From Patescibacteria group bacterium (GTDB lineage Bacteria > Patescibacteriota > Patescibacteriia > UBA1558 > GWA2-36-10), in NCBI GenBank assembly GCA_041665505.1, contig JBAYIR010000006.1:1707-65706 (forward strand): DNA of 64,000 nt, in the 5' to 3' direction. The translations under genes were made by a program, and so were the position numbers. The notes under the pieces are model-generated. The model saw only the letters and a list, made by a program, of their open reading frames with translations, had not been told where the DNA came from and ran no database searches. Shown one piece after another: positions 1 through 64,000 of this stretch (the stretch's first letter is position 1; every line of letters begins with the position of its first letter).

Positions 1-2
1 TA

Positions 3-614
3 TTATCTATTTTTGGCTGTCCAGATATTTTCCCACCATTTAGAAACACTGGCCTCTAGTATTTCTTTGCCTAGTTCTTTGGCCGAGGCAGTTGTTAGAT
101 TTTTATATTGGAAACTCTCTGTATTATTATCTCCTTTTCCAGCTAACCAAATAGCCGCTTCTTTGTTGCCTTGGTGGGCGTATTCTTTTAGTAGTAGCAT
201 TTGGTCAATTCTATCAGCATCTTTGGCTACTAGAGCTTCTGGACTTTGTCTGATTTCAAACTCTTTATCAATTTCAAACAAGTCATCAAAAGGTAGAGCA
301 CCTAGTTGGTCTTTGACAATTTCATCCTCAAATATTTTGACATATTTTTTGTGGACATAGTTATGATCACCACTTCGGACTTCTTTACTATCATGAAGCA
401 AAGCCATCATCACTGTTTTGTAGGGGTCAACATTTTCTAGTTTAGCTAAAAACCAAGCTACTATGGCTACTCGATAGGAATGGCTGGCAATATTATCAGA
501 CAAATCTTGTGATAATAATGTTTGTTGATGCATTCTTGGCAGTTTTCTCATAGTGCCAATTTCAAACAAAAAGTTAACTATACTTTTGTTTTGCTCATCT
601 TTTTCCATTTTCAT
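3..614 (-). CDS. HD-domain phosphohydrolase (YfbR-like 5'-nucleotidase family)
   Basis: 203 aa ORF. Contains an HD motif 'LLHDSKEVRSGD' and a conserved His/Asp pattern typical of HD-superfamily metal-dependent phosphohydrolases. The stop codon lies at the window edge. Confidence 0.6.
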   Translation of the reverse strand: MKMEKDEQNKSIVNFLFEIGTMRKLPRMHQQTLLSQDLSDNIASHSYRVAIVAWFLAKLENVDPYKTVMMALLHDSKEVRSGDHNYVHKKYVKIFEDEIVKDQLGALPFDDLFEIDKEFEIRQSPEALVAKDADRIDQMLLLKEYAHQGNKEAAIWLAGKGDNNTESFQYKNLTTASAKELGKEILEASVSKWWENIWTAKNR

Positions 615-652
615 ATTATTATTGTAAATTGTCTAGTTTCTATATTCCATAT

Positions 653-1267
653 TTATTTTTGACTACGTAGTTGTGACACCCAGCCTAGTCGTCGGTTTGT
701 TTCATTATCTCGTTTAAGTTCTTGTTCAGCTATTCTTTTTTTCATAAGACCTGGTGTTGGTCCAAAAAGAGCTAATTTATCGGTTTTTATTTGAGCTAGT
801 TTATCTATCTCCCCATTAATTTCCGCCTCTTTAGCTGTTTCACTATTTTCAAGAAAGTCGGCAATGTCTTCATAATTTTCCCCGCCATCAAGATTATCCA
901 GTAAAGCTTTCAAATCATCAATTTCTCTTTGTGTTTTTTGCATAACAATTTCAGCGACACCAGGGGCTTTAAATTTTTTAGCCAGTTCACCAACTCCTAC
1001 TTGCCAAGTTCTGGGTCTTGGTATTTCTCCTTTTTTTTGTATACCATGTTCAAGATATTCTAAAGCCTCATTTTGCACACTCATTTCCAATAGTAAAGCA
1101 GTCAATTTATTGGTAATTTCTTGACGAATTTCGGTTTTTATTTTTAAGGGTATTTCAGAAACAACTCTTCTATCTCTTGGCTGACTTGTTTCATTTGGGG
1201 GTGTTTCTACTGGTGGCGGTGTGGCGGCTGTTTCAGCAGAATATCTCTCAAATCCAATTGGTTTCAT
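653..1267 (-). CDS. hypothetical protein (Pro/Thr-rich N-terminus, coiled-coil-like acidic body)
   Basis: 204 aa intact ORF in the same orientation as its neighbours. No recognisable motif. Confidence 0.45.
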   Translation of the reverse strand: MKPIGFERYSAETAATPPPVETPPNETSQPRDRRVVSEIPLKIKTEIRQEITNKLTALLLEMSVQNEALEYLEHGIQKKGEIPRPRTWQVGVGELAKKFKAPGVAEIVMQKTQREIDDLKALLDNLDGGENYEDIADFLENSETAKEAEINGEIDKLAQIKTDKLALFGPTPGLMKKRIAEQELKRDNETNRRLGWVSQLRSQK

Positions 1268-1365
1268 ATTTTTTTATATTAATAATTTTTTATTAGGTCA
1301 GACCGTTATTAAGAATAATAATATAATTTTAACACTAGGGCTATCAGAAGGCAATTTTGTAAAAA

Positions 1366-1926
1366 CTACTTGCTAGAGGCTAAGATTTTTATTTCAGAAA
1401 TAATCTGCTCAGTATTATTTTCATGTAGCAGTAGATAGTCAGCTTCAGATTTTTTTGGCTCATCAAAATTTGGTTTTTGTATCTTTTCATATACATCTTG
1501 CCAATTATGTCCATGTGCTAGACTTTCATCAGCCACTTTGATATTTTTATAGAGTATTGCTTCGTCAATTTTGTGCCTGATAATAATAGTTTGCATATTA
1601 GTATTAGCTTCTTTTGCTTTAGCTAGTATTTTTTTGCGGATATCCATTTTGATATTACATGAATCCAAAAGCACAGAATGTCCATTTTCTAATAAAGCTG
1701 AAATTAAACCAATTTGCATATATTTATTGGATATTTGCCGGAGTTGATATGACGATCCAGTTATTGAATTATCATCTTGAAAAATTGGATAAGTTTTTGT
1801 TAGAAACTCAAGAATGGAATCAGAATCTATCTTAGTTAATTCGGGTAGAGATTTGATTATTTTATCAGCCAAAGTGGTTTTACCAGATCTAGAAAAACCT
1901 ACTAGCATTATAAATATTTGTTTCAT
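1366..1926 (-). CDS. P-loop kinase / AAA-domain protein (zeta-toxin/polynucleotide-kinase-like fold)
   Basis: Walker A motif 'GFSRSGKTT' near the N-terminus. The track ORF extends to 1983 and overlaps the upstream MFS gene. The internal Met (MKQIFIM) at 1926 is the more likely start. Confidence 0.5.
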   Translation of the reverse strand: MKQIFIMLVGFSRSGKTTLADKIIKSLPELTKIDSDSILEFLTKTYPIFQDDNSITGSSYQLRQISNKYMQIGLISALLENGHSVLLDSCNIKMDIRKKILAKAKEANTNMQTIIIRHKIDEAILYKNIKVADESLAHGHNWQDVYEKIQKPNFDEPKKSEADYLLLHENNTEQIISEIKILASSK

Positions 1927-1936
1927 AATTTTGTTG

Positions 1937-3115
1937 TTATAAAGCTTTATGTTTGTGTAAAAATAAAATTGAGCTAGTGGCAAAGATAAAAAATATAATT
2001 CCTGAGGCGGTCAAAGCTAATTGCAGAGAATAGATATCAGTCAGCCAGCCAATTAGCGGTCCAACAATAGCAAAGATAGCTCGGCCAACTAAATTTTTGA
2101 TAGACAATACCGTGGCTCTCATATCAGAACTTACTAATCTATTGACGTAGTCTTTGAGTATAGGGTAGCTGATACCTCTGGTAAAGTAAAAGAGAAATAT
2201 AAATATTATTGACCAGAGTGATTGAGTGAGACTAAGTAGTAGGTAGGCAATAAGCGGAAAAAATATCAAAGAAATCAAGGCATATTTACGGCCAAGTTTT
2301 AGCTCATATTTGTAAGCCAGTAAAGAAAATATCCCAACTGATAAATTAAAAGTTGCCCAAACCACACCAAAAAAAATCAAAGGCAAATTTATTAATTGGA
2401 AATAGGGCTGAATAAAAAATACAGCTGTTAAAGTAGAAGCGCTAACAAAACCAGAATAAATTATTAACCATTTTATTTCATGATGGTGATGCAAAGAGTG
2501 TTTGACTATTTTTAGTATACCCTTGATATTGCCCTCAGGACTTTGGTAGCGTCTCCTTTCGGGTTCTACTAGACTTAGTGCTATAAATATAGTAACAAAC
2601 ACTAAGGCAGCTTCTATGAAAAATGGAGCCCGCAAACTTATAGTAGCTACAAATCCGGCCAGCAAACTGGCAATGCTTTCAGAAAAATTACCAATAGACA
2701 TTAAGCGACCTTCTGTTTGTTTGTAATTAGTTTCTTGTTTCATTTGAGCCAAACTATCATACAACATAGCCGAGTCAGTGCCTGATAAAAAACTGGAGCT
2801 AAAACCCAAGATGATTTCAGCTATCAGAAATTGTGTAAAGCCATAAGCAAAGGAATAAACTAGTAGTCCAGCAAAGCCTAAAATACAAGCTATGACAATA
2901 GTAATTTTTCGGCCAATGACGTCAGAAAAATAGCCTGAAGGTATTTCAAAAATAATAATTGATACAGAAAAAGCAGATTGTAGTATCAATATTTCTTTCA
3001 TTGATAGGCCATTTTCTTGGAAAAATAAAACAATAGTTGGCATTATCAACATAAACCAGCGCAGGGCTTTGATAATGTATAGTTTTGGGATATTAGCGGC
3101 AATATTACTAGTCAT
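1937..3115 (-). CDS. MFS transporter
   Basis: 392 aa with about 12 predicted TM helices. Carries MFS motif A-like 'GYFSDVIGRK' between TM2 and TM3. Confidence 0.7.
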   Translation of the reverse strand: MTSNIAANIPKLYIIKALRWFMLIMPTIVLFFQENGLSMKEILILQSAFSVSIIIFEIPSGYFSDVIGRKITIVIACILGFAGLLVYSFAYGFTQFLIAEIILGFSSSFLSGTDSAMLYDSLAQMKQETNYKQTEGRLMSIGNFSESIASLLAGFVATISLRAPFFIEAALVFVTIFIALSLVEPERRRYQSPEGNIKGILKIVKHSLHHHHEIKWLIIYSGFVSASTLTAVFFIQPYFQLINLPLIFFGVVWATFNLSVGIFSLLAYKYELKLGRKYALISLIFFPLIAYLLLSLTQSLWSIIFIFLFYFTRGISYPILKDYVNRLVSSDMRATVLSIKNLVGRAIFAIVGPLIGWLTDIYSLQLALTASGIIFFIFATSSILFLHKHKAL

Positions 3116-3212
3116 AGTTTATTTTTTTTGATTATCTTCTCTTGCACCCATTACTACAAAAACTATCAGGAGAATGACAAAAATTAAAATTCCGATAATT
3201 ATCATATAATTT

Positions 3213-3734
3213 TTATTTTAAAATTATTTTAGCTACAGTCCTAGCAACTTTGTCTGGCCTTAGTTCGGAAGTGTCTACAATTGGACAATTTGACTGTTTA
3301 AACATTTTTTCCATTTGATCCAAGATATAGATATTGTCATCAATAAAAACGTTAATTGTTTTGCCAATAACTTTTTGAGATTCATCAAAAATTCCGTCTT
3401 TAGTATATCTTTTTTTCAAACGCTTACGAATTATTTCTGGCTGGGCGGACAAAAGTATTTTGACAATTTCTGGAGTTTTGTAATCTGGGAAGTCAGTCAA
3501 TTTAACAAAACCACAGACAACTATACTTTTATTTTCCTTTGTTAAGCTAGCCTCTTTTTCTAGCCAGTATTTTATCTCAGAAATTCTCCAATTACTATCA
3601 GCTTTTTCTGGCACACCTCTTTCGTCAAAATCATGTATTTCAAATTTTTCTATTGGGAGCAATGAACTCAAATAGGGTATTATTGAAGATTTACCAACGC
3701 CGTTGACTCCACTAATAAAAAATATTTTATTCAT
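3213..3734 (-). CDS. P-loop NTPase (AAA-family/nucleoside-kinase-like)
   Basis: 173 aa. Walker A 'GVNGVGKSS' at the N-terminus. ATGA overlap with the upstream gene. Confidence 0.5.
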   Translation of the reverse strand: MNKIFFISGVNGVGKSSIIPYLSSLLPIEKFEIHDFDERGVPEKADSNWRISEIKYWLEKEASLTKENKSIVVCGFVKLTDFPDYKTPEIVKILLSAQPEIIRKRLKKRYTKDGIFDESQKVIGKTINVFIDDNIYILDQMEKMFKQSNCPIVDTSELRPDKVARTVAKIILK

Positions 3735-4312
3735 TATATAATTTTATTTTTTTTAGCTCTATAAATAGTTAGTGCTAAAGATGAATTTAGTAAAACTAGA
3801 TAAATTGGAAAAGCTAATTCAGAAAAGGCAAATGTTTTTAAAGCAAAGAAACTAGTCAAAGCATTAAATATCCCAGTAGAGTAGGCTTCTACTGATTCGG
3901 TCTCGGGATGTTTCCAAGATTTTTTAAAGGTAGGGAAAGCGGCGAACAGGTCGGCACTAATAGAAAATATAATAGCAATCATTGGCTCTTTAGTTATGCC
4001 CCAAAGAATCAAGGCCAAGGCTGATAAAGTACCACAAACATAATCAAATTTTTCTAATTTCCAGTAAGCTTTTTTGTTTTTAAAACTAACAATAAAAACC
4101 AAAAGTGGGGCAAAGCCAGACATAAAGACTGGTAAAATTGCCAGCCTTACTCCGTCTGATATTGCAGCAGCAGTGCCTATCAGTGGCGCGATAGACCACA
4201 TTAGCCAAGTAACTCTATTGGGTTTGGTTTCTCCTTTTAGAGTTTGTCGGATATAGACATATATACCAGCTATTTGGACAAGGGCTCCTAAAAAAACTAA
4301 GTATGGAAACAT
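3734..4312 (-). CDS. integral membrane protein
   Basis: 192 aa with 5-6 hydrophobic helices. No known motif. Confidence 0.45.
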   Translation of the reverse strand: MFPYLVFLGALVQIAGIYVYIRQTLKGETKPNRVTWLMWSIAPLIGTAAAISDGVRLAILPVFMSGFAPLLVFIVSFKNKKAYWKLEKFDYVCGTLSALALILWGITKEPMIAIIFSISADLFAAFPTFKKSWKHPETESVEAYSTGIFNALTSFFALKTFAFSELAFPIYLVLLNSSLALTIYRAKKNKII

Positions 4313-4321
4313 ATGGATAAA

Positions 4322-5104
4322 TTAATAAAGTGTCGAGATTAAAGGAAAAAAGATTACATGTAGCATTATATCAGCAGAGAAGTGAGCTATTATTGCAAAC
4401 TCTAAACCTTTTTTCCAATAGAGCCAACCAAAAACTAATCCGCCAACTCCATTTAGTAGTAGGGCTCGAAAAATTACCAAGGGGGTGATAGTTGTTAGAG
4501 CCGTGGTTATAGGCAGGTGTCCAAGGCCAAACAAAATTGAGGCAATTATAATAGCTGACCAGACTAAAAAATTATTTTTAACTAGCTCAGTTTTTACTTT
4601 TACCAGCTTGCTAATTAGCCAGAGTATAAAAGTCATAAAAAATAATCTCATTATAATCTCTTCGCTAATTCCACCATAAAAAGATGCCAAAAAACCTTGC
4701 CAGATTGGTATAGATGTTTGTCCCATGACATTTACACCCAGTTTGATAAATAAAAAATCTAGTAAAATTATAATAATGCCAGCTAGACAACCCAGTAGGA
4801 TAGATATTTTAATAGGCGCCTTAATATTAATATCAATTTTTTGTTTATTAATATAGCCTTCAAGAATTGGGATTTTGAAGCCTAATTTTTTTGATAGTTT
4901 TAATCCTATAAATAATAAAATAGCAATTAGTATAAAGCTTTGGAGTATTGCCACTATTATTACCAAGGGCAATGGTACAGGAGCAGCTCTTAGTACCTCT
5001 CCTTGGACGGTCATTATATAGGGCATAATGGCAATAATAGAAAATAGACTGGCCGTTAGTAGTATAAAATATAATTTCCAGTTAATTAAATTTTTTAGGT
5101 TCAT
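4322..5104 (-). CDS. CPBP-family intramembrane metalloprotease (CAAX protease / Abi-like)
   Basis: 260 aa polytopic protein. Carries the CPBP motifs 'EEIIMR', 'FGLGHLP' and 'HFSADIM' (EExxxR / FxxxH / HxxxD). Confidence 0.65.
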   Translation of the reverse strand: MNLKNLINWKLYFILLTASLFSIIAIMPYIMTVQGEVLRAAPVPLPLVIIVAILQSFILIAILLFIGLKLSKKLGFKIPILEGYINKQKIDINIKAPIKISILLGCLAGIIIILLDFLFIKLGVNVMGQTSIPIWQGFLASFYGGISEEIIMRLFFMTFILWLISKLVKVKTELVKNNFLVWSAIIIASILFGLGHLPITTALTTITPLVIFRALLLNGVGGLVFGWLYWKKGLEFAIIAHFSADIMLHVIFFPLISTLY

Positions 5105-5247
5105 ATTTTTAAAAATAATTTTGATGTCCTTAAGTAATTAGCTTATTCTATTCTAGCACTAGTTATTTACTTGGGCAATTCAATAGAAATAGAGGAATAT
5201 AGCTATTTAAATCTAGTTGTAAAATAATACTAAAAGGGCTGTTATCA

Positions 5248-5276
5248 TTGACAAATAGTCTTTTATATTATATATT
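5248..5276 (+). promoter_or_regulatory. consensus sigma70-type promoter (TTGACA-17 bp-TATATT) driving the GC-rich gene 5391-5798
   Basis: Exact TTGACA at 5248-5253, a 17-nt spacer, and TATATT at 5271-5276, all in AT-rich DNA. Confidence 0.5.
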
Positions 5277-5390
5277 GTTCAGTTGTCAATCACGGCAGCA
5301 CTCAATTTTCGCTGGAGAAGCTCTAGTACTGTCTTTTTTCTGCAGGCCGCAGAATTATAGACAGGCTAGGTTAACAGGAAAGGACCAAGT

Positions 5391-5798
5391 ATGTTCTCTA
5401 CAGTCAGTTGGAGTGTCCCCGGGACCACAGATCCCGAATCCTGCAACATCTTCGAGATCATGGCCAGAAGTGCGCGTGGTGAAAGCACCACGGCGTCGGA
5501 GGTCTTCATCTCTTTTCACTACTTGCCCGAGTCCTTGGCGGTTGAGATTGCCAAACATCTCAACTCCCAGCAGGCCAGGATGTTCTGGAGGATTCGGGAG
5601 ATCGACCCCATGCAGTTCCAGCCCCGCCGAAAGTGGTGGAAGCCCTTCACCAAGCCGCGCGTGGTTACCTGGCGTGATTACGCCAACCATCTCGGCTTCT
5701 ATGATGACCAGTCATGGTGGGACGCCTGCAAGGGCATCTCGCATGAGGTACTGAGCTACCTGGAGGGCTACCTGGAGACTAGTAATCAGTCGAGCTAA
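5391..5798 (+). CDS. hypothetical protein, GC-rich orphan gene (no TM, no known motif)
   Basis: 135 aa ORF with 'AGGAAAGGACC' about 10 nt upstream. Its GC content is far above the flanks. The overlapping ORFs at 5248-5754 and 5355-5690 are off-frame artefacts. Confidence 0.5.
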   Translation: MFSTVSWSVPGTTDPESCNIFEIMARSARGESTTASEVFISFHYLPESLAVEIAKHLNSQQARMFWRIREIDPMQFQPRRKWWKPFTKPRVVTWRDYANHLGFYDDQSWWDACKGISHEVLSYLEGYLETSNQSS

Positions 5799-5847
5799 AC
5801 ACAGCTCGAGCGAAGTCCGTAGATTGATGTCGTTTCAGACGACTGCG

Positions 5848-5887
5848 AAGGAGGGGGAGCTATTGGCACCTCTCCTTCTTCTTTTTG
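5848..5887 (+). terminator. rho-independent terminator (GAAGGAGGGG...CCTCTCCTTC + TTCTTTTTG), copy 1 of a shared module
   Basis: 10-bp GC-rich stem with a 12-nt loop followed by a T-tract. It is preceded by 'CAGACGACTGC', which is identical to the copy at 9781-9828. Confidence 0.6.
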
Positions 5888-5943
5888 ATTTTAATATTAT
5901 TATAACAAGCTAGTTAGTAGCTAGGTTTTACAAAAAAACTAGC

Positions 5944-6981
5944 TTAAGCTAGTTTTAATTTTCTAACAATACTTTTTTTATCATCAATTTCTATTAAATC
6001 GCCATCTTTAAATATAGCAGTAGCATGTTTGGTCGCTACTATACAAGGTATTTTCATTTCGCGAGATATTATAGAAGCATGGCAAGTCAATCCACCGTAG
6101 TCTGTCACTATACCAGCCACTTTTTTTAGGCTAGGAATAAATTCGGGATTAGTCATGATAGTGATTAAGATATCTCCAGATTTTATTTTGCTCAGCTGTT
6201 CTTTTTTTAGAACTATTTTGGCTGGGCCAGCCACTTTTTTTGAGTAGGTGATAATACCTTTTAGCTCACTTACATTGGCTAGGTTTTCGCTAGCCAAATA
6301 TTTAGTCAATGTTTTTTGAATTACTTGGCGCTTGATAGTTTTGGTTTTGAGATTAGTCATTGCCAGAAGGTATTCATTTTTTCTCTCCAGTAGAATATTT
6401 TGATTTGGTAGTTTTTTGCTAGCTAGATATTTGCTTATCTCTTTACTATTCAAAAGAGTTAAGTCAATTTTTTTATAATATTTTTTTAAGAAGTCATCTA
6501 ATATTTGTAAATCATTTATTTCGTTTCTTACTCTAGCTACTAATTTGTAGTTTTTTTCTTTTATCAAATCAAGCTTTTTTCTTTCAGTGGCATAATTAAA
6601 ATATATTCCAAACATGTAATGTAACCAAACTTTTTCTGCTAGTCTAGCCAAAAGTGACCAAGTTTTAGTATTTAACTTTAATCCGGGCAATTGTTTTTTT
6701 AATTGTTTGTATAGCTCTTCGGCTTTTTTTAGCTCTTTTATAATATATTTTTCATCTAATGTCTCATAATAATCTATCAGCTTATTCATTTCTGATTTTT
6801 TGCGGATTAGGGTCATGACACCATCTTGAGAATAAAACAAAGCATTTTTAAATGTATGCTTATATATTTTATGCATATTGTAATAGCCTTTGATTATTTG
6901 ATTGGTAGAGAAAAAAGACATTTCTCTGGCAGCACTTTTGTGCCAATCATTTTTAGCTGATTTTTTTGATTTGGTATACAT
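5944..6981 (-). CDS. PEP-utilising-enzyme mobile (phosphohistidine swivel) domain protein with an unknown N-terminal region
   Basis: The C-terminal ~90 aa read 'GGLTCHASIISREMKIPCIVAT...DGDLIEID'. This matches the PPDK/PEP-synthase phosphohistidine domain (GGxTSHAAIIARE). The N-terminal 250 aa are uncharacterised. Confidence 0.6.
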   Translation of the reverse strand: MYTKSKKSAKNDWHKSAAREMSFFSTNQIIKGYYNMHKIYKHTFKNALFYSQDGVMTLIRKKSEMNKLIDYYETLDEKYIIKELKKAEELYKQLKKQLPGLKLNTKTWSLLARLAEKVWLHYMFGIYFNYATERKKLDLIKEKNYKLVARVRNEINDLQILDDFLKKYYKKIDLTLLNSKEISKYLASKKLPNQNILLERKNEYLLAMTNLKTKTIKRQVIQKTLTKYLASENLANVSELKGIITYSKKVAGPAKIVLKKEQLSKIKSGDILITIMTNPEFIPSLKKVAGIVTDYGGLTCHASIISREMKIPCIVATKHATAIFKDGDLIEIDDKKSIVRKLKLA

Positions 6982-6986
6982 AAAAA

Positions 6987-7490
6987 CTATTTAATAATAG
7001 CTATTATTTGTCTGATTATTAACTCATCAGCTTTTATATATTGTCCTTTAAAATCAAACCAAACTATCATAAAGTCAGTTTTCTTGATTTTTCTGATTTT
7101 GCCTATTTCCGGATCTTGAAGATAAATATATTTGTCATCTAGCCCGGACACCACCGAATAATGTCCATCTGAAACTTCTGACTCAGAATATTCTGACCTA
7201 CCTTTGGTGAACCAGTCTACAATCACGGGGACTTTTCTGTCCAGCCATTTTTCAATATCTTTGAAACTACTATTGTTTTTGATGATGACTTTAAAACCTA
7301 AGCCTTCAGCTGTTCTTCTGATGTCTTTATCAAGGACACCTATGTTTTTTTTCACTTGGCAAAGTTTGGCTAAATCTTTTTCAGATTTATTAAGGCCATA
7401 ATAATCCAAAACAATTTTTAGTGAAGCTGGTCCGCACATATTAGCGTTGAGAGTTTCTTGGAAGGCTTTAATTTTTAGGAATTTTTTCAT
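6987..7490 (-). CDS. C39-like papain-fold peptidase domain protein (standalone, no ABC transporter)
   Basis: Carries 'QETLNANMCGPASLKIVLDYYG' (catalytic Cys in the Qx5CGxAxL context). Downstream His ('DGHYSVV') and Asp ('LQDP') complete the triad. 167 aa with no signal peptide. Confidence 0.55.
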   Translation of the reverse strand: MKKFLKIKAFQETLNANMCGPASLKIVLDYYGLNKSEKDLAKLCQVKKNIGVLDKDIRRTAEGLGFKVIIKNNSSFKDIEKWLDRKVPVIVDWFTKGRSEYSESEVSDGHYSVVSGLDDKYIYLQDPEIGKIRKIKKTDFMIVWFDFKGQYIKADELIIRQIIAIIK

Positions 7491-7497
7491 AAATCTA

Positions 7498-8073
7498 TTA
7501 TTGTAAAATTTTTTCTAATAATTCAGGAAATTCTTCGGTGCCCATATCATCTAAACAATAATGTCTATGGTTATTCAAATTAATGATTTCTCCACCTAGG
7601 GCTTGATGGAAAATTTTTAAGCTCTCTTTACCAGATGCTTCTTCATTGTTGGAAGTAAACATTATTATTTTATCTACCCGTTCTTTGATAGTGCTATCAA
7701 TATCATAAGTATAAAATTTCTTTTTAATATCATCGCCTGTTTTAGGTATTTTCCAGGGGGCAACTAAAATAAGTTTTGCCACTTTTGTTTTTGTTTCACC
7801 TAACCAACGGACCAAAAAATTAGTAGCACAACTGTGGCCTATTAGGATGGTATTTTGATTAACATTATATTTTTCAAATTCTATTTTAAATTTGTCGTAG
7901 ATTGGCTGCCATGGTTCGGGCATTTGAGGAGTCTCAGTATTTATTCCTTTCAAAATTAATTGTTTTTTAAGCCAAGGCATCCAGTGCTTATTATAAGTCC
8001 TAGTTTTTGGATTTATTGCCTGTTCTTTATTAGAAACACAGCCATGAATTATTATACAATTTTTTGTTTCCAT
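7498..8073 (-). CDS. alpha/beta hydrolase (RBBP9/YdeN-like serine hydrolase)
   Basis: 191 aa. Nucleophile-elbow motif 'IGHSCA'. Begins 'CIIIHGC' like RBBP9-family esterases. Confidence 0.5.
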   Translation of the reverse strand: METKNCIIIHGCVSNKEQAINPKTRTYNKHWMPWLKKQLILKGINTETPQMPEPWQPIYDKFKIEFEKYNVNQNTILIGHSCATNFLVRWLGETKTKVAKLILVAPWKIPKTGDDIKKKFYTYDIDSTIKERVDKIIMFTSNNEEASGKESLKIFHQALGGEIINLNNHRHYCLDDMGTEEFPELLEKILQ

Positions 8074-8167
8074 ATTCGTAATTAATTAATAAGCAAACAG
8101 CTTATTTTAATTTTAACACCCATAATCTAAGAAGGCAAAAATTTTAGTAGAGGCTATGTTTTTAGTA

Positions 8168-8196
8168 TTGACATTTTGTGATAAATATTGTATATT
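8168..8196 (+). promoter_or_regulatory. consensus sigma70-type promoter (TTGACA-17-TATATT) for the GC-rich operon 8288-9772
   Basis: Exact -35 and near-consensus -10 boxes with a 17-nt spacer. An SD 'AAGGGAAGGAG' lies before the ATG at 8288. Confidence 0.5.
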
Positions 8197-8287
8197 TGGT
8201 CGTTGTGATAATTTTGTCCCGTCACGTTGGTTCTTCACATAGAAGTTTCGAACAGTCCCAAACAGTCCTAAAGGGAAGGAGACAGCG

Positions 8288-8830
8288 ATGTTTCGTTACT
8301 TGCAGAGCGGCAAGGCTTTGGTCGCGATGTTTGTGACGAGCGTGATTGTGATGATCACCTCGTCTTTCGTCCTGATCAACGCCGGCCCGGAGAACTCTCG
8401 GGTGGATTTTTTGACCATGGAAGGTCACGATTTGTTGAGCCTGCCGTCGGTCAAGCTGGCCTATGACTTCGCGCTGGCCGACAGCGTGCTCACCGAGAAC
8501 ATCGAGTTTCTCGAGCGGCAAGGGCTCGATCAGGGCCAGGTAGCTTTCTATGGCGACCTGTCCAAGTACTATCAGGAGCTTTGCGGGCTCCGCCAGCAGG
8601 TCCAGACTTTGGCTCTGGAGTACCCTGATTCGCTCAGTGGTAACCACAGAGCCAACGAGGAGCTCAAGCAGGTGGCCAAGCCTGTCATGGCTGCGGTCAT
8701 CAATTTCAGATCGTCTTGGCTGCTGGCTCACGCCATGCAGCATGGACTCAAGTTCTGGAGCATGGCTTTCGGGCTGTCGCTTCTCTTCTTCATCTACGGC
8801 CTGATCTGCTGGAAGCAAGGCCGCTTCTAG
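8288..8830 (+). CDS. hypothetical bitopic membrane protein (N- and C-terminal TM helices, ~130 aa soluble middle), GC-rich
   Basis: 180 aa with a strong RBS. GC-rich codon usage is consistent along the frame. The antisense and off-frame ORFs here are artefacts of the GC-rich DNA. Confidence 0.55.
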   Translation: MFRYLQSGKALVAMFVTSVIVMITSSFVLINAGPENSRVDFLTMEGHDLLSLPSVKLAYDFALADSVLTENIEFLERQGLDQGQVAFYGDLSKYYQELCGLRQQVQTLALEYPDSLSGNHRANEELKQVAKPVMAAVINFRSSWLLAHAMQHGLKFWSMAFGLSLLFFIYGLICWKQGRF

Positions 8831-8845
8831 CTCAAAGGAGCACAC

Positions 8846-9772
8846 ATGTTCATCGACAGTCCGACCTACAGCCGAAGCAAATCGCCACACTACAGGTTTT
8901 GGCGCTGGACATACCAGAACAGTCTCTGGAACCGGTCGGTGCCAAATTCCTACCAGACCTCACTCTGCCTGTACTGGCAGCGGATGTTCTGGGTGGGGGT
9001 GCTGATCTTGCCGGTGTTGCACCTCCTGTACTTCGCCACCGCTGCTGTGGTCTACGAGCTGCTCTATAAGAGAGTGGTCAGGCCCGTGGTTAAGTTTGAT
9101 TTCCTGGCCGCCGTGGTCATCTGGCTGATGATTATGGGCATGGTGATCTGCGGGGAGGTGGAAGTACTTTTGTTCTACCTGGTGGTAGTGTGTAGTTGCG
9201 GCATCGTCGGCTTGCTTGCCATTGTTTTCTTCTGCATCTACGCCAAGAGAGCCGTGGAGTGGTTGCTCAAGAGGGTCATCGGACCTTTTCTCTGGGAGCC
9301 ATTCATTTGGCTCTGTGATTTCAACTGGCAGGTTTATCGACGGTACTACAACCGTCGACATCCTCTGCCGGACGAGGAGTGCACGATCAAGGGTTACAAC
9401 CAGCTCATGGTTCACAGCCTGTTCTGGCTGCAATCTGTTGTGGTGGCTCTGGCCTTGCACTTCGGTAGTGGTCAGGCTCATCCCGAGCTCTGGGGCTTGG
9501 CCTTGAGCTGGATCATCTGGTACGGGCTGGCCTTGCTGCTGGTTAGCTTGGTCATCAACCTGCTCATCAACCGGCACTACGACAAGCTGGACAAGGAGCG
9601 GTACTACGAGCTTTACCCGGAAAAGCGGCCGGGCAAGAAGCTGAAGATCAAGAGGGTGAAATCTAAGCCCTATCGCGAGCCTTCGCGGTGGGCGCACTGG
9701 AGGTACGACTTCAACCAGTGGCGTAAAGCCACCAAGGAGAAGGTCTGCCCTCTGGTGAAGTTCGTGGACTGA
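8846..9772 (+). CDS. hypothetical polytopic membrane protein (~6 TM) with a basic C-terminal tail, GC-rich
   Basis: 308 aa, tightly coupled to the upstream gene by a 15-nt gap. Hydrophobic helices alternate with short loops. Confidence 0.55.
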   Translation: MFIDSPTYSRSKSPHYRFWRWTYQNSLWNRSVPNSYQTSLCLYWQRMFWVGVLILPVLHLLYFATAAVVYELLYKRVVRPVVKFDFLAAVVIWLMIMGMVICGEVEVLLFYLVVVCSCGIVGLLAIVFFCIYAKRAVEWLLKRVIGPFLWEPFIWLCDFNWQVYRRYYNRRHPLPDEECTIKGYNQLMVHSLFWLQSVVVALALHFGSGQAHPELWGLALSWIIWYGLALLLVSLVINLLINRHYDKLDKERYYELYPEKRPGKKLKIKRVKSKPYREPSRWAHWRYDFNQWRKATKEKVCPLVKFVD

Positions 9773-9790
9773 TCTCGTCGAGACGACTGC

Positions 9791-9828
9791 GAAGGAGGGG
9801 TGCTAATGACCCCTCCTTCTTCTTTTTG
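9791..9828 (+). terminator. rho-independent terminator (GAAGGAGGGG/CCCCTCCTTC + T-tract), copy 2 of the shared module
   Basis: Perfect 10-bp stem with a 9-nt loop followed by TTCTTTTTG. The 5' context 'AGACGACTGC' is identical to that at 5838-5847. Confidence 0.65.
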
Positions 9829-9866
9829 CTTAAAATAAAAATTTAATTAATTTTGGGCTTTTAATA

Positions 9867-9895
9867 TTGACAATATTGTTGTTATATGATATAAT
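9867..9895 (+). promoter_or_regulatory. consensus sigma70 promoter (TTGACA-17-TATAAT) for 9963-11582
   Basis: Perfect consensus hexamers with a 17-nt spacer, sitting in an AT-rich intergenic island inside the GC-rich region. Confidence 0.5.
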
Positions 9896-9903
9896 ATTTT
9901 GTT

Positions 9904-9933
9904 AACCAAAATGACCAATTCTGGTCTTTGGTT
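9904..9933 (+). ncRNA. 5'-leader RNA hairpin motif, copy 1 (AACCAAA-AU-GACCA-AUUC-UGGUC-UUUGGUU)
   Basis: Nested inverted repeat between the promoter and the RBS of 9963. It is homologous to the element at 10591-10622. Confidence 0.4.
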
Positions 9934-9962
9934 GGTACACTCACAGCTTTTTTAAGGAGGCC

Positions 9963-10586
9963 ATGATGGTTAGACTGTTGTTCTGGTTCCAAGTCGTCAT
10001 GGCTTGGATTTATATGGTGCCTCAGGTGGTGCAAATCACCAGAGGTAAAACTAACGGGTTGACCCTAGCGATGTGGGCGATTATGATGGGCTATCTTTTG
10101 GTCAGTCTCTCGTTGGCACTGCTTGCTTGGCGAGAGAAAAAAGAAAAGATTCGCCTGTATACCGTTATTGTCTTCGCACAGTGGGCTGTGTTTGTCTTGG
10201 TGTTGTTTGTTATGAGCATCAAGTCAGTTCACTGGTCTGCTGGTGACACCGTAGTCTGCCTGGCAGTCAGCATCCTTTCAATCATCACGGTAATGCGAAA
10301 TGGTCTGAAAGACCCCATGACCCGTGCTTGGTTGTCTGTTTGGTGTAAGGGTGTTCCACAACTTTGGGCGGCTTATGTAATGATGACTGCCCACAGCACA
10401 GAATGGCTACATCCACTCGCACTTTTTGCAAGCAACGCAACTTCGATTCCCAGGCTCGTTCAAGTCTATCTGCAAGGTAGGCGAGGTGGCTGGGACAGAG
10501 CGACTAAGGGCCTGTTTCTTGGTGAGACCGCCAATGTCGCCACTTGGACAGTGGTAACTATTGTGTGGTTTGTCCTAAGATTCTAG
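9963..10586 (+). CDS. PQ-loop-repeat-like membrane protein (SemiSWEET/LAB_N-like), GC-rich
   Basis: 207 aa with about 6-7 TM helices. Carries 'MVPQVVQITRGKTNGLTL', which resembles the PQ-loop signature (PQ...K/R.T..LS). SD 'AAGGAGG' before the ATG. Confidence 0.45.
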   Translation: MMVRLLFWFQVVMAWIYMVPQVVQITRGKTNGLTLAMWAIMMGYLLVSLSLALLAWREKKEKIRLYTVIVFAQWAVFVLVLFVMSIKSVHWSAGDTVVCLAVSILSIITVMRNGLKDPMTRAWLSVWCKGVPQLWAAYVMMTAHSTEWLHPLALFASNATSIPRLVQVYLQGRRGGWDRATKGLFLGETANVATWTVVTIVWFVLRF

Positions 10587-10590
10587 ACCT

Positions 10591-10622
10591 AAACCAAAAT
10601 GGTCAATTCCGACCACTGGTTT
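10591..10622 (+). ncRNA. RNA hairpin motif, copy 2 (AAACCA-AAAU-GGUC-AAUUCC-GACC-AC-UGGUUU)
   Basis: Same architecture as 9904-9933. The inner stem is changed GACCA/UGGUC to GGUC/GACC, a compensatory substitution. Confidence 0.4.
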
Positions 10623-10647
10623 GTCCTTAGAAAGGGGTGTCTCGAAG

Positions 10648-11067
10648 ATGAGAGAGAAACTGTTGGTTACGTCGCTGATGATGCTCGTCATGGTCAGCTT
10701 CACTGGTTGCAAACGGACTGTTGTTCAGCAGTCTGGCGAGCTGACCGAGTCGGCAGTGGTCGACGAGGTGATTTTCAGCCCATCATCGCACGGCTCTTCG
10801 GTCGGACCGACCATGTCAGGCGATGGTGGCATCGGCATCGCGGTGACTTCGGTCAGTATACCGGAGAAGTACGCAGTCGTGTTCCGTTGCCAGCACGGCA
10901 AGTTCGTCGTCCAGGGTACCAGCCAGAAATACAAGGAGCTCTGGGAGCGCTTGATCCGTGGCCAGGCCGTCACTGTTTACTACAAGGAAACCTACCGTGT
11001 CGTGTACGAAGGAGAAGAGCTCCTTTCCCGCGAGCTCATTGGTTACGATTTCCTCACCGCTAGGTAG
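10648..11067 (+). CDS. putative lipoprotein, GC-rich
   Basis: Begins 'MREKLLVTSLMMLVMVSFTGC', a signal peptide plus lipobox Cys. An RBS 'AAAGGGG' lies upstream. The track ORF from 10621 starts on TTG inside the hairpin. Confidence 0.5.
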   Translation: MREKLLVTSLMMLVMVSFTGCKRTVVQQSGELTESAVVDEVIFSPSSHGSSVGPTMSGDGGIGIAVTSVSIPEKYAVVFRCQHGKFVVQGTSQKYKELWERLIRGQAVTVYYKETYRVVYEGEELLSRELIGYDFLTAR

Positions 11068-11093
11068 TGCCACTGTCCATTCAGGAGGAAGAG

Positions 11094-11582
11094 ATGCTGA
11101 CGAAATACAGTCTGTCGAAGTTCGATCGTGGTAGCGCGGCCTATGTGGTCGCGCATGCTCGTTGGAAGCGGAGTAGGGGTCGTGGGCCTTCCATGTCCTA
11201 CCTCACCGAACGCAACCCGGTGAAAGCACTGGTCAACGCTCAGACTTTCCTCGTGGCGTTCGGTCGTCGACAGGAGCTGGAGGAAATGCTTCAGTATCTT
11301 CCGCTCACGACGCCCAAACAGGCTGCGGCGATGGACAAGCAGACGATCGAGCTCCACATTCGCCGCATCGCCATCGAGTGCAAGTCTGAGACTGAGCTTG
11401 CTCAGCGTTTGACCGATGAGCTCGGCTTCAGTGGTGCTCTCATCAACTGGTACGAACCGACCGACCAAACCGGCGTCGAGGCGCGAGATCTCGTTCGTGC
11501 CTTCGGTGGTCTCATCTCCAAAAACGGGGCCATGGTCAGTGTGATGATCTACACTCTGAGTGATGATGTGATCATCGTGTGA
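11094..11582 (+). CDS. hypothetical cytoplasmic protein, GC-rich
   Basis: ATG at 11094 follows SD 'CAGGAGGAA'. About 162 aa with no TM helices. It is translationally coupled to the lipoprotein gene. Confidence 0.5.
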   Translation: MLTKYSLSKFDRGSAAYVVAHARWKRSRGRGPSMSYLTERNPVKALVNAQTFLVAFGRRQELEEMLQYLPLTTPKQAAAMDKQTIELHIRRIAIECKSETELAQRLTDELGFSGALINWYEPTDQTGVEARDLVRAFGGLISKNGAMVSVMIYTLSDDVIIV

Positions 11583-11641
11583 TTCTGGCGGTCGCGCCAG
11601 AACAAGAGGTCAAGGCTTTCTCCTCAGAGAGAAGCTATCGA

Positions 11642-11680
11642 GGGCCGCTGACGTAAGTCGGCGGCCCTTTCATTTTGTTT
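11642..11680 (+). terminator. rho-independent terminator (GGGCCGC...GCGGCCC + T-rich)
   Basis: 7-bp GC stem with an 11-nt loop followed by TTTCATTTTGTTT. Confidence 0.5.
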
Positions 11681-11750
11681 AAAATAAAAAAATCTGGCCA
11701 AAGCCAGAATTTTGCTAGTGGATAATTTATAAGAAGACAATTTAAAATGA

Positions 11751-11781
11751 GGCTGCAACCGTGCTACGGTCGCAGCCTCAT
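11751..11781 (-). terminator. hairpin terminator downstream of csrA (GAGGCTGC...GCAGCCTC)
   Basis: 8-bp stem. On the minus strand it is followed by ATTTTAAATT. Confidence 0.4.
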
Positions 11782-11807
11782 CTGATCTCTAGTCCCGCAA
11801 GGGCCTT

Positions 11808-11996
11808 CTAGACGCTAGCAGAGCTAGCTTTCTTTTTGGCCTCTTTGTCGGCCCGGACTTCTTCTCGGTCGACAGGCACGTCATCGGGAGCTTCAATGCC
11901 GACCTGCACTTGGTCGCCTCTGATGTCGGCGATAATGATGACAATGTTGTCACCAATGTATATTTTTTCGTCTTTTTTTCTGGACAGGACCAACAT
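11808..11996 (-). CDS. csrA: carbon storage regulator CsrA (RNA-binding global regulator)
   Basis: 62 aa beginning 'MLVLSRKKDEKIYIGDNIVIIIADIRGDQVQVGIEAPDDVPVDREEV'. This closely follows the CsrA consensus (MLILTRR.GE...IGD...V.VL...G..V.IGI.AP..V.V.REE). The coding DNA is GC-rich. Confidence 0.65.
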   Translation of the reverse strand: MLVLSRKKDEKIYIGDNIVIIIADIRGDQVQVGIEAPDDVPVDREEVRADKEAKKKASSASV

Positions 11997-12065
11997 GGCT
12001 TCCTCCCTGAACTTGAGTCTTCCTTGAATCTAGCCTTGAGGCTAGGGCGAAATGAACCGGGGATT

Positions 12066-12094
12066 ATTATAGATTTTTTGGATGTTTTTGTCAA
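12066..12094 (-). promoter_or_regulatory. consensus sigma70 promoter (TTGACA-17-TATAAT) for csrA with a GGA-rich leader
   Basis: Minus-strand -35 at 12094-12089 and -10 at 12071-12066. The leader contains a CTAGCC-UCAA-GGCTAG hairpin and several GGA motifs before the SD. Confidence 0.45.
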
Positions 12095-12153
12095 TTATAA
12101 AAACTCCCCAGCCGAAGCTAGGGAGTTTTTTTGTTTAATATAGAGAAATAAAA

Positions 12154-12483
12154 TTATTTTAATACCATAATAGAAATTCGCCTAATAATTGTTACTGCTG
12201 CTCCCCAAGCCATTGGTGCCCACAATGGTAATCCAAAAAATGTTGGATTACTATAATACCAAGCACCTTGATGGATTGTTAGACTTTCACCTATTGGTCC
12301 AAGTATAAAGGCAGTAAAATAATAAGATAGATCTTCTTTCTCGTGCCATTTTAAAAATATTAGAGCAGTAATTATCACAAAAACAATTGTTAGCCAAGTG
12401 TTGTTATTGTAAAGATATGTGATAGCTACAACACAAACTGCAAATAGTATAATTGCCAATAATAATTCTTTTATTTTTTTCAT
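12154..12483 (-). CDS. small integral membrane protein
   Basis: 109 aa with 3 TM helices. A bidirectional hairpin terminator follows at 12096-12140. Confidence 0.45.
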   Translation of the reverse strand: MKKIKELLLAIILFAVCVVAITYLYNNNTWLTIVFVIITALIFLKWHEKEDLSYYFTAFILGPIGESLTIHQGAWYYSNPTFFGLPLWAPMAWGAAVTIIRRISIMVLK

Positions 12484-12558
12484 GATTTTTAGTTTATATA
12501 ATAAACAATCAGCTTATTCCGATTCGCTCCTCAGATATCCAGCTTTGGGTAAGTAGTG

Positions 12559-13080
12559 CTACATCAAAGCCTTAATTTCCGTCTCCAATTTTTGTATTCT
12601 ATTTTTAGCTAATTGAACTGTCTGTAAAAAGTCTTTATCATTTTTGTATCGTTTTTCAATATCTTCAAATCTTTCTTTTAAACTGACCCTTTCTTCATTT
12701 TGATTATAATACATATCAGCTAAAACAATGATTTTATTTTCAACAGTTTTAGGCAAAAATTTATCAGGGGCAGTATTTTTTGCTAAAGGTGTTTCGTAAA
12801 TAAATCCGTGCATAGCAATTTTAGCAATATCATCAAGACCTTCTTTTTTTAAAACTTCAACAGTATTTAATTCATGGAGACCTTCTTTATAACGTCCTAT
12901 GTCATGTAATAGGGCAGCAATTTTAACTTTTTCAGGGTTTATATCCAAGGATATATTTTTTTGTTTAATTTTTGTCGCCATCTCGTAGGCTACATCAGCT
13001 ACACCTAGACAATGCTTGATAGTTTTTTCATCAGTCAAATAACGCTTTAACAAGAGCAGAGCTTGGTCATAAGTTATCAT
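12559..13080 (-). CDS. HD-domain phosphohydrolase
   Basis: 173 aa with an 'LLHDIGR' HD motif. Confidence 0.6.
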   Translation of the reverse strand: MITYDQALLLLKRYLTDEKTIKHCLGVADVAYEMATKIKQKNISLDINPEKVKIAALLHDIGRYKEGLHELNTVEVLKKEGLDDIAKIAMHGFIYETPLAKNTAPDKFLPKTVENKIIVLADMYYNQNEERVSLKERFEDIEKRYKNDKDFLQTVQLAKNRIQKLETEIKALM

Positions 13081-13092
13081 AAAATTTTAATC

Positions 13093-13941
13093 TTAGTATT
13101 TAACTAATGCCTTTAGTAATTTGCTATATTGGGCATATTTTTCTTTGTGAGATGAATAATAGGGGATTATATATAGCAAATGCAAAACAGCAAAATACTT
13201 TATTTTTTTCATATTGACTAGGTTTTTACCATAGCCATTAAGAATATGAGAAAATTTTTTATTTGGATTTTCAAGATATGCTTTGGCTAAATCATATTCT
13301 TTTGGCCCGCAACTAAGATCGCCAAAGTCTATAATCCCAGCTAGCTTATTATTTTTTACCAAAATATTATCGTCTATTAAATCAAAGTGTAGGAGGACAG
13401 ATTTATCAGAGTCAAATAGAGAAATATTATCATAGATAAATTTTTTGGTATGCTGTAACAGCTTTTTATCAAATGTTTTTATTTTGGATAATAGAGGTAG
13501 ATTTTCTTTAAGTAAAAATTCAATATGTTGAGTAGGATTTGCTTGTCGGCCCTTGCCACCAGTCATTAATTCTCCAAAACCACTCATCTTAATTTGGTGA
13601 ATTTTTTTGATAGTTTTTCCTAAGGTATTATAAAAGTTAATATTTTGTGGTTTAGCTTTATTTAATGTTTCGCCGTTTATAAAAGTCTCAATCAGAAAAG
13701 TCCGGCCTTTTAAAATGATTTTTGGTAGTAGCTTAATTTTTAAATGACTACAAACAAAATTTTCTCTATAAATCATTAATTCATTACCTTTACGAGGAAA
13801 TTTTATTATGTATTTATTTTTGTCCGTTTCAACAATTTTTACAACTTGGGCAATGCCATGAGAGCAGTCGTTTATACTTACAACTTCTTCATGTAGTCGT
13901 TGTTTAAAAATAAAAATTATTTTTTTATCTAGCTTGGTCAT
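13093..13941 (-). CDS. aminoglycoside/choline-kinase-family phosphotransferase (APH-like)
   Basis: 282 aa. Carries the Brenner motif 'LHFDLIDDNILV' (HxDxxxxN) and a downstream 'IDFGD'-like 'IIDFGDLS'. Confidence 0.6.
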   Translation of the reverse strand: MTKLDKKIIFIFKQRLHEEVVSINDCSHGIAQVVKIVETDKNKYIIKFPRKGNELMIYRENFVCSHLKIKLLPKIILKGRTFLIETFINGETLNKAKPQNINFYNTLGKTIKKIHQIKMSGFGELMTGGKGRQANPTQHIEFLLKENLPLLSKIKTFDKKLLQHTKKFIYDNISLFDSDKSVLLHFDLIDDNILVKNNKLAGIIDFGDLSCGPKEYDLAKAYLENPNKKFSHILNGYGKNLVNMKKIKYFAVLHLLYIIPYYSSHKEKYAQYSKLLKALVKY

Positions 13942-13955
13942 TTATGGTAATTTTT

Positions 13956-14423
13956 TTATTTTAATCTATTTGAAAAATGTTTTTTGGCTATTTTTATAAA
14001 ATTTAGATCTCGATTATTCATTTTTATTTCAAAAGGGACTGTGCTTCTAACTTTTTCAAATAAACTTATTGCCTCCTCAAAAGATAACCATAATAATCTA
14101 AACTTATTGGCTAGTTCTTCTTCGGTAAAGTATGATGTCTGATGGTCTTTTATTTTTTGAGCTAAAAAGCATACAGAATGATGAAATAAATTTGGGTCAT
14201 TTGGATCTGTGAATTTAGCTTCTCCAATCATTTCAATAAGTCGAACATCACAAGCTCCTTCTTCTAGCGCTTCTCTAATTGCTGCCATTTCCGCGCTCTC
14301 ACCATTTTCAATACCACCTCCAGGGATTTTGTGATAGTCTCCATTTTTTACCTCCAAAACAGCAATTTTTTCTTGCTTTTCATCTAGGATAATTGTTCTG
14401 GCTGCTTCTCTAATATTTGGCAT
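13956..14423 (-). CDS. NUDIX hydrolase
   Basis: Nudix box 'GGGIENGESAEMAAIREALEEGA'. Confidence 0.7.
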   Translation of the reverse strand: MPNIREAARTIILDEKQEKIAVLEVKNGDYHKIPGGGIENGESAEMAAIREALEEGACDVRLIEMIGEAKFTDPNDPNLFHHSVCFLAQKIKDHQTSYFTEEELANKFRLLWLSFEEAISLFEKVRSTVPFEIKMNNRDLNFIKIAKKHFSNRLK

Positions 14424-14537
14424 ATATGTAAATTATAACATCCCAAATATTTCCAGGCAATTTAGCTAAAAAGCACAAAAATAGCCGCAAATATTCACGG
14501 CTAAATTTTAGGATTTTTATTAGGGATTATTTAATTA

Positions 14538-15461
14538 TCAAATATCAAAATATCTTTCCCAAATTTCCTTAGCTATTATTTTAGCATTATTTTTATTAAA
14601 ACCATCAAGATAAATATTATTTAGATAATTATAGATATCATTTTCTGTGCTAAAAGATTTAAAAGTAGATATAAATTGATGTATATATGAATCATATTCA
14701 TCATGAGGTGCCCCACCATCTATAAGCTCACTAGGGACATTATTCATAAATAGGTTTTGGATAAACAAAAATTCTTCTTTAAAATTTTTTTCATCTATTT
14801 TTATGTAGGCTTTAATTTTAGGATCCAATGGCCTATGGAAATCTATTCCTTTATTTAATGGTTTATTTTTAAATTCGTGGTCAGTTATTGTTAATTTTAT
14901 GTCATAATCACTATCTATAAATTCATAGTTATTAATATGGTTAACTAATTCTCCATCACTATCATCTTGCTTTGAATAAATAATATTGTCTTCCTTCTTA
15001 TTTAGATAAAGATGCAGTATGCGACCATTTTTATGATTAAATATATGTGGTACTATAAAATCATTTTTTTCAAGTTTTTTTGTATTAATTTTAATATTTT
15101 CTAAGTTAAATATTATTATTTTTAATAAAAGAAATGGTTTAATAAATTTCTCTGGTTTGATAGTGGGTAATTTTTTTAATTTTAGTGCATGAATATTTTT
15201 ATTTTTGAAATGGGATAGCCCTGCAACATAATGGTAAGAAAATTCTTCGAGATTTTTGTTTTCATATTTAAACTGTTCATAATAATTATCTACAATTTGT
15301 GAAGTTTTATCTATGTCATACAATTTTCCACCCAATTTATTTTTTGGAAAACATATTTTTATATAAGGTTCACCTCTCCCGTCGGATTGACTTAAAACTA
15401 TAAATATTTTGAATAAGTTATTTTTCTCATCTTTTATAAATAGTCTTTCCAAGTTAATCAT
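14538..15461 (-). CDS. hypothetical protein (Asn/Lys-rich, no motif)
   Basis: 307 aa intact ORF. Confidence 0.45.
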   Translation of the reverse strand: MINLERLFIKDEKNNLFKIFIVLSQSDGRGEPYIKICFPKNKLGGKLYDIDKTSQIVDNYYEQFKYENKNLEEFSYHYVAGLSHFKNKNIHALKLKKLPTIKPEKFIKPFLLLKIIIFNLENIKINTKKLEKNDFIVPHIFNHKNGRILHLYLNKKEDNIIYSKQDDSDGELVNHINNYEFIDSDYDIKLTITDHEFKNKPLNKGIDFHRPLDPKIKAYIKIDEKNFKEEFLFIQNLFMNNVPSELIDGGAPHDEYDSYIHQFISTFKSFSTENDIYNYLNNIYLDGFNKNNAKIIAKEIWERYFDI

Positions 15462-15511
15462 AAAATTATTTATTATTTTAAAGAACGGAGACTATAAGTC
15501 TCCGTTCTTGA

Positions 15512-18466
15512 TTACTTCATATCACAACTACCTTTAAATCCACATTGTTTGGAGCATTCAGTACAGCCACCAAACTTGGCCATAATACCTTGTTTACACT
15601 GAGGACAGATTTTACCTACTTCTGGACCATATTTAGTGGGGTCAAGCTCTGCTTCATCTGGTTCAGGAATTTCTAGGTCAGCGTGCTTTCTAGCATTTTG
15701 CATTTCCGGGATTTCGGCTTTGACAGCTTCTTTAAAGGCTGGTATTTGCTCTTGCTTGGTCGGCTTTCTATCACCATTGTAGGCTAGGTTTTTCTCTTCA
15801 GTATCAGCACTAGTAGTCAGCACTTGCTCATCACGAGAGCTATCTCTATAGATTGTCACACCTTTACAACCCAGCTCATAGGCTTTTTCATACAGCTGAG
15901 CAGTTTGTTCTACAGTATAGTCAGCCGGAGCATTAGCAGTTTTGGAAATAGAGGAGTCAGTCCATTTTTGGACAGCGGCTTGGACTTTGATGTGCTCCAT
16001 TGGCTCTAGCTCCATAGCCGAGACAAAAAATTCTGGTAAAGTGCCATTACTCCTATATTCTTGAGCTAGAGGAATCAGCACTTCATGAAAGCCTAGTCTA
16101 GACTGGCGATAAAATTTGAAAGCATAGTAGGGTTCTATACCAGTAGAAGTGGAAAGCATGGAGCCGACTGTGCCAGTAGGAGCTTGAGTAGTCAAAGTGA
16201 CATTTCTAATACCATTTTCTCTAATCATTTGGCGGACATCTTCGGGCATAGTTTTCATAAAACCAGAGTCTAGGAATTTGTCAGCGTTGAATTTTGGGAA
16301 AGAGCCTTTTTCTTTGGCAATGCGAGAGGATTCTTTGTACATTTCCGAAGCAATAATTTTGTAGAGCTCGTCTATAAAGACCAGAGATTCATCAGAGCCG
16401 TAGCGCAAGCGTAGTTTGATGAGCATTTCTCCCAGTCCTAGTGTGCCCCCACCAACCCGGCGTTCTTTTTTCTGGTTATCTTCATTTTCTGGAAAGTGGT
16501 AAGGAGTGAGGTCAATGACATTGTCCAAAAATCTAGTCAAAGTGCGAGCGGCTTGCTTTAATTCTGACCAATTGACTTTGAAAGTTGGTCCCAGCTCATC
16601 ACGGCCAGCTTCTTCCAAAAAGGAAGCTAAGTAGAGATGTCCCAAATTACAGACACCCCAACCAGGTAGGCCTTGCTCACCACAAGGGTTGGTGCAGATT
16701 ATTTTGTTGAAATAATAGGAATTGGATTGTTTGTTGTATCTTTCCATAAAGACCACGCCTGGTTCAGCGCTAGCATGAGCAGAAGTGACTAGTTTGTTCC
16801 ACAACTCGCGAGCTTTGATAGTTTTGTATATTTTGGTGGGGTAGTTGGCTTCTTTCCAAGCTTGCAAATCGCCAGTCCATTCTTTGTCGTAGATATCAGC
16901 AAAAGCTGGATTTTCATAATCAGGAAATTCCAAATTCCAGTCTAGGTTGTTTTTGACGGCTTCCATAAAGCTATCAGAAATCATGACAGATATATTGGCA
17001 TTTTCAATTTGACCAGCCACATTTTTGGCGGAAATAAATTCTAGTACATCTGGATGCCAATCCCATTGCATGAGCATCAGTGCGCCTCTTCTAGAACCAC
17101 CTTGCTCTATCAGACCAGTGGCATAGGAAAATAGTCCAGCCCAAGATACTGAGCCTGATGATTTGCCGTGTACACCTTTGACATAGGCGTAGCGAGGGCG
17201 TAGAGCGGAGAGAGTCATACCAACGCCACCACCACGACTCATCACTTCTACCATTTGGTGTAGTGAGTCTTTGACAATGGCTTTTCTAGAATCTAGAGGT
17301 GATGGTAAAACATAGCAGTTAAAGAGAGTCAGGTTGCTAGTGTAGTTGCCATGTTTGTCCAAATTGGCGCCAGTCATAATACGGCCACCTGGTTGAATAT
17401 ATTTTTTAGATAAGGCTTCAAAAAAGTCTTCAAAGTATTTGATTTTATTTTCTTCGGTTTTTTCTACACTAGCTACTGCTCGAGCAATTCGGCGGTGAGA
17501 ATCGGAAATAGCCTCGCGGGGTTTGTCACATTTGAAAATATCTTGTTCAAATTCAAAATTATTGACTGCTTCGGCATAAATGCCAGTCAGCATGTGTATT
17601 TTGGCGCGGTCACTGCTAATCATTTCTTTGATAATACCCAAATCTTTTTTGGGATATTTTCTATCTTCTTTGGTAATGACAATCACTAGGTCACCTAGAG
17701 CAATATCTTCTCTTTTGTCTTTGATAGAATAGCGATCCAAAAAAATAATCCGACCCAATTGATCAAAATTGGTAGAATTGTTGATTATGTGTTTGGCTTG
17801 TTTAGAAAGATTGACGCCAGCTTCTTGAAGTTTTTTGACTTCTTCTGAAGTAATCTCTTTACCCTGCTCAATACGGATTTTTTTTCTTTGCTCACGATAG
17901 AGGATAAAGTGTTTGGCAGTTCTAGCCCAATTGGACTGAATCAGGATGATTTCAATGATATCTTGTATTTGTTCTACCCCTGGAGTCAGGTGGTCGTTAA
18001 ATTTGTGCTCCAAAATAGCAGTGACTACATCAGCCAATCTTTGGGCTTCTTCTCTATTATATTCACCAGAGGCTTGTCCGGACTTAAATAAAGCAGCAAA
18101 GACCTTATCTTTATCAAAAGGCACAATAGAGCCATCTCTTTTTTTGATTTGTTTAATGCCGGTGGCTATTTCTTTTTCTTTGACGAGCTTTTGACCACGA
18201 GTTTTAAAGTAAACCTTAGCTACTTCAGGGTAGTTGTTGTCCAAAAGTACTATATTAACAGCACTTCTGATGTCATCACTGGTAATGTTTTGATTATTAG
18301 AGTAGCTATCTTCCAAATATTTGACCACTTCTTTGGATAATTGGCCAGAGATAGGATTATCTTTTAGCCCAGTGCTAGTGATTGATTGAGATAGAGAAAA
18401 AATGAGCTTATTAATGTCAAAATTTTCTATTCGACCATCACGCTTTTTGATTTCCTTTAACTGCAT
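15512..18466 (-). CDS. nrdJ: ribonucleotide reductase, class II (adenosylcobalamin-dependent), with two N-terminal ATP-cone domains and a C-terminal Cys4 zinc ribbon
   Basis: 984 aa. Two ATP-cone repeats ('KRDGRIENFDINKL', 'KKRDGSIVPFDKDKV'). Active-site 'TNPCGEQ' and a C-terminal 'CPQCKQG...CTECSKQC'. Confidence 0.8.
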   Translation of the reverse strand: MQLKEIKKRDGRIENFDINKLIFSLSQSITSTGLKDNPISGQLSKEVVKYLEDSYSNNQNITSDDIRSAVNIVLLDNNYPEVAKVYFKTRGQKLVKEKEIATGIKQIKKRDGSIVPFDKDKVFAALFKSGQASGEYNREEAQRLADVVTAILEHKFNDHLTPGVEQIQDIIEIILIQSNWARTAKHFILYREQRKKIRIEQGKEITSEEVKKLQEAGVNLSKQAKHIINNSTNFDQLGRIIFLDRYSIKDKREDIALGDLVIVITKEDRKYPKKDLGIIKEMISSDRAKIHMLTGIYAEAVNNFEFEQDIFKCDKPREAISDSHRRIARAVASVEKTEENKIKYFEDFFEALSKKYIQPGGRIMTGANLDKHGNYTSNLTLFNCYVLPSPLDSRKAIVKDSLHQMVEVMSRGGGVGMTLSALRPRYAYVKGVHGKSSGSVSWAGLFSYATGLIEQGGSRRGALMLMQWDWHPDVLEFISAKNVAGQIENANISVMISDSFMEAVKNNLDWNLEFPDYENPAFADIYDKEWTGDLQAWKEANYPTKIYKTIKARELWNKLVTSAHASAEPGVVFMERYNKQSNSYYFNKIICTNPCGEQGLPGWGVCNLGHLYLASFLEEAGRDELGPTFKVNWSELKQAARTLTRFLDNVIDLTPYHFPENEDNQKKERRVGGGTLGLGEMLIKLRLRYGSDESLVFIDELYKIIASEMYKESSRIAKEKGSFPKFNADKFLDSGFMKTMPEDVRQMIRENGIRNVTLTTQAPTGTVGSMLSTSTGIEPYYAFKFYRQSRLGFHEVLIPLAQEYRSNGTLPEFFVSAMELEPMEHIKVQAAVQKWTDSSISKTANAPADYTVEQTAQLYEKAYELGCKGVTIYRDSSRDEQVLTTSADTEEKNLAYNGDRKPTKQEQIPAFKEAVKAEIPEMQNARKHADLEIPEPDEAELDPTKYGPEVGKICPQCKQGIMAKFGGCTECSKQCGFKGSCDMK

Positions 18467-18750
18467 GGGGATATATTTTAATTTTTTTTATTAATTTATC
18501 ATGACAGATAAAAAAAGGACAAAAATTTTTAGCGATTTTTTACTATATATTGTGTCCCAAAGTATTATAGCACACAAGATATGGCCTTGCCAAATTTTCG
18601 TCTTTTATTTTTATTTTCGCCTGTTTGTCCTAGGGACAAGCGTCAAATTCTTTTGACCAGAGCGCATATATTATAATAGATGAAAAAATATTTGTCCAAT
18701 TATGACATTTTTTGGGCTATTGTCACAAGAAAAAGTATCTGCTATGATGT

Positions 18751-18978
18751 TTGGTATACAAATATATGGCAAAAATATTCAAAAAATTTAATAGGAAAGC
18801 CCAAAATCCTAGACCTCCAGTTAAAGCCCAGGCTCCAAAAGTCAAAGAAGATATCATGGACCCCATTCTTTATAGTGGGGGACTTGATAAAGAGAAATAT
18901 CCACAGTTGCCTCTAGAAAATAATGAAAAGCCAGAAGAGGAAGTAGAAAACCCTCTCAATCAACGCCGAAGTTTATAA
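18751..18978 (+). CDS. small hypothetical protein (Lys/Pro/Glu-rich)
   Basis: 75 aa ORF followed by a long hairpin plus T-tract at 18985-19050. The RBS is weak. Confidence 0.25.
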   Translation: MVYKYMAKIFKKFNRKAQNPRPPVKAQAPKVKEDIMDPILYSGGLDKEKYPQLPLENNEKPEEEVENPLNQRRSL

Positions 18979-19045
18979 AACAAAAAATCCCCACACTTTT
19001 TTCTTCTGCTTATAGGCAGAATTAGTCAGTGTAGGGATTTTTTAT

Positions 19046-19180
19046 TTAGCTAGCGATACAAGGTCCACCTTGGGCTTGTAAATACCAAGTAGCTAGTACG
19101 ACATAAGTTGTCAGTATAAAAGCTATTACGATATATAGCATCAGCCAAGCGAAAGTTAGTTTTGATTCTTTTTTTGCCAT
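19046..19180 (-). CDS. possible 44-aa membrane peptide
   Basis: Reads 'MAKKESKLTFAWLMLYIVIAFILTTYVVLATWYLQAQGGPCIAS'. No SD, so this is speculative. Confidence 0.2.
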   Translation of the reverse strand: MAKKESKLTFAWLMLYIVIAFILTTYVVLATWYLQAQGGPCIAS

Positions 19181-19211
19181 ATTTTTTGTTTAAGAATTAT
19201 TAATTAAATTT

Positions 19212-20567
19212 TTATTTTAATATGATAGGATGGTTATATTTTATTATTTCTGCTTCAAAGTTCAGCTGTTCTTTTATTAGTATAGCAAATTTTTCCAAAA
19301 CGCGCTTGTCGCCATGGCTAAGGAGTATCTTTTTTGGTTTAGCAAAAGCTTTCAGCCACTTGAGTAATCCCGTTTGATCAGCGTGAGCCGAGAAGCCATC
19401 AATTTGTTCAGCTACTGCTTTGACTTCAATTTTGCGACCGTAATAGTCAAAAGAAAAAGCGCCATTTAATATTTTGTGTCCCAAAGTGCCGGGCACTTGA
19501 AAACCCATAAATAAAATATTATTTTTGGCATCACCAATATACTGAGACAAGTGATGAATCATCCGACCGCCTTCCATCATACCAGAACCAGCCAAAATTA
19601 TTTTTGGTGGTCGAGCGCTATTTATTTCTTTGGACTGTCTGATATTATTGGTGATTTTTAGGTGAGGGAAGCTGAATATATCTCGATCTCTTTTTATATC
19701 ATCTTGGGCATCGCTATTTAAATAGTGGAGATATTTTTTGTATATTTTGGTTGCTTGAGAAGCCATGGGGCTATCCAAAAAAACCGGCACTCGGAAATCC
19801 AAATGAGATTCGTAGTAGTCATTTAATACTTTCAGGATATCTTGAGTGCGCTCTAGAGCAAAAATAGTAATCAGTAGAGTAGAGTGATTTAAGGTAGCTC
19901 GTTGGACAGCTTTTATCAGCTCTCGATCGCGAGTCTTAGCATCATGATGAGCCCTATCACCATAGGTGCTTTCACAGATGACATAGTCAGCTGATTCAAG
20001 TAGGTCTATATTTTTTACCAAGGGCATATTTTCTCCACCAATATCGCCAGAAAAGACAATAGTTTTGTTGGCTATTTTTATTTCTACTATGGACGAACCC
20101 AAAATATGAGCGGCATTGTGCAATTTAAAACTAATATCAGGATGGAGTTCTTGTTTCTGATAATAGCTTAAAGGCACAAAACTTTTGAAAGTTTTATTCA
20201 GGTGAGCCTCACTAAAAAGCTTGGGCATTTTTTTGCGAAAAGCTTTTTCTTCCATGATAAAGTAGCTATCTTCTAGTACTATCTTGGCCAAATCAATAGT
20301 AGCGTCAGTAGCATAGATAGGACCATTATAGCCATTGGCATAGAGTTTGGGCAGACGACCACAATGGTCTAAGTGAGCGTGAGTGAGAATGACAGCGTCT
20401 ATATTTTTGGGGTCAAACAAAAAGGCATCCCAATTTTTTTTGTAGTTATCCCAATCACCTTGCCACATACCGCAATCAATTAAGATACGGTAACCATCAA
20501 CACTTAGAAGATGACAAGAACCAGTTACTTCTTCGGTGGCGCCATGTGATGTTAGTTTTATTTCCAT
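19212..20567 (-). CDS. MBL-fold metallo-hydrolase, beta-CASP family (RNA-metabolising ribonuclease-like)
   Basis: 451 aa. 'LTHAHLDHCG' HxHxDH motif with downstream beta-CASP-like His/Asp. Confidence 0.65.
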   Translation of the reverse strand: MEIKLTSHGATEEVTGSCHLLSVDGYRILIDCGMWQGDWDNYKKNWDAFLFDPKNIDAVILTHAHLDHCGRLPKLYANGYNGPIYATDATIDLAKIVLEDSYFIMEEKAFRKKMPKLFSEAHLNKTFKSFVPLSYYQKQELHPDISFKLHNAAHILGSSIVEIKIANKTIVFSGDIGGENMPLVKNIDLLESADYVICESTYGDRAHHDAKTRDRELIKAVQRATLNHSTLLITIFALERTQDILKVLNDYYESHLDFRVPVFLDSPMASQATKIYKKYLHYLNSDAQDDIKRDRDIFSFPHLKITNNIRQSKEINSARPPKIILAGSGMMEGGRMIHHLSQYIGDAKNNILFMGFQVPGTLGHKILNGAFSFDYYGRKIEVKAVAEQIDGFSAHADQTGLLKWLKAFAKPKKILLSHGDKRVLEKFAILIKEQLNFEAEIIKYNHPIILK

Positions 20568-20591
20568 TGTTTTGTTTTTACTTATAGATAT

Positions 20592-21173
20592 TTATTTTAT
20601 AAATGGATTGGGCATATCAAAGACAATATGAGTAGTTTGAGTGTTGATTTGTTCCAGAGTGACACCATATTTGGCTGCGTATTGAAAATCAACTGAGCCA
20701 AAAATAGCTTGGGAATAATCAAAGTCCAATAATTTGGCTACTACTTGGATAGCTTGTTCATTTGGTCCTTCTATTTCGACAAATGGTTCTAGAAATGGCC
20801 ACTCATCAATAGTTATTTCTACTTGACCAATTTTCCAGAGCTCGCGTTTGCTCTCTTGGTAAGCTATTTCTTGACAGCCAATGGTATTTATTATTTCTCT
20901 AGCATCTTCAAAGCTACTGACAGTCAGGCAAGTTTCTTTTTGGTCTTCAATATGTTTATTATCTTTGATGATTTTGACGCTCATGGTTACTTTGTCAGCT
21001 TCTTGCCTGACTCTGATCCAGCCGCCTTTGATTTCATACCCTTTGGGAAAGTGCCAGACATATCTTTTCATCAGAAATTCTGGGTAGATCATTTGGGCAC
21101 CTGCTTTTTTGAGCCGAGAGCGGATATCGTCTTTATCAATATTTGTAAAACTAGCTTCGTATTCTATTTGCAT
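20592..21173 (-). CDS. CYTH-domain-like protein (class IV adenylyl cyclase / triphosphatase fold)
   Basis: 193 aa beginning 'MQIEYEASF'. This resembles the CYTH ExExK start, and there are acidic clusters later. Confidence 0.4.
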   Translation of the reverse strand: MQIEYEASFTNIDKDDIRSRLKKAGAQMIYPEFLMKRYVWHFPKGYEIKGGWIRVRQEADKVTMSVKIIKDNKHIEDQKETCLTVSSFEDAREIINTIGCQEIAYQESKRELWKIGQVEITIDEWPFLEPFVEIEGPNEQAIQVVAKLLDFDYSQAIFGSVDFQYAAKYGVTLEQINTQTTHIVFDMPNPFIK

Positions 21174-22009
21174 AAGTCTTTTAGTAATTGGTTGATATAA
21201 GTAAAGTCTTCATCTCCTTCTATCACGATATCAAAGTTTTTTAAAAAGTATTTTTTTTGCTGGGGTGTATTATAATTTAAAAAACCAATTTTAATCAGAT
21301 TATCATAATCAAAACCTTTGATCATATCTACATCAGCTAGGCTATCTCCCAAGAGTAGGACGTTTTTTCTGTTTTTAATCTGTTGGTATATTTTGGGGAA
21401 ATCTTTAATTAGAGTTTCGTCTTTACTTAAAGAGTGGATAATAGGTTCTTTGATAGCTATAGCCTGTCCAGCTTTGTTCCAAACTAAGGAGCTAGTAATA
21501 TAGTGAATATTAGAATAATTTTTTTTGTTTTGTTTAAAATAAATTTTGACGGCTTCGCCCACGCCACTGGCTGACAATATGACTAGGGGAATATTTTTTC
21601 TTTGTAAAGTATTTAAAAATGAATTAAGTCCTTTTCTAAATCGAATTTGTTTATCGGAAGCAATAAGCTCTAAATCTTTTTTATTAAGGCCAGATTTTAT
21701 TAATAATTTTATGTGGCTGCGCCACCATTTGTTCATAGCAGTTTTTTTGGCTGCCAAGCTTAATTGCGGGTCAATTTCTAAAGGGTGATATTTATCAAAG
21801 AGAGCATGAGCTTTTTGGGCATAGTCTTTACTTAGGTAGTGACCATTTCTAAGTATAGCTATCAGTGAAGGGACTTTTTGTCCATCAGCATAAGCATAGG
21901 TCAAAGTGCGATCAAAATCACTCAAAACATGTAAGTTGTCTGGACCGGCTACTTTTATTTTAGCTATAGCTTGTTTTAGCTTTTTCTCGTGGCTAATTAT
22001 AACTGACAT
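21164..22009 (-). CDS. HAD-superfamily hydrolase (pyrimidine 5'-nucleotidase-like)
   Basis: 281 aa. 'VLSDFDRTLT' DxDxT motif I, plus 'LLLGDSLAD' motif IV-like. Confidence 0.5.
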   Translation of the reverse strand: MSVIISHEKKLKQAIAKIKVAGPDNLHVLSDFDRTLTYAYADGQKVPSLIAILRNGHYLSKDYAQKAHALFDKYHPLEIDPQLSLAAKKTAMNKWWRSHIKLLIKSGLNKKDLELIASDKQIRFRKGLNSFLNTLQRKNIPLVILSASGVGEAVKIYFKQNKKNYSNIHYITSSLVWNKAGQAIAIKEPIIHSLSKDETLIKDFPKIYQQIKNRKNVLLLGDSLADVDMIKGFDYDNLIKIGFLNYNTPQQKKYFLKNFDIVIEGDEDFTYINQLLKDLCK

Positions 22010-22128
22010 AGTAGTATAGAAATTATAGCATTTTTGTAAGGAAAATAAAAAGTTTGCCCGATATTAACCTCAGATAACATTTTTTATTTTTTTATGTTAA
22101 AATATATAATATAAATTAATATTTATTT

Positions 22129-23892
22129 ATGAAAAAAACACTAGTTATTTTCAGCCTATTTTTAGGGCTTTTATTTTGTCCAAATATTAGTCAGGCCGAG
22201 AGCGATAAAATCTCAGATTATAAAGTGGATATTTTTGTAAATCAAGATAGTAGTATCAAGGTAGAAGAAATAATTGCTTATGATTTTGGTGATAATTATA
22301 AGCATGGTATTTATCGGGAGATACCTTTAAGTGATTCTGTCCTCTGGCCGACAAAACAATTGGATATTAGTGATATTTCAGTCCATGATCAAAAAGGACA
22401 GCCTTATCAATTTGATGTATCAACGGCCAATAATTTAAAAACAATCAAAATAGGTGATCCCAATCAGACTGTTTCTGGAGAGCAGGTCTATGTTATCAAA
22501 TACCAAGTAAAGCAAGCTATAGATTATTATGATGATCATGATGAGCTTTATTGGGACGCCATTGGTAATAATTGGATTGTGCCGATTTTAAATTCACAGC
22601 TTAGTTTGCATTTTTATGAACCTTTAGCCATTGAGCAGTTTAAGCTAGAGTGTTATTTTGGACAGTTTGGTAGTAGCAATAAATGTGTAGATAAAAATAT
22701 TTATTCTGGTACTAAGGATAAATTGACAGACTTTGTTTTTCAAGCTGACCAGCTTAGTGCTAATTCTGGGGTGACTGTCCGGTGGCAGTTTGATAAAGGT
22801 TTAGTTTTAGAGCCAAATGCTAAGCAAAAAGTAATATTATTTTTAAAACAATATGCTTTGTTATTTTTGCCATTTTTAGCTTTGATACTGATGTTTTTTT
22901 ATTGGTATAAACGTGGTCGTGATCCAAAAGGCCGAGGCACTATCATTGCTCAATATGAGCCACCAGCTGATTTGATGCCAGCTGAAGCTGGTATTATCTT
23001 GGATGAGAAAGCTAATAGTCACGATATTTCAGCAGAGATAATACTACTAGCTATTTGGGGTTATATAAAAATTAGTCGTATAGAAAAAACTGGCCTTTTG
23101 TCATCAACAGATTATTTGTTAGAGAAAATAAAAGATGAAAATGATTTGCCTCGGGGGTATCAAAAAGAATTAATGGCCAATTTGTTTAGTAATTCTAGCG
23201 CAGACAAAAAACCTCAAAAAATAAAAAATATAGAATTAACTACCGGGGCTACTTCTAGGGTGTTGATGTCTGATTTTAAAAATAAAGCTTACAAATGGAT
23301 TAAAATTGTAGAAGATGGTCTATATAAATCAGTGGTGGATAAAAAATATTTTCCTAAAAATCCACACAAGATTAAATCAATTCATGCTTTTATTGTGGCT
23401 TCACTTTGTGCAGTCTTGATAGGATTTTTCCGCGACGTAAGTGTTTTTGCTAATCTGGCTAATCTTTTAGCTACTGGTTTTACTTTTGTGATACTTTATA
23501 TTTTTAGTCTAAAGATGCCTCGTCGCACTAAAGAAGGGGTCTTAGTTAAAGAATATCTTTTGGGCTTAAAGGAATATATCAATGTAGCAGAAAAAGACAG
23601 AATTGCTTTTCACAATGCTCCAGAGAAAAATCCAGCCTTGTTTGAAAAATTACTGCCTTATGCCATGGCTTTTGGTTTAGAAAAAAAATGGGCCAAGCAG
23701 TTTGAGGGTATTTATACAGAAGAGCCCAATTGGTACCATGGTGCATCTACTGGCGCTTATTTTAGTGCTGCTTCCTTTGGTGATAGTTTAAAGAGTTTTA
23801 GTAGCAGTTCTGGTTCGACATTGTCTTCCTCTTCTAGCAGCAGTGGTGGTGTTGGTGGAGGTGGCGGAGGCGGCGGTGGGGGTAGTTGGTAA
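22129..23892 (+). CDS. DUF2207-family membrane protein with a C-terminal poly-Gly tail
   Basis: 587 aa. Signal peptide, a large extracytoplasmic domain, several TM helices, and a C-terminal 'SSSGGVGGGGGGGGGGSW'. Confidence 0.6.
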   Translation: MKKTLVIFSLFLGLLFCPNISQAESDKISDYKVDIFVNQDSSIKVEEIIAYDFGDNYKHGIYREIPLSDSVLWPTKQLDISDISVHDQKGQPYQFDVSTANNLKTIKIGDPNQTVSGEQVYVIKYQVKQAIDYYDDHDELYWDAIGNNWIVPILNSQLSLHFYEPLAIEQFKLECYFGQFGSSNKCVDKNIYSGTKDKLTDFVFQADQLSANSGVTVRWQFDKGLVLEPNAKQKVILFLKQYALLFLPFLALILMFFYWYKRGRDPKGRGTIIAQYEPPADLMPAEAGIILDEKANSHDISAEIILLAIWGYIKISRIEKTGLLSSTDYLLEKIKDENDLPRGYQKELMANLFSNSSADKKPQKIKNIELTTGATSRVLMSDFKNKAYKWIKIVEDGLYKSVVDKKYFPKNPHKIKSIHAFIVASLCAVLIGFFRDVSVFANLANLLATGFTFVILYIFSLKMPRRTKEGVLVKEYLLGLKEYINVAEKDRIAFHNAPEKNPALFEKLLPYAMAFGLEKKWAKQFEGIYTEEPNWYHGASTGAYFSAASFGDSLKSFSSSSGSTLSSSSSSSGGVGGGGGGGGGGSW

Positions 23893-23910
23893 CATTTTAA
23901 ACAAAAAAAG

Positions 23911-23938
23911 AAAGGAGTCCGCGGTCGGACTCCTTTTC
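23911..23938. terminator. bidirectional rho-independent terminator (GGAGTCCG-CGGT-CGGACTCC flanked by A- and T-tracts)
   Basis: 8-bp GC stem. An A-run lies upstream and a T-run downstream. It serves the convergent DUF2207 gene and the small peptide gene. Confidence 0.65.
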
Positions 23939-23968
23939 GCACTCGTGAGCTCTGTGAGAAGCTCGCGT

Positions 23969-24142
23969 TCAGCTCACCGGCGTGTTCCAAGCACTGATGA
24001 TGTTGCCGACGAAACTCGCCAGCACCAGTACCACGGCGACCGCCATGACCTTTTCGATGAGAGAAGTCTCCTGCCACTTCACCTGAAACCATTTCAGGAA
24101 GCTGTGTGCAGGAGTTTCCTCCCAATTGTATTTGACCTGCAT
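23969..24142 (-). CDS. 57-aa GC-rich tail-anchored membrane peptide (type I toxin-like), not in the ORF track
   Basis: The reverse complement reads 'MQVKYNWEETPAHSFLKWFQVKWQETSLIEKVMAVAVVLVLASFVGNIISAWNTPVS'. SD GAGAGGTAAG lies upstream. It sits in a ~250-bp GC-rich patch within AT-rich DNA. Confidence 0.4.
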   Translation of the reverse strand: MQVKYNWEETPAHSFLKWFQVKWQETSLIEKVMAVAVVLVLASFVGNIISAWNTPVS

Positions 24143-24196
24143 TAACGTCTTACCTCTCGTTGGAGTGAGTCAGCTGGGGAACTTTGTATCTATAGT

Positions 24197-24225
24197 ATAG
24201 TACCATATTTTTGATATTTTGTCAA
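24197..24225 (-). promoter_or_regulatory. consensus sigma70 promoter with an extended -10 (TTGACA-17-TGgTACTAT) for the small peptide gene
   Basis: Minus strand. -35 TTGACA at 24225-24220 and -10 TACTAT at 24202-24197, with a TG dinucleotide upstream. Confidence 0.45.
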
Positions 24226-24261
24226 TATAGTTCAAGAGTGGGGATATATTTATTGAACAAA

Positions 24262-24298
24262 CAAAAAAACCGCCCCGAGCGTAGTCGAGGGGCGGTTT
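24262..24298 (-). terminator. rho-independent terminator of the peroxiredoxin operon (CCGCCCC...GGGGCGG + T7)
   Basis: 7-bp GC stem followed by TTTTTTTG on the minus strand, immediately after the stop at 24310. Confidence 0.65.
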
Positions 24299-24309
24299 AA
24301 AATAATATT

Positions 24310-24939
24310 TTATATTTTACCTACCAAATCTAAACCTGGTTTTAAAGTATCTTGACCTGGTTGCCAGTTGGCTGGGCAAACTTGATCACCGTATTTGGCA
24401 ACAAATTGAGCAGCTTGGAGTTTTCTAATCAGTTCATCACTACTTCTACCTATACCATTGTCATGGACTTCCATAGTTTTTAGTATGCCTTTAGGATCAA
24501 TGATAAATGTACCTCTTAGAGCCAAACCTTCTTCTTCAATCAGGACATTATATTTATAAGATATTTCATGAGTGGGGTCAGCTAGCATGGGGAAGTTTAC
24601 TTTTTTGATAGTTTCTGATTCATCGTGCCAAGCTTTATGGACAAAAATAGTGTCAGTTGAAACTGATAATATTTCAGTATTTAACTTTTTTATTTCTTCA
24701 TAGCGACTGGCCAAATCACCCAACTCAGTTGGGCAGACAAAAGTAAAATCAGCTGGGTAGAAGAATAAAATTACCCATTTACCTTGGTAGTCAGATAATT
24801 TAACTCTTTTGGTTTTATCTTCATGATAGACTTCTGCCTCAAAACTGGGGGCTAGGCTACCAATTTTTAGTTCATAGTTGTCACAACAACCATGGCCACA
24901 ACAATCTTCGCCTTTGTCACAACAATTTTTTTCTTCCAT
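24310..24939 (-). CDS. peroxiredoxin (AhpC/TSA 2-Cys family) with a Cys-rich N-terminal extension
   Basis: Peroxidatic 'FTFVCPTE' and a resolving Cys near the C-terminus. The N-terminus reads 'NCCDKGEDCCGHGCCD'. Confidence 0.7.
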   Translation of the reverse strand: MEEKNCCDKGEDCCGHGCCDNYELKIGSLAPSFEAEVYHEDKTKRVKLSDYQGKWVILFFYPADFTFVCPTELGDLASRYEEIKKLNTEILSVSTDTIFVHKAWHDESETIKKVNFPMLADPTHEISYKYNVLIEEEGLALRGTFIIDPKGILKTMEVHDNGIGRSSDELIRKLQAAQFVAKYGDQVCPANWQPGQDTLKPGLDLVGKI

Positions 24940-24957
24940 ATATTTTTTTATTAATTA

Positions 24958-25860
24958 TTAATTATCTTCAGGTGGTATAAAGCCTATTTTTTTTAAAAGT
25001 TTTTCTCCTTTACTGACGCCGTGCTTATAGGATAGATAAATTCTTTCCTGACTTTTTTCTCTTTTGGAAGTGCAGGCTTCATCATAGAGCACGTGGACAT
25101 TTTTGTATCTAACTAGAGTTTCTATATAAGGGTAGTTAAAAATATTAAAAAGATGTTTGAGACCATATATCAGCCCTAGGTAGCGAGCTTTAAATAATAT
25201 ATCCAGTAAATCCCAAAGTATATATTTGAAGACTCGAGCGAGGGTTTTTTTGTCATTGAAAATATAAATTATTTGTTTATCAGGATGTTTTCTGATGACA
25301 TTTTTGATAAAATCTCTAGTGGGCATAATACCACCATCATAGTAGAGCTCATTTTTTATTTTGGTGTAGGCATAAGGTGGCACTTTAGCTGATTGAATCA
25401 GACGATTGATGGTATCTACCTTGCCATCTAGATATTCCAAGCGTAGAGTCTCTGGATTAAACACTCGCACATAAAAATTAATTGGTGAGGTGCGAATAGT
25501 TTTGACATCCAATTTAGTTGGTCCCATAGTTTCCAACTCACGAGCATAATCTAAATCAATAATATCAAAAGGTTTTTTGTGGATTAATAATTGCCAAAAT
25601 TTTTCCCAGATTATTTTAGGAGATAAATCTTTTAAAAATCTATGTCTTTTGTAGAGATGCTCATAATATATACTAGAACCAATTTTGGTTTGATGAGCTA
25701 GAAAATAAGCGGCATTATGAGCACCTGAGGATACTCCATAAACCGAGTGAATACGAGGGTAAAGATCGTGTCTTTCAAAAGCCGTTAACACTCCAGCGCT
25801 AAAAACTCCTTGGATAGTGCCTCCTTTGACGATGATAATAATATCTCGCTCTGTTTCCAT
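24958..25860 (-). CDS. patatin-like phospholipase
   Basis: 'VKGGTIQG' oxyanion region, 'YGVSSGA' GxSxG, and a 'YYDGG' catalytic Asp. Confidence 0.65.
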   Translation of the reverse strand: METERDIIIIVKGGTIQGVFSAGVLTAFERHDLYPRIHSVYGVSSGAHNAAYFLAHQTKIGSSIYYEHLYKRHRFLKDLSPKIIWEKFWQLLIHKKPFDIIDLDYARELETMGPTKLDVKTIRTSPINFYVRVFNPETLRLEYLDGKVDTINRLIQSAKVPPYAYTKIKNELYYDGGIMPTRDFIKNVIRKHPDKQIIYIFNDKKTLARVFKYILWDLLDILFKARYLGLIYGLKHLFNIFNYPYIETLVRYKNVHVLYDEACTSKREKSQERIYLSYKHGVSKGEKLLKKIGFIPPEDN

Positions 25861-25886
25861 TGGTCTTTGTGATAGATTTTTAGAAT

Positions 25887-26507
25887 TTATCTTTTGCTAG
25901 CTGCTTGATATTTTTCAGCTACCTTTAGCCAGTTTATCACATTAAAGAAGCTTTCGACAAATTCTACTCGTCTATTTTGGTATTTTAGATAATAGGCATG
26001 TTCCCAAACATCAATGCCTAGTATTGGCTGATGTCCTAGAGAATAGGGGCTATCTTGATTGCTAGTTTTTTCTATCATCAATTTGCCGTCAGACATAGAG
26101 AGCCACGCCCAGCCTGAACCAAAAACAGTCATAGCGGTGGTAGTAAATTCTTCTTTAAATTTTTCTAAGGAACCAAAAGTTTTAATAATGGCTGCTAGTA
26201 AATCTCCAGTGGGTTGATTATTTTCTTTAGCTGGAGCCATGATTTCCCAAAAGAAGCTATGATGGACATGGCCACCACCGTGATTTTTGACAGCTGGACG
26301 GATTTCTTCTGGTAAGCTAGCTAGATTTTTTAAAATTTCTTCAGCAGACAGCTGGGCAATATCTGGGTAAGCTTCTAGAGCTTTATTAAAATTGGTAGTA
26401 TAAGCGACATGATGCTTATCATGATGAATTTTCATTGTCTCTTCATCTATGTATGGTTCTAGAGCATTGTAAGCATAAGGTAAATCTGGTGTGGTAAATT
26501 TATTCAT
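25887..26507 (-). CDS. superoxide dismutase (Fe/Mn family)
   Basis: 'HHDKHH', 'HHSFFW' and 'DVWEHAYY' are classic Fe/Mn-SOD motifs. Confidence 0.85.
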   Translation of the reverse strand: MNKFTTPDLPYAYNALEPYIDEETMKIHHDKHHVAYTTNFNKALEAYPDIAQLSAEEILKNLASLPEEIRPAVKNHGGGHVHHSFFWEIMAPAKENNQPTGDLLAAIIKTFGSLEKFKEEFTTTAMTVFGSGWAWLSMSDGKLMIEKTSNQDSPYSLGHQPILGIDVWEHAYYLKYQNRRVEFVESFFNVINWLKVAEKYQAASKR

Positions 26508-26536
26508 ATATTTTTATGTTAGTTTATTATATATTA

Positions 26537-27232
26537 TTAACCAAAATATTTTTCAGTATAAAATCTAATTAGTTGCTCAACTTCTGGTATCACTTCTGGG
26601 TTACCAATCCCGACTTTGGTCTTTTTTTGGACGGCTTCTAGAGTTTGAGCACCCTCTAGTACAGCTTCTTCAATATCATGGTCAGTTACTTGAGCACTTT
26701 TATCTATCATGCGAACTTGTTCTTTGACCACGCGATCTTTTTGTCCGGATTTTATAAAATAATTATTAATAGCACTACGCAAAGCCTTGTCTCCTAGTAC
26801 TGAACAATGAATTTTTCTGGTTGGCAAGTCACCTAGGCGTTTGGTAATATCTTGAGGCTTTATTTCTAGAGCCTTAGTTATTAACATACCACCTTTTTCA
26901 GAAGCCATGACCGATAACATAGAAGTAGCAGCAATAGCACTACCACAACCAAAAGTTTGCCATTTCATTTTTTTGATACGGTCAGTCTTTTTGTCTACTT
27001 TTATCCAGATTTTCATCATATCACCACAGGCTGGTGAACCGACCATCCCTAGACCATCATAGCCTTTCATTTTGGAAGCGTCCATGACCAAATTTTTGGG
27101 GTGGAAAAAATGATCTTTGACTATATCAGTGTAAACCCAGACGTCATTGGTACCTTTGGGCACTACGTCTACTGAACTAGCTAGGTTAGTTTTATTTTTT
27201 TTGGTTGAGGCTTTAGTTTTTAAATTAGACAT
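26537..27232 (-). CDS. NifU/IscU-like Fe-S cluster scaffold protein (extended)
   Basis: 'GSPACGDMMKIW' and 'FGCGSAIA', the conserved scaffold cysteines. 231 aa with N- and C-terminal extensions. Confidence 0.7.
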   Translation of the reverse strand: MSNLKTKASTKKNKTNLASSVDVVPKGTNDVWVYTDIVKDHFFHPKNLVMDASKMKGYDGLGMVGSPACGDMMKIWIKVDKKTDRIKKMKWQTFGCGSAIAATSMLSVMASEKGGMLITKALEIKPQDITKRLGDLPTRKIHCSVLGDKALRSAINNYFIKSGQKDRVVKEQVRMIDKSAQVTDHDIEEAVLEGAQTLEAVQKKTKVGIGNPEVIPEVEQLIRFYTEKYFG

Positions 27233-27250
27233 ATATATAAATTGTATTAA

Positions 27251-28492
27251 TTATAATTCTGTTATTTTACGGGGAGCATTTTTAATAGCCTTAGCTACTT
27301 CATCCATATTTACTATGACTGGGGAGGCGGCGCGCAAATGAGCTACTATCTTTGGTAAATGTTTTAAGACATATTTGATATCTTCAACTTTGGTGTCTTT
27401 ACCTAAAGTGAATCTCATGGAGCCGTGAGCTACTTCATAAGGGCAACCTAAAGCTCTAATAACATGAGACGGTTCTAAAGTGGTAGAGGTACAAGCCGAT
27501 CCAGTGGAAGCTTGAATGCCTATTTCATCCAAATAAAGGAGCATAGCTTCACCTTCAATATCTAAGATGGAAATATTAACATTATTAGCTAGTCTTTTAG
27601 TAGGGTGACCATTTAATATAGTTTTAGGGATAGTTGTTAAAATTCCGTTTATCAATTGATCTCTTAGTTTAATCAAACGAGCGTTTTCTTTATCTTTAGA
27701 GGATTGGGTTAATTCTAAAGCAGTAGCTAGTCCAACAATACCTGGTACATTCTCAGTACCAGAGCGCAGATTTTTTTCTTGGCCACCACCATCTATAATT
27801 GGATTGAGAAGGGTACCGGTTTTTATATATAAAGCACCAACTCCTTTGGGGCCATATATTTTTGAGCCGTTAATAGTCAAGAGATCTACGTGTAGTTTTT
27901 TGACATTTAAGTCTAAATTGCCGCTAGCTTGGCAGGCATCAGTATGAAAATATATTTTTGCTAAGCCTTTTTGCAGACGAGTGTTATTGATTTTCTCTAT
28001 GAAGGCGCCAATTTTTTGGATGTCTTGAATGACACCAATCTCATTGTTGGCCATCATAATAGAAATCAGTCTAGTATTGTCCTCTATGGCTTTGCTTATA
28101 TCATCTAAATTGACAAAACCTTCTGCATCAACTGGTAAGATAGAAATTTTATGTCCAGATTTTTTCAGAGTTTCGGCGGCGTGGAGCACAGCGTGATGCT
28201 CAATAGAGGAAGTAATCAGATGACCTTCTTTTACTTTAGACATCACTCCTTTTAGAGCTAGATTGATACTTTCTGTTCCCCCACCAGTAAAAATTATTTC
28301 ATCAGCTTGGCAATCGAGTATTTTGCTGATTTTTATTCTAGAGATTGATATAGCTTCCTTGCTTTTCAAGCCTAGATAGTAAAGGCTAGAAGGATTACCA
28401 TAATATTTTGTCCAATATGGTTCCATGGCTTTGACCACTCGAGGATCAGTAGCTGTAGTCGCAGCGTTGTCTAAGTAAATATATTTTTTCAT
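27251..28492 (-). CDS. cysteine desulfurase (NifS/IscS class V aminotransferase)
   Basis: 413 aa. PLP Lys region 'INGSKIYGPKG' and active-site 'STGSACTS'. Confidence 0.8.
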   Translation of the reverse strand: MKKYIYLDNAATTATDPRVVKAMEPYWTKYYGNPSSLYYLGLKSKEAISISRIKISKILDCQADEIIFTGGGTESINLALKGVMSKVKEGHLITSSIEHHAVLHAAETLKKSGHKISILPVDAEGFVNLDDISKAIEDNTRLISIMMANNEIGVIQDIQKIGAFIEKINNTRLQKGLAKIYFHTDACQASGNLDLNVKKLHVDLLTINGSKIYGPKGVGALYIKTGTLLNPIIDGGGQEKNLRSGTENVPGIVGLATALELTQSSKDKENARLIKLRDQLINGILTTIPKTILNGHPTKRLANNVNISILDIEGEAMLLYLDEIGIQASTGSACTSTTLEPSHVIRALGCPYEVAHGSMRFTLGKDTKVEDIKYVLKHLPKIVAHLRAASPVIVNMDEVAKAIKNAPRKITEL

Positions 28493-28513
28493 ATGTTAAT
28501 AGATTTAAAAGGG

Positions 28514-28975
28514 TTATTTTAGGGCGGAAAGCATTTCTTCATCTTTTGGTAGACCACGTTTTAAGAAAATAATTTTTCCTTCTTTGTTTATTAAGACTAC
28601 CGATCTTCTGATACTTTCATAGCCAAACATAAATTTAAGAGCTTTATATTTTTTTGATACCAGGCGGTCAGTATCTATCAGTAAATCAAAAGGATATTTT
28701 TGTTTGTCAATAAATTTTTGGTGAGATTTGGCATCGGCTTGGTTAATACCAAAAACCACTGTGTCTAGTTTTTCAAATTTGGAAAAATCATTTCTAACAG
28801 CGCAAAGTTGTTTGGTACAACCAGGCGTATTATCACCAGGATAAAAAATTAGTAGGACATTTTTTTCTCCTTGATAATCACGAAGAGAAATTTTTTGTCC
28901 AGCTTGATTTTTTAGAGTAAATAAGGGAGCACTGTCACCGACTTTGATAGCGGCTATGTCTTTGTAGTCAGACAT
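28514..28975 (-). CDS. bcp: thiol peroxidase Bcp (peroxiredoxin Q)
   Basis: 'YPGDNTPGCTKQLCAV' Prx-Q motif. Confidence 0.7.
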   Translation of the reverse strand: MSDYKDIAAIKVGDSAPLFTLKNQAGQKISLRDYQGEKNVLLIFYPGDNTPGCTKQLCAVRNDFSKFEKLDTVVFGINQADAKSHQKFIDKQKYPFDLLIDTDRLVSKKYKALKFMFGYESIRRSVVLINKEGKIIFLKRGLPKDEEMLSALK

Positions 28976-28978
28976 GAT

Positions 28979-29197
28979 TTATTTGATAGGCGGATGAATT
29001 TGTTTACCATTGTCATCATAAACAATGATGGCATTAACTGGGCAACTTTGGGCAGCTTGTAAAATAGTAGCTTCATCATCTCCTTTAGGGTCCTTGATAA
29101 TAGCAATACCTTCATCATCTAGTTCAAAGGTATTAGGGGCTACAGCTACGCAAGTAGCAACGCTAGTGCAAAGTTCTCTGTCTACTTCAACTCTCAT
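28979..29197 (-). CDS. small ferredoxin
   Basis: 72 aa. Carries 'CTSVATC...CP' cysteine ligands and an acidic surface. Confidence 0.5.
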   Translation of the reverse strand: MRVEVDRELCTSVATCVAVAPNTFELDDEGIAIIKDPKGDDEATILQAAQSCPVNAIIVYDDNGKQIHPPIK

Positions 29198-29230
29198 AGT
29201 TTTATTCTTTTAATTATTATTAATTACTTA

Positions 29231-29680
29231 TTATTTTAGCATTTTTTCTTTAAAAATGTCAGATTGGCATGGCGTCTTGTCTTTACAAGTGGCACAAATA
29301 CCAAACAAATCTAGTTTAAAATCTCCTATTTGATAATCTTTATTGGGTAGATATTCTTTTTTTAAAGGATATTTTGGGACATTATAGATATTTTTACAGC
29401 TATAGCAGATAAAATGGTCATGATCTTTGAGGTGACCATCAAAACGACTAGGACCATTTGGTACAATTATTTCTCTAACCAAGTCCATTTTGGTCAAAAA
29501 ATGGAGGTTTCTATAAACAGTAGCTATTGATATTTTTGGCAACTTTTTCTTAACTTTTTCATAGATTTTCTCGACACTGGGATGTGAAAAATCATTTTTT
29601 AATATATCTAAAATAAGCTGCCTTTGTCTAGTCAAGCGACTTTTAAGAGGAGAGTAAGTATAAAATGCAGATTTTCTCAT
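29231..29680 (-). CDS. Fur-family metalloregulator (PerR-like, heading an oxidative-stress operon)
   Basis: Winged-HTH N-terminus, 'HDHFICYSC' and a C-terminal 'CATC' structural Zn site. It is the first gene of the Prx/SOD/Fe-S operon. Confidence 0.7.
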   Translation of the reverse strand: MRKSAFYTYSPLKSRLTRQRQLILDILKNDFSHPSVEKIYEKVKKKLPKISIATVYRNLHFLTKMDLVREIIVPNGPSRFDGHLKDHDHFICYSCKNIYNVPKYPLKKEYLPNKDYQIGDFKLDLFGICATCKDKTPCQSDIFKEKMLK

Positions 29681-29749
29681 TTCTTATTGATAATTATTAT
29701 CAATAATATAATTTAAACACTAAAAAGTCAAGTTTTTTGACTGATATGA

Positions 29750-29778
29750 TTGACAAAGGCCTTTTTTTGTGCTATACT
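29750..29778 (+). promoter_or_regulatory. consensus sigma70 promoter (TTGACA-17-TATACT), divergent from the Fur-family gene
   Basis: Exact -35 and good -10 with a 17-nt spacer. There is also an AGTCAA-N5-TTGACT palindrome at 29722-29738. Confidence 0.45.
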
Positions 29779-29805
29779 GTATTTGTAAGTTAGAATTGGC
29801 AACAA

Positions 29806-29843
29806 ATCCCAAAGGGGATTATGCCAATTTTTTGTTTTTCTAG
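29806..29843 (+). ncRNA. candidate small RNA: double-stem hairpin (TTGGCA/TGCCAA outer, AATCCC/GGGATT inner) plus a U6 tract about 25 nt after the promoter
   Basis: The promoter is followed by the hairpin and a T-tract. The predicted transcript is only about 60 nt and contains no ORF. Confidence 0.35.
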
Positions 29844-29942
29844 AGCCTTTTAGAAAAACAGCCCCAATAATTTAATAATTAACAAAAACTTACTAAAAAC
29901 TTCTATGTTTTTATCGTCAACAGTGGCAGGAGGGATAAATCT

Positions 29943-30086
29943 ATGATAAATAGCAGTGTAGAGTCCTTTAAATTAGTTGTTAGACCAGGTGATAGAAAAT
30001 TAAGAAGCAGCGACTATTGGGCAATAGTGGTTTTATGCTCAGTTGGTGCTTCAGTTCTCCTTTTTGTAGTAGGAAACTCTGTTTAA
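29943..30086 (+). CDS. 47-aa hydrophobic peptide
   Basis: Strong SD 'AGGAGGG' 8 nt upstream. Reads 'MINSSVESFKLVVRPGDRKLRSSDYWAIVVLCSVGASVLLFVVGNSV'. Confidence 0.35.
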   Translation: MINSSVESFKLVVRPGDRKLRSSDYWAIVVLCSVGASVLLFVVGNSV

Positions 30087-30105
30087 TTAATTAATAAAAT
30101 AAATT

Positions 30106-30225
30106 ATGAAAAAATGTAAATCTTTTCATTTAGCTGGCTATCGGTGTAGTCCAGAAGTAGAAAGTCATGAGAATTGGGCAATTCTTAGCTTGCTTCTCTT
30201 CAACTTATTATTTTTGGTAGTTTAA
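30106..30225 (+). CDS. 39-aa peptide with a hydrophobic C-terminus
   Basis: Reads 'MKKCKSFHLAGYRCSPEVESHENWAILSLLLFNLLFLVV'. The RBS is weak. Confidence 0.25.
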   Translation: MKKCKSFHLAGYRCSPEVESHENWAILSLLLFNLLFLVV

Positions 30226-30730
30226 CAATTGAATAAATGAAAATCTCAATTGGGGATAGTTGAGATTAGTATCTAAGTCCAAGTAGTGACAAAATTTAAG
30301 CAAAAATAAAAATAAAAAAATGCCACAATTAATTTATGTCCTATTAATTTTTTCTTGGACACCACTTATCTTGTATTGCTAGTCCCGCAGAGCGGGATCC
30401 CGTACGCGGGATAGTATAAGACAAAAATAAAAACAAAAATAATTCATCTGCCTCCTTTAGCTGTTTTTAGCTCGGGAGTAGGTGAAAGAACATTAAAAAT
30501 TTAAAATTATGTCATTTTGGAAAAAATTATTTAAGCTCTCTAAAAAAGAGACACAAATAATACAAGAACCAGAACATGATTTAGCACTCAAACCAGTAGA
30601 TGATTTGATGGTGCTAGAAAAAAAAGATGAATCAAATAATTTAAATAATAAAAAGGGAGATCTAGCTAATCGGGATTCTCCTTGATAATCTGAAATAAAA
30701 TTTTTAGATTTTAATAATTAAAAATTTAAA

Positions 30731-30913
30731 ATGGCAGAACAATTAAAAGCTAACCCAGGAGCTGATGAGCTGGGTCTTGAAGGTCAATTGGTAGAAGAGC
30801 CGCTAGAGGCCGAACCAGTCTTTCCTCAAGCAGAAGAACCACTCCATGAAGATGGAGAGGAAGAGGCTCTAAAAAGAGCTAGAGAGCAAGTAGATAAAAA
30901 TGCTTCTCAATAA
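30731..30913 (+). CDS. small acidic protein (60 aa)
   Basis: Intact ORF followed by a CCUUGU...ACAGGG + U-tract terminator at 30936-30966. No SD. Confidence 0.3.
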   Translation: MAEQLKANPGADELGLEGQLVEEPLEAEPVFPQAEEPLHEDGEEEALKRAREQVDKNASQ

Positions 30914-31020
30914 AATTATATTTTAATAAAGAACCTTGTCATATACAGGGTTTTTTATTTTGTCTGAAAAAATGTTATAATAAACATGATTTAAATTTAA
31001 GAGCATTTTCTAATAATTTT

Positions 31021-32793
31021 ATGGTTAATAAAAAACAAAATAAAATTTTCAGTGCTAAGAGCAGAAATAATTTGACTTGGAAAATTGGTGGTGAAGCTGG
31101 TTTTGGTATTATGTCAGCTGGACTGATGTTTGGTAAAATATTTATGCGCACTGGCTATGAAATTTTTGATTATACGGAGTATCCTTCACTGATCAGAGGC
31201 GGACACAATACTTATCAATTGGTAGTAGACACCAAACCAGTCAATAGCATCAATAGGCAAGTGGATATTTTAATAGCCCTAAATCAAAATACTGTTGTTC
31301 AGAATTTTTCGGAGATTAATAATGGTGGGGCTTTGATTTATGATAGTGATAAGGTCAAAGTAGTAGCGGCCAAATTAGCAGATAAACAGATTAAAGCTTT
31401 GGCTATACCACTAACTACACTAGCCAAAGAAGCTGGTGGGGAATTGATGAGAAATGTAGTAGCTCTAGGAGCTAGTTTATGTTTAGTCGGTCAAACTTTG
31501 ACTATTGCCAACAAAATTGTCAAAGAAAATTTTTCCAAAAAAGGTCAAATAATAGTAGATAATAATATCAAAGCGCTGAAAGCTGGCTATGATTTTGCCA
31601 AGAAAAATATCAAGGAAGAGTTTGTATGTCAACTGCCAACTTTGCCAGCTAAAGACAATATTTTAATTAGTGCCAATGAGGCTTTGGCCTTGGGAGCAAT
31701 AGCTGGAGGTTTAGGTTTTTATGCGGCCTATCCAATGACACCATCTTCATCTATTTTACATTATCTAGCCAGGATAGCTGAAAAAACTGGTTTGGTAGTC
31801 AAACATGCGGAAGATGAAATATCAGTAGCCAATATGGCGCTAGGAGCAGCCCATGTGGGAGTCAGATCAATGATTGGTACTTCTGGTGGTGGTTTTTCTT
31901 TGATGACAGAGACTTTGGGGCTAGTGTCTCTGACGGAAACACCACTGGTGATGGTCAATGTGCAAAGAGCGGGTCCAGCTACAGGTCTACCTACTTGGAC
32001 CGAGCAAGCTGACTTGCAATTTATACTCCACGCCGCTCAAGGAGATTTTCCTAGGATAATAATGGCTCCTGGTGATGCTGGTGAAGCCTTCACTATGGGC
32101 CATCAAGCTCTCAACCTAGCTGATATGTATCAAATGCCAGTAATAATATTGTCAGATAAATTAATTGGCGAAGGCTATACTACTATAGCTAGGCTAAATA
32201 CTAAAAATGTCAAAATAAATAGAGGTAAAATTTTGACCCAAGCCCAACTGAGTAAAATAAAAGAATATAGACGGTATAAATTAACGGCTGATGGTATATC
32301 TCCTCGGACTTTACCTGGTATGAAGGATGGTTTGTTTATAGCCAATAGTGATGAACACGATTCTTATGGATTTTCTAATGAAGATAGTCAAAATAGAGTA
32401 GAGCAGGTGGATAAGAGAAATAGAAAATTACTGGAGTTTGCCAAAACTATGCCCAAGCCGTTAATTTATGGTAATCCGAAGGCCAAAAAAACAGTAGTTT
32501 TTTGGGGGTCAAACAAAGGAGTAATTTTGGATTCTTATGTGGCTTTGCCAGATAAAATAAAATCTAAAATTAGAATAATGCAATACCAGTACCTCTGGCC
32601 TTTTGATGGAGAATTCACTAAAAAAATATTAAATACTTCTAAGGAAATATTGATTATTGAAAATAATCCCAATGGTCAATTGGCTAATTTGATAGCTCAG
32701 GAAACGGGTATTAAAATACAAAATAAATTACTCAAGTATGATGGCCGTCCTTTCTTTAGGGAAGATATAATTAATGCTTTAAAGAAATTTTAA
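31021..32793 (+). CDS. 2-oxoacid:ferredoxin oxidoreductase, alpha subunit (fused gamma+alpha, KorA/PorA-like)
   Basis: 590 aa with N-terminal gamma-like and central alpha domains. It is paired with a downstream TPP-binding beta subunit. Confidence 0.75.
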   Translation: MVNKKQNKIFSAKSRNNLTWKIGGEAGFGIMSAGLMFGKIFMRTGYEIFDYTEYPSLIRGGHNTYQLVVDTKPVNSINRQVDILIALNQNTVVQNFSEINNGGALIYDSDKVKVVAAKLADKQIKALAIPLTTLAKEAGGELMRNVVALGASLCLVGQTLTIANKIVKENFSKKGQIIVDNNIKALKAGYDFAKKNIKEEFVCQLPTLPAKDNILISANEALALGAIAGGLGFYAAYPMTPSSSILHYLARIAEKTGLVVKHAEDEISVANMALGAAHVGVRSMIGTSGGGFSLMTETLGLVSLTETPLVMVNVQRAGPATGLPTWTEQADLQFILHAAQGDFPRIIMAPGDAGEAFTMGHQALNLADMYQMPVIILSDKLIGEGYTTIARLNTKNVKINRGKILTQAQLSKIKEYRRYKLTADGISPRTLPGMKDGLFIANSDEHDSYGFSNEDSQNRVEQVDKRNRKLLEFAKTMPKPLIYGNPKAKKTVVFWGSNKGVILDSYVALPDKIKSKIRIMQYQYLWPFDGEFTKKILNTSKEILIIENNPNGQLANLIAQETGIKIQNKLLKYDGRPFFREDIINALKKF

Positions 32794-32797
32794 ATAT

Positions 32798-33655
32798 ATG
32801 AAAGAAACAGATTTTAATACAAGTTATAAACCTAGTTGGTGTCCAGGTTGCGGAAATTTTGGAATATTTATAGCTTTAAAAAATGCTTTAGTAGAATTGG
32901 GATTAAAGCCAGAAAATGTTTTATTAGTAGCAGGTATTGGTTGTTCAGGTAATGTAGCCAACTTTCTCAAATCTTATACTTGGCATTCTTTACACGGCCG
33001 AGCTTTGCCGAGCGCTATTGGGGCAAAATTAGCTAATAAAGATTTAACAGTCATAGTTATGGCTGGTGACGGCGATGGCTACGGTGAAGGCATGGCTCAT
33101 TTTATTCACGCTGTCCGTGGTAATGCTAATATCACCTATATTACTCATGATAATCAGTTATATGCTTTGACTACTGGTCAATCAGCTCCAACTACTGAAA
33201 AGGGCACTAAAACAAAATCTACTCCCGATGGTCTGATAGATGAGCGAGCTAATCCGATGAGTCTAGCTTTAGCGGCTGGTGGTGGTTTTGTCTCTCGTGG
33301 TTTTTCGGGTAATGCTAATCATTTAAAAGAGTTGATTAAAAAAGCCATTACTCATGAAGGATTTTCTCTGGTGGATGTATTTCAACCATGTGTGACTTTT
33401 AATAAAGTAAATACTTTTAAATATTTTTTTGATCGGCTTTATAATTTAGATGAAAAACCAGGTTATGATAATACTAATATTTTGATGGCCTATCAAGAAG
33501 CTCTGGTTTGGGGTGATAAAATTGCTTACGGCTTGCTTTATCAAAATCAGCGTCCTAGTTATGATCAGGGTCTGCCTCAATTAAAAGGTCAGGCTTTAGC
33601 CAAGCGTCTAGTGAAAGTTAAAAATATTGATCAACTAGTTAGAGAATTCGCTTAA
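32798..33655 (+). CDS. 2-oxoacid:ferredoxin oxidoreductase, beta subunit (TPP-binding, KorB-like)
   Basis: 'CPGCGNFG' and 'GDGDGYGEG' TPP-binding motifs. Confidence 0.75.
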   Translation: MKETDFNTSYKPSWCPGCGNFGIFIALKNALVELGLKPENVLLVAGIGCSGNVANFLKSYTWHSLHGRALPSAIGAKLANKDLTVIVMAGDGDGYGEGMAHFIHAVRGNANITYITHDNQLYALTTGQSAPTTEKGTKTKSTPDGLIDERANPMSLALAAGGGFVSRGFSGNANHLKELIKKAITHEGFSLVDVFQPCVTFNKVNTFKYFFDRLYNLDEKPGYDNTNILMAYQEALVWGDKIAYGLLYQNQRPSYDQGLPQLKGQALAKRLVKVKNIDQLVREFA

Positions 33656-33661
33656 ACAAAA

Positions 33662-34465
33662 ATGATGTCTGGTAAAAACAAACAAGGTTTTACTATGGTG
33701 GAGTTGATTGTTGTCGTAGCCGTACTTTTAGTTTTGTCAGCGGCTGTTTTTAGCTGGATTGATCCTTTAGCTAGAGTGGGCGAGGCCAAAAATAAAAGAA
33801 GAATCCAAGACATAAATCTTTTGTCAGCCGCTTTGGCAAATTATGCCACTGCTCATGAGGGGGTCTTACCAGTTTTGGGCTCAATAAGCACTAATAAAAA
33901 AGTTTTATGTTCGGTCCAAGGAGGGAGTAATCTTAGTTGTGCGGGAGTCAGCCAGCTTTGTTTGACAGTGGACGATGATTTTTATAAATATTTAGGAGCC
34001 TTACCATATGACCCAGATAAGACTTCAGCGGTTGATACTGGTTATTATTTACAAAAAGATGCCAGCAATAATTTGATAGTTGGCTCTTGTGCAGCGTACA
34101 ATTCAGAAGTAATTACTAAAAAGCCTAACTTGAAAGTATCTTGCCCGGCTTATGGGGGAGGTTATTGTTGGTATGCTGCAACGGAAGATACTATAAATTG
34201 TAATCAAGTTTGCTCCAACATTAATTTAGATTGTGTTGATGGAGCCAAAGCCATCTTAGATGTAGATGCCGGAGGTAATCCATTTTGTGCTCTGCAAAAA
34301 AATATAAGTGCTAGTTATTGTACAGCTGGTTGTGGTTTGTCTACAGCAGTAGGCTTCCCACCCATGTTTAATTCTCAACCAGCTTGTGATGTTCAAATAA
34401 CAGGCCCTTTAAATTGTGAGTTTGTTATGGATCAGGGAGACTCTCCAATTTGTCCTTGCCAGTAA
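33662..34465 (+). CDS. type IV pilin-like protein (prepilin N-terminal methylation motif) with a Cys-rich C-terminal domain
   Basis: 'KQGFTMVELIVVVAVLLVL' is a class III signal with Glu at +5. The C-terminal ~200 aa contain about 17 cysteines. Confidence 0.6.
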   Translation: MMSGKNKQGFTMVELIVVVAVLLVLSAAVFSWIDPLARVGEAKNKRRIQDINLLSAALANYATAHEGVLPVLGSISTNKKVLCSVQGGSNLSCAGVSQLCLTVDDDFYKYLGALPYDPDKTSAVDTGYYLQKDASNNLIVGSCAAYNSEVITKKPNLKVSCPAYGGGYCWYAATEDTINCNQVCSNINLDCVDGAKAILDVDAGGNPFCALQKNISASYCTAGCGLSTAVGFPPMFNSQPACDVQITGPLNCEFVMDQGDSPICPCQ

Positions 34466-34692
34466 TTGTTATTAATTTTATAAAAATTCTGCTTTAGACA
34501 GGATTTTTTTATTTTAGCTAATTTGTGCTATAATAACTTCGTTAATTAATAAATTCACCCCGTTAAATAAATTTGAATTTAGCGAGGAATTAAGAGGAAT
34601 ATTAAAAATAATTCGACATTAGAATTTTTATAGGTATTTAATAATTCAAATTTAATATTTAAGTACTTAAATATTATTTAATGGGGTAAATT

Positions 34693-37600
34693 ATGATTTT
34701 AGATCGAATTCAGCGTTATTTAAGCCTGGCTTTTTTCACTAGTTTAGTGATTACTCAAGCTTTGATTTTTGTAGCAGTTAGTGCCTCCAATAACAATAAT
34801 CAACTACCAGTGGTCTTTGTAGAGCCCAGCTCGGAAAATATTGAGCCTAAGCAAGCTTTTTATTTTCAGGCGATGATTTCTCAAGATAAGCTAAGTTTTG
34901 ACTCAATAAATTTTCATCTAGTCAGTCCGGCCTTAGGAGTGGATCAAATGTATGAAGCTAGTTTACAAGCTGATGGTAGTTATAAGGCTCAGAGTATTTT
35001 TGATGCTTCACTTTATCCAGCTGGTGCTTATTATCTAAGTTTGAGAGCTTATGACTATGAGAATGATATACCAGTAGCTATTTATGATTCTCTACCACAG
35101 CTTATTAATATTTCTGGCACCTATCAGGCAGCCGCTCAAGATGGTGTCCCGACTGCCATATCAATAGCTAATTTTAATTTACCACTAGCTAATAGTGTAT
35201 TGAACCCCCAAGTAGATAGCCAAATGGAAATAGAATTTTCTGTCGGGGGCAGTACAGCTAGGGATTTAAATGCTTTAAGTTTTGTCATACATAGTAGTGC
35301 TGGCTCGGATGGGCAAACGCAAGAAGTATATACTAGTCGAGAAATTTCGGGAGTGGCTTCAGCTGATGGCACAGAAATTTATTCTGATACAGTAGATATT
35401 TCTAATTTTTCAGACGGTGATTATGTTATTAATATATCTTCTAATTTGCCAGATGTTAATAGTTTATCAATTTTCTTTATAAGTTTTTCTATTTGTAGAG
35501 ATTGTGATCAAGTTGTCCAAGATTTGTCTAGTCTAACTTTAGATATAAGTTCACCATTAGCTGGGGCTAATATCACTAGTAATAATTTGAATGTCATAGC
35601 TAGCAGCTCTGCTATTTTGCCGGCTAATTATACATATCTAGCGGAAATGAAATATAGACAGAATGGAGTAGTTTTTGGTACTTATGAATTGGCTACTACT
35701 GCTAGCAATCCGCTTATTTTTTCTACTAATATAAATCTACTTAGTCAAAATATTCCTAGTGAAGATGGGTTAGCTCCTTTGAACTTGGTATATTTATCTG
35801 GTAATTATGACTTAAGTGTCTACTTAGTTGAATCAGGGGGAGTAAGACGACTAGTGGATTCTCAAGTAGTTACTTTATCTTTAGATACTGATGTGCCAGA
35901 ACCAGTTTATGAAATCAGTTTAGCCAATCTTTCACCAGTATCAAATGGCGATCTTTTGGACTTAAACTTTACTACTAGTTGGTCAGCTAGTAATTTTCAA
36001 TTTTCTCTAGTCAATTTAGATGACCCTACTATTGCTCTAGAGAGCACTATTGCTTTAGTGGGATCTGGTACTAGCTGGTCACGTCAAATATCAGCTCAAG
36101 AAGCCAATCTGACCAATGGTAGATATAGTCTATCAGCTACAGCTAGTGATACTTTGGGCCACAGTGCTCAACTTGATCCTATTACTTTTAGTTGGAATAT
36201 TACACAAGAAAATGTAGCCATAGATCCTAATCAAGTGACTTTAACTGTTTATCAACCGAGTAGTGGTCAGCTTGGTTTAGGAGGAATGTTATTTGCTAGT
36301 GCCAATATTTTGGATGTGGAATTTATATTGCGTAGTGTGGGGGATACTAACTTAGGTCACACTTTAGCCCATAATTATATTAGTTGTAGTGACCAAACTA
36401 TTTTAAGCCAAGAAGTCAGAGAACGAGCAGCTTTGTTAGGGCATCAATATTGTTTTTATTCTTTGATTTCTGATGATATAGCTGGCCAAATAATTAATGG
36501 TAATTATAATTTTTTCGTCCAACACGTGGCTCTAGATTTTACGGCACAAAGTGGTGCAGTGCTACTGACATATTTTAATGCCGACAATCAAAATATAGAA
36601 GAGCCATCAGAAATATTATTAAAAATAAATAATAATTTTGTCTATGGTGGGGATAAAAGAAATATTATTTTTTATATAATGTCTAATATAGATAATGCTC
36701 TTCGCAGTATAATATTTTATATTGAAAATTCAAAAGGAGAGCTAATATCAGATTATACATTTAGCAAAAGGGATTGGGCACAGACTGCTATGTTAAAGGA
36801 AGACTATCCAGCCACTCCTTATTTATATGCGCATGATATCAATATTAGTGAGGAGGGGAGAGTTTTTTTAGAAGATGGTGATTATAATGTTTATGCTAAA
36901 ATATTATCACTTGATGACAAAGAAGTTTTAGCTGAAAGTAATAAAGTTTCTTTTAAGGTAAAAGATGGTAAGGCTGTAAATAATGAAACAGAAAATATTG
37001 ATAAAACAGAAGAGACTCCAGATGTGACTACTAGCACGGCTAGCCAAAATTCAGCAGTAGCCAACAATAAAATAGCTATTGATTTTTATAGCACTTGTAT
37101 CGAACAAGGTATTAATAATGAACAAAGCTGTTCACGATTTAGAGCTACTATGGACTTGCTGGATGATACTTGTGTGGAGCAAGGTATTTATGAGGCTGTA
37201 GCTTGTGAGGACTATCTCTATCGTATTAAGACAGACTTGGAGTGTCAGGAAAATAAGATTATTGATAAAGAGGAGTGCAAAAATTATTTATTAGAAAAAT
37301 ATGGCGGTCAAGTAGATTGTCAATTAGAGGATAGAAATTTGTGCGACAATATTTTAAGAAATGAATATCTTAATCGTTTGGTGGCTGGTCAAAGACTGAG
37401 TCAAAATATTAGCCGAGCCACTGATTCTTGGTTGGGTAAAAATATTAGCACCAAAGAATTAAGTAATCTCTTACAAGAAAGTGGAGTAGATAGCAAAAAG
37501 GCTTTACCGCTTTTAGCTAGCCAAGATATCAAAGTATTAGTAGCTAGGGCACAAAAAGAAGTAGTGTTGGAAGAAAAAGATAAATTGACTATTTTAAACC

Positions 37601-38274
37601 AAGCCGTTTTGATATTGGATACAGACGGTGACGGTCTGTCTGATGACCTAGAAAAATATTATGGCACCGAGATAAACAATCCTGATACAGACGGTGATGC
37701 TTATAATGACGGGTTAGAAATTAAAAGTGGTTTTGATCCTTTAGGTCCAGGGGCTTTGTTAAAAACCAGAATAGATTTAGATAAGGTACTTTTAGATGAT
37801 GAAAAAAAATTGGAACAACCAAAAATTAAGTCCAAGAAAATAGACAAAAAAATGGCAGTGGAAGATGTAGTTGTTTCTCCAGAAGAGTTTAAGTTCAGTG
37901 GCAAGGCCGAGCCAGACACTTGGGTTAATATTTATTTATATAGTGCTTTGCCTTTGGTTATGACTACCAAGACAGACGCTAGTGGTAACTGGTCATATGA
38001 TGTCAAACACTCTATAAGTGATGGTCATCACAGGGTTTTTGTGACCGTCAACGATGACACTGGAAAAATAGTCAAACAATCTAGACCAATTTCATTTTTG
38101 ATCAAAGAAGCTCAAGCCGTAACAGCTGACAATTATTTTGATCAGAGTTCTGGCCAAACAGCTGTCAAAAATTCATTTATCTATTATATATTAGGAGGAG
38201 CTTTCTTAGTCTTTTTAGCTCTAGGAGTCATTATATTTCTTCACAAAGGCAAAAACAAAAATTTGGAAGTATAA
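34693..38274 (+). CDS. giant cell-surface protein (1193 aa) with N- and C-terminal TM anchors and TSP3-like Ca-binding Asp repeats
   Basis: Signal/TM at the N-terminus, 'DTDGDGLSDDLE...NPDTDGDAYNDGLE' repeats, and a C-terminal TM 'FIYYILGGAFLVFLALGVIIFL'. Confidence 0.6.
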   Translation: MILDRIQRYLSLAFFTSLVITQALIFVAVSASNNNNQLPVVFVEPSSENIEPKQAFYFQAMISQDKLSFDSINFHLVSPALGVDQMYEASLQADGSYKAQSIFDASLYPAGAYYLSLRAYDYENDIPVAIYDSLPQLINISGTYQAAAQDGVPTAISIANFNLPLANSVLNPQVDSQMEIEFSVGGSTARDLNALSFVIHSSAGSDGQTQEVYTSREISGVASADGTEIYSDTVDISNFSDGDYVINISSNLPDVNSLSIFFISFSICRDCDQVVQDLSSLTLDISSPLAGANITSNNLNVIASSSAILPANYTYLAEMKYRQNGVVFGTYELATTASNPLIFSTNINLLSQNIPSEDGLAPLNLVYLSGNYDLSVYLVESGGVRRLVDSQVVTLSLDTDVPEPVYEISLANLSPVSNGDLLDLNFTTSWSASNFQFSLVNLDDPTIALESTIALVGSGTSWSRQISAQEANLTNGRYSLSATASDTLGHSAQLDPITFSWNITQENVAIDPNQVTLTVYQPSSGQLGLGGMLFASANILDVEFILRSVGDTNLGHTLAHNYISCSDQTILSQEVRERAALLGHQYCFYSLISDDIAGQIINGNYNFFVQHVALDFTAQSGAVLLTYFNADNQNIEEPSEILLKINNNFVYGGDKRNIIFYIMSNIDNALRSIIFYIENSKGELISDYTFSKRDWAQTAMLKEDYPATPYLYAHDINISEEGRVFLEDGDYNVYAKILSLDDKEVLAESNKVSFKVKDGKAVNNETENIDKTEETPDVTTSTASQNSAVANNKIAIDFYSTCIEQGINNEQSCSRFRATMDLLDDTCVEQGIYEAVACEDYLYRIKTDLECQENKIIDKEECKNYLLEKYGGQVDCQLEDRNLCDNILRNEYLNRLVAGQRLSQNISRATDSWLGKNISTKELSNLLQESGVDSKKALPLLASQDIKVLVARAQKEVVLEEKDKLTILNQAVLILDTDGDGLSDDLEKYYGTEINNPDTDGDAYNDGLEIKSGFDPLGPGALLKTRIDLDKVLLDDEKKLEQPKIKSKKIDKKMAVEDVVVSPEEFKFSGKAEPDTWVNIYLYSALPLVMTTKTDASGNWSYDVKHSISDGHHRVFVTVNDDTGKIVKQSRPISFLIKEAQAVTADNYFDQSSGQTAVKNSFIYYILGGAFLVFLALGVIIFLHKGKNKNLEV

Positions 38275-38277
38275 GCT

Positions 38278-39660
38278 ATGTTAAAAAAATCCAATACTTT
38301 TTTACTCAAACAAAGCCATCAGGTGATATACGCTGTGGTTTTAATTCTTTTGATACCACTAGCAATTATTTTAAATACTATTTGGTCGGTAAAATCTTTT
38401 CAGACCAATATTGATATATCTTTACAAAGACAAGCTCTGATGGTCGGTCAGCTTTTTGATAGTGCAGTTTATCAAGGCCTAGAGAGTAATGATGAGATTC
38501 AAGCTAAAGTGCAAAAAATAAAAGATTCTGGTATTGAGGTGCGAAATTTTGATATTTTACTTAGAGAGGGTGAAAGTTTTAAAGTAGTAGCCAGTTTTGA
38601 TGAAAATAAAATAGGCAATTCAGCTGATGATTTAAATTATGTAATTTCTTGGCATCAAAACGAAGCAGTAGCTACTTTGGTGGCAGCGCCGACTGGCAAT
38701 GGAGCAGAAGAGGAGCGTCTTTGGGAGATAGCTATGCCGTTAAAAAATGCCAGTGGTGAAAAAACTGCTTTGCTTAGTCTGCGTTTGTCATTAAAATTAA
38801 TTGATGATTTGGTGGCTGATACCCTGACACAATCTTATGTCATCTTAACTATCACCGTCTTGATTGTTATTTTGCTACTAGCTCTTAATACTAGACTGTT
38901 TGAGCACGCTTTGCTTTTTAGAAAGCTCAAAGAAATAGATCAGATGAAAGATGAATTTATTTCTATAGCTTCTCACGAGCTGCGTACCCCTATTACTACG
39001 CTCAAAGGTTATATCTCTATGGCTTTGGAAGGTGATTATGGTCAGCTGGATGAAAAAGGAGCTAAAGGATTTAAGATTATGGAGGCTTCAGTCAATCGTT
39101 TGGGATCCTTGGTAGAAGATCTTTTAAGTGTCAGTCGTATTGAACAAAAGAGACTATCTATTTCACCAAAAGTCATTAGTTTGCCAGAACTGTTGGAGAG
39201 CTTAGAAGCAGAATTTGAATTTCGGGTCAAAGAAAAAGGTTTACAGTTTAAATTAATCAAAGAAGATAAGTTGCCACAGATTTGGGCAGATGAAGATAAA
39301 CTCAGACAGATATTAGTCAATCTGATTGGCAATGCTATTAAATATACTAAACAAGGAGAGATTGAGTTGATTGCCAAAGTGGAGGATAGTAAATTTGTCA
39401 CTTTAAATATCAAAGACACTGGTATTGGTATGGATGCCAAAGATAGAGAGGCTTTATTTACAAAATTTTATCGCGTCCAAGGTGAAGAAACTAAGGGTAT
39501 TGTTGGTACCGGCTTAGGTCTTTGGATTACCAAACAACTAGTAGAGCTCTTGGGTGGCAAAATTTATGTAGATAGCATCAAGCACGTTGGCTCGCAATTT
39601 TATTTTACTGTGCCCATATATAATGCTTTAGTACATAAGGTAGTGGAAGCTAAAAAATAA
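38278..39660 (+). CDS. sensor histidine kinase
   Basis: Two TM helices, a HisKA H-box 'SHELRTPIT', and HATPase N, G1 and G2 boxes ('NLIGNAIKYT', 'DTGIGM', 'GTGLGL'). Confidence 0.75.
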   Translation: MLKKSNTFLLKQSHQVIYAVVLILLIPLAIILNTIWSVKSFQTNIDISLQRQALMVGQLFDSAVYQGLESNDEIQAKVQKIKDSGIEVRNFDILLREGESFKVVASFDENKIGNSADDLNYVISWHQNEAVATLVAAPTGNGAEEERLWEIAMPLKNASGEKTALLSLRLSLKLIDDLVADTLTQSYVILTITVLIVILLLALNTRLFEHALLFRKLKEIDQMKDEFISIASHELRTPITTLKGYISMALEGDYGQLDEKGAKGFKIMEASVNRLGSLVEDLLSVSRIEQKRLSISPKVISLPELLESLEAEFEFRVKEKGLQFKLIKEDKLPQIWADEDKLRQILVNLIGNAIKYTKQGEIELIAKVEDSKFVTLNIKDTGIGMDAKDREALFTKFYRVQGEETKGIVGTGLGLWITKQLVELLGGKIYVDSIKHVGSQFYFTVPIYNALVHKVVEAKK

Positions 39661-39666
39661 AAATTT

Positions 39667-40314
39667 ATGTTTTATTTCAAAAATGTTATTAGCTCTGTTA
39701 CTAGGTATAAAATAAATTTAGTAATTAAAATTTTAATTATTTCTGATTTTTTGTTTTGGTCCGCCTATCAATTGTTGGGACCTTTTTTTGCTATTTTTAT
39801 TACTGATAATATAAAAAATGGTGGCTTGGAGGCGGTAGGAATTTCGGCGGCTATTTATTTGATTTTTAAATCGGTTTTTGAAATACCAGTAGGCATATAT
39901 ATTGATAGATCAAAAGTTGAAAAAGATGATTTGTATACGGCTTTTTTTGGTACTTTGTTGATGGGGTTTTTATATTTTGCTTATATATTCATAGATTCTA
40001 TTTGGCAACTTTATTTATTACAAGCTTTGATGGGGATTGCTGCTGCTTTGTCTTACCCTGGTTGGTGTTCAATTTTTACTAGACATATAGATAAAGGTAA
40101 GGAAGGGTTTGAGTGGAGCATTTATGATATTCTATCTGGAGTTGGTATGGCCGCTGCTGCCGCTTTAGGAGGTTTTATGGCGCAAGAATTTGGCTTTAAT
40201 TTTTTATTTATTTTGGTAGGGATTATTAGTATTTTTAGTGCTTTTATTTTACTTTTCATTAAAAATAAAATATATTATTGTAGTCCAAAAAAGTTAGTAA
40301 AAAAGAAAAAATAA
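39667..40314 (+). CDS. half-size MFS-like membrane protein (6 TM, possibly truncated)
   Basis: MFS motif A-like 'GIYIDRSK' and TM4 'LMGIAAALSYP'. At 215 aa it is only one six-helix bundle. Confidence 0.45.
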   Translation: MFYFKNVISSVTRYKINLVIKILIISDFLFWSAYQLLGPFFAIFITDNIKNGGLEAVGISAAIYLIFKSVFEIPVGIYIDRSKVEKDDLYTAFFGTLLMGFLYFAYIFIDSIWQLYLLQALMGIAAALSYPGWCSIFTRHIDKGKEGFEWSIYDILSGVGMAAAAALGGFMAQEFGFNFLFILVGIISIFSAFILLFIKNKIYYCSPKKLVKKKK

Positions 40315-40338
40315 TCCAGCTGCTCGCGAGAGGCTGGA

Positions 40339-40986
40339 TTATTTTAATTTAGCTAGTGAGGCTTTGATATTTTTTGAGTTTTGTAAGTATGATCCAGGAC
40401 AGACTATATTGGCGCCAGCTTTGACAATAGCTTGAAAAGTTTGATCATTTATGGCGCCATCAACTTCTATATTCAGTTTAGGGAATTGCTGGCGCAGATT
40501 TTTTATTTTAGTTAGTACTCGGCTTTGAAATTTTTGACCTTGACGACCAGGAGTGACAGCCATGATTTGGATAGTATCAAAGTGAGGAATGAGGCTTTTT
40601 ATTTTAGCTAGAGATGTCTGCGGATTGATGACCAAGCCAGTTTTAATTTCTTGGTCTTTTAGATATTTATTTAGTGCTTCGATATGCTGAGTATTTTTGT
40701 CGGCTTCATAATGCCAGATTATTTTTTGGACATTTTTGAGCTGAGACCAAATAGCGATATATTTTTTGACATCTTTGACCATTAGATGAATTTCCAATTG
40801 GTGTTTTTTGGTCAAAGTTTTTATGTCATCTGGGGTAATAGAATTTTTGCTTTTGACAAATTGACCATCCATAATATCAATTTGAGCATAATTAAAATAA
40901 TGGCTGATGTGTTTCCAATGTTTTGTAAATTCAGCTTTATTTTTAACCAAAATAGAGGGAATTATTTTTATTCTTTTTTTGCTCAT
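40339..40986 (-). CDS. rpe: ribulose-phosphate 3-epimerase
   Basis: 'IPSILV', 'IDIMDGQFV' (HxDxMDGxFV-like) and a C-terminal 'VDGAIN...AGANIVCPGS'. Confidence 0.6.
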   Translation of the reverse strand: MSKKRIKIIPSILVKNKAEFTKHWKHISHYFNYAQIDIMDGQFVKSKNSITPDDIKTLTKKHQLEIHLMVKDVKKYIAIWSQLKNVQKIIWHYEADKNTQHIEALNKYLKDQEIKTGLVINPQTSLAKIKSLIPHFDTIQIMAVTPGRQGQKFQSRVLTKIKNLRQQFPKLNIEVDGAINDQTFQAIVKAGANIVCPGSYLQNSKNIKASLAKLK

Positions 40987-41418
40987 TTAAGTGCTTATCT
41001 TTTTGATACGTCTTTTGTAGCGAGGTAAATTACCAAAATCAGTGCTAAGCCAAGTGCGGACAATTTTTAGGGCTTTTTCATGACCAAAACTCCAAGCTGG
41101 CAGGCAAATTATATTGGCATCATCATCATGGCGAGCCCTACGAGTAGCAGCTGATGACCAGCCCAAAATAGCCCGGATATTTTTGAATTTGTTGGCTACT
41201 ATAGTCATACCGTGTCCACTACCACAGATCAAAATGCCACTAGAATTTTTGTCGGCTTGGACCTTTTTGGCTACGCGTTTGGCAAAGTCTGGATAGTCAT
41301 CGGTTCTTTGGAACTTGTTGTTTCCCAAATCACTATAGGCAATATCCTTGTCGCTAAAGTATTTTTTTAAATATTCTTTGGTCTTAAAACCATTGTGATC
41401 AGCTGCGATGTAAATCAT
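40987..41418 (-). CDS. rpiB: ribose-5-phosphate isomerase B (RpiB/LacAB family)
   Basis: 'IYIAADHNGF' and 'GILICGSGHGMTIVANK' signature. Confidence 0.75.
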   Translation of the reverse strand: MIYIAADHNGFKTKEYLKKYFSDKDIAYSDLGNNKFQRTDDYPDFAKRVAKKVQADKNSSGILICGSGHGMTIVANKFKNIRAILGWSSAATRRARHDDDANIICLPAWSFGHEKALKIVRTWLSTDFGNLPRYKRRIKKIST

Positions 41419-41428
41419 ATTTTTAAAA

Positions 41429-41815
41429 TTATTTGAGTCTTAAATTTTTTGATTTGCGAGAAATGGCAAAGATGCCAAGCACAGATAGATAGGTGGCTGT
41501 GAATTCAGCGGATAATTTGTATTGATTTTTGTCTATAGCTGACATGAGGATAAAGATGAGTATTAGTATAGTCCAAGAGATAATGAATATTTCCCCGTGG
41601 TACTGTGATAGGTATTTTTTGCTTTTCCAGCGGCGATATTCTTTGAGGCCGGTAAAAATAGATAGAATAGATAGATAAATAATAGTGATATCAGTTAAAA
41701 TATGGGATAGGTCATATTTTCCTAGGAAAGTCAGTAGAAAGAAGATGGCAGTTACCACGCCCCAAAAGTCACTTAGTATTTTCCAAAAGAATAATTCCTT
41801 AGTAGGTTTTTTCAC
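41429..41815 (-). CDS. small membrane protein
   Basis: 128 aa with 4 TM helices. Confidence 0.4.
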   Translation of the reverse strand: MKKPTKELFFWKILSDFWGVVTAIFFLLTFLGKYDLSHILTDITIIYLSILSIFTGLKEYRRWKSKKYLSQYHGEIFIISWTILILIFILMSAIDKNQYKLSAEFTATYLSVLGIFAISRKSKNLRLK

Positions 41816-41954
41816 GCGTTTAGAAATTAATGATTATTTTTATTTTTTAATAAATTGCTATATAATATATTAATTATATCAAAACTAGAATTTATTTAAC
41901 AGAGTTGACTTAAAAGCTATTTATTGGTATACTTGCTCGTGTTTTAAAATATCC

Positions 41955-42029
41955 GCTCCTATAGTTCAACGGATAGAACAGCGGCCTTCTAAGCCGTAGA
42001 TGTAGGTTCGATTCCTACTGGGAGCACCA
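41955..42029 (+). tRNA. tRNA-Arg: tRNA-Arg (anticodon TCT), CCA encoded
   Basis: Cloverleaf folds by eye. 7-bp acceptor GCTCCTA/TGGGAGC, D-stem GTTC/GAAC, anticodon stem GCGGC/GCCGT with loop CTTCTAA, T-arm GTAGG-TTCGATT-CCTAC, discriminator A. A TTGACT-17-TATACT promoter lies upstream. Confidence 0.8.
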
Positions 42030-42082
42030 CTCGATTCACTTTGTTCGCTCGTGGTCTTCGACCATTTGATTATGTAATAAAA

Positions 42083-42157
42083 TTATTTATATGGTGCCTA
42101 TGGTGTAGAGGTAACACAGCAGGTTGTGGTCCTGTTATCGAGAGTTCGATTCTCTCT
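42083..42157 (+). tRNA. tRNA-His: tRNA-His (anticodon GTG) with genomically encoded G-1 and CCA
   Basis: G-1 pairs with discriminator C73. Acceptor GTGCCTA/TAGGCAC, D-stem GTGT/ACAC, anticodon loop TTGTGGT, T-arm GAGAG-TTCGATT-CTCTC. Confidence 0.8.
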
Positions 42158-42282
42158 AGGCACCCCATAAGAGCTTCTCGCGTAAGCGAGGAGTTTTTGT
42201 ATTGTTTAAGTAGCAATAATGTAAAATATACCTTACGTAAAGTAAATTTGACATTATGTTTCTAATACTATATCATAAAACT

Positions 42283-42504
42283 ATGAAAGAAAGTATTTCT
42301 AATGAAGTCTATGAATTTAGAACTAAGGCTAAAATCAGACAAGAAGATTTGGCTGAAGCTATTGGTGTGACTAGACAAACTATTATAGCTATAGAGCATG
42401 GTAATTATTCGCCTTCACTTATTTTAGCTATAAAGATAGCGCGTTATTTTAATACAAATGTTGAAAAAATATTTACTTATATTTATGACAAAAAAAATAT
42501 TTAA
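42283..42504 (+). CDS. XRE-family HTH transcriptional regulator
   Basis: 'IRQEDLAEAIGVTRQTIIAIEHG' is an HTH_3 motif. About 73 aa from the internal ATG. Confidence 0.65.
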   Translation: MKESISNEVYEFRTKAKIRQEDLAEAIGVTRQTIIAIEHGNYSPSLILAIKIARYFNTNVEKIFTYIYDKKNI

Positions 42505-42850
42505 AGAGATTATTATTAGTTTAGTTTTAGTGGTGTTGATCATTAGTTTTTTGGATCCTTTTATGCTTTGGATGCCCTCTCAGATTTTAATGATGGTTTT
42601 GTTTGGACTAGTAGTTGTTTATATTATCTATACAGTTTTTCTTTGGCGTGAGCAAGCTAAAGATGAAAGAGAAGAGTTACATCGCTTGCTGGCTAGTCGT
42701 TATAGTTGGTTAGCGGGGTCAATAGTATTGATAGCAGCGGTTATTGTTCAAGGTTTGAAGCACGACATTGATCCTTGGATATTATATAGTTTATTAGTCA
42801 TGGTTTTAGTAAAAACTATAAGCAGAATATATGGTTCATTTAAGTATTAA
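42485..42850 (+). CDS. small membrane protein co-transcribed with the XRE regulator
   Basis: 3 TM helices, overlapping the XRE stop. This matches the typical XRE plus membrane-partner arrangement. Confidence 0.45.
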   Translation: MTKKIFKEIIISLVLVVLIISFLDPFMLWMPSQILMMVLFGLVVVYIIYTVFLWREQAKDEREELHRLLASRYSWLAGSIVLIAAVIVQGLKHDIDPWILYSLLVMVLVKTISRIYGSFKY

Positions 42851-42875
42851 TTTAATAAATATTAAGAAAAAATAT

Positions 42876-43451
42876 ATGAAGAAAATATATAAACAGGAAG
42901 GCAATACTGCATTAATTGCCATAATTCTAGGCTTGATTATTATTGGTGGTGGGGCTTATCTTCTGTTAAATAAATCAAATAATAATCAAGCCTTAGAAGA
43001 GCAAGAAAAAGCTATGATGCAGGAAGAAAATTCTAAAAAAGATGAGGAAACTATGGAGGAAAATAAAAATGCTATGATGGAAAATACTAACATCAATATA
43101 AACACTAATGATTCCATGATGGAAGAGGATAAAATGATGGCTGAGGCTGGTGCCTATGTCAGTTATAGTCAATCTGCTTATGAAGCTGCTAAAGACAAAA
43201 CTAGAATTTTGTTTTTTCACGCTACTTGGTGTCCAACTTGCAAAGCAGCCAATGCGGATTTTGAAGCCAATTTGGATAAAATTCCTACTAATGTTTTTTT
43301 ATTCAAAACAGATTATGATAAGGAGACAAGTTTAAAACAAAAATACGCTATTACTTATCAGCATACTTTTGTTTTGGTAGATGCTAGTGGTCAGGCTATC
43401 AAAAAATGGTCAGGCGGAAGCATTGATGAGTTGATAAAAAATATTTTATAA
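42876..43451 (+). CDS. membrane-anchored thioredoxin-fold protein
   Basis: N-terminal TM and a Met/Glu/Asn-rich linker. 'FHATWCPTCK' is a CxxC thioredoxin motif. Confidence 0.6.
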   Translation: MKKIYKQEGNTALIAIILGLIIIGGGAYLLLNKSNNNQALEEQEKAMMQEENSKKDEETMEENKNAMMENTNININTNDSMMEEDKMMAEAGAYVSYSQSAYEAAKDKTRILFFHATWCPTCKAANADFEANLDKIPTNVFLFKTDYDKETSLKQKYAITYQHTFVLVDASGQAIKKWSGGSIDELIKNIL

Positions 43452-43460
43452 AATATTTTT

Positions 43461-45140
43461 ATGTTAATTCTCATTATATTTGCTTTTTTCGGTGGCCTGA
43501 TAACAATTTTATCACCATGTATTTTACCAATCTTGCCAATCATACTGGCTGGGTCAGTCGGTAGTGGCAGGCGGAAGCCTTTTGGCATTGTTAGTGGTTT
43601 TATTTTGAGTTTTACATTTTTTACTCTTTTTTTGACCGCTATAGTACAGGCTACTGGTATTTCAGCTGATAGCTTGCGTTATATTTCTATATTTATTTTG
43701 ATTATTTTTGGTCTTACCTTGGTCTTACCAAGTATTCAAGCTCGTTTTGAACAATTGATCAGTAAATTTTCACTTAAGCCAAAATCTCAAGGAGAACACC
43801 ATGGTTTTGGTGGCGGTATGATTATTGGCTTTAGCCTTGGTTTATTATGGACGCCTTGTGTTGGTCCAATATTAGCTTCAGTTATATCTTTAGCCTTGAC
43901 CGGCACTGTTACTGGTAGTGCCTTTATTATTACTTTTGCCTACTCTTTAGGTACAGCTTTGCCTATGCTAAGTATAATCTATGGCGGTAGGCAATTACTT
44001 AATAAGGTGCCTTGGTTACTGCAACAAGGAGCTTTGATACAAAAGATTTTTGGTTTGATTATGATTATTATGGCTCTGCTTATTTATTTTAATATTGATC
44101 GCCAGTTTCAGAGCTATATTTTAGAAAAATTTCCTAATTATGGTTCACAATTAACTGGCTTGGAGGACAATGATATGATTAAAAAAGAATTGAATAATTT
44201 ATCACAGCTAGACAGTCTAAATAAAGCAGATAATTTAGCTCCAGAATTAGTAGTTGGTGGTCAATGGTTAAATTCTCAAGCCTTGAGTTTAGCGGAGCTA
44301 AAGGGCAAGGTAGTTTTGTTAGATTTTATGACTTATTCTTGTATCAATTGCATTCGTACTTTTCCTTATCTACAAGCTTGGCACGAATCTTATCAAGATA
44401 ATGGCTTGGTGGTTATTGGTTTGCATAGTCCAGAATTTGAGTTTGAAAAAAATCCAGAAAATGTAAAGAAAGCTTTAACAGAATTTGGTATAACTTTTCC
44501 AGTGATGCAGGATAATGATTTTGCTACTTGGAAAAATTACAATAATAAATATTGGCCACATACTTTTTTGATAGATTATAATGGTCAGATAGTCTATGAT
44601 CATATTGGGGAGGGAAATTATGATGTGACTGAAGCTAAGATCAAAGAGTTATTAGAGCAGAGACAAGAGGCCTTGGGTGAAGTAAATAGTATTGAAAAAA
44701 AATTAGTCATGCCTACTGATCAGTTAAATACTTTACCCCAAAGTCCAGAAACTTATTTTGGTTCTAGTCGCAACAATCTACTGGCTAATGGCAAATCTTT
44801 AACAGAGGGTATTATGGACTTTGAAATGCCTAGCGATATAAAAACTAATCGTTTATATTTAGTTGGTAAATGGCGCATCTATCCAGAATATGCAGAAAAC
44901 ATAGATAACGATGCTAAAATTATATTTTCTTATTCAGCTAAAAAGGTTTTTTTGGTAGCTGGTGCTGACCAAGCTGTGGATTTGAAGATCAAACAAGATG
45001 GTCAAGATATAGCTGATCATATTAAAGTATCTGATGAACAGCTCTATACATTGATTCAAAATAGCGCACCTGGCAATCATACTATAGAGATTATTCCTCA
45101 GTCAGCTGGTTTTAGGGCTTTTACCTTTACTTTTGAATAA
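43461..45140 (+). CDS. DsbD/CcdA-family transmembrane reductant transporter fused to a thioredoxin-like domain (DipZ-like)
   Basis: N-terminal 'LSPCILP' and 'WTPCVGP' CcdA cysteines in a polytopic domain. C-terminal redoxin 'MTYSCINCIRTFP'. Confidence 0.7.
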   Translation: MLILIIFAFFGGLITILSPCILPILPIILAGSVGSGRRKPFGIVSGFILSFTFFTLFLTAIVQATGISADSLRYISIFILIIFGLTLVLPSIQARFEQLISKFSLKPKSQGEHHGFGGGMIIGFSLGLLWTPCVGPILASVISLALTGTVTGSAFIITFAYSLGTALPMLSIIYGGRQLLNKVPWLLQQGALIQKIFGLIMIIMALLIYFNIDRQFQSYILEKFPNYGSQLTGLEDNDMIKKELNNLSQLDSLNKADNLAPELVVGGQWLNSQALSLAELKGKVVLLDFMTYSCINCIRTFPYLQAWHESYQDNGLVVIGLHSPEFEFEKNPENVKKALTEFGITFPVMQDNDFATWKNYNNKYWPHTFLIDYNGQIVYDHIGEGNYDVTEAKIKELLEQRQEALGEVNSIEKKLVMPTDQLNTLPQSPETYFGSSRNNLLANGKSLTEGIMDFEMPSDIKTNRLYLVGKWRIYPEYAENIDNDAKIIFSYSAKKVFLVAGADQAVDLKIKQDGQDIADHIKVSDEQLYTLIQNSAPGNHTIEIIPQSAGFRAFTFTFE

Positions 45141-45214
45141 ATAATTTATTGGGTTAATTTCGGGATACTATATTGCAATTTACCCCAATCTAGGGTTCAG
45201 AATTCATCCCACAG

Positions 45215-45262
45215 TGGATCCCATCAAAAAAGCACTTAATAATTTAAGTGCTTTTTTGTTTT
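45215..45262 (+). repeat. terminator-module repeat, copy A (CCCATCAAAAAAG-hairpin-TTTTTTGTTTT)
   Basis: GCACTTAA-taat-TTAAGTGC hairpin plus a T-tract. The 5' context matches that at 45984 and 46938. Confidence 0.5.
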
Positions 45263-45275
45263 AAATAATTTTATA

Positions 45276-45737
45276 TTACATAATCATATCAGGTGGAGGT
45301 AGACCTGGATCATCTGATTCAGATGTTAAAAATTTACCTAGTTTAGTCTTACCAAATTTAGAGACTTTGATTGTTTCAACAAGACCTTGTAGAGCAAGAG
45401 CTGTGCCGCCACCAAGCCCAGCAACTCCGCCAAATACTAATGCTAATTCATTTGAAGGCGCTCCACCTAAAAGTTGTTTCATTGCATAACCGCCTCCTAA
45501 AATACCAAGAGAACCAAATATCAACATTAATTTACCTTTAATAGATTTTGCTTCTACCTCACTAAATTTTTCTGGGTCAGCTTGGTCTATTAGTGTGGTG
45601 ACTTCTTCTAGGTTATTTACAAAGGCAACTTCTTCTCTCTCAATCTCATTTTCTATTGTTTCAGTTTGATTTTCAGGATTAATAGGCATTTCTGGTGGTG
45701 GTAAATTTGGATATAATTTTTCTTCTTCAAATCCCAT
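45276..45737 (-). CDS. hypothetical protein with a Gly-zipper membrane segment
   Basis: 153 aa with an acidic N-terminus and 'GGGYAMKQLLGGAP...GGVAGLGGG'. A possible 42-aa ORF lies upstream at 45769-45894 (-). Confidence 0.4.
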   Translation of the reverse strand: MGFEEEKLYPNLPPPEMPINPENQTETIENEIEREEVAFVNNLEEVTTLIDQADPEKFSEVEAKSIKGKLMLIFGSLGILGGGYAMKQLLGGAPSNELALVFGGVAGLGGGTALALQGLVETIKVSKFGKTKLGKFLTSESDDPGLPPPDMIM

Positions 45738-45983
45738 ATTTTTATAATTTAGTTTCTAATTCACTCTTTAATTCCTTAATAATTTTATTAAGTTCTTTAA
45801 GGTAGGCCAACTTTTCTTCTTTAGAAGCAGTACCATTTTTTAATTTTTCCGCAAGTTTTATAAGATAATTGTTTGTGTCCATATTTTTTATATTTATATA
45901 CTTTTTATAGAATACCAAAAATAGCTAAATAAGTAAACATTATCTAATTCTCTAAACATCTTAGTCCCGATAGCTTTTACTAA

Positions 45984-46030
45984 GTTGCCCCATCAAAAAG
46001 TGAGCTAACATTAGCTCGTTTTTTGTTTTG
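45984..46030 (+). repeat. terminator-module repeat, copy B, followed by an extended -10 promoter (TGGTATAAT)
   Basis: 'CCCCATCAAAAAGTGAGCTAAcaTTAGCTCGTTTTTTGTTTTGTGGTATAAT'. Confidence 0.55.
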
Positions 46031-46062
46031 TGGTATAATTATTATGTTATTAAAATAAAAAT

Positions 46063-46881
46063 ATGAAAAAAACATTCTTATTTTTAGTATCAATTTTTTT
46101 ATTATTTAGTAATTATGTCTTAGCTGCACCAGCGCCACATGTTTTAGTAATTAATGACCAAACAAAACAATGCGATTCTTTTTGGGCTGGTGATGAATTT
46201 GGAGGTTATGATTTAAATAGCGGTTGGGAAGGATACATGCCGAAAGTTTATTATTACATTGATACCCCTTTTGGTACTTGTCCTATTGTAGATGGTTCGT
46301 CATACCAAGACTGTTGTAAACAATTAGGATTGAAAACTATTGATTATAAACAAATTCCTTTTTCAGGTGAGGAATTTTATCTTCCTGGTTCGGATAAATC
46401 TAAAAGGGACGATGGCCCATATAGGTGTGTAATTAGTGATTTTGTTAGATTAAGTAAGTATACTGGAATTTCTGTAAATCAATCTACAAGAGAATGTACC
46501 GCTGAACTTAACTATTATTTTGTAAAAAAAACTAAAGATGGGGAAGTGCGTAAAAACGGCGCTTCGTATGAGTGTTTAGCTAATGTTAGAGATTGGCATA
46601 TATATCGTGTTAACAATGATTTAACTAAGAGAGTTTATGAAACTCCTTACGGTAATTGTGAGTTGACGGACACAATTAGAGATCAAAATTGTTGTGAAAA
46701 ATTTAGTTTGACTTGGGCTAGCGGCGCTTCATTCGGTGCATACCACAAGGCGCCCCTAAGTTTTTTACTTGATAATAATATTATTCAATTTTTGTATTAT
46801 TTTTTGCCACTTCTTTTTATATTAATAGTTATTTTTATTGTAATTGTTATTAGAAAAAAACGTTCTAATAAAAAATTATAA
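46063..46881 (+). CDS. secreted Cys-rich protein with a C-terminal TM anchor
   Basis: Signal peptide, about 14 Cys, and a C-terminal 'FLYYFLPLLFILIVIFIVIVIRKKR'. Confidence 0.5.
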   Translation: MKKTFLFLVSIFLLFSNYVLAAPAPHVLVINDQTKQCDSFWAGDEFGGYDLNSGWEGYMPKVYYYIDTPFGTCPIVDGSSYQDCCKQLGLKTIDYKQIPFSGEEFYLPGSDKSKRDDGPYRCVISDFVRLSKYTGISVNQSTRECTAELNYYFVKKTKDGEVRKNGASYECLANVRDWHIYRVNNDLTKRVYETPYGNCELTDTIRDQNCCEKFSLTWASGASFGAYHKAPLSFLLDNNIIQFLYYFLPLLFILIVIFIVIVIRKKRSNKKL

Positions 46882-46937
46882 GTATCACAATTTAATACTA
46901 TCCCAATCAAAAGTTATAAAAGTATTCCATAGAGGAC

Positions 46938-46985
46938 CCCATCAAAAAGTGAGCTAATCCTAGCTCGTTTTTTGTTTGCTATAAA
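46938..46985 (+). repeat. terminator-module repeat, copy C, followed by an extended -10 promoter (TGGTATAAT)
   Basis: About 50 bp nearly identical to copy B. Confidence 0.55.
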
Positions 46986-47025
46986 ATAGTGGTATAATAA
47001 ATATATTAAAAATTTAATTTAAATT

Positions 47026-47928
47026 ATGAAACTATTTAAAAACCAAAAGGGATTCAATGACACTATAGTAGTAGCCATACTAGGAGGTATAATAGGGGCT
47101 ATATTTATTACAGGAGTTTTTGTTTGGCAGGAAATAGATAAACAAAAAGAACTAAATAGTTTAATAAAACAAATTGTCCATGTCTCTAATTCCAATGAGA
47201 CGTCTATTGTACAGGGGAATGATGGTACTTTAGAGGAAGAAAGTTTAAAACCAGAGGAAGTTTTTGGGGAGATGATGATTGCTGCTAAAAATGTTGATGT
47301 TGATAAATATTTTTCTTATGTATATTCATCAGCCAGTTTTTTAAAAGCAGCAAAAGAAATGGCGGCATTATATCCTGATATTAAAGAACTTAGTTTAGAA
47401 AATACACTGGTAAGTCAATTCAATAATTTAGAATACACTATAGATAATGTTGAAATAAAAGATGATATAGCAGTATTAAAAGTTAATATCGTTAAAAATA
47501 ATCGTCAAAAAAAGCCTCAGTATTTTAATTTAATAAAAGATAAGGGGGAGTGGAAAATTAATAGCTATGGATGGATGCATCCGGCTGATGGGATAGTGGA
47601 AAATTTGGATGCTTGTAGGGAAATTTGTGACAGTAGCCCAATGTTTGTTGAGAATACCAATGAATGTTTTTGTTTTAGAGAAAAGCCATCGGTGGTAGAT
47701 TTATCTTATTTAGAAGTTGAAAGATGTGAAAATCAGGAAATTCCGTTTAGAAGTACTTGCTACATATCCTACGCAAAAGAAACTTTAAATGAAGAGTATT
47801 GCAAAAAAACTAGTCTGATGAATATGAATGATTGTTTTAGTACATTAGCACTTATTAAAGATGATGATGCCATATGTGATTATTTATTGGATGATGAACA
47901 GTGCTTAAATGGCGTGGCAAATAATTAG
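47026..47928 (+). CDS. membrane-anchored Cys-rich protein, paralogue family member 1
   Basis: N-terminus 'MKLFKNQKGFNDTIVVAILGGIIGAIF' is shared with 48371. The C-terminus is Cys-rich. Confidence 0.5.
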   Translation: MKLFKNQKGFNDTIVVAILGGIIGAIFITGVFVWQEIDKQKELNSLIKQIVHVSNSNETSIVQGNDGTLEEESLKPEEVFGEMMIAAKNVDVDKYFSYVYSSASFLKAAKEMAALYPDIKELSLENTLVSQFNNLEYTIDNVEIKDDIAVLKVNIVKNNRQKKPQYFNLIKDKGEWKINSYGWMHPADGIVENLDACREICDSSPMFVENTNECFCFREKPSVVDLSYLEVERCENQEIPFRSTCYISYAKETLNEEYCKKTSLMNMNDCFSTLALIKDDDAICDYLLDDEQCLNGVANN

Positions 47929-47978
47929 AAGACAAAATAGATTTTTTTACTTAAAGTATTAATATTAAATATAAAATT

Positions 47979-48332
47979 ATGAAAAAAATTATAGTATTAA
48001 TAGGTTTTATATTTCTATTATCAGGATGTTCTCTTCCTTTTGTCAATAATAAAAAAGAAGGAGCTTCGGTAGAGAAGTTTAGTAAATGCGTTTTAACTAG
48101 TCGTTATGCCAATAGGGCAGAAGATATTTATATTGATATAGGGGAAGACTGTAATATCTTATTAAATGAGACGGAGTGTTCACAATATTGTAAGATAAGT
48201 CAAGATTGTCAGGCAGGTAGTCCAGCTACTCATTGGGCTTTGGACAGAGAAGTGAGCAGCCCAGTTCTAGCTGTAGGCTCAGTTAAAAATATAAATGAAT
48301 GTTGGTGTAGATGTGAGGCTTTAAGGGATTAA
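47979..48332 (+). CDS. Cys-rich lipoprotein
   Basis: 'LLSGCSL' lipobox, 117 aa, 10 Cys. Confidence 0.5.
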   Translation: MKKIIVLIGFIFLLSGCSLPFVNNKKEGASVEKFSKCVLTSRYANRAEDIYIDIGEDCNILLNETECSQYCKISQDCQAGSPATHWALDREVSSPVLAVGSVKNINECWCRCEALRD

Positions 48333-48370
48333 TATTTGTATAAATATTTAATGATTATAAATTAAAAATT

Positions 48371-49096
48371 ATGTTTAAAAACCAAAAGGGATTCAATGAC
48401 ACTGTAGTAGTAGCAATACTAGGAGGAATAATTGGAAGCATATTTATTATGAGTGTCTTTGTTTGGCAGGAGGTGAAAAAGACCAATGATATGAGTTATT
48501 TTTATAATAAGGCGTCTGCTATTATCAAAAATAACAATAAAGTATTAGAAGAGTCACTTAAAGAAAATAAAAGTGATAATATAAAATTTGTCAGCAATGA
48601 GCTAGGTATTTCTTTTGAGTATCCAGATAGGTATGGTGAAGTCAAAATAAATTTTTCTGATTATGGAGATGATGCAAATGCTGCAGCTAGCGGAAAATTA
48701 TTTATGGGTACTTTTAGCAGCGAGACAGATATAGTGTTTGGGGGCACTTCATTAGATTTTCAGGCAGGTAGAGGAGGTTCTATTACAGATTCACAAGGCT
48801 ATACTTTTGAAAATGATAAATACTACAGTAGGATGCCTGGTTTAAAAAAGCGCATAATTGCTCCAATATCAACTTTAAATAATAATAGCAATATAATTTT
48901 GGTGATAAGTGATAATAGTTTTAGTGATAGTTCTGGTATAAGTGGTTGGGGTTTAGTTCCTAATACGAGAGCAGCGCTTATTAATTTTGAAAGTGACAAT
49001 GAGTATGCGGGTATGGCTATTTATAATAAAAATACAAAGAATATTAGCGAGGGTGAATTTGAAAAAATTTTAGTCTCTTTTGATTTCTTAGATTAG
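48371..49096 (+). CDS. membrane-anchored protein, paralogue family member 2
   Basis: N-terminal ~37 aa are about 85% identical at DNA level to 47029-47140. Confidence 0.5.
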   Translation: MFKNQKGFNDTVVVAILGGIIGSIFIMSVFVWQEVKKTNDMSYFYNKASAIIKNNNKVLEESLKENKSDNIKFVSNELGISFEYPDRYGEVKINFSDYGDDANAAASGKLFMGTFSSETDIVFGGTSLDFQAGRGGSITDSQGYTFENDKYYSRMPGLKKRIIAPISTLNNNSNIILVISDNSFSDSSGISGWGLVPNTRAALINFESDNEYAGMAIYNKNTKNISEGEFEKILVSFDFLD

Positions 49097-49258
49097 TTTG
49101 ACTCAAAGGTGAAAGTATTAAATACTAAAAGTGGCATTTCAGATGCTTGGAATGTCACTTTACGAAATGTCGCCCCACAAAACAGTCTTCCTCTGGGAGG
49201 GTGTTTTTGTTTATGGTTTTTTGATATAATAAACTTAATATCATTTAAATTAAAAAAT

Positions 49259-49882
49259 ATGGATGTAAAAAATAGTCCGGCAACACATTTTATTGTTAGT
49301 TTTTTTTCATTACTCTTGGTGCTTATTATGCATTTTTTGTTTAATATAGAATGGACAACATCTTTTGCTCGTACAGCCTTTATTCTCTTATTTCTCATTC
49401 TCATTATCGGACCTTTAGTTAGAATAAAAGTTCCCAGCAAAAAAATGTCCCCTATGATGAATCCATGGAGCTGGCGGGGTGAATTGGGTATTTGGTTTAG
49501 CATTATGGCTCTAGCTCACTTTACATTACTACTTATTGAGCAACCACTTACACAACTAATAAAAATTGGTGGATCTGGATATAGCCTGGCAAATTTTATT
49601 GGATTAATTGCCCTGATTATATCAATAATATTATCCTTTGCTTCTTTTGGAAAAGTAATTAAATTTTTAGGCGTCATATCATGGAAATTATTACATACTC
49701 TGACTTATGTAGTTTTTTATTTAGTAGCTTCTCATTTGATTTATTTTCAATTTTTCTCAAGCTACGGAGAGGTAGGCCCTGATTGGTTTGGGTGGACATC
49801 GGTTGTTGCTATGAGCTTAGTCGTTATATTACAGATAATAGCTTTTGTTAAAATAGTTAACCAACAAAATAGAATCCGATAA
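49259..49882 (+). CDS. polytopic membrane protein
   Basis: About 6 TM helices. An internal ATG at 49259 is preferred over the overlapping track start at 49109. Confidence 0.45.
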   Translation: MDVKNSPATHFIVSFFSLLLVLIMHFLFNIEWTTSFARTAFILLFLILIIGPLVRIKVPSKKMSPMMNPWSWRGELGIWFSIMALAHFTLLLIEQPLTQLIKIGGSGYSLANFIGLIALIISIILSFASFGKVIKFLGVISWKLLHTLTYVVFYLVASHLIYFQFFSSYGEVGPDWFGWTSVVAMSLVVILQIIAFVKIVNQQNRIR

Positions 49883-49906
49883 CATAATTTATATTAACAA
49901 AATCAT

Positions 49907-50536
49907 ATGAACACCAATCCAAGGGCAAAAACAGTAATATGCTATGGCGACTCAAATACTTGGGGAGCTAATCCTTTTAAAGATGAACGTCTACCGGCTA
50001 ATGTGCGTTGGACAGGGGTACTTCAAGATATTTTGGGTAAAGAATATGAAGTTATTAGTGAAGGTTTATTTGGTAGAACTTTCATAGCCGAAGATCCAAA
50101 TAAACCATATAAGTGTGGAATAACACACCTTAAATCGATACTAGCTACTAATAAACCAATAGATATTATTATCGTAATGCTGGGCACTAATGATCTCAAA
50201 AATACTTATGGTTTATCAGTTGCAGATATAGCTAATCATCTTAAACAAACTATTGAATTTATAAAAAAAGAGTTAGAAGGAGATGACTCTCAGATTTTAG
50301 TTATTTGTCCGCCACCAGTTGTAAATCCATCAAGCAAAGAGCTTGATAAGCGCTTAGTGGATGCACCTAAAAATTCACTCTTATTACCACCTCTGTATGA
50401 GAAGGTAGCAAAAGACTTAGGATGTTTATATTTAGATGCTGGGAAATTTATTAATTTGGAGAATACAGATGGTTATCATATGGCGTCAGAACATCATAAA
50501 ATATTAGGCGAGAAAGTAGCCAGTGTAATAAAATAA
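49907..50536 (+). CDS. SGNH/GDSL hydrolase (arylesterase-like)
   Basis: 'ICYGDSNTWG' block I, 'MLGTNDL' block III, and a C-terminal 'DGYHM' His. Confidence 0.7.
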   Translation: MNTNPRAKTVICYGDSNTWGANPFKDERLPANVRWTGVLQDILGKEYEVISEGLFGRTFIAEDPNKPYKCGITHLKSILATNKPIDIIIVMLGTNDLKNTYGLSVADIANHLKQTIEFIKKELEGDDSQILVICPPPVVNPSSKELDKRLVDAPKNSLLLPPLYEKVAKDLGCLYLDAGKFINLENTDGYHMASEHHKILGEKVASVIK

Positions 50537-50546
50537 TAGTTAATTT

Positions 50547-51296
50547 ATGAAAGCAGAAGAAATAAAAAAGGTAGTCAAAGACAGTTACGGCCAATTAGCT
50601 CAGCAGTCTTCGGGTTGTGGTTGTAAGTGCAGTTGTGGCTCAGATACCAGCCAAGTAATTTCCAAAAGTATTGGCTATTCTGACGAAGAGATGAGTGCTG
50701 TGCCAGAAGCTAATATGGGGCTTGGTTGTGGTAACCCTATTGCTATTAGTAAAATTAAAAGCGGTAACATAGTCTTAGATTTAGGTAGTGGAGCAGGCTT
50801 TGATGCTTTTTTGGCAGCCAAAAAAGTTGGTGAGACTGGGAAAGTTATTGGCGTAGATATGACTCAAGAGATGATTGTCAAAGCTACTATTTTAGCTAAT
50901 AAATACAAATATTATAATGTGGAATTCAAATTGGGAGAAATTGAAAATTTGCCGATAGATGATAATTCTATTGATATTATAATTAGCAACTGCGTAATTA
51001 ATTTAGCGCCGGATAAATTGAAAGTTTTTAAAGAAGCTTATAGGGTATTAAAACAGGGTGGCCGGATGTATATTTCCGATATTGTCTTATTAGAAAGCTT
51101 ATCAGAGGAGCAAAGAAATGATGAAAATTTAATAGCTGGTTGTGTGGGCGGGGCTATTTTAAAAGATGATTATATCAAAATAGTAGAGCAGTCTGGTTTG
51201 CAAGTAAATATTTTGGGAGAGAATAAAGAGATTAGTAAAGTTCAATACCAAGGCTTGCCACTGGAAAGTTTATCTTTGGAAATCATTAAAAAATAA
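50547..51296 (+). CDS. class I SAM-dependent methyltransferase, ArsM-like (arsenite methyltransferase family)
   Basis: N-terminal Cys cluster 'GCGCKCSCG', 'VLDLGSGAGFD' motif I, and 'CVIN' near the ArsM conserved Cys. Confidence 0.55.
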   Translation: MKAEEIKKVVKDSYGQLAQQSSGCGCKCSCGSDTSQVISKSIGYSDEEMSAVPEANMGLGCGNPIAISKIKSGNIVLDLGSGAGFDAFLAAKKVGETGKVIGVDMTQEMIVKATILANKYKYYNVEFKLGEIENLPIDDNSIDIIISNCVINLAPDKLKVFKEAYRVLKQGGRMYISDIVLLESLSEEQRNDENLIAGCVGGAILKDDYIKIVEQSGLQVNILGENKEISKVQYQGLPLESLSLEIIKK

Positions 51297-51399
51297 TTTT
51301 AATATTCTCAATAAAAATAGTTTTATAATTTATAAAGCTATTTTTTTGTTACCTTTTTCCTTTTTATCCGTTATAATATAGTGAGAGAAACAAAAATCC

Positions 51400-51960
51400 A
51401 TGGAAAATAATGAATTAGCGTTAATTTATGCCTGCCAGCGTGGAGAGGCTGAGGCTTTTGGTCAAGTTTATGAGAAGTATTTTAAAAAAATATATAGTTT
51501 TGTTTACTATCGAACTAGTCACAAAGAAAGCACCGAAGATTTAGTTTCCTTAATTTTTAGCAAAGCTTTAGAAAATATCAACAAATTTCAAAGTAGTAAA
51601 GGGAGCTTTTCTTCTTGGTTATATAAGATAGCTAGAAATACAGTGATTGATTATTACAGGGGACATAAAAATATTCAAAATCTGGATGATATAGAAGATC
51701 TTTCTGACTTCAGTGATATCTCAGATAATATGGATAGAAAAAAAGCTTTATCAGATATCCAAAACAAGCTCGCTCAGTTAAGTTCTAATCAAAGGGAAAT
51801 AGTAATTATGCGTGTGTGGGAAGATTTATCTTATAAGGAGATTGCAGAAATAGTTGGTAAATCAGAAGCTAATTGCAAAATGATTTTTTCTCGGGGTATT
51901 AAAGAGCTTAGATTGTCTCTAGCTAGCCTAATTTATTTAGTGATGATGTTAATAGATTAA
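51400..51960 (+). CDS. ECF-type RNA polymerase sigma factor
   Basis: Region 2 'FSFVYYRT...DLVSLIF' and a region 4 HTH 'LSYKEIAEIVGKSEANCKMIFSRG'. Confidence 0.7.
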   Translation: MENNELALIYACQRGEAEAFGQVYEKYFKKIYSFVYYRTSHKESTEDLVSLIFSKALENINKFQSSKGSFSSWLYKIARNTVIDYYRGHKNIQNLDDIEDLSDFSDISDNMDRKKALSDIQNKLAQLSSNQREIVIMRVWEDLSYKEIAEIVGKSEANCKMIFSRGIKELRLSLASLIYLVMMLID

Positions 51961-51964
51961 ATAT

Positions 51965-53380
51965 ATGGATAAAAATATAAAAAAAATTTTAGAAGACTTG
52001 TATTCTCTTGATCAAAGTTTAAAAAAGCACGAAAATGAGTTGTTAAAACTCATTGAGGAGTTGATAGCCTCTAAGCCAAAAATAAAGTTTGATGAAAACT
52101 TTAAAAAGGAGCTTTATTTGGAGCTTTTAGAAAAACTAGATCAATTAGAAAATAAAAAAAATAATTTTAATTTTATGAAAAAACTAAATTATGCTTTCGG
52201 AGCTTTAGGAGTTTTACTTTTAATACTCATACCTACATTATTAAAAAATAAACAGCCTATAGCTAATAATATAAATGTTAATAGACCAGATGATTTTAAG
52301 GTACAAATAGCTAAGTTGGACAAAAATGCTTTTGGACCACTCCTAGCTAATAACATAGAACCACAAAGAGAAGCTGTAGCTGGTTTTGGTGGGGGAGGAG
52401 GAGTGGCTATGGACAGCCCCAAAATGGCAGCTGGCTCGGATATGATCTGGCCAGGGCCAATGGCTTATAAATATGTTTATGTCGGAGAAGATTTCTCAGT
52501 TGATGGCTTGGATATGGCAGTTCTTAAAAAAATAAATGGCTTAGCCTCTCAATCACAAGGGGCACAAATTTTACAGAATTTGAATTTTGATAATATAAAT
52601 TTGCAGTCTTTAGATAATGCCAAACTGAGGAATTTTACAGTGTATGAAGATAAGGATTTTGGCTACTCAGTCAATGTAGATTTTTATGAAGGGATGATTT
52701 CTATCAATGAAAATTGGGAGCGTTGGCCAAATAATATAGAACTCTTAGAGCGAGTTATGAAAATTGATGATATGCCAGCTGACGATAAGCTCATAGCTAT
52801 GGCTGATAAATTTTTGCAGGATAGAAATATCAATGTCAGCACTTATGGCAAGCCTTTAGTTGATAATACTTGGAGATACAATTATGAGAAATATGCTGAT
52901 AGTGGAGAATTTATGGTGCCAGATATAGCTACTGTTATTTATCCTTTATTGATAGAAGGCCAAGAGGTCTATGAAGAGGGTGGTGAAATACAAGGTTTGA
53001 GAGTGTCTATCAATCTTAGACACCAGAGAGTCAGTGGTTTGTGGAATTTGACTAGCCAAAATTATCAGAGCTCTGTATATGATATGGAGACTGATGTAGC
53101 CAAGATATTGGAGCTGGCTTCTAAAGGTGGTGCTTATTATCCTTTTCCAGAAGATAGTAATACGGAGTTGATAGAAGTAAAAATAGGTACACCACATATC
53201 GCCTATACTCAGATTTGGAGTTTTGAGAATAATGTTAATAGTCAGCTTTTGGTACCAGCTCTTGTCTTCCCAGTGACAGAAATTCCAGAGCAGGCCCAAT
53301 ATTTCTATAAGAAAAATGTGGTCATTCCATTAGCTAAAGATATACTTGGTCAGAGAATGGAGATATTGATGAAGAGTTAA
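51965..53380 (+). CDS. putative anti-sigma factor (cytoplasmic N-terminus, single TM, large extracytoplasmic domain)
   Basis: 4-nt gap after the sigma gene. TM 'LNYAFGALGVLLLILIPTLL'. Confidence 0.45.
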   Translation: MDKNIKKILEDLYSLDQSLKKHENELLKLIEELIASKPKIKFDENFKKELYLELLEKLDQLENKKNNFNFMKKLNYAFGALGVLLLILIPTLLKNKQPIANNINVNRPDDFKVQIAKLDKNAFGPLLANNIEPQREAVAGFGGGGGVAMDSPKMAAGSDMIWPGPMAYKYVYVGEDFSVDGLDMAVLKKINGLASQSQGAQILQNLNFDNINLQSLDNAKLRNFTVYEDKDFGYSVNVDFYEGMISINENWERWPNNIELLERVMKIDDMPADDKLIAMADKFLQDRNINVSTYGKPLVDNTWRYNYEKYADSGEFMVPDIATVIYPLLIEGQEVYEEGGEIQGLRVSINLRHQRVSGLWNLTSQNYQSSVYDMETDVAKILELASKGGAYYPFPEDSNTELIEVKIGTPHIAYTQIWSFENNVNSQLLVPALVFPVTEIPEQAQYFYKKNVVIPLAKDILGQRMEILMKS

Positions 53381-53457
53381 AAATAACTATAGCAAAAAAT
53401 CCCCCAGCTACGTTTGACGTGGCTGGGGGATTTTTATAACTAACTTAAGTTTTAATT

Positions 53458-54756
53458 TTAATCGTCTTTTTTGCTTTGTTTTTTGATTTTGATTTTTTCT
53501 ATCTTTGATAATATATTATCTTTTTTGTCATGACGGTCATAATGATCATCTTCGTCATCTTCATCTTCGTCATCTTCATCATCGTGGTCATTATTAGCTT
53601 TTCTTGTCAGCGTAGTTATAGAAATTATATTAGAGTCGCTAGACATATTACCAGCCTTATCATAGGCTCTGACAGTGTAAGTATAAGTAGTAGCTGGATT
53701 TAAACCAATATCATTGAAGTGATTTCTTTTCACAGTAGCGATTTTGATGCCGTCTCTAAAAATTGCATAGCCTTTAATACCTTTTTTACGCTCAGGAGCT
53801 TTCCATTTTAAATTGACGTGTGTATAGGAAACAACGTGAGCTTTGAGTTTTCTAGGGGCATTAGGAGCTGTGTTATCGCCAGAATTTTTTAGAGTGGTGG
53901 CTGAGGCAATATTAGAATTAGCTGACATGTTACCAGCACCGTCGTGTGCTTTGACAGTATAACTATAAGTAGTTGAGGCTGTTAAACCAAGATTGTTGAA
54001 AGTGTTGCTGGTAACTGTAGCGATTTCAGCACCATTTCTAAAGATAGAATAACCAGTGACAGCGACATTGTCTGTAGAAGTTGCCCAAGTCAAATTTATT
54101 TGGCTAGTGGAGATTGGGTTAGCTGTTAAATTGGTAGGTGCACTAGGGCTAGTAATATCTGTGGAAGTGGTTAAAGTCGTAGCGGAAATAGAATTAGAGT
54201 TAGCTGATTTATTTCCAGCGGCATCATAGGCTTTGACAGTATAAGTATAGGTGGTAGAGGCAGTCAGACCAATATTGCTAAAAGTAGTAGTAGCCGTAGA
54301 AGCAATCTCTGTGCCGTTTCTAAAGATAGTATAGCCAGTGACAGCGACATTGTCTGTAGCGGCTGACCAAGTGAGATTTATCTTGGCTGATGAGATGACA
54401 TTGGCTGTTAGGTTGCTAGGAGCAGATGGCTTGGTAGTATCAGCAGTCGTAAGGTTGCCTAGAAAATAATTATTTAATTGGGCATTAGCAGTAGCATTGC
54501 CGCTGTGTTGTCCAGAAAAGGCTGCTGTGCCATTGGTACCACAGAGACTAGTGATAGCCGCTGCTCCACCGGGGTGCTGGGTAATATAGTTTGTGAGGTT
54601 ATATACTTTATTGTTTACTATAACCCAACAATTTGTGCTGGTATTGTGAGCTTGTACTTGTTGTAAAGTATAGCTAGCGGCATTGGCTCTTAAGCCTTGT
54701 GATATTGAAAATATCATTGCTACCAATACTGCAAGTATTGTAAATGTTTTTTTCAT
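53458..54756 (-). CDS. secreted protein: cytochrome b5-like heme-binding domain, 3 fibronectin type III repeats, and a poly-acidic tail
   Basis: Signal peptide. 'CWVIVNNKVYNLTNYITQHPGG' cyt-b5 motif. Three ~90-aa repeats 'P.NLTA...INLTW...DNVAVTGY.IFRNG.EIA'. C-terminal 'DDEDDEDEDDEDD'. Confidence 0.6.
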   Translation of the reverse strand: MKKTFTILAVLVAMIFSISQGLRANAASYTLQQVQAHNTSTNCWVIVNNKVYNLTNYITQHPGGAAAITSLCGTNGTAAFSGQHSGNATANAQLNNYFLGNLTTADTTKPSAPSNLTANVISSAKINLTWSAATDNVAVTGYTIFRNGTEIASTATTTFSNIGLTASTTYTYTVKAYDAAGNKSANSNSISATTLTTSTDITSPSAPTNLTANPISTSQINLTWATSTDNVAVTGYSIFRNGAEIATVTSNTFNNLGLTASTTYSYTVKAHDGAGNMSANSNIASATTLKNSGDNTAPNAPRKLKAHVVSYTHVNLKWKAPERKKGIKGYAIFRDGIKIATVKRNHFNDIGLNPATTYTYTVRAYDKAGNMSSDSNIISITTLTRKANNDHDDEDDEDEDDEDDHYDRHDKKDNILSKIEKIKIKKQSKKDD

Positions 54757-54890
54757 ATTTTTTGTTTATTTTATTAATAATTAGTCTTATATAAATTAAT
54801 ACAAAGTAAATAAAATTTTGTTACACCATTAGACAAAGTTTGATACTTTGCTATAATGGCATTTTATGGTGAAACATTAGTTGCTAATAT

Positions 54891-55391
54891 TTGTATATTA
54901 TTATGAATAGCAAAAGTGACAATTTCATTAGCTATTATGACCAGTTTAAAAATAAAATATTTGTATATTTTTTATATCGGGTCAATTTTAATCGAGAGGT
55001 GGCCGAAGATCTTACTTCGGAAGTTTTTTTAAAAGCTCTAAAAAGTTTTGAAGATTTTGACCAAAGTCGCTCTTTTCAATCATGGATTTATGCTATTGCC
55101 CATAATCATTTGGTCAATTATTATCGGGTAGCCAATAGAGAAACGCAGCTGTTGGAAGATAGATATCTGACCAAAGGTGATATTGATAAAGTAGAGTTGG
55201 AATATGAGCTAGAGGCAATAATGAAAATTATCAAACTAATGGACAGTAGCGATCGGGAAATATTATTGATGAGATTTGTAGATCAACTGAGTAACACCGA
55301 GATAGCAATGCTTTTAGATAAAGACGAAGGAGCAATTAGAACCAAAATCAGTCGGAGCTTGGCAAAACTAAGAGAACTATTAGACAAATAA
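54891..55391 (+). CDS. ECF-type RNA polymerase sigma factor (second copy)
   Basis: Region 2 and a region 4 HTH 'LSNTEIAMLLDKDEGAIRTKISR'. Confidence 0.7.
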   Translation: MYIIMNSKSDNFISYYDQFKNKIFVYFLYRVNFNREVAEDLTSEVFLKALKSFEDFDQSRSFQSWIYAIAHNHLVNYYRVANRETQLLEDRYLTKGDIDKVELEYELEAIMKIIKLMDSSDREILLMRFVDQLSNTEIAMLLDKDEGAIRTKISRSLAKLRELLDK

Positions 55392-55392
55392 T

Positions 55393-56223
55393 ATGGATAA
55401 TTTAGAAAAAAACTTATCAAACTTACCAAAACCATCGCTTAGTAAGCAAGCTGATTTTAAAATTAAATTTAAAATCTATAGTTTTATATTGCACAGTAAG
55501 TTACAAAAATTAGGTCGGGTATTTTTCCGACCATATTCAATGTTGGCTAAGGTTTCTTACACTGCTTTATTAGTGGTGATAATTTTGGGTAGCACAGCAG
55601 TTTATGCTGCCAATAATGATAATATCACACCGGGACATTCTTTTTATCCTTTAAAGAAGACTATTGAAAATGTGGAAGAAAATTTATCTTTTACCAAAAA
55701 TGCCCAAGTAGATACTTTAAATAAAATGTCTGAACGTCGCTTAAAAGAAGCTTTAAATATGGCTCAGGAAAATATTGCAGTGGAGGACACTAGTAGCCAA
55801 GGAGAAAATAATAGCAATATCAAACAAAGTTTGGATGAAGTAGTTGATAATCTAGAAGAGGCAGTAGCTACCTCCAAGGAAATAAGTAATGCCAAATCAG
55901 CCAAAAAAGCCAAAGAGGCTATTAAGAAAAAAAATAAAGATATTATTCAATACTTAGATAATATTGGTGATATGGCAGAGAAAAATCAAGATGAAGGAGT
56001 AATAAATAAAATTGATGAGGCCAAAAAAGCTATTAATAAGTATAATGATGATTTAGACGAGGATAGTGAGAAGGATTCTGAAAGATATGATAGCTTTATA
56101 GAAAATAGGAGAGATAAAAATACTGATAAGCAAAATGAAGATTCGGATAAGGATTCAGAGGATAGAAATTCTAATAATGAATCAGGTAAAGACTCTAGAC
56201 AAGATAGAGAGGACAATGATTAG
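55393..56223 (+). CDS. putative anti-sigma/DUF5667-like membrane protein with an acidic coiled-coil tail
   Basis: Overlaps the sigma gene's stop. One TM and a Lys/Glu/Asp-rich C-terminus. Confidence 0.45.
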   Translation: MDNLEKNLSNLPKPSLSKQADFKIKFKIYSFILHSKLQKLGRVFFRPYSMLAKVSYTALLVVIILGSTAVYAANNDNITPGHSFYPLKKTIENVEENLSFTKNAQVDTLNKMSERRLKEALNMAQENIAVEDTSSQGENNSNIKQSLDEVVDNLEEAVATSKEISNAKSAKKAKEAIKKKNKDIIQYLDNIGDMAEKNQDEGVINKIDEAKKAINKYNDDLDEDSEKDSERYDSFIENRRDKNTDKQNEDSDKDSEDRNSNNESGKDSRQDREDND

Positions 56224-56320
56224 AGCACTAATATTTTAATAAATAAAAAATCATCTTTTGGCTTTTGCTTAAGATGGTTTTTTGCTATACTGAGGTGGTT
56301 ATAAATTAATTAAAAAATAA

Positions 56321-56827
56321 ATGCCTTATTTTATTCTTATCTTAATTATTATATTTTTATTGACATTTGCCTATGCTTTTATTCGGGCGATTGGTTGGGT
56401 ACCAATGTGGCATAAAGATATTGACAGTGTTATGAAATTAGCTGATATAAAGCCAGGAGAAAAATTTTGTGATTTAGGTTGCGGAGATGGCAAAGTAGTT
56501 TTGGCTGCTGGTAAAAAACAGGCTAAGGCAGTTGGTTATGAAATATCTTTGTTGTTATATTTTATAGCTAAAGTAAGGGCTTGGTTTAGTAAAGGGCAAG
56601 TAGAAATTAAATTTAGAGATTTTTGGCTGGTTAATCTAAGAGATATGGACATAGTCTTTTTCTTTCTAATTCCTAGAATTTTTCCTAAAATGAAAGCTAA
56701 GTTGGAAAAAGAGCTCAAACCCGGTTCGCGAGTGATTACTTATGTTTGGCCTATGGAGGGTTGGACAGCCATTCAGGTAATTAAGCGTGAAAAAGGTCCA
56801 GCTATCTATTTATATAAGATAAATTAG
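56321..56827 (+). CDS. class I SAM-dependent methyltransferase
   Basis: 'FCDLGCGDGKVVL' motif I. N-terminal TM. Confidence 0.55.
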   Translation: MPYFILILIIIFLLTFAYAFIRAIGWVPMWHKDIDSVMKLADIKPGEKFCDLGCGDGKVVLAAGKKQAKAVGYEISLLLYFIAKVRAWFSKGQVEIKFRDFWLVNLRDMDIVFFFLIPRIFPKMKAKLEKELKPGSRVITYVWPMEGWTAIQVIKREKGPAIYLYKIN

Positions 56828-56896
56828 TAATATATTGGAAATTTTTAGTTTTCTACCTCGCTTCGGGCGGGGTTTTTTGTTATAATAAGCCTGTCT

Positions 56897-58291
56897 TTGA
56901 TTTTAGGCATTATGATAGTAAATAGACAAATAAAAGCACTTATAGTTTTTACCCTGCTAGGCTTATTTTTGTTTGTTTGGCTTTTAAAATTTGGTTATTT
57001 CTTTTCAGATGACTTTACTTGGCTCTGGCATGCTCAGAAAATGCAGAGTTTTAGAGATATCATGACTTTTAAAATGTCTAGTTATTATTCACCAGTCATG
57101 AATTTGTTTTATTATGTTAGTTACAAATTATTTTATTATCAAGCCGCTTATTATTTTTTGTTTACAATATTGGTGCATATATTGAGCACTTTTTTGGTCT
57201 GGTTATTACTGAGTAAGTTTGTAAAAAATAAATTAGTAGTTTATTTAGGAGCAATATTATTTTTAGTAGCGGGCTCAGCTTATGAATCAGTTATTTGGAT
57301 ATCAGCTAATATTCATAGTTTGACGACTTTATTTATTTTATTAGCAGTTTATTTTTATTGGCTCTTTTTAGAGGATAATAAATTAAAAAATGCTATTTTA
57401 GTCTGGTTGTTTTTTATTTTGGCTCTAGGCACCAAAGAAATAGCTTTTATTTCTGGGCCTTTAATTATTTTAACTTTTATTTTTTTTGTTATCAGCAGAA
57501 AAAAGCTAGCGTTGACTTTATATCATAAATTTTTATTGTTTTTTATTTTTATTATCAATGCTGTTTATGCTTTTTTTGAATACCGTTGGCAACAAGGTAG
57601 TGTTAATATCAGTAGTGGTTATTGGCAATTAGACTTCTGGCAAGTGTTGCGCTGGCCAGTGATAATTATTGATACTATTGTGCCTTTTGGCAAGTTGATT
57701 GATATTAGCAATTATCGTTATTTTTATGTGGCTAGTTTTCTACTCTTGATATTGGTTATATTTATTCTAAGAAAATCTTTATTATTTTATTATGGTTTAT
57801 TTTGGCTACTAATTGCTTCTTTACCAACTATTTTTGCCGTAGATAAATGGTGGATGCCTCTAGTTTCGCGCTATACTTATTTGCCAAAAGTAGGAGCAGT
57901 TTTAATTTTTGTGCTTTTGCTAGAAAAAATGTATCGCGCTTGGCCCAAAAAATATTTTTATGCTTTAGTTTCATTAATTATAATTTACAATTTAGCTTAT
58001 TGGGTTATTATTGCTAAAAATGATTATCCTTATGTTTATCAAAGTGGCCGTAGCTTAAAACAAATGGTAGAAGAGGTGGGACAAAAAAATCCAGTTAGAG
58101 TTTTTATGGTTTTCCCTTTTCCTTTTGAAAATAATAATGCGCATGTGGTTGGGGCTTTTTCTACTTTAATTGATTTTTCATGGGAGCGGATTATTTTTGT
58201 AGAGGAAAATCAATTAGAGGCTGCTTCACCTAGTCCCCAGGATGCAGTAGTATATTGGGATAATAAAAATAGGCTTTATCATATTAAATAG
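56897..58291 (+). CDS. polytopic membrane glycosyltransferase-like protein (PMT/ArnT GT-C fold)
   Basis: 464 aa with more than 10 TM helices. Sits in a GtrA/GT context. Confidence 0.5.
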   Translation: MILGIMIVNRQIKALIVFTLLGLFLFVWLLKFGYFFSDDFTWLWHAQKMQSFRDIMTFKMSSYYSPVMNLFYYVSYKLFYYQAAYYFLFTILVHILSTFLVWLLLSKFVKNKLVVYLGAILFLVAGSAYESVIWISANIHSLTTLFILLAVYFYWLFLEDNKLKNAILVWLFFILALGTKEIAFISGPLIILTFIFFVISRKKLALTLYHKFLLFFIFIINAVYAFFEYRWQQGSVNISSGYWQLDFWQVLRWPVIIIDTIVPFGKLIDISNYRYFYVASFLLLILVIFILRKSLLFYYGLFWLLIASLPTIFAVDKWWMPLVSRYTYLPKVGAVLIFVLLLEKMYRAWPKKYFYALVSLIIIYNLAYWVIIAKNDYPYVYQSGRSLKQMVEEVGQKNPVRVFMVFPFPFENNNAHVVGAFSTLIDFSWERIIFVEENQLEAASPSPQDAVVYWDNKNRLYHIK

Positions 58292-58293
58292 TT

Positions 58294-58707
58294 ATGACAT
58301 TAGTTGGTATAAAAAATTATATAGCATCAGCTAAACATCAAATTTTTAAATTTTTGCTGATTGGTGGAAGTGCTACTTTAATTGATGTGGCGTTATTATT
58401 TTTGTTAAAAGAAAAAGCTCATTTACCTGCTGTCTTGGCTGTGGCACTAGAGCAGATTTTGATTATTACTTATAATTTTTTGTTAAATAAATATTGGACT
58501 TTTCAATCAAAAAATATCCCTTGGCAACAATTGCAGCGATATTTTGTCTTGGTAGCTGGCAATTATTTAGCCGCTATATTTTTGATGTATTTTATGCATC
58601 AGATATTAGGCTTTAATTATATATTAGTGAGGTTAATTACTATTGCCCTGATGGCGCTTATCAATTTTATTTTGTATAAGCATTGGGTCTATAAAGAAAA
58701 AATATGA
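58294..58707 (+). CDS. GtrA-family flippase-like protein
   Basis: 'FKFLLIGGSATLIDVALLFLL' and a C-terminal 'NKYWTF', typical of GtrA. Confidence 0.65.
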   Translation: MTLVGIKNYIASAKHQIFKFLLIGGSATLIDVALLFLLKEKAHLPAVLAVALEQILIITYNFLLNKYWTFQSKNIPWQQLQRYFVLVAGNYLAAIFLMYFMHQILGFNYILVRLITIALMALINFILYKHWVYKEKI

Positions 58708-60419
58708 ATTTATTTGATGTGCAAATGTATCTAATAATAAAATTGTTGCTGGTTATTTTTTTAATAGCTAGTTTTTTTATTATTTATAAAAAATATCAGC
58801 CAATTTATTTTTTAATACTATTTGGTCTAATTAGTGCCATTTCATATGCTCTGTTTGTTAATAATCTAGGGCTTTTACTTTGGGGTTTGCAAGGTGACGA
58901 AGTCACTATCAGTGCTATGTATAATAATTTTGCTAGTAGTGGTATTTTTGGTTCGGATTTTGCTTTTCATCAATTGTCGTCTTTTTATCCGCCAGCTTTT
59001 TTTTGGTTTTTTGGTCAAATTGGGAAATTGATGTCTTTAAATGGCGTAGTTATTGCTAAATTAGCCAGCATTACTTTTTTCTTTTCCTTCCCCATAGTTT
59101 TATACTTTTTTCAAAAATGGATTTTATCAAAAAATGAAAGATTTTTTAATAATGATCTACCAGGGAAAATATTTATACTCTTGTCGCCACTTTTGATAAT
59201 GACTATTTTGGATAAAGACGTACTAATTGGAAAACCTTATGAGGTTTTGGCAGTTGGCCTTAGTATTTTTTGGTTTTTAGGTTTGTACTCGGCTATTAAT
59301 ACTGATAAATGGGGTAAAGCCAAAGCATTAATTTATGGTTTAGTGGCTGGCCTAATTTTTATGCTTTATTATTTATGGCTTATTTTTGCTGCACTGGCTC
59401 TTTTGCTTTTAGCTTTTAATCAAGATAGCAAAAAAATAAAGCTTTATTTTTTTAGATTATTTCAAACAATGTTAGTAGCCATTGTTGTGGCTGCTCCTTT
59501 TCTCGGGCCACTGTTTTTAGATTATTGGAAATTTGGCATGGAAAGTTGGCAAACTGCTTTATTTATTCCTAGCGGTTTGGATTTTTGGTTGCCGATGTTT
59601 AAAAGTTTGTCTTTTATTAATATTTTTTTATTATTTGGTTTAGGCACAATGATTTATTATAGAAATAATAAATTTATCAAACCATTACTGTATCTTTTTT
59701 TGACAACTTTTATTTGGTGGGCAGCGGGTATTATTTTATTATTGTTTTTTAAAAAACCTTTTCAAGAATTTCGGGGTTTTTATATTCTGGCGCCAAGTAT
59801 ATTGTCTATCACATCTGCTTATGGACTAGAGCGTCTTTGGAATTATTATGGACTAGCCAAAAAGCAAAGTTTTTATTATTTAGCTTGTGTCTTAGCCACT
59901 GGCTTATTGGCTAGTCAAGCTATTTTTGGTTTTTTTATTGATGATCCAGCTATAAAGAATCGTCGAGTAGAGTCAAGAAATATTCCAGCCAAAATTGTTA
60001 ACTTATCAAATTATTTGCAGGCTGATCCTCAAACCAGCTCAAAACTAACTTTACAGACCATTCCACAAATTATGGCTTTTATCCCTATAAATAATTTATT
60101 GTATTATAATCAGCACAATAATCACCCATCGGCTATTTTTTCCAAGCGGTATCAGTACGTTCAAGACTTAGCTGATTCAAGCTCAGCTGAAGAATTGTAT
60201 AAAAAAATTAAATTATGTCCATATGGTCAATTGGAACAATTTATTTTTCATAATCCAGATCAAGCATATTATTATTTGTATTTTCATGTAGATAAGTTTA
60301 TAGAAGGTACAGAGGAACAAATAATAAAATTTGATAAGAGTTTATTTTCACCTGATTTTTTTGAAATAAAGTATGATAGTGATAATTTAGTAGTAATTGA
60401 TATCAAAGTTAATAATTAA
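58704..60419 (+). CDS. polytopic membrane protein (GT-C-like glycosyltransferase candidate)
   Basis: 571 aa with about 12 TM helices and a C-terminal soluble domain. Overlaps the gtrA-like stop. Confidence 0.45.
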   Translation: MNLFDVQMYLIIKLLLVIFLIASFFIIYKKYQPIYFLILFGLISAISYALFVNNLGLLLWGLQGDEVTISAMYNNFASSGIFGSDFAFHQLSSFYPPAFFWFFGQIGKLMSLNGVVIAKLASITFFFSFPIVLYFFQKWILSKNERFFNNDLPGKIFILLSPLLIMTILDKDVLIGKPYEVLAVGLSIFWFLGLYSAINTDKWGKAKALIYGLVAGLIFMLYYLWLIFAALALLLLAFNQDSKKIKLYFFRLFQTMLVAIVVAAPFLGPLFLDYWKFGMESWQTALFIPSGLDFWLPMFKSLSFINIFLLFGLGTMIYYRNNKFIKPLLYLFLTTFIWWAAGIILLLFFKKPFQEFRGFYILAPSILSITSAYGLERLWNYYGLAKKQSFYYLACVLATGLLASQAIFGFFIDDPAIKNRRVESRNIPAKIVNLSNYLQADPQTSSKLTLQTIPQIMAFIPINNLLYYNQHNNHPSAIFSKRYQYVQDLADSSSAEELYKKIKLCPYGQLEQFIFHNPDQAYYYLYFHVDKFIEGTEEQIIKFDKSLFSPDFFEIKYDSDNLVVIDIKVNN

Positions 60420-60540
60420 AGCAATAGTCAGCAAATATCTCAAAAATTGAAAAAGCAAGCTTTGTCTTTTAATTTAGATGATTTTTTGCTATACTTTATT
60501 TACTTATTAAATAGTAGGGACCTTGTATCATAATATAGCT

Positions 60541-61461
60541 ATGCCAAAAAAATCAATTTTATACATTTTTTTTCTGAGCATTTTTACACTGATATTTCCA
60601 AATGTTTCACAAGCAGCTGGAATTTTAGATGGCTTGCCTTGTATCGCCTGTGGTAGTTGTGGTTTTGCCGACATCGCCAAATTCTTTTATGATTTTATAG
60701 TGCTGTTACTGGGAGCTATGGGGGCTGTAGCTCTAGTGTATTTTGTCTGGGGTGGGATACAATGGTTGACCTCAGGCGGTAGTGCCGAAAGAGTTAATAG
60801 AGGTAAGCAGATTATGATCAATACAGTTTTTGCTATTATTTTGGCTTTTGGTAGTAATTTACTAGTCAAATTTTTTATAGATGATGTTTTGGGTGTTGAT
60901 AGGACACAAATAAGCGCCGATGTAGGTGCAGCTGGCGTTTGTAATTTACCAGCGAGCCCCAATATAGCCATTCAAGGACTGCCAGCCGGAACACCAGGAG
61001 CTTATGGCTGTACTTCATCTTGGGAAGGTGGTACTTCTTGTGGTGGAAACTGTGCGGGTTTTACTACTAGTGGTATAAAACCTGAGCAATGTTCAGATGC
61101 CTCGCCTAGTTTAGTGGCGCTGCTTGCTTGTCTAAAGACTGGAGTGGATGTTAGTCCAGTGCTAAATCCTAGTGATATTATTATTACTTCTATTAGTCAA
61201 GATGTTGGTTTGGCAACTTGTAGAGATAATTGGCTCGCTTCAGTTTGTGTCCATGCTAGAAGATCTTGTCATTATGGTGGGCCATCAGTACACCTAGATG
61301 GGTCTTATGCAGCTGATTTAAGGAGTACTAGTTTTGGTCAAGGTCAGAGGGACACTATTAGAGATATTATTGAGGACTGTGGAGGAAATTATTATTATCA
61401 TCCACCATCAGATCCACCAACCCATATTCATATTAGCGCTGGCAGTTGTGGAGCTACCTAA
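60541..61461 (+). CDS. secreted protein: signal peptide, VirB2/TrbC-like double hydrophobic segment, Cys-rich C-terminal domain
   Basis: Signal 'ILYIFFLSIFTLIFPNVSQA'. Two TM-like helices flank 'WLTSGGSAERVNRGKQ'. The C-terminus has about 16 Cys. Confidence 0.45.
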   Translation: MPKKSILYIFFLSIFTLIFPNVSQAAGILDGLPCIACGSCGFADIAKFFYDFIVLLLGAMGAVALVYFVWGGIQWLTSGGSAERVNRGKQIMINTVFAIILAFGSNLLVKFFIDDVLGVDRTQISADVGAAGVCNLPASPNIAIQGLPAGTPGAYGCTSSWEGGTSCGGNCAGFTTSGIKPEQCSDASPSLVALLACLKTGVDVSPVLNPSDIIITSISQDVGLATCRDNWLASVCVHARRSCHYGGPSVHLDGSYAADLRSTSFGQGQRDTIRDIIEDCGGNYYYHPPSDPPTHIHISAGSCGAT

Positions 61462-61603
61462 ATAAAACTCCTCCAAGTTTACGGAGATGCTTATAAGCAG
61501 GAGCTAGTGTTAATAGTAATTTAACTTAATTACTTAGGGCATTGATTTTATTTGAATAACAAGCTAGAATAGTCTATATTATATAAATAAATAATACTTA
61601 TAT

Positions 61604-61726
61604 GGCCAAAAGACAACATGCCGCTGGTAGAAAACAAAAATCAAGTTCTCATAAAACTCCTAAAAGATTGGAGATAAAAAGATTGATGTTGGAAGCTAAG
61701 GCTAAGAAAAAACATAGTAAATAAAA
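61604..61726 (+). CDS. 40-aa highly basic peptide
   Basis: Reads 'MAKRQHAAGRKQKSSSHKTPKRLEIKRLMLEAKAKKKHSK'. An ATTGCC-ACTAG-GGCAAT + T7 terminator follows at 61732-61758. Confidence 0.25.
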
Positions 61727-61754
61727 AAATTGCCACTAGGGCAATTTTTTTATT

Positions 61755-63023
61755 TTAAGAATTACTATTTCTGCGTCTTGATCGGAAAGTTTTTGGTCGA
61801 CGACTTCTAGAGCCGGAATTTCTACTTGGTCTGTTGCCTGGTTTATTGCTTGGTCGTCTAAAATCTGATTCTCTAGGCATAGCAATATGTTCTTTCATTT
61901 CTGGTAGGGCTTTGATTGGTAATCTGACTCGAACTAATCTTTCTATAGTAAAAATATCTCTTTTTTGTTCAGGCACAGCAAATGATATAGCTTTACCATT
62001 TTTACCAGCTCGGCCAGTTCGTCCAATACGGTGGACATAATCTTCAGGATTATCTGGCAAGTCATAATTAATTACTACTTCTATATCTTGGACATCAATA
62101 CCGCGAGAAGCAATATCAGTAGCCACTAAGATTCTAGTAAAACCAGATTTAAAATCTTTTAGAGCTTTGGTTCTTTGAGCTAGGGATTTATTGGAGTGTA
62201 TTTCTGCTGCTCGGTGGCCCATGAGTTCTACAGCTTTAGTTATTTTTTTAGCACCGTGCTTGGTGCGACTGAAAATAAGGATACGTTGTTTATATTCAGA
62301 TAGTAATTGATTCAGTAAAGAAAGTTTTTTGTCTTTTGGTACAATAAAAACTTCTTGTTCTATACCACTGGCGCTGGTGCCAGCTGGGGCTACCTCTACC
62401 CGCAAAGGAGAGCGCATATAGTTTTTAGCTAGTCTGGTTATTTTTTCAGGCATGGTGGCTGAAAAAAGCATAGTTTGACGTTGGCCAGAGGGGATAGTAG
62501 CTAATATTTTTCTAATATCTGGTTCAAAGCCCATATCCAACATCCGGTCAGCTTCATCTAAGACCAAAATTTTTACATTACTCAGGATAGTTCTTTTTCT
62601 ACTTAGATGATCTATCAATCTACCCGGAGTGGCTATAATTATATTTGGTCGATTAGCTAGAGCTCTAACTTGTGGACCAATAGGGGTACCACCAATCAAA
62701 ATTGCAGTACGTAGTCCAAAAGAGTGACCAAGAGTTTGGAGGGATTGATCGACTTGAGCAGCTAGTTCGCGAGTTGGTAAAAGCACTAGACCAGTGCCTT
62801 TATTTTTGTCCAAATTTTGGATCATAGGAATACCAAAAGCCATAGTTTTACCAGTGCCGGTCTGGGCAATACCCATTAAATCCTGTCCACTGATGGCTAT
62901 TGGTATAGCTTGATGCTGTATCGGAGTAGGAGTGTTGAAACCTAATCTTTGTAGCTGCCCTAAGATACTTGTAGAAATGCCTAATTCGGCAAAACCCAGA
63001 GCTTTGTTGCTTGTGTTTGTCAT
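61755..63023 (-). CDS. DEAD-box ATP-dependent RNA helicase with an Arg/Ser-rich C-terminal tail
   Basis: Q-motif, 'AQTGTGKT', 'DEAD', 'SAT' and 'HRIGRTGR'. Confidence 0.85.
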   Translation of the reverse strand: MTNTSNKALGFAELGISTSILGQLQRLGFNTPTPIQHQAIPIAISGQDLMGIAQTGTGKTMAFGIPMIQNLDKNKGTGLVLLPTRELAAQVDQSLQTLGHSFGLRTAILIGGTPIGPQVRALANRPNIIIATPGRLIDHLSRKRTILSNVKILVLDEADRMLDMGFEPDIRKILATIPSGQRQTMLFSATMPEKITRLAKNYMRSPLRVEVAPAGTSASGIEQEVFIVPKDKKLSLLNQLLSEYKQRILIFSRTKHGAKKITKAVELMGHRAAEIHSNKSLAQRTKALKDFKSGFTRILVATDIASRGIDVQDIEVVINYDLPDNPEDYVHRIGRTGRAGKNGKAISFAVPEQKRDIFTIERLVRVRLPIKALPEMKEHIAMPRESDFRRPSNKPGNRPSRNSGSRSRRPKTFRSRRRNSNS

Positions 63024-63274
63024 ATTTGTTATGTATAAAATTACGACCCGATATTACATCTGGTCGTATAATATATAAAACAAGAGTTTTCGAGTCCAGC
63101 CCACTTAACTACTGGGGCATAATAATCGTGTACTATACACTACAAAACTATATTTGTCAAGAGTAGCTATGATAGCTGTTAATTTGTATTAATTTTAGTG
63201 GCTAGACTAGATTTTTGAAAGTTATTTTTCTGTGTTATAATATGACTACATTATATAATTATTAAAATAAAATT

Positions 63275-64000
63275 ATGAGAATAGCAAAGAGGCTTTCTAT
63301 CATATCATTAGCATTTTTAATGCTAATTACATATTATTCTCCTTTAACCACTACTGCTCAAGCTAGTTATGGTGAAGGATCACTCCTTAAGATAAAGGCT
63401 AACCCAGCTGTTTATTACATAGGAGCTAATGGCAAAAAATATGTTTTCCCAGAGGGTAAAACATATAAGACTTGGTTTGATGATTTTTCTCAAGTGAAAG
63501 AGGTCTCACTTGGTGAATTGGATAGTTATCCTGACGGTGGTGCTATGCCAGCTAAAGGTGGCGTCAAACTAATTACTCATAGTAACACAGCTAAGATCTA
63601 TGCATTGGAAACTGGTGGAATACTGCGACACATACCATCTGAAGCTAAGGCTAGAGAACTTTTTGGTGATGACTGGTATACCAGAGTGATTGATGTCTTA
63701 CCGGGATTCTTTGCCAGCTCATATAGATTGGGTGAAGAGGTGACAGATCTTTTGCCAAATGGTTATTTAGTAACTGATGGCAGTAAATATTACTATATTG
63801 AAAATGGCAAAAAAAGACCAATGACAGAGAAATCATTAAAGCTTAATAATCTAAAAGAAAGTGATGCTTTACGTATTAAAAATATAGCTAAATACGGAGA
63901 TGATGACTCAATATATGAGAGAGAAGAATCATTAGTAAATTTTGTACCACCGATTACAGAATTGGAAGATCAAAAAATTACTATTTGTCATGATAGTCAA
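63275..64000 (+). CDS. secreted hypothetical protein (partial, continues beyond the window)
   Basis: Signal peptide 'MRIAKRLSIISLAFLMLITYYSPLTTTAQA'. Open frame to the window edge. Confidence 0.45.
   Translation, partial: MRIAKRLSIISLAFLMLITYYSPLTTTAQASYGEGSLLKIKANPAVYYIGANGKKYVFPEGKTYKTWFDDFSQVKEVSLGELDSYPDGGAMPAKGGVKLITHSNTAKIYALETGGILRHIPSEAKARELFGDDWYTRVIDVLPGFFASSYRLGEEVTDLLPNGYLVTDGSKYYYIENGKKRPMTEKSLKLNNLKESDALRIKNIAKYGDDDSIYEREESLVNFVPPITELEDQKITICHDSQ

Follow-up and report, generated by a model that had tools for sequence, protein, structure and literature searches.

Small membrane proteins of bacteria include regulator proteins such as AcrZ, MgrB and MgtS, as well as the type I toxins (Hok/Gef, Ldr, TisB, Fst, TxpA/BsrG and the C. 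difficile CD toxins), which are hydrophobic, shorter than 60 residues and have one transmembrane (TM) helix. This helix is N-terminal in most characterised type I toxins, and a charged tail is typical. By definition, a type I system consists of a small protein and an sRNA that represses it (PMC11264685). The small membrane regulator proteins of Gram-positive bacteria have been reviewed (PMC10730256). Among phages, the gene 15 moron of HK97 encodes a small inner-membrane superinfection-exclusion protein (PMC3594210). In Patescibacteria, genomic islands and horizontally transferred genes are compositionally deviant accessory DNA, often with envelope or defence functions (PMC12455944).

Here, we analysed a 64,000-nucleotide stretch of DNA from a Patescibacteria group bacterium (hereafter the window), in which a GC-rich patch with a 57-codon frame (ORF57) is surrounded by the housekeeping genes for AhpC, SOD, NifU and DUF2207, with no phage genes nearby. 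We consider that the patch is probably a genuine gene, transcribed on its own, that encodes a 57-residue single-pass membrane peptide, is carried in one of several foreign-looking cassettes of this Parcubacteria-type genome and is dispensable, fast-evolving and moron-like. As in a phage moron, one gene forms a unit with a promoter and a factor-independent terminator of its own, both of which are kept in a second species (L017), and the unit stands out from its surroundings in GC content (52% versus 35%). The genes on either side are differently arranged in relatives, the predicted product is a small membrane protein, and a sister cassette in the window is present or absent between strains. Unlike a phage moron, ORF57 is located outside any recognisable phage or prophage, without a PHROG match or viral relatives, and it has no sequence similarity to gp15/YebO; an exclusion role is proposed here by analogy. 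The translation signals of the cassettes (SD versus none) are likewise unlike those of the host, and a terminator type is common to three cassettes. The term moron describes only the anatomy of the unit.

With the small membrane regulators, ORF57 shares its size, one TM helix and a presumably accessory, non-essential character, whereas those proteins have native composition, specific regulation and known partners and ORF57 is foreign in composition. The cassettes resemble the Patescibacteria islands as compositionally deviant accessory DNA in ultra-small bacteria. In contrast to the islands, they are orphan units down to ~350 bp in size, each a complete expression cassette.

Organization of the ORF57 unit

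The predicted transcript (24190‒23905, minus strand, ~285 bp) has a GC content of 52%, compared with 35% for the whole window, and its UTRs are likewise GC-rich (48‒55%). High GC content extends further, into the poly-Gly codons with which the DUF2207 gene ends (23800‒23890). A sigma-70-type promoter is located on the minus strand at 24197‒24225, with TTGACA at 24225‒24220, a 17-nt spacer and an extended −10 element, TGG-TACTAT, at 24205‒24197; it has 10/12 hexamer matches in addition to the extended −10 TG. Judging from the promoter position, transcription would start at ~24190. The 5′UTR (24143‒24190, 48% GC) contains the block CCAACGAGAGGTAAGAC at 24147‒24163, which occurs once in the window and is conserved in L017. 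Within this block, the SD-like GAGAGG at 24153‒24158 lies 10 nt ahead of the ATG, and its duplex with CACCUCCUUUC has a predicted energy of −7.2 kcal/mol (the organism's own 16S rRNA is not in the window).

At the 3′ end, the minimum-free-energy fold contains a predicted hairpin, GUGAGCU...AGCUCAC, across the stop codon and the 3′UTR (23945‒23977, minus strand), and L017 has a hairpin of other sequence at the equivalent position, as judged by eye. The motif ACGAGTGCGAAAAGGAG (23930‒23946) stands at the entry of the terminator and is common to the GC-rich units ending at 5884 and 9825. The intrinsic terminator itself (23899‒23936), which is kept in L017, consists of an 11-bp stem, AAAGGAGTCCG/CGGACTCCTTT, at 23936‒23911, followed on the minus strand by CTTTTTTTG with the T-tail CTTTTTTTGTTT. 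The DUF2207 gene is convergent, and its stop codon lies 7 nt from the T-tail and 19 nt from the hairpin stem; the terminator probably also ends the DUF2207 transcript. The fold of the whole transcript beats its shuffles with z = −4.4, and the terminator supplies much of this score.

The unit is bracketed by two copies of an 11-nt direct repeat, TTTTTTTGTTT. One copy (24259‒24269, minus strand) is the T-tail of the AhpC terminator, and the other (23899‒23909), an exact match, is the T-tail of the ORF57 unit. The repeat is of low complexity, and the pair by itself is weak evidence.

An earlier note on this DNA, made from the sequence alone, had described a GC-rich patch in AT-rich DNA, an extended −10 promoter and a strong SD, and these three claims agree with the above features. 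Its terminator claim stands in part: the hairpin was called bidirectional, and it scores as a terminator on the minus strand, where alone it was scored, whereas its plus-strand T-tract is short.

Coding signature and predicted structure of ORF57

ORF57 occupies 23969‒24142 on the minus strand, and its translation, MQVKYNWEETPAHSFLKWFQVKWQETSLIEKVMAVAVVLVLASFVGNIISAWNTPVS, is identical to that given in the earlier note. That note called the frame unannotated, but an NCBI record exists (hypothetical protein WCV71_03845). The length of the frame is not significant by itself, since an ORF of at least 50 codons occurs in 23% of transcript shuffles, and two further frames at the locus are likewise open over 100‒122 codons. 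Composition by codon position does exceed chance: GC1/2/3 is 0.50/0.36/0.72, and the GC3-GC2 difference of 0.36 has P~2e-4 among those transcript shuffles that contain an ORF. The GC3 of native genes is ~0.26. The codon-usage LLR of ORF57 is +0.68 bits/codon, within the range of the genes in the GC-rich island at 8-12 kb (+0.6 to +0.85) and far from native genes (−0.7 to −0.9). ORF57 and the island, whose relatedness the earlier note had left to be checked, thus agree in both GC1/2/3 and codon usage.

The single-sequence AlphaFold2 model of the peptide (pLDDT 82) has helices at residues 11‒24 and ~28‒53, and the latter is predicted as a single C-terminal TM helix. Starting at residue 32, a hydrophobic 19-mer averages 2.44 on the Kyte-Doolittle scale, a level reached by none of 4594 shuffled ORFs. 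These results bear out the C-terminal TM helix proposed earlier; a tail-anchored topology would also require the N-terminal part to lie in the cytoplasm. The N-terminus had been described as amphipathic; a helix is predicted there, but it is only weakly so (hydrophobic moment at most 0.36).

Counterpart and variation in relatives

In L017, the proteins of the flanking genes are 72% (AhpC) and 47% (DUF2207) identical to those of the window. The same junction of convergent AhpC and DUF2207 genes holds a GC-rich unit there (55‒59% GC versus 40% for the L017 locus) in the same orientation and with equal transcript length. Its promoter (TTGACA-17-TGC-TACAAT), 5′UTR/SD block and terminator can be aligned with those of the window, and the counterpart of CCAACGAGAGGTAAGAC is CCGACGAAAGGAAAGAC. 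The L017 ORF encodes 55 residues in the same layout, with a gapless in-frame alignment over the helix region. It also shows periodicity in the same frame (GC3-GC2 = 0.25, P~0.005), and the hydrophobic 19-mer begins at residue 31‒32 in both peptides (P~9e-4 against shuffled ORFs for L017). Charge favours neither orientation of the helix in the membrane: the N-terminal part has a net charge of 0 in both peptides, and two positive charges are present in the tail of the L017 peptide. The frame is thus preserved between species, which speaks against the possibility, raised in the earlier note, that it is lost in relatives.

The non-coding ends are much better conserved between the window and L017 than the ORF. 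BLASTP detects no similarity between the two peptides, and no homologues of the L017 peptide were found among the 5.8 billion or 1.84 billion proteins searched; the two are therefore taken as orthologues from their position and from the non-coding blocks on either side. Codon-position GC, the hydrophobic helix and the recurrence of the layout in L017 each exceed chance, and ORF57 is most likely coding.

In two closer relatives, L037 and L041, AhpC is not followed by such a gene, and the genes downstream of it are in a different order as well. An empty site with the AhpC-DUF2207 order was not found among the relatives examined. Linkage to DUF2207 was rejected: we found 33 DUF2207 loci from other species, and among the 30 whose downstream sequence could be scanned, a convergent small gene is present only in L017.

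Variation is also seen within the species. Strain L001 is nearly identical to the window (6 differing sites in 2797 bp), and one of the differences turns codon 4 of ORF57 (position 24133, minus strand) from AAA into TAA. Four differences lie in the flanking genes, where the proteins are still 100% identical. Since the stop is at codon 4, the ORF57 protein is not required in L001. This single event fits a dispensable or counter-selected gene.

The conservation of the non-coding ends and the tolerated L001 nonsense allele would also fit a ~285-nt structured regulatory RNA, possibly with dual function, in which the 5′ block CCRACGARAGGWAAGAC or the 3′ hairpins act and the ORF is secondary. Its intergenic position and its strong promoter and terminator are those of an sRNA gene; UTRs included, the unit is GC-rich within AT-rich DNA, and its fold beats the shuffles. 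A CsrA gene is located within the GC-rich island, and the SDs of the cassettes hold GGA-type motifs, which we take to be of the kind bound by CsrA. However, three-base periodicity occurs in the same frame in both species, and ORF length, start position and TM segment are preserved. The terminator accounts for much of the folding score, no Rfam family matches, and the sister cassettes are all clearly coding, one of them with a pN/pS of 0.18. We regard an RNA function as improbable and retain the membrane peptide as the preferred product of the unit.

Database searches and comparison with type I toxins

Both a word-indexed search of 5.8 billion proteins and a full phmmer search of 1.84 billion representatives returned homologues of ORF57 only from the same species. 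One further match (P0003, E ~1e-4) aligns 24 residues with a 495-residue tandem-repeat translation and was judged uninformative. No family match was obtained in Pfam (E up to 1), NCBIfam, PADLOC, PHROGs or PDB sequences, and neither the patch nor the peptide recurs in the window. In Rfam, the gathering threshold is passed only by two tRNAs at other places in the window and by nothing at the ORF57 locus; with E up to 10, no match in 23800‒24350 exceeds about half of its own gathering score. ARAGORN found no tmRNA. A known structured RNA (6S, SRP, RNase P, tmRNA or riboswitch) was rejected on these Rfam and ARAGORN results, and the codon periodicity favours coding.

IMG/VR contains no relatives of ORF57, of the island gene 8846‒9772 or of the ORF at 5391‒5798. 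No viral contigs were found, and PHROGs gave a single weak 'membrane protein' match, in the island. Seven viral matches to a 16-mer of the terminator lack the hairpin context and were judged to be chance, and a phage origin was rejected.

ORF57 is like the type I toxins in its hydrophobicity, its size below 60 residues and its one TM helix, and also in having its own transcription unit with a structured mRNA and in being lineage-restricted and fast-evolving. The earlier note had offered type I toxin as the first half of its title. Under this interpretation, the antitoxin sRNA would be encoded elsewhere or start from a promoter that our scans missed; the stable, GC-rich mRNA would stay silent as long as the antitoxin persists, and membrane damage by the peptide would follow once it has decayed. 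The orphan status of the peptide and the GC-rich, well-folded mRNA are in line with this scheme, and the L001 nonsense allele would be the expected outcome of toxin counter-selection. In the predicted ensembles of both species, part of the SD is paired, by a local hairpin for the window and by the 3′ tail for L017, and these structures show no common mode of sequestration.

The antitoxin side of the comparison is less favourable. The antisense strand in the unit has no promoter-like site with at least 9/12 matches, although consensus scans can miss promoters, and a relaxed antisense scan gave only weak sites, none of which is shared between the two species. The earlier remark that no antitoxin RNA is obvious holds for both the window and L017, where we found no antisense or adjacent sRNA promoter. 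The best Rfam antitoxin match, RalA, reaches 14 bits against a gathering score of 170. The peptide itself also departs from the type I pattern: it has no family match, its helix is C-terminal without a charged tail, and the gene is single-copy. Moreover, ORF57 has a near-consensus promoter and no visible repressor, and a toxic product without an antidote would kill. The sister cassettes encode ordinary-looking envelope proteins and not toxin-antitoxin pairs. The type I toxin label is not supported, and we consider this scheme unlikely. The second half of the earlier title, 'other small membrane effector', is the better one. ORF57 is most likely a separate small gene for a peptide with a C-terminal TM helix.

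Foreign-looking cassettes in the window

All GC3-rich units of the window combine a near-consensus promoter with a strong SD. Among ORFs of at least 120 residues, all five GC3-rich ones reach an SD energy of −8 kcal/mol or stronger, versus one of 56 native ORFs. That one SD aside, the native genes show neither the high GC3 nor such promoters or SDs. The terminator motif, AAGGAG...CTCCTT, is common to three units (ORF57 and those ending at 5884 and 9825); the pattern, which was derived from these same three sites, has 3 matches in the window versus 0 in 100 shuffles. The sister cassettes evidently code for proteins, and purifying selection acts on the island gene 8846‒9772 (pN/pS 0.18 between strains), the one gene among them that allowed the test. 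No integrase or transposase is associated with the cassettes, and the donor is not identifiable.

The foreign character of composition and signals is also what would be expected of a functionless remnant of horizontally acquired GC-rich DNA, perhaps transcribed and now decaying. No homologues of ORF57 were found outside the species, the closer relatives L037 and L041 lack the unit, and the nonsense allele of L001 stands against four substitutions in the neighbouring genes, none of which alters a protein. Decay is difficult to reconcile with the intact promoter, SD, ORF, TM segment and terminator in two species whose flanking proteins are 47‒72% identical, and the one testable sister gene is under purifying selection. 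Furthermore, the GC3 of ORF57 and its L017 counterpart is 0.72‒0.75, compared with 0.26‒0.38 for the hosts. This undrifted value, held at ~0.73 across two diverged AT-rich genomes, argues for a maintaining force. A mere remnant thus seems to us a doubtful explanation, and we favour a maintained, if dispensable, membrane peptide gene.

A sister unit illustrates how such cassettes may move. Unit 9842‒11668 is precisely absent in the near-identical strain L122, which has the exact empty site, and the breakpoint falls in a 20-nt repeat of the terminator tail. Terminator-tail repeats bracket this unit as they do ORF57, and recombination in such repeats appears to be the way in which cassettes come and go. 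The ORF57 cassette lies straight after the T-tail of the AhpC terminator. Its transcript would be made from its own strong promoter, independently of the neighbouring operons, and translated via its SD, and the C-terminal helix of the product would insert into the cytoplasmic membrane. By analogy, the peptide would most likely be a non-essential accessory factor that binds or modulates an envelope component; it may have an exclusion- or protection-type role, like small moron-encoded membrane proteins.

Since 55 of the 56 native genes in the window lack an SD and about half of Parcubacteria reportedly have no anti-SD motif (PMC9297842), the ORF57 SD may be non-functional in the host. A more speculative reading, which we hold tentatively and rate as somewhat unlikely, is that ORF57 is the smallest member of an undescribed cassette class in Parcubacteria that lost the use of SDs. 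Members would combine a consensus sigma-70 promoter, a strong SD and a GC3-rich orphan gene, with the AAGGAG...CTCCTT terminator in three units, recombination at T-tails and maintained foreign signals; their genes may mostly be for envelope proteins. The maintained signals could give a separately controlled layer of translation, for which the CsrA encoded in the island is a candidate controller; it would meet GGA-type SD motifs almost exclusively on cassette mRNAs. In the ORF57 transcript, a hand count gave 5 GGA motifs versus ~4.6 expected from composition, which is not an enrichment.

By itself, ORF57 is another orphan small membrane protein, and its value lies in this context. If the signals work, the cassettes would be a distinct expression class in an ultra-small bacterium, from a group generally considered host-cell dependent, and would be promising as a source of host-interaction or phage-exclusion factors. 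Non-functional signals, on the other hand, would make the cassettes an example of the persistence of foreign DNA in streamlined genomes.

High GC content in the window also occurs outside the cassettes. The GC-rich stretches at 31.8 kb and 33 kb were rejected as cassettes, as they are conserved Gly/Ala-rich parts of a 2-oxoacid:ferredoxin oxidoreductase.

Anatomy and coding potential of the ORF57 unit

The window has a GC content of 35% and belongs to a genome of the Patescibacteria/Parcubacteria type, and the genomes closest to it are Parcubacteria MAGs. ORF57, a minus-strand ORF of 57 codons (24142-23969), is registered at NCBI as a hypothetical protein of "Patescibacteria group bacterium". 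It lies where two gene sets converge, in a 52% GC stretch between the plus-strand gene for a DUF2207 membrane protein (22129-23892) and AhpC (24310-24939), the last gene of the minus-strand cluster NifU-SOD-patatin-AhpC. On the minus strand, a promoter with TTGACA, a 17-nt spacer, and TGG-TACTAT (24225-24197) precedes a 48-nt leader, in which GAGAGG lies 10 nt 5' of the ATG. A predicted hairpin spans the stop codon, and a terminator with an 11-bp GC-rich stem and a T-tail (23936-23899) follows. An earlier note had described a promoter, SD, ORF, terminator, and GC-rich patch from the sequence, and its description holds at these coordinates. DUF2207 proteins of the window (23800-23892, plus strand) and of the related loci L002-L034 have a poly-Gly tract and then SW at their C-terminus. 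Because of this tract, the tail of the DUF2207 gene is GC-rich in every locus, and it explains some of the GC peak adjoining the ORF57 patch.

A GC-rich patch within AT-rich DNA is the classic appearance of a structured RNA gene, and this reading was therefore tested first. Rfam detected only two tRNAs in the whole window, both outside the patch, and no match near any family threshold within the patch at E up to 10; ARAGORN detected no tmRNA. These negatives speak against a known structured RNA family. The transcript folds better than its shuffles, with a z of -4.4 that includes the terminator. Since ORFs of 50 codons or more occur in 23% of transcript shuffles and two other frames are also open at the patch, the open frame alone proves little. 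The GC1/2/3 values of ORF57 are 0.50/0.36/0.72, and such a gap between GC3 and GC2 is found in about 2 of 10,000 shuffled ORFs. Its hydrophobic segment, which begins at residue 32, exceeds those of all 4594 shuffled ORFs, and AlphaFold2, run without an alignment, places helices at residues 11-24 and 28-53. The codon-position GC, the hydrophobic segment, and the modeled helices argue for a coding ORF57. The C-terminal transmembrane helix proposed earlier is borne out by the segment and the model; the N-terminal helix, proposed to be amphipathic, is weakly so.

ORF57 in a near-identical strain and in a second species

As a protein, ORF57 is an orphan: searches returned only itself and a shortened call from the same species. 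The latter is from the near-identical strain L001, which is 99.8% identical to the window over 2797 bp, with six differing sites. Four of them are in flanking genes and leave the encoded proteins unchanged, and two are inside the ORF57 unit, one of which changes codon 4 from AAA to TAA. The ORF57 protein is thus dispensable in at least one strain.

Among 30 scanned DUF2207 loci of other species with downstream sequence, a convergent small gene was found in L017 only. In this second species, AhpC, NifU, and DUF2207 are 72%, 76%, and 47% identical to those of the window, and the gene order is the same, with AhpC followed by the small gene and the convergent DUF2207 gene. GC content is 55-59% in the intergenic patch, compared with 40% in the locus, the promoter is TTGACA-17-TGC-TACAAT, and the leader block reads CCGACGAAAGGAAAGAC, compared with CCAACGAGAGGTAAGAC in the window. 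In the 55-aa ORF, GC3 is 0.75 and the hydrophobic helix begins at the same residue as in ORF57; the helix-coding parts of the two genes align in frame without gaps, and the terminators are alignable. BLASTP detected no similarity between the two peptides. The frame and layout are preserved and the sequence is not, and ORF57 seems to be fast-evolving as well as dispensable. Both genomes are AT-rich and their flanking proteins are no more than 47-72% identical, yet GC3 stays at 0.72-0.75 in both genes; this high GC3 is either under selection or the result of repeated replacement of cassettes at the site. The AhpC terminator region of L017 (6150-6270) carries about 110 bp of additional G-run/C-run hairpin sequence (CCCCTTAACAGGGGAGG...CCCCCTTGTCAAAGGGGG...), which is absent in the window.

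The earlier note had suggested a type I toxin-like or other small membrane effector, of which the small membrane peptide gene stands and the type I toxin is not supported. The size and hydrophobicity of ORF57 fit a toxin, and the nonsense allele of L001 is compatible with one, as it is with any dispensable gene. However, neither the window species nor L017 has a detectable antisense promoter, and the ORF57 unit has no match to an antitoxin RNA family or a toxin family. The gene is single-copy, its near-consensus promoter comes with no visible antidote, and the predicted structures of the two species show no common masking of the SD, which is partly paired in both but with different partners. 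In most characterised type I toxins, the helix is N-terminal and followed by a charged tail, whereas the helix of ORF57 is C-terminal. We consider a type I toxin improbable.

A class of GC3-rich cassettes

ORF57 shares its composition with the genes of the GC-rich 8-12 kb island in the window, as the earlier note had proposed to check. Their GC1/2/3 values are about 0.5/0.4/0.75, and the synonymous-codon log-likelihood is +0.68 bits per codon for ORF57, +0.77 for the L017 gene, +0.6 to +0.85 for island genes, and -0.7 to -0.9 for native genes. Every GC-rich unit of the window starts with a near-consensus promoter in AT-rich DNA: on the plus strand at 5248 (TTGACA-17-TATATT), 8168, and 9867 (12/12 matches plus TG), and on the minus strand at 12094 (csrA, 12/12 matches) and 24225 (ORF57). 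Of the window's ORFs of 120 aa or longer, all five that are GC3-rich are preceded by a strong SD (-8 to -11 kcal/mol), but only 1 of 56 native ones is. Native leaders, here and in the Parcubacteria relatives (L002-L047), consist of A and T only. A -10 box often lies just upstream, about 10-20 nt from the ATG, suggesting that these leaders are very short or absent. In L017, L037, L041, and most of the remaining Parcubacteria loci, native genes likewise lack an SD and the GC-rich extras carry one. The missing SD agrees with the reported absence of the anti-SD motif in roughly half of the 16S rRNAs of Parcubacteria (PMC9297842); the 16S gene of this organism is outside the window.

Two units, which end at 5884 and 9825, have terminators with 20 identical pre-stem bases and a common 3' arm, and the ORF57 terminator has the same motif, ACGA(G)TGCGAA(AA)GGAG...CTCCTT(T)CTTTTTTTG. 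A pattern derived from these three sites matches only them in the window and occurs in 0 of 100 shuffles. In other-species loci it has no match; one further match is the same-species copy in L001.

A stand-alone unit on the plus strand (5248-5890; 56% GC, GC3 0.76), with the SD GGAAAGGA and the terminator AAGGAG...CTCCTTCTTCTTTTTG, encodes a Trp-rich orphan ORF of 135 aa (5391-5798) without a match in Pfam, PHROGs, NCBIfam, or viral contigs. The island comprises two back-to-back plus-strand operons (8168-9830 and 9867-11670), each of which starts at a near-consensus promoter and has a terminator to itself. By sequence, the orphan proteins of the island resemble membrane proteins, a lipoprotein, and a cytosolic protein. 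L122, a contig that shares its source sample with L001, matches 8808-9841 at 98.2% and resumes directly at 11669; the second operon, a three-gene GC-rich unit at 9842-11668, is precisely and wholly absent. The crossover is inside a 20-nt repeat made by two terminator tails, TTTTGYTTAAAATAAAAA. The ORF57 unit is likewise bracketed by TTTTTTTGTTT, formed by the T-tail of the AhpC terminator and its own. The island gene at 8846-9772 has a pN/pS of 0.18 between strains, indicating purifying selection. At the island edge (11693-12094, minus strand), csrA (11808-11996; Pfam CsrA, E = 1.5e-21) has a strong SD. Its DNA is only 89% identical between the window and L122, and the two copies differ by 11 nonsynonymous and 6 synonymous changes. 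Since native mRNAs lack SD/GGA motifs, CsrA might act mainly on the mRNAs of GC-rich cassettes.

Likeness to phage morons and a possible membrane role

Morons are genes that form a transcription unit of their own, with a private promoter and terminator, and that deviate in GC content from their surroundings; in the first one described, HK97 gene 15, the product is a small inner-membrane protein by which superinfecting phages are excluded (PMC3594210). The ORF57 unit has these three features, but unlike a phage moron it is surrounded by no prophage marks. A PHROG search gave a single weak "membrane protein" match, and no viral relatives were found. Viral matches to a 16-mer of the terminator were judged to be chance matches. 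We favor, with some reserve, the reading of ORF57 as a gene with its own transcription that encodes a small membrane peptide of the single-pass type, carried on a compositionally foreign, moron-like cassette and with an accessory membrane role. The analysis shows the anatomy, the coding signature, the counterpart in L017, the membership of the class, and modularity between strains; expression and membrane insertion, like the role, are predictions. The peptide would be inserted in the membrane and act there as an accessory factor of an exclusion or modulation type. This role is inferred by analogy with small moron-encoded membrane proteins and from the sister ORF sequences, most of which resemble membrane proteins or a lipoprotein. 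ORF57 alone is modest; the more interesting lead is the class that it reveals, GC3-rich cassettes that carry consensus promoters and an SD, in a genome of native genes without an SD.

Variation downstream of AhpC

By flanking-protein identity, L037 and L041 are the closest relatives (NifU 87-91%). Both lack a small gene like ORF57 after AhpC, and their downstream gene order differs as well. L041 has the order AhpC-UMPH-CYTH followed by the convergent DUF2207 gene, and the window (20592-24939) has AhpC-ORF57 followed by the convergent DUF2207 gene and then UMPH-CYTH; either DUF2207 or UMPH-CYTH has changed place. Unrelated small genes with elevated GC and an SD lie directly downstream of AhpC in four other relatives: a Cys-rich, zinc-ribbon-like protein of about 120 aa in L038, a basic 72-89-aa protein in L043 and L046, and hydrophobic peptides of 57-60 aa in L043 and L047. 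They are found in L038 at 3229-3681 (minus strand) and, on the plus strand, in L043 at 3190-3670, L046 at 3150-3620, and L047 at 3090-3290. The AhpC operon thus seems to end at a variable site, which looks like an accessory-gene hotspot. Unrelated raised-GC genes with an SD are also present in L037 (4648-5470, minus strand) and L002 (9158 onward, plus strand). Several of these raised-GC genes have an extended -10 promoter, as seen in L037 and L038, and in L046 a tandem duplication of about 105 bp covers the SD and the start of the small gene.

Follow-up and report, generated by a model that had tools for sequence, protein, structure and literature searches.

The analysed stretch of DNA, 64,000 nucleotides and hereafter called the window, belongs to a metagenome-assembled genome of an ultra-small, uncultivated Patescibacteria bacterium. 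Its tRNA-Arg(tct) gene (41955-42029) is placed just 5' of tRNA-His(gtg) (42094..42167, plus strand), which was called by both ARAGORN and Rfam and ends in GGCACCCCA; the same pair is also present in relative L013. Next on the plus strand are genes for a membrane-anchored thioredoxin with a WCPTC motif (42831..43451; Pfam Thioredoxin, E=4e-11; gene call in L010) and for a DipZ-like protein of 559 aa (43461..45140; Pfam DsbD_TM, Redoxin and Thioredoxin_10, E=7e-27), consisting of a CcdA/DsbD transmembrane domain, a Redoxin domain and a DipZ C-terminal domain. An alternative start of the thioredoxin gene is possible at 42876. The pair, which the original prediction had placed upstream of a cluster of Cys-rich secreted proteins, was borne out by Pfam. 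The three-part DsbD_TM/Redoxin/Thioredoxin_10 build, as well as the membrane-anchored thioredoxin encoded beside the DipZ-like gene, is like M. tuberculosis DipZ (Rv2874) and CcdA/TlpA-type reducing pathways. Unlike in the DipZ/CcdA systems, the pair is tied to the Cys-rich proteins by position alone, a hairpin module intervenes, and the neighbours differ in relatives. Proteins of the DipZ/CcdA type (the DsbD/CcdA family) are exporters of reducing power, with a role in disulfide reduction or isomerisation, not formation. For this reason the pair would give only part of the disulfide chemistry ascribed to it, namely the reducing power for disulfide repair or isomerisation.

Two minus-strand genes are located downstream of DipZ, the first gene of the pair encoding a 46-aa coiled-coil-like protein (45742..45882) and the other a 153-aa protein with Gly-rich hydrophobic segments and no family match (45276..45737). 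They are followed by four plus-strand ORFs, which were called identically in an independent assembly of the same organism. The first (46063..46881) encodes a 272-aa protein that is the same as NCBI WCV71_03990. It starts with a cleavable-looking signal peptide (cut between VLA and APAPH), contains 10 Cys and an internal two-fold repeat, and carries at its C-terminus a transmembrane helix that has a basic tail. It had no family in Pfam or NCBIfam, and its homologues are 31% identical. The second (47026..47928) encodes a 300-aa protein in which residues 1-36 (47026-47133) form the N-terminal anchor discussed below; behind it come a weak NTF2-like/DUF4878 domain and, at the C-terminus, a region containing 10 Cys. 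The third (47979..48332) encodes the expected Cys-rich lipoprotein, of 117 aa, with the lipobox LLSGC, a match to Pfam LPAM_1 (E=3e-5) and 8 Cys besides the lipobox Cys. The product of the fourth (48371..49096) is a 241-aa protein with the same type of anchor at residues 1-34 (48371-48472), then a linker helix and a beta-sandwich ectodomain. These data support a grouping of genes for exported or membrane-anchored proteins, most of them rich in Cys; the Cys-rich character holds for three of the four (10, 10 and 9 Cys), not for the 48371 protein, which has zero.

Three intergenic modules were present within a few bases of where they had been predicted, at 45220-45265, 45988-46028 and 46937-46977. 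With at most one mismatch, CCCATCAAAAAG was found at only three sites in the 64 kb, all of them modules (expected 0.65; three sites were reached in 3 of 100 shuffles). Modules 2 and 3 are 93% identical over 41 nt, and modules 1 and 3 share a further 72% identity across 50 nt upstream. All three form a hairpin of 14-15 pairs with an A-run on one side and a T-run on the other, have fold z-scores of -2.5 to -4.1 and gave terminator-like calls on both strands; by these predictions they are bidirectional intrinsic terminators. Module 1 (45181..45265, plus strand) consists of a conserved 5' flank with weak likeness to the 3' half of tRNA-His, CCCATCAAAAAA, a 15-pair hairpin at 45225-45258 and TTTTTTGTTTT, and is predicted to serve both the plus-strand DipZ gene and the two minus-strand genes. 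In module 2 (45988..46039, plus strand), CCCCATCAAAAAG, a hairpin at 45994-46025 and TTTTTTGTTTT are directly followed by an extended -10 element, TGGTATAAT (46031-46039); since this site lies between divergent genes, there is no plus-strand gene upstream to terminate. Module 3 (46924..46998, plus strand) begins with 18 nt like the last bases of tRNA-His and continues with TCAAAAAG, a hairpin at 46943-46974, TTTTTTGTTT and TGGTATAAT (46990-46998). It is predicted to be the terminator of the 46063 gene as well as the promoter for 47026-49096. The presence of the extended -10 element after two of the modules was thereby confirmed, for copies 2 and 3 (at 46031 and 46990). A fourth, more diverged module, absent from the original prediction, was found at 49170-49213 on the plus strand, where CCCCACAAAACAG, a hairpin at 49185-49202 and GTTTTTGTTT are followed by TGATATAAT at 49222 (whole feature 49170..49230). 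It is predicted to close the 47026-49096 operon and to restart transcription for the gene at 49259. Module 4 was not recovered by a covariance model made from modules 1-3, and for this module and several matches in relatives the similarity is loose only.

Elements of the extended -10 type, TGNTATAAT, come after the hairpins, and the layout of hairpin, T-run and TGNTATAAT is present at most intergenic regions of the window. The claim that a terminator/promoter module is special to the secretome genes did not survive this comparison, as hairpin plus extended -10 is a general intergenic design of the genome, and for the same reason part of the similarity among the modules could stem from functional constraint. 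It is possible, if less probable than the reading preferred below, that the modules are nothing but ordinary intrinsic terminators and promoters, alike by functional constraint and local duplication, with neither a link to tRNA-His nor a role in gene exchange. The general layout favours this, as do the loose likeness of module 4 and the absence of a recombinase among the annotated genes. It is opposed by the comparison with related genomes, comprising about 150 kb of sequence. When run on the window and the loci of relatives, the covariance model of modules 1-3 found strong copies at 4874, 6038 and 9547 in L013 and at 3831 and 7881 in L007, while elsewhere in the window it gave weak matches only (E about 0.1). 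Within the family a left flank of about 40 nt has been conserved between genomes, at sites that are not syntenic, whereas the stems differ in sequence yet still pair. The flank finishes with the final nucleotides of tRNA-His (...CCCCA), after which come TCAAAA, the hairpin and TTTTTTG, and the copy at L013 4874 is the true 3' end of tRNA-His with its native terminator. To this 3' end and terminator module 3 is 81% identical over 52 nt (E=1.4e-7), and module 2 matches the terminator with 82% over 38 nt (E=5e-5). The matches go beyond the A/T runs and cover the stem (GAGCTAA/TTAGCTC versus ATAGCTAA/TTAGCTAT) and the ...ACCCCA end, which argues against ordinary terminators. So does the finding that the CCCATC flank is absent from the other seven strong terminators of the window. 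The 8-mer GCACCCCA was, among the loci fetched, confined to tRNA-His genes and one L007 module. Further points against ordinary terminators are that two copies, module 2 and its L007 counterpart at 7881, the latter likewise between divergent genes without an upstream gene, are placed where nothing needs terminating, and that modules in L007 bound GC-rich DNA of foreign character.

By these alignments the modules were shown to share homology with the tRNA-His terminator. Because the same sequence in L013 is the native tRNA-His end plus terminator, we infer that the modules may have arisen by displacement or duplication of the junction between the tRNA-His 3' end and its terminator, and that the mechanism behind them would be repeated insertion or exchange of DNA there. 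The tRNA-His(gtg) gene of the window, which lies 3 kb upstream of the modules, is proposed to have given rise to the repeat family and to anchor it; the concentration of modules near tRNA-His is a pattern of three genomes, as the related sequence was limited in amount. Recognisable tRNA sequence in the modules amounts to about 6-18 nt only. Likeness of the left flanks to the tRNA body upstream of ...CCCCA was not significant, with a nominal exception in module 1 (p=0.017, no correction made for about 20 tests); this result, too, favours ordinary terminators. The conserved flank, together with the position of module 2 without an upstream gene and a 35-nt block, ATACTATATTGCAATTTACCCCAATCTAGGGTTC, which precedes module 1 and is identical at 31 of 35 positions in L007, could also be explained if the modules were small regulatory RNA genes or their 3' ends, or structured 3'-UTR elements, with the left flank as a functional RNA and the hairpin as its terminator. 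We regard this as highly improbable: Rfam gave no family with E up to 10, no convincing conserved fold was seen upstream of the terminator hairpin, and the copies are too few for a covariation test.

The gene content between modules varies among the relatives. A block at about 5480-7870 in L007 has 45-55% GC in a genome of roughly 30% GC and lies exactly between two modules; by composition it is foreign DNA. Where the window has an SGNH hydrolase gene, L007 has an anchor-family gene between the same conserved flanking genes, and L013 carries yet another gene set in the same zone. The original prediction of a cassette system thus holds to some degree for whole genes, with modules bounding blocks that differ between related genomes, and is not supported for ectodomains shuffled onto the anchor. 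Integration of genomic islands at tRNA genes, with partial direct repeats of the tRNA 3' end and tandem accretion, was reportedly described by Williams in 2002. Like such islands, the window has an intact tRNA-His with copies of its 3' end and terminator downstream and variable blocks between the copies, and in L007 the copies bound DNA of foreign composition. In contrast to them, the modules here are old repeats that have diverged, the cassettes are tiny, at 0.7-3 kb, and without compositional anomaly in the window, and no integrase or recombinase was found among the Pfam-annotated genes at window positions 1-15.5 kb and from 24-64 kb as far as the end of the contig. Taken together, we consider it moderately probable that the region is a variable envelope-gene cassette array that follows tRNA-His and codes for membrane-anchored surface proteins with disulfide bonds. 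In such an array, a cell-envelope gene zone just 3' of the tRNA-Arg/tRNA-His pair would be organised as a chain of small transcription units, each ended by a bidirectional intrinsic terminator and three of them restarted by an extended -10 promoter. The terminators would not be independent of each other, belonging instead to one repeat family common to related genomes, and as copies of the tRNA-His junction left by repeated insertion or exchange they would mark the borders of gene cassettes. The encoded products would be extracytoplasmic, i.e., a signal-peptide protein with a C-terminal anchor, a lipoprotein and two members of the anchor family.

The near-identical N-termini reported for the 47026 and 48371 proteins were found again, with 87% DNA identity over 98 nt and 27 of 31 core residues in common, and the remainders of the two proteins were unrelated (BLASTP E=3.9), as had been claimed. 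The shared segment is 36 residues long and made up of MKLFKNQKGFND, a Gly-rich transmembrane helix and VWQE, with a basic MKLFKNQKG head and an invariant G-F-N/S-D. Further members exist in number: an exhaustive search gave 323 matches, and at least 30 clusters have the anchor in front of unrelated C-termini. The outcome that by the original prediction would have refuted it, a lack of further members, was thus clearly not observed. They come from Patescibacteria/Parcubacteria MAGs, with several members in each genome, and the family is lineage-restricted; all members that were looked up are hypothetical proteins save one, named for its DKNYY C-terminal domain. Residues N6, G9, D12, G24, F27, I28, F32 and E36 are invariant. 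The ectodomains include PsbP_2 (PsbP/Mog1-like), DKNYY, DUF6438, NTF2-like and Cys-rich types, about 20 members being unmatched. Of 30 complete members, 29 have an even number of Cys, as expected for disulfide-bonded extracellular domains. The shared N-terminus is a real, conserved anchor joined to unrelated ectodomains. Most likely it inserts N-in/C-out and holds these mostly disulfide-bonded domains at the cell surface, and the polar and Gly residues that never vary suggest that the members dock to, or are processed by, one partner common to all. Topology, processing and function of the anchor are deduced here from sequence.

An active cassette system, recombining variable ectodomain segments onto a fixed anchor or leader and leading to programmed variation of surface proteins, is not supported and we find it very unlikely. 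Many unrelated 3' parts do stand behind one conserved 5' segment, but each member seen brings a start codon and, as a rule, a promoter of its own; promoterless silent copies were not found, neither the 3' ends nor the junction of anchor and ectodomain showed a repeat, and there was no recombinase among the annotated genes. Anchor-only mini-ORFs exist (L015 9805-9990; P0001), but one of them is due to an in-frame TAA that reads AAA in a sister contig. Within genomes the anchors are 87% and 81% identical, as against 71% for 48371 and its presumed orthologue L007 p305, an excess that is not robust because between-genome values reach 81-86% (47026 versus L008 and P0070).

Some Gram-positive signal peptides carry conserved n-region motifs, YSIRK-G/S or KxYKxGKxW, and are cleaved by signal peptidase I, the proteins being wall-anchored. 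The anchor is like these in having a conserved family motif in the N-terminal part of an export signal across diverse surface proteins, and its K-x-F-K-x-x-K-G-F is a loose echo of KxYKxGKxW. Unlike them, it lacks a site of the Ala-x-Ala type behind the helix and matched none of the NCBIfam models with E up to 10. Class III (prepilin-type) signal peptides are also close, as in modular type IV pilins (S. sanguinis PilB/PilC, PMC8179133) and the bindosome proteins of Sulfolobus (PMC3047682), where many unrelated functional domains are likewise carried on one conserved N-terminal segment. The anchor may be a true but divergent prepilin-type signal, cut by prepilin peptidase after Gly9 with Phe as new N-terminus and Asp3 in the place of Glu5, for display by a type IV pilus or pseudopilus, as in the modular pilins and the archaeal bindosome; we hold this to be rather doubtful. 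The short, basic leader MKLFKNQKG with its invariant terminal Gly is followed by Phe or Tyr, an acidic residue that likewise never varies and a hydrophobic stretch of about 21 residues, in agreement with the published motif definition (PMC8179133). The genome's own pilin leader ends in KNKQG before F, and an 8-residue insertion in two members falls on the N-terminal side of G-F, never beyond. Profile-profile comparison with pilin N-termini (10 sequences) gave a local score of 25.9 (P=1.4e-5) with D12 aligned to E5. With 200 shuffles of each kind, no column shuffle and one segment-wise shuffle came up to this score, and the reversed control gave 12.3. However, the acidic residue is Asp at +3 and the Glu at +5 is absent. 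The anchors had no match to PF07963 or TIGR02532 with E up to 10, both of which match the real pilin of the window, and with a custom pilin HMM they scored -0.7 bits on average versus -0.8 for other transmembrane anchors. The anchor genes are not adjacent to pilus assembly genes in four contexts, and the proteins lack the pilin globular module.

In the 48371 protein the ectodomain is instead predicted with confidence to be a PsbP/Mog1-like sandwich, not a pilin head. The AF2 model has a pLDDT of 86.8 with a low-confidence linker, and its Foldseek matches are BT_1490, PsbP and Mog1p, with a best E-value of 0.008 and sequence identity of about 10%. According to AF2 and Foldseek, and weakly to HMM searches in which homologues match PsbP_2, the ectodomain and its homologues would share the fold of PsbP/Mog1-like extracytoplasmic domains (Pfam PsbP_2), such as those of LpqN, Mtc28 and Apa of Mtb.

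The four genes of the cluster were found as the original prediction had them, and were called identically in an independent assembly. The 272-aa protein encoded at 46063-46881 is deposited in NCBI as WCV71_03990 (Patescibacteria group bacterium, an 83-kb MAG contig), and the 241-aa protein encoded from 48371 as WCV71_04005. The cluster had been described as Cys-rich, which applies to three of its proteins, with 10, 10 and 9 Cys, and not to the 48371 protein, which has no cysteine. The 272-aa protein, with 10 Cys, starts with a signal peptide (VLA/APAPH, the slash marking the cleavage site) that is kept in 31%-identical homologues, contains an internal duplication (...TPFGTCPIVDGSSYQDCCKQLGL... 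and ...TPYGNCELTDTIRDQNCCEKFSL...) and ends in a transmembrane helix with a basic tail; it matched no known family. The 117-aa protein from 47979 is a lipoprotein, the lipobox [LVI][ASTVI][GAS]C being present as ...FLLSGC and LPAM_1 scoring 24.6 bits (cut-off 20). The genes at 47026-49096 are separated by spacers of 38-50 nt with no hairpin between them, and thus probably form one operon, read from a promoter at 46990 to a terminator at 49185. All-against-all BLASTP of the cluster proteins with two further window proteins, a pilin and a 1193-aa protein, gave no significant shared Cys-rich domain. The former (33662-34465) is a genuine type IV pilin, hit by N_methyl and TIGR02532, with a 16-Cys C-terminal domain; the latter, encoded after it at 34693-38274, is a surface protein with Big_13 and a Cys-rich segment of helical repeats, and its C-terminal transmembrane helix and basic tail resemble those of the 272-aa protein. 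AlphaFold prediction for the 300-aa protein (47026-47928) without an alignment was unusable (pLDDT 39), and when the 241-aa family was compared as a profile with PDB sequences, no match came below E=0.17. GTDB genome scans returned no hits for the 241-aa protein and only distant ones, at 37% identity or less, for the DipZ-like protein upstream of the cluster; the lineage therefore lacks a close GTDB representative. Three relatives with usable loci came from metagenomes: L007 (an 847-kb contig), L013 and L015 (Candidatus Parcubacteria GCA_002869235.1), and L008/L009.

The upstream pair, put forward as the supply of extracytoplasmic disulfide chemistry, was confirmed as a membrane thioredoxin and a DipZ-type fusion with DsbD_TM, Redoxin/TlpA-like and Thioredoxin_10 domains, all above Pfam cut-offs. 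DipZ-type systems export reducing equivalents, and for this reason the pair would act in the isomerisation or repair of disulfides rather than in oxidation. It is separated from the Cys-rich genes by the first of the intergenic modules treated below, and it is absent at the corresponding place in L013.

The proteins from 47026 and 48371 share their N-terminal ~36 residues, consisting of a MKLFKNQKG head, a Gly-rich transmembrane helix and VWQE, here called the anchor. As predicted, the shared segment is close at the DNA level (87% identity over 98 nt), and the remainders of the two proteins are unrelated (E=3.9). A word-indexed search with the 51-aa anchor found one 49-aa fragment only, and the family emerged only in an exhaustive HMMER search with the 241-aa protein, which gave 323 hits of two classes. 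Firstly, there were matches to the ectodomain in proteins with assorted N-termini; the second class matched residues 1 to about 50-90 only, right at the N-terminus of proteins 132-582 aa long. The family, proposed from two genes, proved to have members in at least 30 clusters at 50% identity. The window has two of them, L007 has two within 8 kb, and the Parcubacteria MAG has two and a mini-ORF. Members that were looked up all came from Patescibacteria or Parcubacteria MAGs and were named hypothetical, bar one named after a DKNYY domain. Eight positions (N6, G9, D12, G24, F27, I28, F32 and E36) are invariant in 31 members and seven more (F10, G21, I22, G30, V31, V33 and W34) nearly so, while the C-terminal parts belong to PsbP_2 (6), DKNYY (3), DUF6438 (1) and NTF2-like (1) or are unassigned (about 20). 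Between the 48371 protein and p305, an anchor-family protein of L007, identity is 71% in the anchor and 32% in the ectodomain, with 84-92% in housekeeping neighbours; the ectodomain has diverged much further than the anchor. For the anchors, gene conversion was considered and found unsupported, the within-genome excess of identity being equalled by some between-genome pairs. This strongly conserved N-terminal anchor family, pilin-like in form and with very diverse cargo, is new and undescribed.

Some minor observations were made on single members. The 300-aa protein was negative in an exact-sequence look-up and was also missed by the anchor query; its 272- and 241-aa neighbours have database entries from that contig. 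The 49-aa anchor-only protein P0001 (locus L001, stop at 179-181) ends at an in-frame TAA, which is AAA (Lys) in the same gene of the sister contig L009; P0001 thus represents a full-length anchor-family gene that has either decayed to a pseudogene or differs here through strain variation or assembly. In L015, a 61-aa ORF at 9805-9990, encoding nothing but an anchor helix in diverged form (...ILVGIVGSVFIAGTFVWQEIELEK), immediately precedes the 582-aa anchor-family gene within a copper-handling cluster with Cu-ATPase, multicopper oxidase, MopE-like and DsbA genes.

The anchor has three lysines, then a hydrophobic stretch of 21-22 residues, then acidic QE/KE, and no Ala-x-Ala site, for which reasons it is predicted to be an uncleaved N-in/C-out signal anchor. 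The Cys count is even in 29 of 30 complete ectodomains, compatible with a disulfide-forming, extracytoplasmic location. The invariant polar residues of the head and the GGxxG face of the helix suggest recognition by a common partner, and the obvious candidate is the prepilin pathway, by which the anchor would be processed. Class III signals are defined by a short, hydrophilic leader with Gly or Ala as its last residue (PMC8179133), and beyond the cleavage site by some 21 largely hydrophobic residues with Glu at +5. The anchor has such a leader in MKLFKNQKG, with Gly9 invariant among the 31 members. The head reads KNQKG/F, to be compared with KNKQG/F in the pilin of the window itself. When the anchor was aligned by hhalign with ten pilin N-termini, nine of which were entered by hand because a search for lineage pilins with the N-terminus of the window pilin had given no hits, D12 was placed on E5 with P=1.4e-5; the observed score was reached in none of 200 column shuffles and in one of 200 segment-wise shuffles. 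However, PF07963 and TIGR02532 (IPR012902) match the window pilin with 30.3 and 27 bits and do not match the anchor at E up to 10, and a pilin HMM built here did not separate these anchors from other anchors. The hydrophobic tract is present (T13-W34), but Glu at +5 is absent, the position being Ile or Val, and the sole conserved acidic residue near the putative cleavage site is Asp at +3. The AF2 model of the 48371 protein (pLDDT 86.8) has a transmembrane helix at 10-37, a second, poorly defined one at 41-65 (pLDDT 62-76) and a PsbP/Mog1-like sandwich, which is not the pilin fold, where a long alpha-1 helix packs against a head of beta-sheet. Nor do the anchor genes lie beside pilus assembly genes. 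Prepilin processing is therefore considered rather unlikely, and the HMM misses, the lack of Glu5, the non-pilin head and the missing pilus-gene linkage keep the anchor outside the pilin family; it is pilin-like in form, and possibly in origin. The YSIRK and KxYKxGKxW signal peptides differ as well, since neither model matched the anchors in NCBIfam and Pfam scans at E up to 10.

The three intergenic modules noticed earlier were recovered at 45220-45265, 45988-46028 and 46937-46977 (modules 1-3). Allowing one mismatch, CCCATCAAAAAG has three sites in the 64 kb, all of them in these modules, where 0.65 would be expected; a count of three was reached in 3 of 100 shuffles. Over 41 nt, modules 2 and 3 agree at 93% of positions; modules 1 and 3 have a further 50 nt upstream in common (72%). 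All three form a hairpin of 14-15 pairs with an A-run on one side and a T-run on the other, are called terminator-like on both strands and have fold z-scores of -2.5 to -4.1. The promoter-like TGGTATAAT, said to follow two of the three, was indeed found 3' of modules 2 and 3. A looser copy, module 4, closes the cluster at 49170-49230 with CCCCACAAAACAG, a hairpin, GTTTTTGTTT and then TGATATAAT. With a stable hairpin, an immediate T-run and the upstream A-run for bidirectionality, the modules are predicted, from their sequence, to be bidirectional intrinsic terminators with extended -10 promoters behind them. Another strong hairpin, of 15 pairs (AAAGTGGCATTTCAGATGCTTGGAATGTCACTTT), was seen at 49128-49161, between the stop of 48371 and the module 4 terminator; the whole 96-nt region has -30.4 kcal/mol and z=-4.4.

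The layout of hairpin and extended -10 is not peculiar to this cluster, since TGNTATAAT has 17 sites in the window and most of them are intergenic and directly follow a hairpin and T-run. What is peculiar is the left flank, and no other strong terminator in the window has CCCATC before the A-run. A covariance model was built from modules 1-3 and run on the window and on the loci of relatives. Elsewhere in the window it gave only weak matches (E about 0.1), and good copies were found in L013 (4874, 6038 and 9547) and L007 (3831, 7881 and 5413). The copies conserve a left flank of ~25-40 nt (...TCCCATA..GGATCCCATCAAA) and the T-run, and their stems differ in sequence with the pairing kept. Promoter and leader, TGGTATAAT-N-GTTATTAAAATAAAAATATG, recur before different genes in the window and L007. 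Leaders of the type GTTATTAAAATAAAA(A/T)TATG precede unrelated genes at 46042-46062 and 63259-63280 in the window and at 2665-2683, 7953-7972 and 9982-10000 in L007, with no Shine-Dalgarno-like purine run visible. Another non-coding block of 35 nt (ATACTATATTGCAATTTACCCCAATCTAGGGTTC) is identical at 31 of 35 positions between the window (45163-45198) and L007 (8383-8419), just 5' of a terminator hairpin in both. Rfam gave two tRNAs and noise only, at gathering thresholds for the whole window and at E up to 10 for 45100-49300.

A tRNA-Arg/tRNA-His pair, syntenic with L013, is located at 41955-42167, and its tRNA-His (42094-42167) is intact, 3.0 kb upstream of module 1. The best covariance-model match in L013 (4874-4919) is the 3' end of the real tRNA-His together with its terminator, which differs from that of tRNA-His in the window. 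This 79-nt L013 segment aligned with module 3 (81% over 52 nt, E=1.4e-7) and with module 2 (82% over 38 nt, E=5e-5). Aligned were the last tRNA bases (...ACCCCA), TCAAAA and the stem sequence (ATAGCTAA/TTAGCTAT against GAGCTAA/TAGCTC), the tRNA part being just ...(A)CCCCA and about 12 further bases. Across all fetched loci, the 8-mer GCACCCCA is confined to tRNA-His genes and one L007 module. In a MAFFT alignment the left flanks of the modules were suggestive of decayed tRNA 3' halves, a reading that shuffle tests failed to back in 9 of 10 modules (nominal p=0.017 for module 1), so only homology to the 3' end and terminator was kept. On these alignments, the terminator/promoter repeat family appears to trace to the tRNA-His 3' end. 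In L013, the tRNA-Arg(tct)/tRNA-His(gtg) pair (4340-4880) encloses a gene for a 91-aa GIY-YIG nuclease, flanked by CACGTG-rich inverted repeats; the window has none.

The zone downstream of tRNA-His is a mosaic of small units bordered by modules, as follows from the placement of the modules, a GC-rich block in L007 and the gene differences between the three loci. Module 2 and the corresponding L007 module at 7881, which shares its stem, are situated between divergent genes, with no upstream gene to terminate. In L007, a block of 45-55% GC (about 5480-7870) in a background of ~30% is bounded exactly by modules 5413 and 7881, and a second one stops at module 2578. The modules around the largest block extend over 5413-5473 and 7881-7938; in all, blocks of 45-55% GC are seen at 5480-7870, 1-1270 and 1950-2570, and they carry foreign-looking minus-strand genes. 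The cassettes of the window show no GC anomaly, their composition being native. Ferric-reductase-like and methyltransferase genes are conserved between window and L007 (91% and 79% DNA identity) and enclose an SGNH hydrolase gene in the former and an anchor-family gene in the latter; L013 has a third arrangement in this zone, its anchor gene being two genes after the methyltransferase. Gene content between the repeats thus differs among all three. The simplest mechanism would be that DNA was inserted or exchanged repeatedly at the 3' end of tRNA-His. Such a zone would resemble the tRNA-targeted genomic islands reportedly treated by Williams in 2002 in its intact tRNA at one end and its variable content between repeats, but it differs from them in that no integrase or recombinase appeared among the precomputed Pfam hits for window positions 1-15.5 kb and 24-64 kb and from there to the end of the contig. 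DNA uptake followed by homologous recombination between modules fits equally well. Integron-like attC sites were dropped as a candidate, as the sequences read contained neither an IntI gene nor R'/R'' core sites.

Taken one by one, the components are familiar ones, with intrinsic terminators and extended -10 promoters on the DNA side and, among the proteins, a DipZ pair and envelope proteins that are signal-anchored or lipoproteins. The terminator/promoter repeat family, apparently derived from the tRNA-His 3' end and bordering variable cassettes, is new. Patescibacteria (CPR) have tiny genomes, their cultivated members live attached to other microbes, and most of their surface proteins bear the annotation 'hypothetical'. 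A conserved N-terminal tag on at least 30 architectures gives a sequence handle by which a large share of one CPR lineage's surface proteome could be listed, and it also suggests one shared step of insertion, processing or docking. If the modules are recombination scars of the tRNA-His end, they would explain a fast-changing envelope gene set at one locus in reduced genomes, and their breakpoints would be searchable in metagenomes. The two ideas could be joined in one scheme, in which a variant class III signal evolved in this lineage of Patescibacteria, G/F-x-D in place of G/F-x-x-x-E, would display dozens of unrelated ectodomains on the cell surface via prepilin peptidase and type IV filaments, or via some other membrane partner that they share, like the archaeal bindosome, with genes traded between strains as small cassettes at an array of recombination sites that stem from the 3' end of tRNA-His and double as terminator/promoter units; as a whole we hold this to be quite improbable. 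If neither idea is true, the locus is a tidy case of compact terminator/promoter punctuation around envelope genes. Just downstream of the variable zone, at 51400-56223, there are two genes for ECF sigma factors, each followed by a gene of no family, possibly for an anti-sigma factor, and between the two units a 432-aa protein with fn3 and cytochrome-b5 domains is encoded on the opposite strand.
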